This document shows, one piece after another, positions 1 through 32,000 of a stretch of DNA of 32,000 bases. A program made the translations under genes and the position numbers. Each line of letters begins with the position of its first letter. Positions within the stretch are counted from its first letter, which is position 1. This stretch comes from Dickeya solani IPO 2222 (GTDB lineage Bacteria; Pseudomonadota; Gammaproteobacteria; Enterobacterales; Enterobacteriaceae), in the NCBI RefSeq assembly GCF_001644705.1, contig NZ_CP015137.1, positions 570,001 through 602,000 on the forward strand, given 5' to 3'. The notes beneath the pieces were generated by a model, which searched no databases, was not told where the DNA came from, and saw only the letters and a program-made list of their open reading frames with translations.

Positions 1-597
1 CTGGACATCGGCGACCACGCCGCCGTCGCCGATGTCTGCGCAACGCTGCTGGCGCAAACGCCGCGTCTGGATGTGCTGGTGAACGGCGCCGGCATCCTGC
101 GTATGGGCCAGACCGAAACCCTCAGCCAGCAGGACTGGCTGGATTGCCTGACGGTTAACGCCGGCGGCGCGTTTCACCTGTTTCAGGCGCTGATCCCGCA
201 GTTTCAACGGCAGCGTAGCGGCGCGATTGTTTCGATCGGCTCCAACGCCGCGCATGTGCCGCGGGTCGGCATGGCGGCCTATTGCGCATCCAAGGCGGCA
301 TTGCGCAGCCTGTGCCTGACCGTCGGTCTGGAGCTGGCGCCGTACGGCGTGCGCTGTAACATGGTGTCGCCCGGCTCCACCGACACACCGATGCAACGCA
401 GCCTGTGGCACTCGCCGGCCGCGGAACAACACACCATCGCCGGTTTTCCCGCGCAGTTCAAACTGGGGATTCCGCTCGGCAAAATCGCCCGTCCGCGTGA
501 AATCACCGATGCGGTGCTGTTTCTGGCGTCCGATCTGGCCAGCCACGTCACACTACAGGATATGGTGATCGACGGCGGCGCCACGCTGGGTGCGTGA
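1..597 (+). CDS. entA: 2,3-dihydro-2,3-dihydroxybenzoate dehydrogenase (SDR family), 5' end cut by the window edge
   Basis: Frame 1 is open from base 1 to the TGA at 595-597. The translation (..VNGAGILRMG..YCASKAAL..VSPGSTDTPMQ..FKLGIPLGKIARP..LASDLASHVTLQD..GGATLGA) runs collinear with the C-terminal ~200 aa of E. coli EntA as I recall it, including the SDR Y-x3-K motif (YCASK). entH follows, as in entCEBAH. The Dickeya orthologue is named cbsA. Confidence 0.9.
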   Translation: MDIGDHAAVADVCATLLAQTPRLDVLVNGAGILRMGQTETLSQQDWLDCLTVNAGGAFHLFQALIPQFQRQRSGAIVSIGSNAAHVPRVGMAAYCASKAALRSLCLTVGLELAPYGVRCNMVSPGSTDTPMQRSLWHSPAAEQHTIAGFPAQFKLGIPLGKIARPREITDAVLFLASDLASHVTLQDMVIDGGATLGA

Positions 598-636
598 CGC
601 CGTGCGCCGATATCCGGTTTTCAGGGAGAAATAAGC

Positions 637-1053
637 ATGATCTGGAAACGCGCTACCTCACTGGAAGCGCTCAATCAGATGAGCGACGACTGCATGGTGT
701 CCCATCTGGGCATTCGCTTTACCCACATGACGGACAACAGTCTGGAAGCGACCCTGCCGGTAGACGCCCGCACCCGGCAGCCGTTCGGCCTGCTGCACGG
801 CGGCGCTTCGGTGGTGCTGGCGGAATCGCTGGGTTCGGTGGCAGGCTGGCTGTGTACTGAACCGGGCGCCAGCGTGGTCGGCGTGGAAATTAACGCCAGC
901 CATCTGCGGGCCGTCGCACAAGGAGAGGTCCGGGGAATTTGCCAGCCGTTGCATCTGGGCCGCCAGACGCAGGTCTGGCAGATAGAGATCGTGGACGAGC
1001 GCCAGCGGCGCTGCTGCATCGCCCGGCTGACTACGGCCGTCATTCAGCCGTAA
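637..1053 (+). CDS. entH: Hotdog-fold proofreading thioesterase of catecholate siderophore synthesis (EntH/YbdB)
   Basis: 138-aa ORF with ATG preceded by [51 protein letters not shown] closely resembles E. coli EntH as recalled. It sits directly after entA. Confidence 0.9.
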
Positions 1054-1135
1054 CCAGAAAAAAGGAAGCCGATGACCTACTTCAGATTGCTGACAAACAC
1101 CTTGATTATCGGTGAGTGGGTTTTTCTGGCGTCCC

Positions 1136-1271
1136 AAACAGTGCTGAGGTGGGCGACTTCGCCGGGTGAGCCGCATGGACGCGGCGAAAGCCCGTGCCGT
1201 GCCAGGAGCACGTCACGGGCGGCCCGAACAGCGAAGGCGAACGCCGAAGGTAGCGCGCAGCGCCACTGTTT
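1136..1271. repeat. Candidate ERIC/IRU-like imperfect palindromic intergenic element
   Basis: 8-bp terminal inverted repeats AAACAGTG (1136-1143) and CACTGTTT (1264-1271) flank about 120 bp of GC-rich non-coding DNA. A central hairpin CCGTG-C-CGTGC-CAGGA-GCACG-T-CACGG lies at about 1192-1219. The 8-mers GGGTGAGC and CCAGGAGC recall the ERIC core (the ERIC1R/ERIC2 primer regions). This rests on memory only. Confidence 0.3.
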
Positions 1272-1401
1272 AGCCACCAGCCAGTGGTCAAGGAGAGGCG
1301 GCGTTTGAGCCTCTCATTGTCGTGCGTGCGATAAAGTGGCAAAGAAATTATACCGCTTATCCCGCACGAAACTATTCACTGACCGGACAAATTCACCATT
1401 C

Positions 1402-1431
1402 ATAAAACAACATGGCTGTTTGTCAACAGCC
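1402..1431 (-). terminator. Candidate rho-independent terminator after the OYE reductase gene
   Basis: On the minus strand the hairpin GGCTGTT-GACA-AACAGCC (1414-1431) is followed by the T-rich ATGTTGTTTTATG. It lies 30 nt downstream of the TAA at 1461-1463. Confidence 0.4.
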
Positions 1432-1460
1432 TCAGGAGGTCGATGGCCTCCTTGTTGGTT

Positions 1461-2519
1461 TTACTCCGCCAGCGCCGGATAATCGGTGTAGCCTTCCGCA
1501 TCCGGGCTGTAAATCGTGTTGCTGTTCAGCTCATTGAGCGGCGCACCGCGACGCAGGCGCTCAACCAGATCCGGGTTGGAAATATAGACACGGCCAAACG
1601 ACACCGCATCCGCCTCGCCGTCCGCCAGCAGTTGCTCTGCGGCGTCACGGGTCAGGCCATCGTTGGCGATCACCACGCCACTGAATGTTTTGCGAATCAG
1701 CGGCAGCATGCGCTGCGGCGTATCCAGCGCTTCGCGTACAAAGATAAACGCCAGTTTACGATCGTTCAGTTGCTCAGCCACATAACCGAACAACGCCTGC
1801 GGATCGGAATCCTGCATCGAGTGTGTGTTGGACATGGTGTTCAGGTGCACACCGACCCGATCCGCCGGCCAGACAGTCAGCACCGCGTCCACCGTATCCA
1901 GCAGGAAACGCGCCCGATTGGCGATGGCGCCACCGTACTGGTCAGTACGCTGATTGGAGCCATCATGCAGGAACTGATCGAACAGGTAACCGTTGGCGGC
2001 GTGGATTTCCACCCCGTCAAAACCGGCGCGTTTGGCGTTTTCCGCCGCCTGACGAAAATCCGCCACAATACCGGCCACTTCTTCGGTTTCCAGCGCGCGC
2101 GGCACCACATAGGACTGGTACGGACGAATCGTCGCCACATGGCCTTCCGCCGCAATGGCGCTGGGCGCGACCGGCAATTCGCCGTCCAGATACACCGGAT
2201 CGGAAATACGCCCCACGTGCCACATTTGCAGCACCATTTTGCCGCCCGCCGCATGTACCGCTGCATTGATGCGGCTCCAGCCCTCGATCTGTTCGTCCGA
2301 CCAGATTCCCGGCGTATTGGGATAGCCGACGCCTTGCGGAGTGACGGCGGTGGCCTCAGTCAGGATCATCCCGGCACTGGCGCGCTGGACGTAATAGTCC
2401 AGCGATAACGCGCTGGGGATCCGCTGGTCGAAAGCGCGCATGCGGGTCAGCGGTGCCATGACAATACGGTTTTCTGCCTTGATAGCGCCAATATGGATTG
2501 GATCAAATAAATCTGACAT
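1461..2519 (-). CDS. NADH:flavin oxidoreductase, Old Yellow Enzyme family (N-ethylmaleimide reductase-like alkene reductase)
   Basis: Start moved to the internal ATG at 2519 (MSDLFDPIHIG..), which is preceded by AAGGAAA. Family motifs: APLTRMRA, SAGMILTEAT, LQMWHVGR, GFDGVEIHAANGYLFDQFL, RTDQYGG, AVSFGR..ISNPDL, EGYTDYP. Confidence 0.85.
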   Translation of the reverse strand: MSDLFDPIHIGAIKAENRIVMAPLTRMRAFDQRIPSALSLDYYVQRASAGMILTEATAVTPQGVGYPNTPGIWSDEQIEGWSRINAAVHAAGGKMVLQMWHVGRISDPVYLDGELPVAPSAIAAEGHVATIRPYQSYVVPRALETEEVAGIVADFRQAAENAKRAGFDGVEIHAANGYLFDQFLHDGSNQRTDQYGGAIANRARFLLDTVDAVLTVWPADRVGVHLNTMSNTHSMQDSDPQALFGYVAEQLNDRKLAFIFVREALDTPQRMLPLIRKTFSGVVIANDGLTRDAAEQLLADGEADAVSFGRVYISNPDLVERLRRGAPLNELNSNTIYSPDAEGYTDYPALAE

Positions 2520-2763
2520 AGCGTTTTCCTTTTCGTTGACACCCAACACGTGAACGGCTGATCCCAGCGAACGGCTACGGCGCCATCGCCCGCACCCGAC
2601 GGAGACACCGCCGGATGATTCGTCGCATCAGCGTAATAATATAGAAGGAATAGGGATATACACCATCGTGGAGAGCGCTGCCAGACCATTCGGTGCTAAT
2701 GGCGGCTTATTGGTTATAACGCGGCGAAGACGTGTGTTTACGTCCCCGCGCGCCGGGGCGACA

Positions 2764-3336
2764 TCAGGTTGTCGGCGACAGTTGCTCGGCAAAGGCGGCC
2801 AGCCGCTGCAGCCCGTACTCCCATTTACCGAATCCCGACTCCGCGTTAATGTGCCCGCCTTCCCCGACATCCACCAGGTCGCTGCCCCAGGCGTGCGCCC
2901 AGTATTCGGCGCGGGAAAACGTCATTAACGGGTCATTGTGGCTGGCGAACGCCAGACTGGGCACCGCCAGTCGTTGAGCCTGAATACGATCTTCGATTTC
3001 AAAACGCATCGGCTCTGCCGGCGCCACCAGCATTACGCCGGCAATGCCTTCCATGCCCTGTTGAACCACATGACAGGCAGCCAGCGCGCCAAAACTGTGA
3101 CCGATCAGGACCGCCGGCCGATCGCAGGTTGCCAGTTCGCGGCGAAGAGCCAGAACCCAGCGGTCCAAATCCGCCTGATACCACTCTTTCTGACGGATAC
3201 GCCGCCAGAAAGGGAACCGCCGCTCCCAGTGGCTCTGCCAGTGTTCGTCATCACTGTCGCGTAGCCCCGGCACCAGCACCATGATCAGGCGTGGGTCGAT
3301 GTCCATCAGACGCTGGTCTACTTCTGTTGTCTGCAT
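2764..3336 (-). CDS. Alpha/beta-fold serine hydrolase, YdeN/RBBP9-like
   Basis: 190-aa ORF with a nucleophile elbow GHSFG (LIGHSFGALA) and an N-terminal IMVLVPGLRDS..HW..W pattern typical of the small YdeN-type hydrolases. The start codon is not certain (ATG 3336 or Met11). Confidence 0.7.
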   Translation of the reverse strand: MQTTEVDQRLMDIDPRLIMVLVPGLRDSDDEHWQSHWERRFPFWRRIRQKEWYQADLDRWVLALRRELATCDRPAVLIGHSFGALAACHVVQQGMEGIAGVMLVAPAEPMRFEIEDRIQAQRLAVPSLAFASHNDPLMTFSRAEYWAHAWGSDLVDVGEGGHINAESGFGKWEYGLQRLAAFAEQLSPTT

Positions 3337-3591
3337 CAGGTTCTGTGTCTCCCTGTTGATTGCCTGTCAGGGTGACGCGGGCACCCTCAGCGATACCGTC
3401 GTTCCTTACACCCTTTTCATTACAATCTGATAACAATATCAGTACCGGCTTACAGCCTACCACGTGATTCCCGATTTGTATCCTAGACTGTGTCCCTTAA
3501 TTATTCGTGCCGCTATGACCGCCCGACCCGCGTCCGTTCTCCTTCCGCGCTCACGCATGATTAAAGAACGCCGCCTGACTCAACGCGGTGC

Positions 3592-4098
3592 CTACACGGT
3601 CAGGCGGGAAAACGCCAGCTCGCGCGGGCTGGCAATACGCCGATAATCCTCGGTATTAAGAATCACCGAGCAGGTCAGCGATCCCGCATTGAACGCCAGT
3701 TCATCAAAACGGGTAAACAGCATCGGGTCGGCCACCAGCAGCAAATCCGCATGAAAACTGAATGGCGGGATGGCGCCGAACACGCAATGCGTCAGGGCGT
3801 CGACTTCCGCCGGGCTGGCCAGCGACGCGCGGGTGCCGCCCAACGCCTGCGCCAGACGGGTTAAATCCGCCTGTTGGTCTGCCGGCAATACCGCCAGCAC
3901 ATGCTGGCGCAGGCCATTGCCCTTGACATGGCAGACCAGCGCCTTGGCCCCCTGCCCCAGTTCGGTGCCGCGTATCCGTGCGACCTCCTCCGAACGACCG
4001 GCGCGGTCATGATGCACGACCCGATAACGCGCCCGCTCCTGTTCAAGGCGCTGACACAACTGCTCAAAAATGGTGCTCGTCTGCATAATCTGACTCAT
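3592..4098 (-). CDS. YbaK/EbsC-family aminoacyl-tRNA deacylase domain protein (YeaK-like)
   Basis: The ORF-track ORF is trimmed to the ATG at 4098 (MSQIMQTSTIF..), giving 168 aa. ..GQGAKALVC..VLAVLPADQQADL..ASLASPAEV..GAIPPFSF..AFNAGS fits the YbaK/ProX editing-domain fold. The upstream 73 codons of the long ORF look non-coding. Confidence 0.7.
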   Translation of the reverse strand: MSQIMQTSTIFEQLCQRLEQERARYRVVHHDRAGRSEEVARIRGTELGQGAKALVCHVKGNGLRQHVLAVLPADQQADLTRLAQALGGTRASLASPAEVDALTHCVFGAIPPFSFHADLLLVADPMLFTRFDELAFNAGSLTCSVILNTEDYRRIASPRELAFSRLTV

Positions 4099-4357
4099 CG
4101 TTATTAAGGCCGGAAAACCGCTGCCTTTTGTCTGACTGGGCAGCCTGCCGTCAATGTTTTTTAATGCTATTCCCAGCGGATTTAAAGCCATTTCTCTTGA
4201 ATTTCGCCCCTGACCCAGCGTAGATTTAGCGCCGATTCCGTCATCTGTCTGCAAGTGGCAGCGATGGCAGGGGGAACGGCTCTGAACCGGGCAGTTCCTG
4301 AACGGTAAAACGCACAATCGGAATCATTGCTGGCGTGATATTGCTGGAGAGAAATCA

Positions 4358-4432
4358 GTGAAGTACTTATTCATGGGCGTTTCATTCATTCTGTTTTTGT
4401 GGGTAGGCACTTTTTTACTGATGCTGGAGTAA
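4358..4432 (+). CDS. 24-codon hydrophobic small membrane peptide, YpdK-like
   Basis: Not in the ORF track because it is under 60 aa. GGAGAG is followed by 6 nt and then GTG at 4358. Translation V/M-KYLFMGVSFILFLWVGTFLLMLE, stop TAA at 4430-4432. It resembles E. coli YpdK (about MKYFFMGISFMVIVWAGTFALMI) as I recall it. A strong terminator follows. Confidence 0.5.
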   Translation: MKYLFMGVSFILFLWVGTFLLMLE

Positions 4433-4527
4433 CCCTGACGGTATTTCACCATCCACTTCGGCAGGCGGCTCCTGTCGGGGCAACAACAAAAAATAATGAT
4501 CAGGCGCACACGAAAGACGAATAAACG

Positions 4528-4562
4528 ACAGGCTGGCGGCCACTCTGCCAGCCTGTTTTTTA
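4528..4562. terminator. Rho-independent terminator, probably bidirectional (small peptide gene on +, outO on -)
   Basis: 10-bp perfect stem ACAGGCTGGC (4528-4537) / GCCAGCCTGT (4547-4556) followed by a T run (4556-4561). On the minus strand the same hairpin is followed by CGTTTATTCGTCTTT, 67 nt after the outO stop. Confidence 0.65.
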
Positions 4563-4628
4563 TGGGATTTCCAATGAGCAACGTAGCCCAACATCGTGAC
4601 GCTGGCGCGCGCACGGGCCAGCGGCGGT

Positions 4629-5480
4629 TCAGTGACTCCAGCCCCCCAGCACATTCAACACCAGGCTGACTGCGCCGCCCACCGCCAACCAGGGGCCAAA
4701 CGCCAGCGGTTGCTGCATGTTGATACGGCGCACGCGCCGCCACAACAGTGTCGCCACCAACCCGGTCAGCGAGGCAATCAACACCAGATTCGGCAGCGCC
4801 TGCCAGCCCAGCCAGGCGCCCAACGCGGCCAGTAATTTGAAATCGCCCTGCCCCAGCGCTTCACGCCCGCTCAGCAGACGAAATGCCCAGTAAATCAACC
4901 ACAGCGACAGATAGCCTGCCATCGCACCGACCACGGCCTGCTCAAGCGGCACAAAGGTATCCGCCAGATTAAACAGCAAACCGCCCCACAACAGCGGGAG
5001 GGTCATGACATCCGGCAATAACTGAGTTCGGGCATCGATAGCTGCCAGCGCCAGCAACATGCCAAAACACAGCAACGCGCCCAGTAACGCCAGCCCCGGC
5101 TGCCAGAGCAGCCCGGCCAACAGAAACGATAGCCCGGACAACAGTTCAATCAGCGGATAACGCCAGGATATCGCACCGCCACAGCAATGGGCGCGCCCGC
5201 GCAGCCCTATCCAGCTCAGCAGCGGAATGTTGTCGCGCACGCGCAGTCGTTGATGGCAATGAGGACAAGACGATGGCGGCCAGCAAAGATCATAACGGGG
5301 AGACGGCGCGCCAGCAGGCTGACCGAGCTGAAAACGCGCTTCCTGCTGCCAGCGCCGTTCCAGCATTACCGGCAGCCGGTGGATCACCACGTTGAGAAAA
5401 CTGCCGGTAATCAGCCCCAGCAATAACAGCGCCGTCAGCCAGATATGCGGGAAGGCGCCGGTAAAGGCAATCAGATCCAT
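4629..5480 (-). CDS. outO: Type II secretion prepilin peptidase / N-methyltransferase (GspO)
   Basis: Start set at ATG 5480 (MDLIAFTGAF..), preceded by GGGAGA, giving 283 aa. Two Cys pairs (CPHCHQ.. / HCCGGAISWRYP), catalytic Asp regions (AIDARTQLLPD and GQGDFKLLAALGAWLG) and multiple TM segments. Confidence 0.9.
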   Translation of the reverse strand: MDLIAFTGAFPHIWLTALLLLGLITGSFLNVVIHRLPVMLERRWQQEARFQLGQPAGAPSPRYDLCWPPSSCPHCHQRLRVRDNIPLLSWIGLRGRAHCCGGAISWRYPLIELLSGLSFLLAGLLWQPGLALLGALLCFGMLLALAAIDARTQLLPDVMTLPLLWGGLLFNLADTFVPLEQAVVGAMAGYLSLWLIYWAFRLLSGREALGQGDFKLLAALGAWLGWQALPNLVLIASLTGLVATLLWRRVRRINMQQPLAFGPWLAVGGAVSLVLNVLGGWSH

Positions 5481-5619
5481 GTTGTTCTCCCATCCCAATC
5501 CCTGATGGACCGGTATGCTGACACAATACGCCAGCCCGTGCCAGACAGGTGAATCACCGGCATCGTTTTTTGCGCGCCAGCGCGCAGACTGGTTGATTAT
5601 CGACGGCGGCGTCAAGCCA

Positions 5620-5652
5620 TGCCAGCCTGCCGCTTAACGCCGGGCAGACTGG
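5620..5652 (-). other. Stable RNA hairpin between outM and outO (possible 3'-end or processing structure, no U tract)
   Basis: In the minus-strand transcript GCCAGUCUGCC-(11 nt)-GGCAGGCUGGC forms an 11-bp stem with one G.U pair. It begins 13 nt after the outM stop. On the plus strand the same position is a C.A mismatch, so the structure is strand-specific. Confidence 0.3.
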
Positions 5653-5664
5653 CGGTTGCATCGG

Positions 5665-6153
5665 TTACAGCACCCGCTCCAGCGACAACCGGGTCACCTC
5701 CACCATGCCGGCGCTGTTGGGAACGGCCGTGACATCCAGCCCCTGGGTGATCACGCCGTTTTTCTGTTCCAGTTCAGCCAGCCAGTGTAGCAGGTTGTTG
5801 AAATCGCTACGGGCTAACGTCACCGACACCTGCGACTCCTGCGGCTGCATGCGCAGTACGGTAATGCCGTAGCGGGCCGCGCTTTGCGGCACCAATACCG
5901 TCAGGCTGACGTCCCGCCCGGCGATCTGCCGCCGCGTCCCTTCCGATGGCGGCAAACGCGGCGCCTGTTGCTGCATCCAGCGCACGGTCTGACGTTCGCG
6001 GTCAATGGTCATCTGCCACTGCCGCCCCCGTTCCTGCCACGGCGCCCAGCACAGATAATACAGCAGGCATAACAGCACCAGACCGCCGCACGCCAGCGTC
6101 ATCATTCGTTCGCGCTGGCTCATTATCTGCCAGCGACGACGCAATTCATTCAT
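5665..6153 (-). CDS. outM: Type II secretion inner-membrane platform protein GspM
   Basis: 162 aa with a single N-terminal TM segment (MMTLACGGLVLLCLLYYLCWAPW). Its ATG overlaps the outL stop (ATGA). It is positioned after GspL. Confidence 0.85.
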   Translation of the reverse strand: MNELRRRWQIMSQRERMMTLACGGLVLLCLLYYLCWAPWQERGRQWQMTIDRERQTVRWMQQQAPRLPPSEGTRRQIAGRDVSLTVLVPQSAARYGITVLRMQPQESQVSVTLARSDFNNLLHWLAELEQKNGVITQGLDVTAVPNSAGMVEVTRLSLERVL

Positions 6154-7352
6154 GGCTGATTCCTCAGAGTTAACTGGCCTTCCACATGGTCTTTTTCCTG
6201 CTTCATTTCACCCGGCGGGATCTGGAAATATGCCTGAGCCTGCTGGCGGAACTGTTCCATCTGCGCATAAGACGTCGCACGCAGGCTGAGACGCAGTTCA
6301 TCGCGGCTGCGATCGTACGACAGCGACTGCAGCGACACGCCGTCATTCTGCGCCACCAGTTGCTGCAGCCGGTTCATCTGCTCCGTCAACGCAAAGCCGC
6401 TCATGCCGGAACGCGCCTCCTGCAAATGACGTTGCATCTGCGCACGCGGATTCACCACCTGCTTCTCGTCCGGAAACAGTTTGCGGTACATCCGCACACT
6501 CTCCTGGCGCCAGTAATCCGCCTGACGATACAGTTGGTAATGGGTCCAGACAGATTCGCCCAGCACCAACAGCAGCCAGGCGAACAAGGCGATCAGCACA
6601 TTGCGCCACGGCAACACCGCCTGTTTCCAGGGTTTCACCGGCGCGTACTCACCCTGACGTAGATCCATACTTATCGGCAGGCTGGCCTGCGCGGCCAGCG
6701 TCAGCAAATCCGTCGCCGGTTGCGGTTGCCAGGTCAGCGCCGACGCAGGCACCGGGCTATAACAGTGTACGGCGGGCAACGGCTGAAATCCGGCCAGCAG
6801 CGACTGATACCAGTTGTCTTCCGCCGCCATGCCGATGCCGGTATCTAACCGGAACAGCCACAGATTCTGATGACTGATGGCACTCCAGGCGCTGTCGGTC
6901 CGCGGCAGCACCATCACATCCGGCACAACCGTCTCTACCGGCACGCCCAGCGTCTCACACTGGTTCAGCCATGACCGCAGTCGTGATTTCTGCACCACCG
7001 CGACGGTCGCGTTATCCCCCTGCATTTCCATGACGGCAAAATGCAGTTGGTCGATATCGCTCGCCACCTGCTCTTCCAGCATAAACGGAATGGCCTGCAG
7101 CAATTGCCGGCGTGACTGACGCGGCAGCGACAGGCTATGAAACGTGACGTCGGTCGACGGTACCAGCACCCGCACCGACATCACCGGATAATCCGCCAGC
7201 ACCGTTTGAAGACGCTCCAGCGTTCCGTTGCCCTGCGTCAGGGTCTGGTGGCGGCTGATCGACCAGATCAGCCATTCCAGGCTGTCTGAAGTCTCTGCGG
7301 ACAACCGCAGAATCAGCTGTTGTTTGCCGCTGACGTTCTCGGCCCTGTTCAT
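6150..7352 (-). CDS. outL: Type II secretion inner-membrane platform protein GspL
   Basis: 400 aa with a cytoplasmic actin-like N-domain, a mid-protein TM segment (VLIALFAWLLLVLG) and a periplasmic C-domain. ATGA overlaps with outK and outM. Confidence 0.85.
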   Translation of the reverse strand: MNRAENVSGKQQLILRLSAETSDSLEWLIWSISRHQTLTQGNGTLERLQTVLADYPVMSVRVLVPSTDVTFHSLSLPRQSRRQLLQAIPFMLEEQVASDIDQLHFAVMEMQGDNATVAVVQKSRLRSWLNQCETLGVPVETVVPDVMVLPRTDSAWSAISHQNLWLFRLDTGIGMAAEDNWYQSLLAGFQPLPAVHCYSPVPASALTWQPQPATDLLTLAAQASLPISMDLRQGEYAPVKPWKQAVLPWRNVLIALFAWLLLVLGESVWTHYQLYRQADYWRQESVRMYRKLFPDEKQVVNPRAQMQRHLQEARSGMSGFALTEQMNRLQQLVAQNDGVSLQSLSYDRSRDELRLSLRATSYAQMEQFRQQAQAYFQIPPGEMKQEKDHVEGQLTLRNQP

Positions 7353-8410
7353 GGGTTCACCGTCCTATATCCCCCGTACTGACGTTGCACCACCTCAATC
7401 TGTTTGCCACGATGAAACAGACTGCGTTGATAGAATTCACTGTCGTCCACCCGTATCTGAATGTCGGCGAAGAACCAGTCGCTCTTGATCGCCAGCACCT
7501 GGCGGACGCCGGTTTTAGCATTTTCCGGCAGTGGCGACAGCCCCATAAAGTCATTAAGGTTGCGCCACCCCTGAGGCGGGCGCTGCTGCAAAACGCGCTC
7601 GGCCGCTTCCACGCTCATTTCTCCCATGAACAACGCCGACAGCAACGGCGCGCTCTCTGGCGTCAGGGTATTGACGTTGATCACCAGCTTGTCCACCGGC
7701 AACACGCACACATAAGGCAGTAACCGACGGTACAGCGCCGCATCCACGCCTATCACCGCCCGCAATTCCGTGACGTCCGTCATGCGCTGATTGCCGGGAT
7801 GAAAGTTGACATAGCTGTCATCTTCCGCGCCGTTCATCAACGGTTCGCTATCCTCGTCGATCCAGTCGCGCACCGCATCCGTCACGCGTTCGGCCTGTTT
7901 CGGATCTTCTCCCAGCACCACCAGCAACTGCCGAAATACCTGAGCGGCGTAAGGCCCCTGTCCGGGGTTACCGCCTTTGGAAGGCGTGCTTTGATTGTTG
8001 GTATCGGTATTACTGTTGCCGGCATTGTTGCTGGTATTGTTATTGCCGGATGCATTATTGGGCGGTGGCTTTTTGGCCGGACTGAGCGCGTTAAGATTGA
8101 GACACGCCTGACCGTCCAGCACCTGTGCACGAATTTCGCTGCCGTCCGCCATCATCTGATGATCCACCTTCGACCAGGGTTGACCGACAAAGGTACTTTC
8201 CGGCGATGCCTGAGCGTCACGCTGCAACACGCTGGAAATCAGCGCCTCCGCACCTAACGCATACCAGCGAGCCTGCGTGCGGTTCAGCAGATTGCTGGTG
8301 CGTTGCCATGCCTTGCCGCTACGCTCTGTAATAGAGGCGGCAATGGTGACCATCAACGCCAGCATCAGCATCACAATCAACAAGGCGACACCACGTTGCC
8401 GACGGCTCAT
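7349..8410 (-). CDS. outK: Type II secretion minor pseudopilin GspK
   Basis: 353 aa. N-terminus [20 protein letters not shown] is a GspK-type prepilin-like leader (no Glu+5, as usual for GspK). ATGA overlaps on both sides. It carries an N/S/T-rich insertion at aa 111-153. Confidence 0.85.
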
Positions 8411-9147
8411 GAGTCACCTCCGCCGTTGTCTTCCGGCGATGCCTGATTCTGCTCGCCAGACGAGTCGGTATTTTCCTGCGGCGACTGATCCTGACTGTTC
8501 TCGTCCTTGTTCCCATCGCCATTATTGCCATTCGGGCCGCCCTTGCGCGGCGCCTCGACATAGCGCGGCGTCACCAGAAACACGCGGGTAATCTCACCGT
8601 AGTCCCGCAAGGTAACGACGACAGCAATGCCTTGCGGCAGGTGGGCCGGGTCATCCCAGCGATCCTGCCAGCCGTCCTTGCCGAAAAAACGCAATACAAA
8701 CCCGGTGACGCCGGTTAACACCGGACGTATCGCCGCCTCTTGCGTGGACAGCGGCTCGGAAGAATCATAAAACAGCCGTTCCAGCGCATCGCCCCGCAAC
8801 CGGTAGCCGACACGTTGCAGCTCAGAGCGCGGCATAATGCCCAGCGGGTTGAGCCAGCCATTGCGGATAAAACTGACCGCCCAGTCGGCGCTGCTTAATT
8901 GATAACGTTCGGCGTAAAAACCCAGTTCATACCCCTGACTACGGCGGGGAACGATTTGTGAAAAATCTCGCTCCATCAGGGAAAAGGCCCGCTGCAACTC
9001 CGCCAGGCGGGCTTCTTTACGCGCCGAAGCCTCATCGTTACGCATCACACCATTCATCACCTGCGAGGCGGCCAGGCTGAGCGCGGCGAAAATCGCCAGC
9101 GCCAGCATCACTTCCAACAGGGTAAACCCGCGATCTAGCCGTTTCAC
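8407..9147 (-). CDS. outJ: Type II secretion minor pseudopilin GspJ
   Basis: GTG start overlapping the outI stop (GTGA). Prepilin signal ..[17 protein letters not shown]. 246 aa with a roughly 49-aa acidic N/G/Q/S-rich C-terminal tail. Confidence 0.85.
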
Positions 9148-9521
9148 TGCGCGGGCTCTCCCGGCTGAACCTGATAGCTACGCAATATCGCATCGGCAGC
9201 CCGGCTGTCACGCTCATGACGAACCTCAACATCCACCGCGCGTACCTGTGTATCCGCCGTTGCCACGCCCTGCATACGCCAGAACCAGAGCGAACCGGCA
9301 AAATTGATTTCACCATCCACCCATTGCGTCTGCGGCCACTGTTTTTCCAGCCGCATTACCGCCTGCTGATTTTCCGCAATCCAGAGCGCAAACGTTTTCT
9401 CTTCCAGACGACCCAGCCCGTTAGCCTGTTGTGCGGTCGTTTTCAGCACGGTCAATCCGGCCAGTGCGAAAATCACCAACGCCACCATCACTTCGAGCAA
9501 CGTCATTCCCTGTTGTTTCAT
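9144..9521 (-). CDS. outI: Type II secretion minor pseudopilin GspI
   Basis: 125 aa with a prepilin signal [22 protein letters not shown]. Confidence 0.85.
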
Positions 9522-9524
9522 CCC

Positions 9525-10064
9525 TTACCGCTCCGCTTCCGGCGACGTCTGTACCTGACCGTTGGTATCCACCTGCAGCCAGGCGGAATCGCTGCCATTG
9601 CGTAAGGTCAGACGAAATGGCGTCACTTCGCCGCCCGGCAGGATCAGGATGTGTGGGTCGCCATTGCCCGGCGAAAAACCCGCGCCATCCCCCGCGGCCC
9701 CTACCTGAGTGGACAGTTCGATCTGAAAGCCCTCCGGCAACTCGCTGGGCGAGGACATGCGGTACGGCTGCCAGGGTACCCAGACATAACGCAGCCGCTG
9801 CTGATCCTCTGGAGAGTTCTCCACTACCTGACGTTGTAGTAACGCGTATTGCCAGCGGCGAGGCTGAATATAAATGCCCAGAATATGGTCGTTCATCTGG
9901 CTGTCCTCCACCGCGTATTGCAACTGCGCCTTGAAGCGGGCGATTTGCCAGCCGCTGTCCTGCTGCTTAGGCGCAGGAATCGCCATCATCACCAGCGTGG
10001 CGGCCACACCGGCCAGCAGCACCACCAGCATGATCTCCAGCAGCGTAAATCCCCGCTGACGCAC
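9525..10064 (-). CDS. outH: Type II secretion minor pseudopilin GspH
   Basis: GTG start at 10064, 2 nt after the outG stop. Prepilin signal (M)RQRG/FTLLEIMLVVLLAG. 179 aa. Confidence 0.85.
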   Translation of the reverse strand: MRQRGFTLLEIMLVVLLAGVAATLVMMAIPAPKQQDSGWQIARFKAQLQYAVEDSQMNDHILGIYIQPRRWQYALLQRQVVENSPEDQQRLRYVWVPWQPYRMSSPSELPEGFQIELSTQVGAAGDGAGFSPGNGDPHILILPGGEVTPFRLTLRNGSDSAWLQVDTNGQVQTSPEAER

Positions 10065-10066
10065 GA

Positions 10067-10528
10067 TCAGGGGTTCCCGTTACCGTTACTGCCGTTGTTG
10101 TGCGCGCCGGTGCCGACATTCCAGTTGCCGATGTCGTCATCGGTATCCGGCATGCCATCCGGGCCGTAGGAGAACACATCTACTTTGCCGTGACGGCCGG
10201 GGCTGACCAACTGGTATTCCGCGCCCCACGGGTCCTGCGGCAAGCGACGAATATAGCCATCCTGCGGGTAACTACGCGGCTCCGGCGGCGTGGTCGGTTT
10301 TTTCACCAGCGAGCCCAGTCCTTGCTCAGTCGTCGGGTAGCGACTGTTGTCCAGCTTGTACATATCCAGCGCGCTCTCCAGCGCGACTATGTCGCTGATG
10401 GCTTTCTGCCTGTCGGCCTTCTCTTTGTTGCCCATCAGGTTCGGGACAACCAGACTGGCCAGTACGCCGAGAATGACGATGACCACCATGATTTCCAACA
10501 GGGTAAAACCTCGCTGACGTCGTTCCAT
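10067..10528 (-). CDS. outG: Type II secretion major pseudopilin GspG
   Basis: 153 aa. MERRQRG/FTLLEIMVVIVILGVLASLVVPNLMGNKEKA is the canonical GspG N-terminus. ..DPWG..Y..SPG..G..D..SYG.DG also fits. There is an extra C-terminal tail NVGTGAHNNGSNGNGNP. Confidence 0.92.
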   Translation of the reverse strand: MERRQRGFTLLEIMVVIVILGVLASLVVPNLMGNKEKADRQKAISDIVALESALDMYKLDNSRYPTTEQGLGSLVKKPTTPPEPRSYPQDGYIRRLPQDPWGAEYQLVSPGRHGKVDVFSYGPDGMPDTDDDIGNWNVGTGAHNNGSNGNGNP

Positions 10529-10561
10529 CTTTTCGTTACCTCATTAACGTATCAATCTTCG

Positions 10562-11788
10562 CTACATACTCATCAGGGTATTCAACTGCAGAATCGGCTG
10601 GAGAATCGCCAGCACGATAAACAATACAATGCCGGCCATGCTGACAACCAGCAGCGGCTCAAACAACCCCAGCGCCAGCGTCATCTGGGTGCTGAACTCG
10701 CGATCCTGATTGTCCGCCGCGCGGGTCAGCATGCCATCCAGTTCGCCGCTACGCTCACCGCTGGCGATCATATGGCGCATCATCGGCGGAAACAGCGACG
10801 TCTGCTCCAGCGCCTTGTGCAGGCTCACGCCCTCACGCACCGCATCGGTCGCCTGCCCCAGCCGGAAGCGGGCGTAATCGTTGGTCAGCACATCGCCGCT
10901 GATACGCATCGCCTGCAACAGCGGCACGGCGCTGGAATTCAGAATGCTCAGGGTTCGGGCGTAACGGGCGGTGTTAAGCCCCCGCGCAATACGCCCGATC
11001 AAGGGAAGGAACAATAAACGCCGATGGAAGACGAGACGGTGCTTTTCCTGACGCAGCAACACACGAAACCCCATCACCGCCAGCACCAGCAATAAGACTA
11101 CCCAGGGCCCGTAGGCTCTCACCGCATCGCTGACGCCCATCAGCAGCCGGGTGGAGAGCGGCAGCGCCTGCTTCATGTGGATAAACTGTTCGACCACCTT
11201 GGGCACCACGGCGGACAGCAGGATAGACACCACCGAAATCGCCACCAGCGTCAACACACAAGGATAAATCATCGCCTGTTGGATTCGGCTGCGCATCTGC
11301 TGACGCTGTTCGGTGTAATCCGCCAGCCGGTTCAGCACCGCATCCAGATGGCCGGAGGCCTCGCCCGCCGCCACCATAGCGCAATACAGTCGTTCGAAAC
11401 TGCCGGGAAAATTGCCCATCGCCTCGGCCAGCGAATGTCCTTCTACCACCTTGGCGCGCACCGCCGCCATCAGCGTGCTCAGCTTCGGCTTCTCGCTCTG
11501 TTTCGCCACCGCGTCCAACGCTTCTTCCAGCGGTAATGCCGCCGCCACCAGCGTCGCCAGTTGGCGAGTCAGCAATGCCAGATCGCTGGCGCTAACGCGA
11601 TGCGAACGGTGCAACGACAGGGAGAAGCCGCTGCGGGTCGTCACCTCGCCGCGCTGTTCCTCAATTTTGACCGGCACCAGTCCCTTTTCACGCAGCAGTT
11701 GACGCGCGTGACGGGCTGAGTCCGCTTCCTGCATGCCCTGACTTTTCTTTCCCTGGGCGTTCAATGCCTGATACTGGAACAGCGCCAT
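10562..11788 (-). CDS. outF: Type II secretion inner-membrane platform protein GspF
   Basis: 408 aa. Polytopic protein with the duplicated GspF/PilC domain (two ..EAL..V.. helical bundles). The ATG is 1 nt after the outE stop. Confidence 0.9.
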
Positions 11789-11789
11789 G

Positions 11790-13286
11790 TCATTCCTCTT
11801 TTGTTACCCGCACCACCTCTTCCCAGGTGGTGACGCCCGCCAGAACCTTATCCAGCCCATCCTGACGAATCGTGGCCCGCTTGTCGCCCAGCATCCGGGC
11901 GATACCCAGCTCACTTTCGCCCTGATGAATGGCGGTGCGTACCGTATCGTCGATCAACAGCAACTCATGGATGCCGGTACGGCCGCGATAACCGTTGTAG
12001 TTGCACTTTTCGCAGCCGCCGGGGTGGTAGAGCGTGGCCCCCGCCGCCAGGCCGGTCTGTTCCGCCTGTTCGTCGTTGATGACATAAGGCTGACGGCAGG
12101 ACGGACACAGCGTACGCACCAACCGCTGCGCCAATACTCCCAACAGCGATGTGGACAACAGGAACGGCTCGATACCCATATCCTGCAGACGGGACAACGC
12201 GCCCAGCGCGCTGTTGGTATGCAACGTGGACAACACCAGATGGCCGGTCAGCGACGCCTGCACCGCGATCTGCGCGGTTTCTCCGTCACGGATTTCCCCC
12301 ACCAGCACCACGTCCGGGTCCTGACGCAGAATCGCGCGCAGACCACGGGCGAAGGTCATGTCGACCTTAGGGTTGACCTGAGTCTGGCCGATACCGTCCA
12401 ACTCGTATTCAATGGGGTCTTCCACCGTCATGATGTTGCGTTCGGCGGAATTGAGACGGCTCAGCGCCGCATACAGGGTGGTACTTTTCCCCGAACCGGT
12501 GGGACCGGTCACCAGAATGATGCCGTGCGGACGGTGGATCAACGTATCCAGTTGACGGCGGTTGTGCTCGGCCATCCCCAGCGTTTCCAGATCCAGCCGG
12601 ACGCTGTTCTTATCGAGCAGACGTAACACCACGCGCTCGCCGTAGTTGGAAGGTAGGGTCGACACGCGCACATCGATAGCGCGGCCGCCAATGCGCAGCG
12701 CCATGCGGCCATCCTGCGGGACACGCTTTTCGGCAATATCCAGCTTGGCCATCACCTTGATACGGGAAACCAGCAATGACGCCAGCTGGCGCTGCGGCCG
12801 CAGGATTTCCCGCAACACGCCATCGATACGAAACCGGATCAACAGGTGACGCTCAAAAGTTTCGATATGGATATCCGAAGCCTTGTGCTTGATGGCTTCG
12901 GTGAGCATGGCGTTGATCAGCCGGATAATCGGCGCGTCATCTTCGCCATCCAGCAAATCGTCGCTGTCCGGCAGCTCTTCCGCCAGCGTGTAGAAATCGA
13001 TATCGTTGCCGATGTCCTCCATCAGGCGGCGCGCTTCTTCGGAATCGCGCTGATAACGCATCACCAGTTGCCGTTCAAACTCTTCCGGACTGACCTGACT
13101 CACCGTCAACGGCACCCCGGCGACCCGGCGTGCTTCCAGCAACGCCAGCGCTGGCGTGCCGGGTACACAAACGACTTCCGCCGCCGTAGCCGACGCATCC
13201 TGCAACAACAAAATCTGCTGCGCCCGGGCAAAAGAAAACGGCAGCACCGGTCGCAGTTCAGGCGTGTTGACGGGCTGATCGCTCAT
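11790..13286 (-). CDS. outE: Type II secretion ATPase GspE
   Basis: 498 aa with Walker [10 protein letters not shown], Walker B/Asp box [12 protein letters not shown], His box [13 protein letters not shown] and a tetracysteine zinc motif CPSC..(x)..CEKC. Its ATG overlaps the outD stop (ATGA). Confidence 0.95.
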
Positions 13287-15415
13287 CGCCCCTCCGGCTG
13301 ATAAAAAGCGGAGATGGACGACTGCACCTGACGGAAGGTGTACGTGTTGCCACCGGATAAACGCAGGGTATTGTTATCCAGCACCCCATTGCCTTCGCCG
13401 CGCTGTTGCTGCTGTTCATTGTTGAAGGAACGGTATTTGCTGATCGACGCTTCCTGGAACTGTCCTGGGTCACGAATAATGGTCGGACGCAGGAACAGCA
13501 TCAGGTTACGTTTGCTCACCGTCTGACTCTTCGATCGGAACAGGCTGCCCAGCCACGGAATGTCGCCCAACAGCGGTACTTTATTATTGGTTTCAACCGC
13601 CGTTTTATCGAGCAGACCGCCTACTACTACGGTTTCACCATTGGTGACCATCACCGCATTATTCACGGTACGGGTGTTGAAGGTCACGCCCAGTGAACTG
13701 TTGGTACTGCTATTGCTGTCCGCCACACTGGACACTTCCTGCTCAATCTGCAGCAAAACCGAGTCGCCTTCGTTGATCTGCGGTTTTACCCGCAGCTTGA
13801 TGCCGACGGTCTTGCGTTCGACGGTATTGAAAATGTTATCGGCCGACGTGGTCTGCGAACCGGTCAGAACCGGTACTTCCTGGCCCACATTGAAGGTCGC
13901 TTCCATGTTATCCAGCGTCACAATGCTCGGCGTCGCCAGTACATCGTTTTTGCTGTCGCTGGACAACGCGGTCAGCAGCATTGACCAGTTACCGCGATAA
14001 AAACCGGCAGTAATACCGTTGAAACTGCTGAGTGCGCTGGCATACGCCGTCGTCAACGTACCGGCGCTGCGGAACTGGTCGGTTCCGATCACCGCCGTTG
14101 AAATCGGTATACCCGTGTTGGTGAACTGGGTCATGCCGGCACGCTTGTTGGCCCACTGAATGCCCAGATTCAACCCGTCGGCATCCTGAATTTCAGCGAT
14201 GATCGCTTCCACCAGCACCTGCGGACGGCGGATATCCAGTTGATTGATCACCTGCTCCAGGTCCCGCATGATATCGGGCGGCGCGGTAATGATCAGCGAG
14301 TTAGTCTGATCATGGGCGCGAACCGTCACTTCTTTGCCCTGAATCGTGATAGTGCGACCGCCTGAGCTGCTGGTCGAACCAAAAGCGGAACCAAACCCCA
14401 TACTGGAACTGGACGACGCCGAAGAAGAAGAATTGCCGGAAGAGCTGCTGGACGAACCGGAGCTGCTGTTGCTGTTTGAGCTACTGCCGGAACGGGGCGA
14501 GGACGGCCGCGACGCATTCGACGACGAATTGCGATTGCCGCTTGTTCCGTTGCCGGCCAGCACTTCGATCAGATCCAGCGCCTTGGCGTACTTGAGATAG
14601 ATGACCTTAGTTCCGCCCTGCACCACCTGCTTACGATCCAACTGGCGGATCATTTCCACCGCGCGCTGGCGGGCATTTTCTTCCCCGCTCACCACCACGG
14701 AGTTGGTGCGGCCATCCGCCACTACGTTAGCCAGCATGGTGCTGGGCAACGCATTTTTCTCATCGGTTTTGTTAAGATCGTTCACCAGTTTGGCGACATC
14801 TTCCGCGGATGCGTAGGTCAACGGCACGGTGATCATTTCACGATCGCCGGTCTTGTCCACCGTATTGACGATATCCACCAACCGCTTGATAACCGCGGCG
14901 CGCCCGGTCATCAGCAGGACGTTGGACGGTTCATAATGCACCACGGTGCCGGCGCCGGCGTTATCGTTGAGCTGACGCAGTAACGGCGCCAGATCGCGCG
15001 CCGCCACATTGTTGAGCGGCACCACGCGGGTCACCAGTTCATCGCCGATTCCAGGCTGTTCGTTATTGGCCAACGGAATGGAAGACGATTTGGCATCTTT
15101 GGAACGGATGACTTTCAATACGCCGTTATCCATCGGCACCACCGAGAAGCCATACACATCCAGCACACTAAGGAAAAACTGGTAGTACTGCCCTTCGTTC
15201 ATCATGTCATAACTGCGCACGCTGATGGTGCCGCGAACCGTCGGGTCAATAATCACCGTTTTATTCAGGTTCTTACTGACAGTATTGATGAACTCCTGAA
15301 TATCGGTTCCTTTGAAACTGGCTGAAAATTCGGCAGCCCAGCCACACGGCGAGCCAAGCAGGAGAACGGTTAGCCCCAGCCACCCCCAGCTTTTTTTGAT
15401 CCCTTTGCCAAGCAC
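13283..15415 (-). CDS. outD: Type II secretion outer-membrane secretin GspD
   Basis: Secretin C-domain (..[26 protein letters not shown]..) and N0-N3 domains. I prefer the GTG at 15415 as the start. It lies 1 nt after the outC TAA, is preceded by GGGGGAG, and gives a normal signal peptide (V)[29 protein letters not shown] (710 aa). The longest ORF starts at ATG 15463 (726 aa) and would overlap outC by 47 nt. Confidence 0.9.
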
Positions 15416-15416
15416 G

Positions 15417-16235
15417 TTACTCGTCTCCCCCAAATTCCATATAAATATCCTGGCGCTGGCCATCCCGCTCCACCGTCAGAGTAAAGTTATGCACATCAGC
15501 CATGCGTTCCATGGCTTTTTTCGCCTGATCTTCGTCACGCAAATCCAACCCGTTCAGGGCAACGGCCATATCGTTATCCTGAAGTCCGACGCGGTAGAAT
15601 GAATCGCTTTTCGGCCCCGGATTCAACCGGTAGCCCTTCAGCTTGCTGTCGTTCATGATCGGAGAGAAAGAAACGTAATCGCTCATCGTGGTGGATGCGC
15701 GCTGCTGAAGCTGCTCGTTGAGCTGCGCGCCAGGGACGCCGTCCTGGCCGTTATCCTCCTGACCGTACAGTCCCAGCACTTCATAACGCCCCTGATACTG
15801 CAGCACCACCCTATCCGGTCGGATCGATATGATTTTGGCGTTATAGCCGGGAACCTCTTCATTGACGCCACGACTGAACTGTTCGTTGTCTTTGCTGATG
15901 ATGGCGATAGAACGGGAAGCATCATCGCCAGCCATGACGCCGGTCAGCGAAAGATTCAGCGTAGAAGGAGGCAGATTGCTCATTTGAGACGCATCCAGCG
16001 CACCCGCCTTATTTTTCTCGGGAGAAACGCCGAATAACGTAAAATCATTCAGGGTGACAGGCTGCTGTCTGGCCTGTGCTGGGGTGATCTGCACGCTGGC
16101 GACCGGCCCATTATCCGGTAAACCAATACGCCAGAAGATCATTGCCAGTTGCTGACAAAAGAGCAGCATCAGCAGATAAAACAAAATCCGTCTGATGACA
16201 GACGGAGATAGCGGTGGCAGTTTCGAGATATTCAT
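15417..16235 (-). CDS. outC: Type II secretion inner-membrane protein GspC (HR and PDZ domains)
   Basis: The ORF-track start at 16241 is a TTG. The ATG at 16235 gives [35 protein letters not shown].. (272 aa), which matches my memory of the Dickeya OutC N-terminus. There is a C-terminal PDZ-like region (..[32 protein letters not shown]..). Confidence 0.9.
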
Positions 16236-16828
16236 CTGCAAACATTATCCCTATGTGTTCGCCGATTATCCTTGCCACGTTCGCGAACGTGGAATAAGGG
16301 CCATACAGGGCCTGTTTTCGGAGGCATGTCAGCCATTCCTGAAAGCGGTGCTTCTGCATTGTTGCCGTCTTGATGCCGTACCGGCCACATAAACCGCCTG
16401 TCCGGATAACGGATTACTCTCTCGCCAACCGATCCGACGGAAAGGCCGTAAGCGCAACATCATGACATTCATGTTCTGGTCGTTTCAGCCAGTCACGCCA
16501 CACGTGCACTCAACCTGTCTGCAATCGTGTTACTGGCTGACAGGCATCCTGTTTCCTGTTTATGCCAGACGATCTGCACGCAATATCATCGTGCCGGATA
16601 AGGCTAAAGCGCCCAATAATATAACTCAGGTTAATGACAAGACAATCCCCCGGTCAGCAACCATTTTCCCTACTATTTTCTGATAATCAACCAGTGTAAT
16701 CGGTCACACCCACGTTGATAGCTGTTTATCAGCAATGAGAAAAATGTTCAACAGCATAAGGAAATCACATTTTATTTACACGTTCATTTCATGCCATGAC
16801 GGATATTGCATCGCCAATGTGCACAAAA

Positions 16829-16847
16829 AATGAAATTCTCTTTTTCA
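16829..16847. promoter_or_regulatory. Weak candidate KdgR operator
   Basis: AATGAAATTCTCTTTTTCA matches about 14 of 17 positions of the KdgR consensus as I recall it (AATRAAAYRNYRTTTYA), with TGAAA..TTTCA arms. Out genes of Dickeya are reported to be KdgR-controlled. The match is only by eye. Confidence 0.25.
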
Positions 16848-16970
16848 ACAAACAGCTATCGCTCATTATCCATACAAATAGATCTGACTGGCGCCACTTT
16901 TCATTTATTCTTATCCCGCTATTTTCCCGGGATGAAAGACGATAACAAGCTGATGCAGTGCACAAATGAT

Positions 16971-17020
16971 ACTTAATGACACTTAATTGCGCTTAACGCC
17001 ACTTAATTACACTTAATCAC
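16971..17020. repeat. Five tandem 10-bp repeats (consensus ACTTAATNAC) in exact helical phase
   Basis: Read directly: acttaatgac / acttaattgc / gcttaacgcc / acttaattac / acttaatcac. These are consecutive 10-mers from 16971 to 17020. Confidence 0.85.
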
Positions 17021-17462
17021 ACGTTGTTATCGGTTATCCTGCAACCCATGTTTACACCCTCGCAGGCATAGTGTGTTGCTATCGCCAGACGATGGAATGA
17101 TAGTATGTCTGCCGCGTACCGTTAGCTCTACTCTGGTCCGGTCCGTTACCGTGGCCATATTGCCTTTGTCATCTATCGTCCCTGCGCACGCTGACAAACA
17201 GAAACATCAGCACGATGATAGTAAAACACCGTTTCATTAAAACATATTCCCGTTTTTTTTTTGCGACCAGTCTCAAAGTTTTACCGGCATTAATGATCAG
17301 CGTAATAGAATGTTGTCGAAATGGCATTCAGGTCACATAAATGGGATAAAACGTTGATTATTCCTTCTCATTCCCTGAAAAATGAGGCATCAGGCGTTCC
17401 GTCAAGGTCTATTATGGTGCGCTCAGGATGAGCGTCAGGTTGCATAACGTTTGAGGTAAAAC

Positions 17463-18083
17463 GTGGAAAAGACACCGGAAGTGACATCATCAACCCAGAC
17501 CGGTTACCGTATCCCCGGTTATTTGCTGGTTGTCTACGCGCTGTTGCTGTTTGCGCTGGGTTGGTTTGGCCATCAACGCTGGGCGGATGTCAGCCCGCCT
17601 TCGCTTTCAGTCCCTGCTGCAGCAATCGCTGCGCCGCCGATCAAAACCGGCGTGCCTGAGATAGCCGCTGACGCAACGACCACACGCCCTTCTCAGACAC
17701 CCGCGGATAACAGGGAAGCAGCCACGTCATCAGACGCCACAGCGGAAGATAAATCACCAAAACCGGCGGTAGGCTGGCAAACAGCCAAACCGGGTGAGTT
17801 GCCCTATATCGCCTTCAGTGCACATGTTTATACGTCTGATCCGGACAAACGCAGCGTTACCCTGAACGGGGAACGCTACCGGGAAGGCGACAATCCGTAT
17901 CAGGGGCTGGTGATCGAACAGATTGAACAGGATATGGTGATATTCAGCTTCAACGGCGAGCCGTTTATTCTGGATTCGTTGCAGGATTGGCCAGGCGGGA
18001 AGCCGGGAACTGACGCCGCGAAAGACAATGAACAGGAACCGGCGTCAAAACCGGAGAAAACCGTCAGAACAACGAAGAAATGA
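17463..18083 (+). CDS. outB: Type II secretion accessory protein GspB
   Basis: GTG start preceded by GAGG. 206 aa with an N-terminal TM anchor (YLLVVYALLLFALGWFG), an A/P/T-rich linker and a conserved C-domain (..LPYIAFSAHVYTSDPDKRSVTLNGERYREGD..). It lies beside outS and divergent from outC, as in Dickeya. Confidence 0.8.
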   Translation: MEKTPEVTSSTQTGYRIPGYLLVVYALLLFALGWFGHQRWADVSPPSLSVPAAAIAAPPIKTGVPEIAADATTTRPSQTPADNREAATSSDATAEDKSPKPAVGWQTAKPGELPYIAFSAHVYTSDPDKRSVTLNGERYREGDNPYQGLVIEQIEQDMVIFSFNGEPFILDSLQDWPGGKPGTDAAKDNEQEPASKPEKTVRTTKK

Positions 18084-18086
18084 CAC

Positions 18087-18111
18087 AGCAACTGCACATC
18101 ATGCAGTTGCT
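18087..18111. terminator. Bidirectional terminator hairpin between convergent outB and outS
   Basis: Perfect 10-bp stem AGCAACTGCA / TGCAGTTGCT with loop CATCA. It starts 4 nt after the outB TGA and ends 7 nt before the outS stop. TTCCTCTC follows on the plus strand and GTGTCATTTCTT on the minus strand. Confidence 0.55.
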
Positions 18112-18117
18112 TTCCTC

Positions 18118-18519
18118 TCAGCGGACGGTGCGCATGGCGTCGAGAAACGGCGTCATGGCACGATTGAATGAAGAGCACTGCGTTGCTTTCGGCGTACCGT
18201 CTTTCAGCAGCCCCTGATACAGGTTCTCGCTCAACTGCGGTAACGATTGATAACGACTGGTATCCCAGCCTTTTTGCGCTGCGACGTTCACCGCCGTTTT
18301 CAGGATTGTGCCGTCATCCGGCAAATCGCTGCGTTCACATTGCACCCGAAGATATTTACTGGCCGCCACCAACGACGCCAACTGGCTGATTTGCTCATTG
18401 GCCGGCACGCTGGCCGCGCTGCGGGAAGCGGTGTTTTTTACCGGCGCCGGCGTCTGACAGGCCGCCAGGCTTAGGCAACAGACACCAAAAAGGACCACTT
18501 TTAACGAAGATACATGCAT
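18118..18519 (-). CDS. outS: Secretin pilotin lipoprotein (GspS)
   Basis: Trimmed to the ATG at 18519: MHVSSLKVVLFGVCCLSLAA/CQTP.. has a clear lipobox (LAAC). About 133 aa, beside outB. The upstream 47 codons of the long ORF lack coding character. Confidence 0.85.
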   Translation of the reverse strand: MHVSSLKVVLFGVCCLSLAACQTPAPVKNTASRSAASVPANEQISQLASLVAASKYLRVQCERSDLPDDGTILKTAVNVAAQKGWDTSRYQSLPQLSENLYQGLLKDGTPKATQCSSFNRAMTPFLDAMRTVR

Positions 18520-18675
18520 GACTTGACTCGTCTTATTGATTAAGTTCCATCTCTGGAATGTCCGGTTTGGGCATTCGCTTAGCAATGCCATTATCCTTTT
18601 GCCGCCACAAGCGGCGGCAAAGGACTGCGTGATCAAACCATCAGAAAAAGATTTCTGCAAGTCTGCCCGACTGGT

Positions 18676-19899
18676 CTACTCGCCCTTTTTACTACCGGAC
18701 AACACGCCGTCAGCCCGGAACATGGCTTTGATGCCGCGCACCGCCTGCCGAATGCGATCCTGATTTTCAATCAATGCGAAACGCACATGCGTGTCGCCGT
18801 AATCACCGAATCCAATACCGGGCGATACGCAGACTTTCGCTTCCGCCAGCAGGCGCTTGGCGAACTCCAGTGACCCCAGGTGGGCGTAAGCGTCTGGAAT
18901 TTTCGCCCACACATACATCGACGCCTTCGGTTCATCCACCATCCAGCCGGCTTCATGCAGACCGCGCACCAGCACATTACGACGTTGACGGTACTGCTCG
19001 GCAATATCGCGCACACACTGCTGATCGCCTTCCAGCGCTGCAATCGCCGCCACCTGCAACGGCGTGAATGTGCCATAGTCGTGATAACTCTTGATACGCG
19101 CCAGTGCGCTCACCAGCTCCGGGTTACCGACCATGAAACCAATACGCCAGCCCGCCATGTTGTAACTCTTCGACAGGGTAAAGAACTCCACCGCGATCTC
19201 TTTAGCGCCGGGAACCTGCATAATCGACGGCGCTTTCCAACCATCGTAAACGATGTCGGCATAGGCCAGATCATGCACCACCAGCACCCCGTACTGTTTG
19301 GCCAACGCCACGACCCGCTCAAAAAAATCCAGCTCCACGCACTGTGCGGTCGGGTTTGACGGAAAGCCCAGAATCATCATCTTAGGCTTGGGAATACTTT
19401 CGCGGATCGCGCGTTCCAGCTCGTTGAAGAAATCAACGCCGTCAACCAGCGGCACCGAACGCACCTGTGCGCCGGCAATCACCGCGCCATAAATGTGGAT
19501 CGGATAACTGGGGTTGGGCACCAGCACGGTGTCGCCGTGATCAAGCGTCGCCAGCATCAAATGCGCCAAACCTTCTTTGGAACCGATTGTGACAATCGCT
19601 TCGCTTTCCGAGTCAATCTCCACCTGATAACGATCGGCGTACCAACGAGAAATCGCCCGACGCAACCGGGGAATGCCGCGCGACGTGGAATAACCGTGGG
19701 TGTCTTCACGCTGGGCTACCGTGCACAGTTTCTCGACAATGTGCGGCGGTGTAGGGCCATCCGGGTTACCCATACTGAAGTCAATAATGTCCTCACCCCG
19801 ACGACGGGCGGCCATTTTCAGTTCAGCAGTGATATTAAAGACGTAAGGGGGGAGACGATCGATGCGCGGGAAACGGCGCGGAGAATTAAAATCAGCCAT
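18676..19899 (-). CDS. alaC: Glutamate-pyruvate aminotransferase AlaC (class I PLP aminotransferase)
   Basis: Start at ATG 19899 (MADFNSPRRFPRIDRLPPYVFNITAELKMAARRRGEDIIDFSMGNPDG..), preceded by GAGGAT. 407 aa, near-collinear with E. coli AlaC/YfdZ as recalled, including the PLP-lysine context FTLSKSYNMAGWRIG. Confidence 0.92.
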   Translation of the reverse strand: MADFNSPRRFPRIDRLPPYVFNITAELKMAARRRGEDIIDFSMGNPDGPTPPHIVEKLCTVAQREDTHGYSTSRGIPRLRRAISRWYADRYQVEIDSESEAIVTIGSKEGLAHLMLATLDHGDTVLVPNPSYPIHIYGAVIAGAQVRSVPLVDGVDFFNELERAIRESIPKPKMMILGFPSNPTAQCVELDFFERVVALAKQYGVLVVHDLAYADIVYDGWKAPSIMQVPGAKEIAVEFFTLSKSYNMAGWRIGFMVGNPELVSALARIKSYHDYGTFTPLQVAAIAALEGDQQCVRDIAEQYRQRRNVLVRGLHEAGWMVDEPKASMYVWAKIPDAYAHLGSLEFAKRLLAEAKVCVSPGIGFGDYGDTHVRFALIENQDRIRQAVRGIKAMFRADGVLSGSKKGE

Positions 19900-20314
19900 A
19901 GGATCCTCAGGATAACGTGAGCGCCCGGACCGTCCGAGCGACGCCTGGCCCGCAAAACGGGCCGTCATTCACCCTATCCCAGTTGGCGGATACTTGTCGA
20001 TAGCGCCCGGCGATTATTTTTTGTCACCCGCGTTTTGGCTTGCCGATGGGTTTCAAGGTCAACGGTCGCCGGTGTCTCTTTGCCACCTTTTCCTGTGACA
20101 GACTGTTGCAACGCTCTTTCACCCAGCCAGGGAAATCAGTATCTTTATGCGCGATTACGACGCGCGACGATCTTTGCCCCCAATGCCTCCGACTGCTGCT
20201 GGCAGAACTGCCCGTCCGATTGCTGAATTTTCTTTCATGCCTAAAGCCGTTGTTTCTCATCAATACGGCAGTGTGGCATGGTTTTTATGCCCGACATCAT
20301 TAAGGAGTGTTGTC

Positions 20315-21175
20315 ATGCAGCGCAGTGTTTATGTTGATGGTCAGTACCTGCCGGAATCTCAGGCCACCGTTTCGGTGTTCGATCGCGGCTTTTTGTTTGC
20401 CGACGCCGTCTATGAGGTGACGTCCGTCATCAACGGCGGACTGGTCGATCTGGATGCGCATCTGGTGCGGCTGCAACGTTCCTGTCGCGAACTCTCCTTG
20501 TCTCTGCCGGTGTCAGTCGATGACCTCAAAACCATCCACCAGCAATTGATTGAACGAAACCGCCTGCAGGAAGGTTCGATTTACCTCCAGCTCAGCCGTG
20601 GCAACGGCGGCGATCGCGATTTCTACTTTCCGTCGGCCGAGGTCAGACCGACGTTGGTCCTGTTCACCCAGGATCGTCCGATCATCAACCATCCCAAAGC
20701 CGAGACAGGGTTGTCCGTGGTCACCTGCCCGGATATCCGCTGGCATCGCCGTGATATCAAAACGGTTAGCCTGCTGGCGGCCTGTCTGGCTAAAGAGTAC
20801 GCGCACGCCCATCAGGCTGACGATGCGTTGCTAGTCGAAAACGGTTTCGTCACCGAAGGCACCTCCTGCAACTGCTACATCGTGCTGGAAAACAACACCG
20901 TGGTCACCCGACCGCTGAGCCACGACATCCTGCACGGCATTACCCGCCAGTCCCTGCTGAAACTGGCTGAACAACAGCAGATTGTGGTAGAAGAACGCCC
21001 GTTCACACCGGAAGAAGCCTGGCAGGCACGGGAGATATTCATCACTTCCGCCACTTCATTGGTCTTGCCGGTCGTGAAAATCGATGGTCGTCAGGTCGGC
21101 GACGGCAAACCGGGCCCGATCACGCGCCGCCTGCGCGACATCTACATCGAGATGGCCCACGCGCAGACACGTTAG
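20315..21175 (+). CDS. Class IV (fold-type IV) aminotransferase, D-amino-acid aminotransferase-like
   Basis: Start at ATG 20315, 7 nt after TAAGGAG. 286 aa. ..VSVFDRGFLFADAVYEV..LVRLQRS..IYLQLSRG..DIRW.RRDIKTVSLL..EG.S.N.. fits the D-alanine/branched-chain aminotransferase family. The upstream 56 codons of the long ORF are unlikely to be coding. Confidence 0.8.
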   Translation: MQRSVYVDGQYLPESQATVSVFDRGFLFADAVYEVTSVINGGLVDLDAHLVRLQRSCRELSLSLPVSVDDLKTIHQQLIERNRLQEGSIYLQLSRGNGGDRDFYFPSAEVRPTLVLFTQDRPIINHPKAETGLSVVTCPDIRWHRRDIKTVSLLAACLAKEYAHAHQADDALLVENGFVTEGTSCNCYIVLENNTVVTRPLSHDILHGITRQSLLKLAEQQQIVVEERPFTPEEAWQAREIFITSATSLVLPVVKIDGRQVGDGKPGPITRRLRDIYIEMAHAQTR

Positions 21176-21190
21176 CCCGCCCGCGTTGCG

Positions 21191-21234
21191 GACCGGCTCG
21201 CTACCCAATAATGAAAGCCGGTCTGCTTCTGTTT
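21191..21234 (+). terminator. Candidate terminator after the class IV aminotransferase gene
   Basis: 8-bp stem GACCGGCT (21191-21198) / AGCCGGTC (21216-21223) followed by TGCTTCTGTTT. The loop is long (17 nt), so this is only a weak candidate. Confidence 0.3.
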
Positions 21235-21268
21235 ACCCTGATACGTTGCGCGTGCACCGCAACTGCTT

Positions 21269-23713
21269 TTACTGCCTGGGCAACGCATCCGCCTGCAACG
21301 CGGCAACATCGACATTGCTTTCCAGCACCATTTTCTGCGGCACCGCCAGCGGAATACTCTCTGTTCTCAGGCGTTTGATGATATCGAACAACAGATCGCT
21401 TTTGGCCGATGCCACCATGCGCGGACTGCTTACATATCCGGTCACGCTGAGCACCATGCCATTTGGGGTCAGTTGACTGAACATTACCGACGGCGCCGGG
21501 GTTTCCAGAATTTTTTCATGCGCATGATAAACATCCAGCAAAATGTTTTTAACCACATCCGGATCAATATCCAGTGGGAAGGTCAGCGCCAACGTCGCCA
21601 CCCCTTGCGGATTGCCCATGGTAATGTTGCGCACGTTCTGTGAAATAAACTGAGAGTTGGGCACGATCACCGTAGACCTGTCCCCCAACTGGATTTCCGT
21701 AGCACGCACATTGATACGCCGGATATCACCTTCAACGCCACTGATGTTGACCAGATCGCCCACCTTGACCGGCCGCTCAGTCAGCAGAATCAGCCCGGAA
21801 ATAAAGTTTTTCACGATTTCCTGTAAACCAAACCCGATCCCGACCGACAGGGCGCTGACAATCCACGCCAGCTTGCTCCACTCAATGCCCAGCGTCGCCA
21901 GCGTCAGCAGAATAATCAGGATGTAACCAATATTGGAATACAGCGTCACCAGCGAGGCCTTGATACCGGCTTCCAGCGTAGTTTTCGGAAAGAATTCGTG
22001 CTCCAGCCAGCGGCGGGATACGCGCAGACTGTAAATGCCGATAACCAGCAGGACCACGGCATTAACCAAATGGGCGGGTACGATACTGATGGATTCCAGG
22101 CCTTTTCCACCCCAGATCTCCACCGCTTTCTGCACCAGATCAACCGGTGTGGTCGAACCAAACGTACCATTCAGCAATGCCACTACAGCCATCAGAATCA
22201 ACAGAACTTTCAGCCCGGCAGACAAAATGGCCGCGGCCTGATCCAGATGACGCTCATCCAGATTCAGCGTTCGTTTGATCTGCCGTCCGCTGGCAAAAGC
22301 GGGGGAAAACAGGCTCTCGCACACGTCTTCTACAAAGGTAGTCGACAAATACAGCAAAGATAGCACCATGCCGACCCACACCAGTTCATAGGTCAGGAAA
22401 CGCGCCAGCGAGATATAGCCAATCAGCAGCGATACCAGCACCGCCAGCGTGGTCAACAAGACAGCCAGATGTATCAACCCCGACAAGGTTGAACGGGCTT
22501 CAGGCGTTTCGCCGGCTTCCACCATACGCCGGCGAATCTGGTTACTACGCAGGGCGATCGCCCCGGATGTCAGCGCCAGAAACAGTGACGACAGACCGTT
22601 GCCAACTATCGTCACCCCTACCGAAATCCCACTGGTGGTATTGATCTGTTCGATCACCCCAAAAACAATGATAAAGCTGGTGGCGATAATCGAGAAAGGC
22701 TCCATTGCCCGCGCCACCGGGTTGGCAATCGCCGGCAGGCGCCACGACGGGCGTTTATTGGAGAGAAATGCCCGCCCAAGCCCGGAAATCATCGAGCAGA
22801 ACACCACCAGTCGCACCAGGTTCTCCATGAACCCTGCGGCACGGTCGGTCACATCGCCATGGCGGGTGAAGACATAGTCCACCAGCAGGACCGCCATCCC
22901 CATCATCAAGACGGTAGAGAAGACGACGGCGATAGCCAGAAAACTGCGCCTCAGGCGACCTTCGGGCAACAGATGAATGCCCGCTCGCGCCAGATATTTT
23001 TCCAGTAGCTTTCGCCCTGCCGTACTGAGCGCCACCGCCAGCAACAGAAAAAATGCCGAGCCGTAACGCCATCCAGGTTGCCAGGCGGCGATAAACGCCT
23101 CGCTCAGGTCATCCTTCAAATCCGATAACCGCTCTATATCTTCCTGCATAGGATTGATAATGGGTGACCAAAAGCGGCTGCCAAGAATACTGCCGGAGTT
23201 GAGCGCCAGCTGATTTTTCAGCGCATTCCGGCGCAGCGCCAGAATCTGCGTCGACAGGTTCTCAGCCCCGGTTTTTATCGCCTGCACCTGGCTGGCCTGC
23301 GTATCCAGCTTCTGTTTCTGCTGGTTAAGCGTGGCACGCTTGCGCGTGACCTCGGCGGTTTCGCTCACCGCCGCCTGTGGCTGCGGTGCCGGCCCCAGCA
23401 CGTCCAGCTGAGCCTGCAATTGCGCGCGCATCGGCGTCAGCACTCCGGCGAGCTTGTCCGCATTGGCGACCAATTCCAGCGTGGTATCGTTCAATACATT
23501 GAGTTTGGCGTCAGTGGTGGTGCCGGAAACCTGCTGTTTGATGCCATCCAGCTGTTTCTGAAGCTTTACCAGTTCGGTATCCACATTCACTTTTTCTGCA
23601 TTTTCCCCCTGCCCATCCGGCGCAGGATCCGTCGCGGCCATACCTACCGAGCTGAAGGCAAACAGCGCCATCAGCAGCATCCAACCGTAAATTCCGAGTA
23701 GCCCTTTACGCAT
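21269..23713 (-). CDS. Large MscS-family mechanosensitive channel (MscK/MscM-like architecture)
   Basis: 814 aa. It has a signal peptide (..FAFSSVGMA/ATDP), a periplasmic Q/L-rich coiled-coil region, multiple TM helices and a C-terminal MscS core (..ALSVGIGFGLQEIVKNFISGLILLTERPVKVGDLV..GDIRRINVRATEI....VIVPNS.F). Confidence 0.85.
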   Translation of the reverse strand: MRKGLLGIYGWMLLMALFAFSSVGMAATDPAPDGQGENAEKVNVDTELVKLQKQLDGIKQQVSGTTTDAKLNVLNDTTLELVANADKLAGVLTPMRAQLQAQLDVLGPAPQPQAAVSETAEVTRKRATLNQQKQKLDTQASQVQAIKTGAENLSTQILALRRNALKNQLALNSGSILGSRFWSPIINPMQEDIERLSDLKDDLSEAFIAAWQPGWRYGSAFFLLLAVALSTAGRKLLEKYLARAGIHLLPEGRLRRSFLAIAVVFSTVLMMGMAVLLVDYVFTRHGDVTDRAAGFMENLVRLVVFCSMISGLGRAFLSNKRPSWRLPAIANPVARAMEPFSIIATSFIIVFGVIEQINTTSGISVGVTIVGNGLSSLFLALTSGAIALRSNQIRRRMVEAGETPEARSTLSGLIHLAVLLTTLAVLVSLLIGYISLARFLTYELVWVGMVLSLLYLSTTFVEDVCESLFSPAFASGRQIKRTLNLDERHLDQAAAILSAGLKVLLILMAVVALLNGTFGSTTPVDLVQKAVEIWGGKGLESISIVPAHLVNAVVLLVIGIYSLRVSRRWLEHEFFPKTTLEAGIKASLVTLYSNIGYILIILLTLATLGIEWSKLAWIVSALSVGIGFGLQEIVKNFISGLILLTERPVKVGDLVNISGVEGDIRRINVRATEIQLGDRSTVIVPNSQFISQNVRNITMGNPQGVATLALTFPLDIDPDVVKNILLDVYHAHEKILETPAPSVMFSQLTPNGMVLSVTGYVSSPRMVASAKSDLLFDIIKRLRTESIPLAVPQKMVLESNVDVAALQADALPRQ

Positions 23714-23984
23714 ACACCCAACGTACCCTTGATACTGTCGTCAACCGGTGCGGCAGTCCCGACACCGGTTGTCTTGAGATGAAACAGAAACCTGCAGCGA
23801 TACCTGCAGGCAAGATGGCTAATAACTTACTCAGCAATGGAGGTAAAACTCAAACAGATATCGCCGAAACTGTCCAATTTGCGAGATGGCTTCCGATGTA
23901 CCGGCTCTATTTGCAGTAATAACAGGGAGCTATACGCAGATTGTTCAGGGATTCGCCGACCAGTCCAAATCACGCGCCAATTCA

Positions 23985-24012
23985 TTGACTCATCAGGGAT
24001 GCCCGGTATAAT
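23985..24012 (+). promoter_or_regulatory. Sigma-70 promoter of the tRNA-Arg gene
   Basis: TTGACT (23985-23990), a 16-nt spacer, then TATAAT (24007-24012), followed by a GC-rich discriminator (CCAGCCC). It lies about 39 nt upstream of the mature tRNA 5' end. Confidence 0.7.
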
Positions 24013-24050
24013 CCAGCCCACATCTCGCCAAGCGACTGTATCCCATCAAG

Positions 24051-24127
24051 GCGCCCTTAGCTCAGTTGGATAGAGCAACGGCCTTCTAAGCCGTAGGTCA
24101 CAGGTTCGAATCCTGTAGGGCGTACCA
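24051..24127 (+). tRNA. argU: tRNA-Arg (anticodon UCU), argU-like, with encoded CCA
   Basis: Hand-folded cloverleaf. Acceptor GCGCCCT/AGGGCGT; D arm GCTC-AGTTGGATA-GAGC; anticodon arm ACGGC-CTTCTAA-GCCGT (TCT at 24085-24087); variable loop AGGTC; T arm ACAGG-TTCGAAT-CCTGT; discriminator A; CCA. The 5' two-thirds matches E. coli argU as recalled. Confidence 0.93.
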
Positions 24128-24201
24128 TACAAATCAATAATTTGAAATCATAAGTGGTATTATAACCAATTTTTACGGGTGTCTTAACGGGTACCGTAGC
24201 A

Positions 24202-24339
24202 TCATGCAGGCTCTTCAAAACCGCATTCTTCGCATGCCCAAACTTCTACGATCTCCCCGTCGATGACTTCTGTTTTTTTCTGCATTTCAGCGCCGCAAAT
24301 CGGGCAGTAGTGCGGCATTGTGACTGCTGTTTCACTCAT
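24202..24339 (-). CDS. 45-aa zinc-ribbon protein (two CxxC pairs)
   Basis: Not in the ORF track because it is under 60 aa. Hand translation: MSETAVTMPHYCPICGAEMQKKTEVIDGEIVEVWACEECGFEEPA, stop TGA at 24202-24204. Its ATG lies 1 nt after the stop of the upstream ORF (TGATATG), which suggests translational coupling. Confidence 0.55.
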   Translation of the reverse strand: MSETAVTMPHYCPICGAEMQKKTEVIDGEIVEVWACEECGFEEPA

Positions 24340-24340
24340 A

Positions 24341-24754
24341 TCAGACCCCGTATTGTGATTTCAGAGCCGCTAAGTCAGCGGAGAATTGTGATTTAAGAGA
24401 CCCATACTGCGATTGCAGAGCCGCTTGTTTCGATGCCTGCGCGCTTCCCCCTGCCAACGCGGCGACGCCGAATGCCTGCTCAATTGTCGACACGTTGGAC
24501 TGGTATTGAGCGGACAGCGTGCCGAGCGCGGCACGATAAAGCGCCGCGTTGTTTTCGGCGGGCAGTCCGGTGAGTGTAGTAAATGCCGTATCGACATAAA
24601 ACAGGCCGGTCGATTGGTTGTAATAATTGCCAATCTGACAAAAAACACCGGCGTTGATCTTGATAATATAATACCCATCGATTTGCGTATTTTCGTCGGC
24701 AACGATCAGGTTTTCAACTTGTGTATCGCCGTTTTTAATTAGCGCGTAATTCAT
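24341..24754 (-). CDS. Hypothetical protein (137 aa), phage-like small protein with an A/Q/S-rich C-terminal half
   Basis: ATG at 24754 preceded by AGAGAGGAAA. The N-terminal pattern MNYALIKNGDTQVENLIVADENT....IG.YYN..TGLFY recalls small prophage-encoded proteins. The C-terminal half is low complexity (..AQYQSN..ALAGGSAQASKQAALQSQYGSLKSQFSADLAALKSQYGV). No function can be assigned. Confidence 0.55.
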   Translation of the reverse strand: MNYALIKNGDTQVENLIVADENTQIDGYYIIKINAGVFCQIGNYYNQSTGLFYVDTAFTTLTGLPAENNAALYRAALGTLSAQYQSNVSTIEQAFGVAALAGGSAQASKQAALQSQYGSLKSQFSADLAALKSQYGV

Positions 24755-24873
24755 TCTGTTTCCTCTCTGATAAATTTACCATCCTGATATTTATCACCAA
24801 TACTGATGGGCTGATCGCCATATTCAATCAGTTCACAGCAGTTAATTAACTGCGTCTGTTTTAGCGGGGAAAT

Positions 24874-27800
24874 TCATGTTAGTAACTGATTAAAATCCTC
24901 AGAAACCAGATCACCTTGAATACATAACATATCTCTCGCTAATGCTCGACGCTTTTGCAGCAGTAAATCCAATGTTTCTTCAAAGGTGGACATACTGTCA
25001 TCTGTTATGGTTGGATAATAGACATACACGTCTTTTGTCTGACCAATACGATAGGCACGATCCGTCGCCTGGTCTTCTTTCGCCGGGTTCCAGCAACGGG
25101 TGAAATGGATAACATGATTGGCTTTCTGAACATTAACACCAAACCCGACAGCTACAGTTGAAAGAATAATGATCCCAAACCCAGGTTGCTCCTGAAATGT
25201 ATCGATAAGTTTTTGCCGACTATTAGCATTCTCACTCTTGGTACTGGTATCGCCATTTATGATATACGGCTTAAAACCAAATTGTTGGTGAATTGCATAT
25301 TGCAACTCGCGCTGTATATCCCTCAACTCGGTAAAGATAATCACCTTATCATTACCTCTATTCGCAATATCTTTGAGCTTACGCATCATCCACTCCAATT
25401 TGGGTGAGTGACCTCTTAACCGGCTATCCGGTTTTACACTATAGGGATGTGCACAAATCAACTTCAATCGATGTAATAAACCGAGCATGCCCATTCCAGA
25501 CTGCGCCAATTCATCCTGCACTCTTTGTCGATTCTGGTAAGAGGCAATCGATGAAATATACAAGTCGCGTTGCAAGGGTGACATTATCAGTTGCTTACAC
25601 GAGGTGTCCTCAACTTTTGCAGGCAAATCTTTCGCTACATCCTCTTTAGTGCGGCGTAGTGTCTGTACTTCGATAATGCGCCGTAGTGATTCAAGCACGA
25701 AACTATCTCTTTCTGTAGAACCTTCTATTGGTCGTAAATACTGTTTACCAAAATCATTGAGTGCCCCCAGTAAACCAGGTTGTGCAAAATCAAACAAACT
25801 CCAGAGATCCACCAACGTGTTTTCTACAGGTGTTCCAGTACATGCAACTTTAAACCTGGCCTGAATAGCGTTCGCAGCATGAGTAATCAATGCGGCAGGA
25901 TTCTTTATTTTCTGGGCTTCATCACAGACCATAATTGACCATTTTTGGCGTGCAAGAGAGAATTCCTGATCGCGCAAGGTTTCATAGGTTGTTAATACTA
26001 TTTTTGCACTCCCAACCCAACCTGGGCGCAGCAGATTTTTAATCCCCTGGGCCCTCAGTTCTGCGGGGATTTCATCCTTATGGAATTTAACCGCTTTTAC
26101 TGCATTACCATAGAGTTTAAGCACCTCAAGGTTTTCCGCATGAAAGAAATTATCAAGTTCACGCTCCCAGTTATCCAACAACGATACGGGCGCAACGATC
26201 ATCGTGGGTAAACCGTCAGGATTTTTTTCGATATACCACACAATAAAGGCCAGTATTTGCAGCGTCTTACCTAACCCCATATCGTCAGCCAATAAACAGC
26301 CTGAGGTTTCTTCTGGTGATTTAAGAAACAGTTGCTGCAACCACGCTAAGCCCTGTTGTTGATGTTCACGAAGATGAATATGTTCTTTAAGCAAAACAGG
26401 CAACACAGGTTCTGCATCTTTCGCATTCAACAATGCCTCGCGACGCTGCTTTATATAAGCCGCGTGCTCAATATTTTGCTCAATCTGCAGAACGGCTCTT
26501 TTTTCTGGCTCGGTGATGTCTTTATCTGTGTCGCTCTCCAAAGTCTCAATTTTCTTCTGCCAGTTTTTCAGTAACGATTTTGCATCATCAATCGGCAGTG
26601 ATTGCTCATTCCAAGGCATGGAGACGGTTGTTTCTTGTTGAGACTCAGCAGATTCAATGCGTTCTTCGAGGTCAGATAACTGCTCCTGGCTCTGCAGCTC
26701 CCAACCCTCAAAAAAATCACTCGCCAGCAATGCCTCACCTAAAGTCTCTGGCAACCATTCTTCACTCTCTCCTTTCATTAAAAAGGGAGAGGAAATCTTT
26801 TCAAACTCACCGATGCCAATGACGCGATCGCCATATTTATTCAGATCTAAAACTTCATCAAATTCGATGCCAGCGATCTCTTGTTGCCAGCGAAGCAAGA
26901 GTGATTGGTACTGCTCCAGCTGCTCTAACGTTAATTGGCTGAGTTCCAATTCGTAGCCTTGCCATATTCCCGCAGGTAAGCCCGACGCCAGTTTTACAGC
27001 CAGCTCCTGAATAAACCCTTCAAATTCATACGCTTTTGTCAGAGAAAAAGCGATAGCAGGTTGCGGCCTGGCGGCGATAGGTTCTAAAACAAGAGAAACG
27101 GACAAGATCCTTTTTGCTTCATCATCAAGCACAGGCGTGACAGAGAAACGATGGAAAAAAATATGCGCATCCTGCAGCGCTTCTTCATGCTGCTCAGGAG
27201 GGACAACACTGGCCGCTTCCTCACCAATGAAGGTGTAGGGATTGCGGATAAAAGAGACCGCATCATCACCCGCCACGCGCCGACCAGTAATTGAATGTAC
27301 GGACGATAGTACTTCTTTCACTTCGGGAGAGATAATCACGTGGCTGAGCGAACCATCTTCGCCCAGTACGCGATACTGATCCTGCACTAACTTATTGTTA
27401 TCAAAACTATTGAGCCATTGTGCTGGCTGGTCGTCGAACGAGGGTTCGATTTCGATTACCGGCGTGTTGTAAATGGTTGCTTTACGCAGTTTGAGTTTTA
27501 ACGATTCAGGCTTAACCACAATCGTCTTTGCCAGGTAATTATCTAATTCTGCCAGCGCCTTCTTAGCAAAACGCCGTATTTTCGCCCAGCCAAGCTGATT
27601 GGTATTTTCTCCCGCGCTGCGCTGCTGCTCATCACGAAATTGTTGCAGGGCAGAAAGAAGCTGCCAGTTCTCCCAGGTCTGTAAAAATTGTCCTTCAGGG
27701 CTGTTAAATATCGCCCCCGTTTTTTCAATCTGAACAGACCGGTCAGTAGCACTTTCCTTCCAGTCACGGGTATAAACGCTAAATTCAGGATCGCTCAGGC

Positions 27801-28116
27801 TTCCATTTCCTGCCAGACAAACTTTCAGCGGCTTAACCTCTGGAATACCTAATAATGGCAGGCTGGTTTGATGTTCCTCATCTGCCGATAAACGATACAG
27901 CTCATCCCAGGTAAGCAGCCAGCGATCGGATAACTCAACGACATACTCTTCTTCTGAAAGCTGCTCCATATAGGCAACCAGAGGCCACAGAGCATCCTCA
28001 TCAGCAAGGTTAAATAAAAACGAGAGGCCTGACTCTTCAACCTGATAACGGTGACTCATCAGTTTTTCTGAGGATGAATTATTACCCTTGAACTTACTGA
28101 GCAGGCGTTTCAGCAT
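24874..28116 (-). CDS. zorD: ZorD: SNF2-family ATPase/helicase with a roughly 580-aa N-terminal domain of unknown fold (Zorya type I effector component)
   Basis: 1080 aa. SNF2 motifs: I LADDMGLGKT (GLGKT = 26263-26277), Ia IVAPVSLLDNW, II VCDEAQKIKN (DEAQ = 25912-25923), III ACTGTPVEN, IV VIIFTE, V LSTVAVGFGVNV, VI QATDRAYRIGQ. Its ATG overlaps the zorC stop (TAATG). Size and position match ZorD of type I Zorya. Confidence 0.88.
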   Translation of the reverse strand: MLKRLLSKFKGNNSSSEKLMSHRYQVEESGLSFLFNLADEDALWPLVAYMEQLSEEEYVVELSDRWLLTWDELYRLSADEEHQTSLPLLGIPEVKPLKVCLAGNGSLSDPEFSVYTRDWKESATDRSVQIEKTGAIFNSPEGQFLQTWENWQLLSALQQFRDEQQRSAGENTNQLGWAKIRRFAKKALAELDNYLAKTIVVKPESLKLKLRKATIYNTPVIEIEPSFDDQPAQWLNSFDNNKLVQDQYRVLGEDGSLSHVIISPEVKEVLSSVHSITGRRVAGDDAVSFIRNPYTFIGEEAASVVPPEQHEEALQDAHIFFHRFSVTPVLDDEAKRILSVSLVLEPIAARPQPAIAFSLTKAYEFEGFIQELAVKLASGLPAGIWQGYELELSQLTLEQLEQYQSLLLRWQQEIAGIEFDEVLDLNKYGDRVIGIGEFEKISSPFLMKGESEEWLPETLGEALLASDFFEGWELQSQEQLSDLEERIESAESQQETTVSMPWNEQSLPIDDAKSLLKNWQKKIETLESDTDKDITEPEKRAVLQIEQNIEHAAYIKQRREALLNAKDAEPVLPVLLKEHIHLREHQQQGLAWLQQLFLKSPEETSGCLLADDMGLGKTLQILAFIVWYIEKNPDGLPTMIVAPVSLLDNWERELDNFFHAENLEVLKLYGNAVKAVKFHKDEIPAELRAQGIKNLLRPGWVGSAKIVLTTYETLRDQEFSLARQKWSIMVCDEAQKIKNPAALITHAANAIQARFKVACTGTPVENTLVDLWSLFDFAQPGLLGALNDFGKQYLRPIEGSTERDSFVLESLRRIIEVQTLRRTKEDVAKDLPAKVEDTSCKQLIMSPLQRDLYISSIASYQNRQRVQDELAQSGMGMLGLLHRLKLICAHPYSVKPDSRLRGHSPKLEWMMRKLKDIANRGNDKVIIFTELRDIQRELQYAIHQQFGFKPYIINGDTSTKSENANSRQKLIDTFQEQPGFGIIILSTVAVGFGVNVQKANHVIHFTRCWNPAKEDQATDRAYRIGQTKDVYVYYPTITDDSMSTFEETLDLLLQKRRALARDMLCIQGDLVSEDFNQLLT

Positions 28117-29801
28117 TATTTACTCCAGAATGTCAGTGGATCGCCATTTTTTTGTTTAAAACCTAAGCGGATAAGCTTTTCAACGTTTTCTGCATTACGT
28201 GAGGAAAGTCGAACATGTAGCGCTCCGCCAATATTACGCTTATCACTCACTGTGGCATTAAGTTGTTTAAGCAAGCTACGAATCTCTTGTTCACGCGTTC
28301 CTTTCGTTGCATTTTCTGACTGCGCATTTATCGTATTTACAGCGATTGGCGATGGCGATGCAGAAATATCAGCGGGTTGGTATTTAATACCTAATTTATG
28401 AAGTTCATCTTCATAGTTAATCATCCATCCAGTGAGATGATTATCACTATAGCCAAAAGCTGTTGGGGCATGACGATGCTTTATCGTACCGGCTTTTAAC
28501 TCATAATTTAAATGCAAGTCACTCTTTTCAGGGTTAAACGGTGCAGAGGACAACTCATAAACATATAGCGCGTTGCCTGTACGAGAAAATTCAACAAAAA
28601 GATAATTACCGATCTGCATAATTACGGCATTATCTGCGCTATTTCCCCCAGACAAACTACTTAGCCGTCCCTTATTTTTTTTCCGGAACGCGACGAAATC
28701 AGAATGCATGTTATGACGAGCATCTTGCCCTATCACTATGCGCGTGAACCCCATCTGATTGGCAAACCGTAACCAATAGAATAACCGCGCCTGATCAGCA
28801 TCATCATTACCCTTCAGCAACTGGAAAAAATGCGTCAAATCCTCTTTTGCCAGCCAGCTACGTACCATGCCGCAAATTTTTTCGCTGGTATCAGGATCTT
28901 TCAAATGAGTAAGCCAGAGATTTTGTTTACTGCGCAGCTGCGGGCTCCCCCAGCTTTCCAGCACCATCTGCTTAAGCTGTGTATGTGGAGTATTTCTGAA
29001 AGAAGAACGGTAATACTGCGTTAAACACACGCGTAAGATGATATTTTTATACCTTTCTCGCTGGCGGGCGAGCTCCAGCAGATTAGGCAGGTGCTGCTTA
29101 AATGCCTCATCATCCAGTTCTAAAATTTTGGCTAACAGCACAGCAAATGCCCGGTACCAAAGCCAGCTATCATCGGGAACCTGGGCAACGGTTTCCAACG
29201 CAGAAAAATCAACCAGCTTTCCAGAGCTCATTTTATTTGCCAGCAAATTCCCGGCATCCGGTGTGAACAAGTCCTGATATTCATCAATCACCGCCATCCA
29301 GCGCTTTTCTCGACGCACCTGGCCTTTAATCACACAATAGCCAATACGAAGCTGATCGCGTAACGAACACCAATTGTTATTCTCATCAGGCTTTTTTGCG
29401 TGATAGCCAAAATAGCTGCTACATAAAAACTTCCACTCCCGCCGTTTGAGTTTTTTGCTGTCTATACGCTGCTGGATCTCCTGCTCAACCCGGTTATAAA
29501 GCGAATCATCCTCCAGCAGCACCGGGAATGTCGCATCAGGGTCACTATCTGCCAGGCCCGCAAATATCAACTGCCAGTCGTACCTCGTTAGCACTTTTAA
29601 CTGACGAAGCGCAGCAATCGCTTTGTGTCGTTTTGTCAAAGGAGGGACTGTCGTCCGCTCGCTTTTCTCCATTTTGACGGCCAGATATTGCTCTGCGGCC
29701 CTGAGCTTAGGAAAATCACCAAAAGCCGTTGCTTCCGTGTCGATATGCCGCTTGACGGTGGCGGCAATCTCCGACGATAGGCGGGATAAGGCGGAGATCA
29801 T
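28116..29801 (-). CDS. zorC: ZorC: Zorya type I component (expected EH-signature domain protein)
   Basis: I prefer the ATG at 29801 (MISALSRLS.., 561 aa), which forms an ATGA overlap with the zorB stop. The longest ORF starts at 29822. There are no TM segments or obvious catalytic motifs by eye. The assignment rests on size and on its position between a MotB-like gene and an SNF2 gene. Confidence 0.75.
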   Translation of the reverse strand: MISALSRLSSEIAATVKRHIDTEATAFGDFPKLRAAEQYLAVKMEKSERTTVPPLTKRHKAIAALRQLKVLTRYDWQLIFAGLADSDPDATFPVLLEDDSLYNRVEQEIQQRIDSKKLKRREWKFLCSSYFGYHAKKPDENNNWCSLRDQLRIGYCVIKGQVRREKRWMAVIDEYQDLFTPDAGNLLANKMSSGKLVDFSALETVAQVPDDSWLWYRAFAVLLAKILELDDEAFKQHLPNLLELARQRERYKNIILRVCLTQYYRSSFRNTPHTQLKQMVLESWGSPQLRSKQNLWLTHLKDPDTSEKICGMVRSWLAKEDLTHFFQLLKGNDDADQARLFYWLRFANQMGFTRIVIGQDARHNMHSDFVAFRKKNKGRLSSLSGGNSADNAVIMQIGNYLFVEFSRTGNALYVYELSSAPFNPEKSDLHLNYELKAGTIKHRHAPTAFGYSDNHLTGWMINYEDELHKLGIKYQPADISASPSPIAVNTINAQSENATKGTREQEIRSLLKQLNATVSDKRNIGGALHVRLSSRNAENVEKLIRLGFKQKNGDPLTFWSK

Positions 29802-30541
29802 AACGGCATCTCCAACTGACATTTTTCTGCTGTGGGTCCGGCAACGCTATCCACATCTACCGCAGCTTTATCATGTTCATCTTTCAGGCCAAAGAACTGC
29901 ATGCGCAATTCAACGCGGCGGCTGGCCTCTTTACTCTCTTTAGCATTGTTAAACGAAACGCCACCCGCAAGAAATAGCTTGCGGATCTGCTCCTGTTGCA
30001 GGGGCGTTATCTGCTGCTGTAAACGGCTACGACTGTCGAGTAGGCTACACATCACCCATTCTGAGCGCTGTAACGAAAGATGTAAGTTATACAAATAGGA
30101 GCCGTCGGTATCGGTAAAACCTTCAATGACAATTTGTTTAAACCACTTTTGCCCTTCCTCGCTGTTTGCGGCCTCCAACACCAGCGGCACAACATCCTGT
30201 AGCGCTTTCTGACCGTCAGCATTGAGGAAAAAGCGGTTGTGGTCGAAGCGGCCCGCTTCACCAAAGCTGATACGGTTATCACGGCAATCAACAACAATGG
30301 TTTTATTGAGGTTGCGGGCGTGCAACTCTAAACGCTCACAAAGGCGGGTAATATCCTGCCCGCGTAATTTCTCACCCTGCTCTACACGCTGGATCCGCTG
30401 CGTCACCGAGCTTAATGAAGCAACCATGACGACCAGAAACAACACCATCATGGCCATCATTAGATCCGCATAGGAAATCCAGAAGGGTTTCTCTGCTTCA
30501 TCCGTGCGCCGGGTCTTAATACGAAATGTTTGACCGAACAT
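29798..30541 (-). CDS. zorB: ZorB: MotB/OmpA-like stator subunit (single TM segment with invariant Asp, C-terminal peptidoglycan-binding-type domain)
   Basis: 247 aa. N-terminus ..KPFWISYADLMMAMMVLFLVVMVASL parallels the MotB segment (..AYADFMTAMMAFFLV..), with Asp26 at 30464-30466. The C-terminal region ..VIEGFTDTDGSYLYNLHLSLQRSEWV.. fits the OmpA/MotB pattern G.TD..G....N..LS..R. An SD sequence (AGGGGGG) lies in the 13-nt gap after zorA. Confidence 0.88.
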   Translation of the reverse strand: MFGQTFRIKTRRTDEAEKPFWISYADLMMAMMVLFLVVMVASLSSVTQRIQRVEQGEKLRGQDITRLCERLELHARNLNKTIVVDCRDNRISFGEAGRFDHNRFFLNADGQKALQDVVPLVLEAANSEEGQKWFKQIVIEGFTDTDGSYLYNLHLSLQRSEWVMCSLLDSRSRLQQQITPLQQEQIRKLFLAGGVSFNNAKESKEASRRVELRMQFFGLKDEHDKAAVDVDSVAGPTAEKCQLEMPL

Positions 30542-30554
30542 AATTCAGCCCCCC

Positions 30555-32000
30555 TTATGCCGACACTTTAGAAAGCACTTCTTCAAGGGTTTCAATACTT
30601 TCACCAAGCTCGTCAATACCGCTTCCCAGACGTTTAACGGCGCTGTCTAAATTGGCATCCAGCGCCCCTAACGTGGTATCCAGGCTTGTTTTCATGCCGT
30701 CCGAGAACTGATTGAATCCATTAGCCAGCACCTGTCCTGCGTTTTCGAGGAACTCTTTCGCTTCGCGGTTGTAGTCATGCAACCCTTCATTGTGCTGTTT
30801 CAGTTCTTTCAGGAATTGGCTACGTGCCTCCAGCTCAGACTGGGCATTGGCAATAATGCCTTCCAGCAGCGTGATTGATTTTGCGACCGCCTCACGGTTA
30901 TTACGATAATCCGCCACCACCGAGCTAAGCTCCTGGCTGGCCTGGCTCAATGTATTTCCCGCGCCTTGCGCCTTAGTAAGAACATCAGCAGTAAGATGAT
31001 TAGCGTCTTTAACCTTGTCTCCCGCGGTTTCAAAACGCTCAGCAGCGAGGCGCATTTTATCGGCTCCGGTATTCATATCCTGCAAGTGAGCAGACGTCTG
31101 CTCTGCCAGTTTGCGCAGCGTACTTTCCGTAGCGCCCTGCTGTTCATTCAACGCATTAAGCAGCGAGCGGACTTGTTCGTCAAAACCGGCAATAATCTGC
31201 TGAGTTTCCTGATGAAGAGAGGTCTGAGTATCCTGCTGATGACTAGCCAGTTGCTGCTGCCCCTGTTCAAGCTGAGTAAACAATGAGCCCAGTTTTTCGC
31301 CTAACGCCTCAACGGACGCCGCCATTTGTTTCATGGTTTCACTTTGGCCTTGCTGGGACGTTTGCTGGATAGAGTCAATAAACGCTTTCATTTGCTCAGC
31401 CATCGCTTTTTCACGCACTTCACTGTCGGCAAATATTTTTTCCAGCTGCTGCGCCATCCGCTCACCCGCGCCTTCACCTTCGGCACCAATTTTGGCGACG
31501 GACGATTGCAAGCTGGCAAGCATATCGTTCATCCCAGCCTGCATCGCTACCTGTCCGGATTTCATCTCATTCAGTAGCTGTGACATCAGCTCAGCGCTGC
31601 CCTGCCGAGTGTCTTCACTGGCATTACGCATATCCTGTAACAAACCGGCAAAACCCGATTGCATAGCCTCAATCGCGCCAACAGATTGCCCCATCATCTG
31701 CTGCATATTTTCGAACTGCTTGCCAAAGGTATTGTCGAGTTTTGACATAAATGCCGTCAGGACATCCTGCAACATGTTCTGTACCTGACCCGACTGATCG
31801 CCACTGGCCGTCTGTACCGCACCCGCAATTTTATCTAACGGCGACTTCAGACTATTTTCGATGGCACCACTCACTTGCTCGGCAAATTGCTGACCAGTAT
31901 CCCGGTAGGTGGAAGATAAGGTGTGCGCTAGTTTTTCATTTTCAGCGACCTGACTTGCCACCAGGTTCTGCAGCATATCGCGGAGATCGGTCACCAGGCT
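30555..32000 (-). CDS. zorA: ZorA (MotA/ExbB-like stator subunit): C-terminal coiled-coil tail only; the 5' part lies beyond the window
   Basis: The frame stays open to base 32000 (..SLVTDLRDML..). At least 481 codons are visible, Q/A/E/L/S/M-rich with one Pro, no Cys and no Trp, and no TM segment, which is consistent with the long ZorA tail. The MotA-like membrane domain cannot be seen here. Identity is inferred from the downstream zorBCD. Confidence 0.75.
   Translation of the reverse strand, partial: SLVTDLRDMLQNLVASQVAENEKLAHTLSSTYRDTGQQFAEQVSGAIENSLKSPLDKIAGAVQTASGDQSGQVQNMLQDVLTAFMSKLDNTFGKQFENMQQMMGQSVGAIEAMQSGFAGLLQDMRNASEDTRQGSAELMSQLLNEMKSGQVAMQAGMNDMLASLQSSVAKIGAEGEGAGERMAQQLEKIFADSEVREKAMAEQMKAFIDSIQQTSQQGQSETMKQMAASVEALGEKLGSLFTQLEQGQQQLASHQQDTQTSLHQETQQIIAGFDEQVRSLLNALNEQQGATESTLRKLAEQTSAHLQDMNTGADKMRLAAERFETAGDKVKDANHLTADVLTKAQGAGNTLSQASQELSSVVADYRNNREAVAKSITLLEGIIANAQSELEARSQFLKELKQHNEGLHDYNREAKEFLENAGQVLANGFNQFSDGMKTSLDTTLGALDANLDSAVKRLGSGIDELGESIETLEEVLSKVSA

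Follow-up and report, generated by a model that had tools for sequence, protein, structure and literature searches.

What is an operon that joins a motor-like protein pair to an SNF2-type ATPase doing beside a tRNA-Arg gene of Dickeya solani, and does it encode a complete defence system? Phage biocontrol is under development for D. solani, which is a quarantine pathogen of potato. The Zorya system type was reportedly defined in 2018, with structures said to have followed in 2024-25. Here we analyse a 32,000-nucleotide stretch of D. solani DNA (the window), for which a sequence-only reading had proposed a type I Zorya operon in the tRNA-linked island of a plant pathogen. The host was rightly called, as the exact proteins belong to Dickeya solani. 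We conclude with high confidence that the locus encodes an intact type I Zorya system (zorABCD) and an ortholog of EcZorI from E. coli NCTC9026. It is a standard, ordinary type I Zorya that is already annotated in GenBank/RefSeq, where >40 contigs carry identical proteins under the names type I Zorya ZorA1/ZorB1/ZorC/ZorD [Dickeya solani].

Operon layout and family assignment

The ORF list places zorA, zorB, zorC and zorD next to each other within 24874-32000, all on the minus strand and in the order A-B-C-D. The 3' part of zorA (30555..32000) contributes 481 codons, and the gene crosses the window edge. zorB (29798..30541) encodes 247 aa with one TM helix containing Asp26 and an OmpA/MotB-type peptidoglycan-binding domain. 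zorC (28116..29801), whose start overlaps the zorB stop, encodes an EH-signature DNA-binding protein of 561 aa. zorD (24874..28116) encodes 1080 aa comprising an N-terminal autoinhibitory domain and a C-terminal SNF2-type ATPase/nuclease domain. As read from the sequence, zorA ends in TAA and is followed by a 13-nt minus-strand spacer (30542..30554), GGGGGGCTGAATT, with a Shine-Dalgarno-like GGGGGG run, and then by the zorB ATG; zorB and zorC overlap as ATGA, and zorC and zorD as TAATG. These are exactly the junctions first described for the four co-directional genes, Shine-Dalgarno gap included. All three geometries are the same in the E. coli type I Zorya operon, where the zorA-zorB spacer is also 13 nt long (GGGGTGACGGCTG). 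The proposed fit to type I Zorya by gene combination, order and sizes (247, 561 and 1080 aa) holds as well, the E. coli proteins being 246, 560 and 1080 aa. All of zorABCD is translationally coupled. There are seven promoter matches 5' of zorA, at consensus level only, where shuffles expect 2.8 (sd 1.7).

All four proteins score above the curated NCBIfam equivalog cut-offs (ZorA1, ZorB1, ZorC and ZorD), and ZorA1, ZorB1, ZorC1 and ZorD1 are their best or near-best PADLOC models, as the sequence-only reading had anticipated. They also give end-to-end, nearly gap-free alignments to the E. coli structures 8QYD (ZorA5B2), 8R68 (ZorC) and 8QY7 (ZorD).

For ZorA, the window holds the C-terminal 481 of 729 aa, i.e., the coiled-coil cytoplasmic tail, which scores 806 bits against PADLOC ZorA1 (PDLC00603, profile positions 247-726 of 727) and aligns to residues 249-727 of PDB 8qyd_A. 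The MotA-like part of ZorA is absent from the window and was recovered from a public contig (L001) that is 100% identical to window positions 21257-32000 and supplies the missing 5' part. There, the full gene (7798-9987) encodes 729 aa and starts at the equivalent of window position 32744, outside the window. Full ZorA matches NCBIfam ZorA1 (NF041794) over its full length with 1394 bits (cut-off 750), and aligns without gaps to the EcZorA chain of 8QYD over residues 1-727 of both. The protein from L001 has a three-TM N-terminal domain, with hydrophobic stretches at about 13-47, 135-155 and 176-197. The MotA/ExbB-like membrane domain predicted beyond base 32000 is present, as shown by the three TM segments, the ZorA1 profile and the 8QYD alignment; Pfam MotA_ExbB itself stays below threshold on residues 128-200 (15.2 bits, cut-off 22.9). 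Such a sub-threshold score is usual for ZorA, where the precomputed Pfam match is PF28082 (ZorA-like_t1).

ZorB scores 432 bits against NCBIfam ZorB1 (cut-off 400) and matches 8qyd_F with E = 5e-133. Its single TM segment carries the motif WISYAD26LMM. The claim that this second gene is MotB-like stands for Asp26 in the transmembrane YAD and for Pfam MotB_plug (27.7 bits, above the cut-off of 24), and falls just short for the OmpA-type domain (27.1 bits, just under 27.2).

The third gene had been labelled an orphan protein and also placed in the EH-signature family. The first label has to be dropped and the second is correct, since ZorC matches Pfam EH_Signature with 113.8 bits (cut-off 27.5). 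In addition, it scores 830 bits against NCBIfam ZorC (cut-off 490) and matches 8r68_A at 1e-155. An in-frame ATG at 29822, upstream of the ATGA start, would make a protein of 568 aa. The 561-aa start is supported by alignment to EcZorC from residue 1 (MISALSRLS versus MIPALNSLS), by the NCBIfam ZorC profile, which also aligns from residue 1, and by Kosakonia gene calls that use the same ATGA start.

ZorD is the SNF2-type protein that it was taken for, with GLGKT at 614, DEAQ at 732 and Pfam matches to SNF2-rel_dom (204 bits) and Helicase_C (56 bits). It reaches 1805 bits against NCBIfam ZorD (cut-off 1500) and 1554 bits against 8qy7_A across residues 1-1079.

The residues of EcZorI studied by Hu et al. 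allow a closer comparison. Mutations that abolish or alter EcZorI defence are known for ZorA P136, I144, T147 and S184, for ZorB D26, Y151, N152, L155, R159 and the four Cys, for ZorC E400/H443, and for ZorD E651 and D730/E731; Y151, N152, L155 and R159 of ZorB bind peptidoglycan (PMC11946911). Structural residues comprise ZorA E86, E89, P126, P163, E164, D217 and Y220 and ZorB V46, R49 and R52, and ZorD K615 is the Walker A residue (PMC11946911). D. solani keeps 25 of the 26 published residues checked, including every one whose mutation affects defence. All of the ZorA and ZorB residues named above are kept with the exception of Y220, a main-chain Ca2+ ligand, which is F220 here. The counterparts of EcZorC E400 and H443 are E404 and H444, and those of EcZorD K615, E651 and D730-Q733 are K617, E653 and D732-E-A-Q735.

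Alternative readings of the operon

The operon could be a decaying or silent relic, gained horizontally, that has lost its function or expression in D. solani. Upstream of zorA there are IS21-like remnants and a split SBD/HNH gene, no integrase or other mobility genes remain, and zorC and zorD carry 1-nt deletions, in G5 runs, in one D. solani assembly (L004). Located in homopolymers, these deletions are probably sequencing errors; the split in L002 is a run of N. Against decay, the ORFs in the window are intact, the one changed residue among those checked (Y220F) is a main-chain ligand, and identical proteins are retained on the >40 D. solani contigs. We therefore regard a relic as very unlikely.

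Other effector classes were also considered. Type II and type III Zorya have the ZorAB motor concept in common with type I and use ZorE (an HNH nickase) and ZorF/G, respectively. Both types are rejected here, since zorC and zorD, not ZorE or ZorF/ZorG, lie downstream of zorB. The ZorA2 and ZorA3 models match weakly: NCBIfam ZorA2 gives 47 bits on ZorA (cut-off 700), and the PADLOC ZorA2/3 and ZorB2/3 scores are far below those of the type 1 models.

In PADLOC, a model with the label DpdE (PDLC02854, 1613 bits) ranks first for the 1080-aa protein, slightly ahead of ZorD1 (PDLC00632, 1531 bits), and this would make the locus a Dpd 7-deazaguanine DNA modification/restriction system. The two PADLOC labels appear to cover one family, as the curated NCBIfam DpdE model gives ZorD only 28.7 bits (cut-off 500). 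The protein also aligns with EcZorD over residues 1-1079, its gene is coupled to zorC, zorB and zorA, and none of dpdA/B/C, other dpd or preQ0 genes is present in the 20-kb locus. With the curated scores and this gene content, the Dpd reading is effectively refuted.

The idea of ZorAB as an ordinary stator of the MotAB, ExbBD or TolQR type, which would serve motility or envelope energisation and lie next to a helicase by coincidence, as the MotB_plug, OmpA-like and weak MotA_ExbB matches and the conserved transmembrane Asp of ZorB might suggest, is refuted by the family scores (flagellar MotB PRK09041, 20.3 bits, cut-off 277), by the ZorA coiled-coil tail of roughly 500 aa that is missing in MotA, ExbB and TolQ, by the four-gene coupling identical to that of the E. 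coli Zorya operon, and by the window, in which, as claimed earlier for flagellar genes, there are no flagellar, Ton or Tol genes. The likeness itself is genuine: MotAB, ExbBD, TolQR and GldLM have a 5:2 ion-driven architecture in common with ZorAB according to the literature, and the TM Asp and peptidoglycan-binding C-domain of MotAB-type motors are also found in ZorB. What sets ZorAB apart is the roughly 500-residue tail of ZorA and the output, which is nuclease recruitment rather than torque on a rotor. Also, ZorB is without the MotB linker and plug (PMC11946911).

Island, tRNA-Arg boundary and cassette mobility

The type I Zorya operon lies in DNA with a GC content of 0.42-0.51 (24001-32000), compared with 0.55-0.64 in most other parts of the window. 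A tRNA-Arg(UCU) gene was located by ARAGORN on the plus strand (24051..24127), and the variable Zorya island has its right-hand boundary at the 3' end of this gene. D. undicola, D. oryzae and Brenneria alni cease to match at the base adjacent to the tRNA 3' end or one base away from it; the breaks are at position 16414 of L001 (window 24128) and, for Brenneria, at 16413 (window 24129). In D. solani, the slot between roxA (JmjC) and tRNA-Arg(UCU) is 10.9 kb long, low in GC and variable, and in D. undicola the same slot is occupied by a type I R-M system and AbiE.

The zorABCD cassette itself is 8.1 kb long and has 87% DNA identity with Kosakonia radicincitans (e.g., CP015113.1, L010), with unrelated flanks. 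At the protein level, the two are 96.7% (ZorA), 97.2% (ZorB), 91.3% (ZorC) and 91.4% (ZorD) identical. The Kosakonia cassette adjoins hsdRMS, Mrr, SymE and an HNH gene, whereas that of D. solani stands between roxA and tRNA-Arg(UCU). The GC content, the synteny break at the tRNA 3' end and the cassette common to Kosakonia support horizontal acquisition, and the proposal of a tRNA-linked island is partly upheld. Two marks of a classical island were not found: there is no integrase ORF in the 10.9-kb island, and no exact att-type repeat of >=11 nt of the tRNA 3' half or the downstream 30 nt in the 20.7-kb locus. Thus, this is not a classical integrase/att island. The zorABCD genes travel between Enterobacterales as an 8.1-kb cassette, and the roxA/tRNA-Arg(UCU) slot in Dickeya is a defence-gene hotspot; the locus illustrates both.

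Two small minus-strand ORFs are found between zorD and the tRNA. One (24341-24754) encodes 137 aa, the N-terminus of which matches phrog_18617 (function unknown), and the other (24202-24339) encodes a 45-aa zinc ribbon. No PADLOC or NCBIfam family reaches its cut-off on either. Both are missing beside the Kosakonia cassette, whose similarity stops at window position 24886. The two ORFs, though co-directional with zorABCD and downstream of zorD, are outside the Zorya cassette. Neighbours elsewhere in the window include the Out type II secretion system, aminotransferases and an MscK-like channel.

Mechanism and divergence from E. coli

The mechanism has been shown for EcZorI (Hu et al., Nature 2024, PMC11946911; also PMC11890865), and the motor, tail and effector scheme given in the sequence-only reading agrees with it. 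For D. solani, we infer the same steps by homology. Five ZorA and two ZorB would form a proton-driven 5:2 rotary motor in the inner membrane, in which the periplasmic ZorB dimer would bind peptidoglycan, ZorB Asp26 would carry the proton, and ZorA Thr147 and Ser184 would make up the ion-selectivity filter. [quoted passage not shown] When phage entry perturbs the envelope, the motor would be activated and a signal would travel down this tail, which would recruit ZorC, the EH-signature DNA binder, and ZorD, the autoinhibited SNF2 ATPase/nuclease. Together, they may then degrade the incoming phage DNA locally, and the outcome would be direct immunity, as opposed to abortive infection. From the 45-85% identity to EcZorI, the Dickeya system is presumed to act against phage. 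As a conserved, intact system in a clonal species, type I Zorya is among the candidate determinants of the range of phages that infect D. solani. For basic biology, the D. solani zorABCD adds nothing new, as the proteins are already named Zorya in NCBI.

EcZorI structures are available for ZorAB (PDB codes: 8QYD, 8QYH, 8QYK and 8QYY), ZorC (8R68) and ZorD (8QY7 and 8QYC) (PMC11946911). Gene order, colinear alignments and the tested residues are common to both species, and the divergence between them is uneven. It is lowest in ZorB (85.4% identity, 247/246 aa). ZorA is 67.2% identical (729/729 aa), falling to 56% at the tail tip (483-729), and ZorD 63.5% (1080/1080 aa), with 55% in the N-domain and 71% in the SNF2 domain. 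ZorC is only 44.8% identical (561/560 aa) and its last 100 aa 28%, so effector recruitment or DNA binding could differ in detail. One could speculate, from this uneven divergence and from the position of the small ORFs, that in the D. solani/Kosakonia lineage, where the ZorB motor core stays close to that of E. coli, the diverged ZorC and the ZorA tail tip form a co-evolving interface that gives another specificity of recruitment or DNA targeting, or that the D. solani-specific 137-aa and 45-aa ORFs are an unrecognised accessory or independent defence module, though we consider this unlikely. At the DNA level, the D. solani and E. coli operons are ~70% identical, so megablast returns no match between them. 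The context of the E. coli operon is different as well, with a neighbourhood of tRNA-Thr, IS1 and type I R-M.

The zorABCD operon and its family assignment

Four minus-strand open reading frames run in one direction within 24874-32000, namely zorD (24874-28116, 1080 aa), zorC (28116-29801, 561 aa), zorB (29798-30541, 247 aa) and zorA, of which the 3' 481 codons are present, its frame being open at the window edge at 32000. The zorA TAA is followed by 13 nt (GGGGGGCTGAATT) and the zorB ATG, zorB and zorC overlap as ATGA, and zorC and zorD overlap as TAATG. This is exactly the co-directional layout described in the sequence-only reading. For zorC, an in-frame ATG upstream at 29822 would give a protein of 568 aa. 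The 561-aa start is better supported: E. coli ZorC and the NCBIfam profile both align with this protein from its first residue, and gene calls in the near-identical Kosakonia operon have the ATGA overlap too. The exact ZorB protein is found on many public contigs. Since the D. solani contig GCA_016404945.1 (L001) matches window 21257-32000 at 100% identity (10,744 bases), we used it to extend the window. The full ZorA has 729 aa (L001 7798-9987; window-equivalent start 32744), with hydrophobic segments at about 13-47, 135-155 and 176-197. Thus, the N-terminal membrane domain, on which the Zorya claim had chiefly hung, is present.

The calls for ZorA to ZorD are based on NCBIfam equivalog models with curated cut-offs, and all four proteins score above them: ZorA1 with 1394 bits (cut-off 750), ZorB1 with 432 bits (cut-off 400), ZorC with 830 bits (cut-off 490) and ZorD with 1805 bits (cut-off 1500). 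PADLOC calls ZorA1, ZorB1, ZorC1 and ZorD1, with full-length matches. In Pfam, ZorC belongs to EH_Signature (114 bits), as had been predicted, ZorD carries SNF2-rel_dom (204 bits) and Helicase_C (56 bits), and ZorB matches MotB_plug (27.7 bits, cut-off 24), with OmpA slightly below its cut-off (27.1 vs 27.2 bits). Because MotA_ExbB is sub-threshold on full-length ZorA (15.2 vs 22.9 bits, residues 128-200), we relied on ZorA-specific models, which cover the protein end to end, and on PDB alignments. The precomputed Pfam assignment of ZorA is PF28082 (ZorA-like_t1). The best PDB match of every protein is the corresponding chain of EcZorI, the type I Zorya system of E. coli NCTC9026: 8QYD for ZorA (residues 1-727 against 1-727) and ZorB, 8R68 for ZorC and 8QY7 for ZorD. 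In this sequence search, the E-values of the matches to solved structures range from 1e-133 down to 0.

With all four cut-offs exceeded and EcZorI the best structural match throughout, the proposed type I identity is upheld, and the locus is classified by sequence comparison as a canonical type I Zorya system, closely orthologous to the one whose structure has been solved. This is already known in that D. solani zorABCD is annotated as type I Zorya in NCBI, where the exact proteins appear as 'type I Zorya anti-phage system protein ZorA1/ZorB1/ZorC/ZorD [Dickeya solani]'. They are carried on more than 40 NCBI contigs, including those of IPO 2222 and D s0432-1; genomes of D. solani include CP017454 and CM001860. 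In the literature search, no title or abstract was found that names Dickeya and Zorya together, though main-text co-mentions exist.

Assignment to MotAB or to type II/III Zorya fails the curated NCBIfam cut-offs. Membership of a Dpd system is likewise rejected, as NCBIfam DpdE, whose cut-off is 500 bits, gives 28.7 bits on ZorD, and the neighbourhood of zorABCD has no dpd genes. A PADLOC v2.0.0 model labelled DpdE (PDLC02854) outscores the best ZorD1 model on ZorD (1613 vs 1531 bits). This looks like cross-labelling of one family by a mislabelled or overlapping model, and the label could mislead automated calls.

Conservation with EcZorI and the expected mechanism

Identities and lengths were measured against the annotated type I Zorya operon of E. 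coli NZ_CP025847.1, in which all three junction geometries equal those of D. solani. ZorA is 67.2% identical (729 aa in both), ZorB 85.4% (247 against 246 aa), ZorC 44.8% (561 against 560 aa) and ZorD 63.5% (1080 aa in both). The residues checked are those described as functionally or structurally important in EcZorI (PMC11946911). ZorB keeps D26, V46, R49, R52, Y151, N152, L155, R159 and the four disulfide cysteines, and ZorA keeps E86, E89, P126, P136, I144, T147, S184, P163, E164 and D217. ZorC E404 and H444 correspond to E. coli E400 and H443, and ZorD K617, E653 and DEAQ 732-735 to K615, E651 and 730-733. The sole difference is at ZorA Y220, which is F220 in D. solani; in EcZorI, this tyrosine takes part in the Ca2+ site through its main-chain carbonyl (PMC11946911).

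In the E. coli system, ZorA5B2 is a rotary motor of the inner membrane with 5:2 stoichiometry, driven by protons, in which the ZorB dimer binds peptidoglycan and the ZorA C-termini form a pentameric coiled-coil tail of about 70 nm (PMC11946911, PMC11890865). The motor is switched on by phage-induced envelope perturbation. ZorC binds DNA, and ZorD is an autoinhibited nuclease that depends on ATP; both need the tail for their recruitment, and they degrade incoming phage DNA (PMC11946911, PMC11890865). Recruitment of ZorD needs motor function and also the tail tip, defence needs the proton-motive force, as seen with CCCP, and the immunity is described as direct and not abortive (PMC11946911). Because the residues are conserved with EcZorI, the D. 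solani system is expected to function like the E. coli one: an ion-driven ZorAB motor would sense phage entry, the tail would recruit ZorC and ZorD, and phage DNA would be degraded.

It is very unlikely that zorABCD is a silent or decaying relic in D. solani. In the window its ORFs are intact and none of the functionally tested residues is lost, and this clonal species is fixed for the sequence. The split gene calls in two other D. solani assemblies come from an N gap and from single-base homopolymer deletions and give no sign of decay in the window. In one of the two (L002), the split zorC is a 100-N scaffold gap at 11702-11801. The other, GCA_013339845.1 (L004), has 1-nt deletions in GGGGG runs (L001-equivalent 11897 and 12828), which fragment both zorC and zorD; these are probably homopolymer sequencing errors, though they may be real frameshift inactivation.

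Divergence from the E. coli operon is very uneven, with identities of 85% in ZorB, 71% in the SNF2 domain of ZorD, 56% in the tail tip of ZorA, 55% in the N-domain of ZorD and 45% in ZorC, which falls to 28% in its last 100 aa. In clusters at 90%, ZorA and ZorB group with several Dickeya species and Kosakonia, D. solani is the only name in the ZorC cluster, and the ZorD cluster has three members, of which the one named is D. solani. Among 5,426 complete E. coli genomes, megablast of the island gives no match, and word-11 blastn has matches in 87, at about 70% identity, where the genes are annotated zorA1/zorB1. The unevenness, from ZorB to ZorC and the ZorA tail tip, is mildly interesting; no evidence favours a new function.

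The variable slot and a mobile cassette

GC content is 0.42-0.51 across 24001-32000 compared with 0.55-0.64 in most of the window. The three related loci retrieved via the flanking MscK-like channel suffice to place the synteny break but are too few for a genus survey. Similarity of D. solani to D. undicola and D. oryzae ends at 24128, at the 3' end of tRNA-Arg(UCU) (24051-24127, plus strand), and similarity to Brenneria alni ends one base further in. For D. undicola it restarts at the roxA-like JmjC gene, leaving a variable segment of 10.9 kb (window-equivalent 24128-35054). The D. undicola slot (L006 1577-9590) holds a type I R-M system (hsdR, hsdM and hsdS) with an AbiEii toxin/DUF6088, and D. 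oryzae has IS110-family and rve-type transposases beside the tRNA (L007 1-9595), its roxA-side boundary not being found within that locus.

Kosakonia radicincitans shares 87% DNA identity with D. solani over 8.1 kb (L001 7546-15656, window 24886 to window-equivalent 32996), and the Zorya proteins are 91-97% identical. This cassette begins about 250 bp upstream of zorA and ends at 24886, 12 nt before the last base of the zorD stop codon. In contrast, its flanks in Kosakonia are wholly unrelated to those in D. solani; there it adjoins hsdRMS, Mrr, SymE and an HNH gene. Therefore, the mobile unit is zorABCD with its upstream region only.

The sequence-only reading of a tRNA-linked, horizontally acquired island thus stands in part. 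The synteny break at the tRNA 3' end, the low GC and the Kosakonia cassette speak for it. Since no integrase was found in the D. solani island, and no att-type direct repeat of the tRNA-Arg 3' end of at least 11 nt in the 20.7-kb locus, a classical integrative island is unsupported. The slot beside tRNA-Arg(UCU) acts as an integrase-free hotspot for defence islands.

Neighbouring genes

The rest of the window holds the Out type II secretion cluster (4629-18083), in keeping with the remark that no flagellar genes lie nearby and consistent with a soft-rot pathogen; that the host is a plant pathogen also agrees with the exact proteins belonging to D. solani. OutB is encoded on the plus strand, and the minus strand carries the prepilin peptidase, L, K, F, E, the D secretin and C; GC falls to 0.47-0.53 around 15000-18000, the outC/outB divergent region.

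Between zorD and tRNA-Arg lie two minus-strand ORFs, 1 nt apart and in the direction of zorABCD, encoding 137 aa (24341-24754) and a 45-aa CxxC...CxxC zinc ribbon (24202-24339). No PADLOC or NCBIfam family reaches its cut-off on either. The N-terminal 60 aa of the former match phrog_18617, a PHROG of unknown function, and at 90% clustering it is found in D. solani only. Neither is called beside the Kosakonia cassette, and as Zorya components both were rejected on this absence and the lack of a Zorya family match. These D. solani-specific ORFs are a loose end; no evidence favours a new function.

Upstream of zorA, in the variable segment but outside the window, a ScoMcrA-type sulfur-binding-domain (SBD) ORF (L001 6097-6522) and an HNH_2 ORF (L001 6550-6903) are apparently two pieces of a split SBD-HNH restriction gene (L001 5467-7000). 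IS21-like transposase remnants lie near it, for example at L001 5773-5973 ('REVLYDNMKTVV...').
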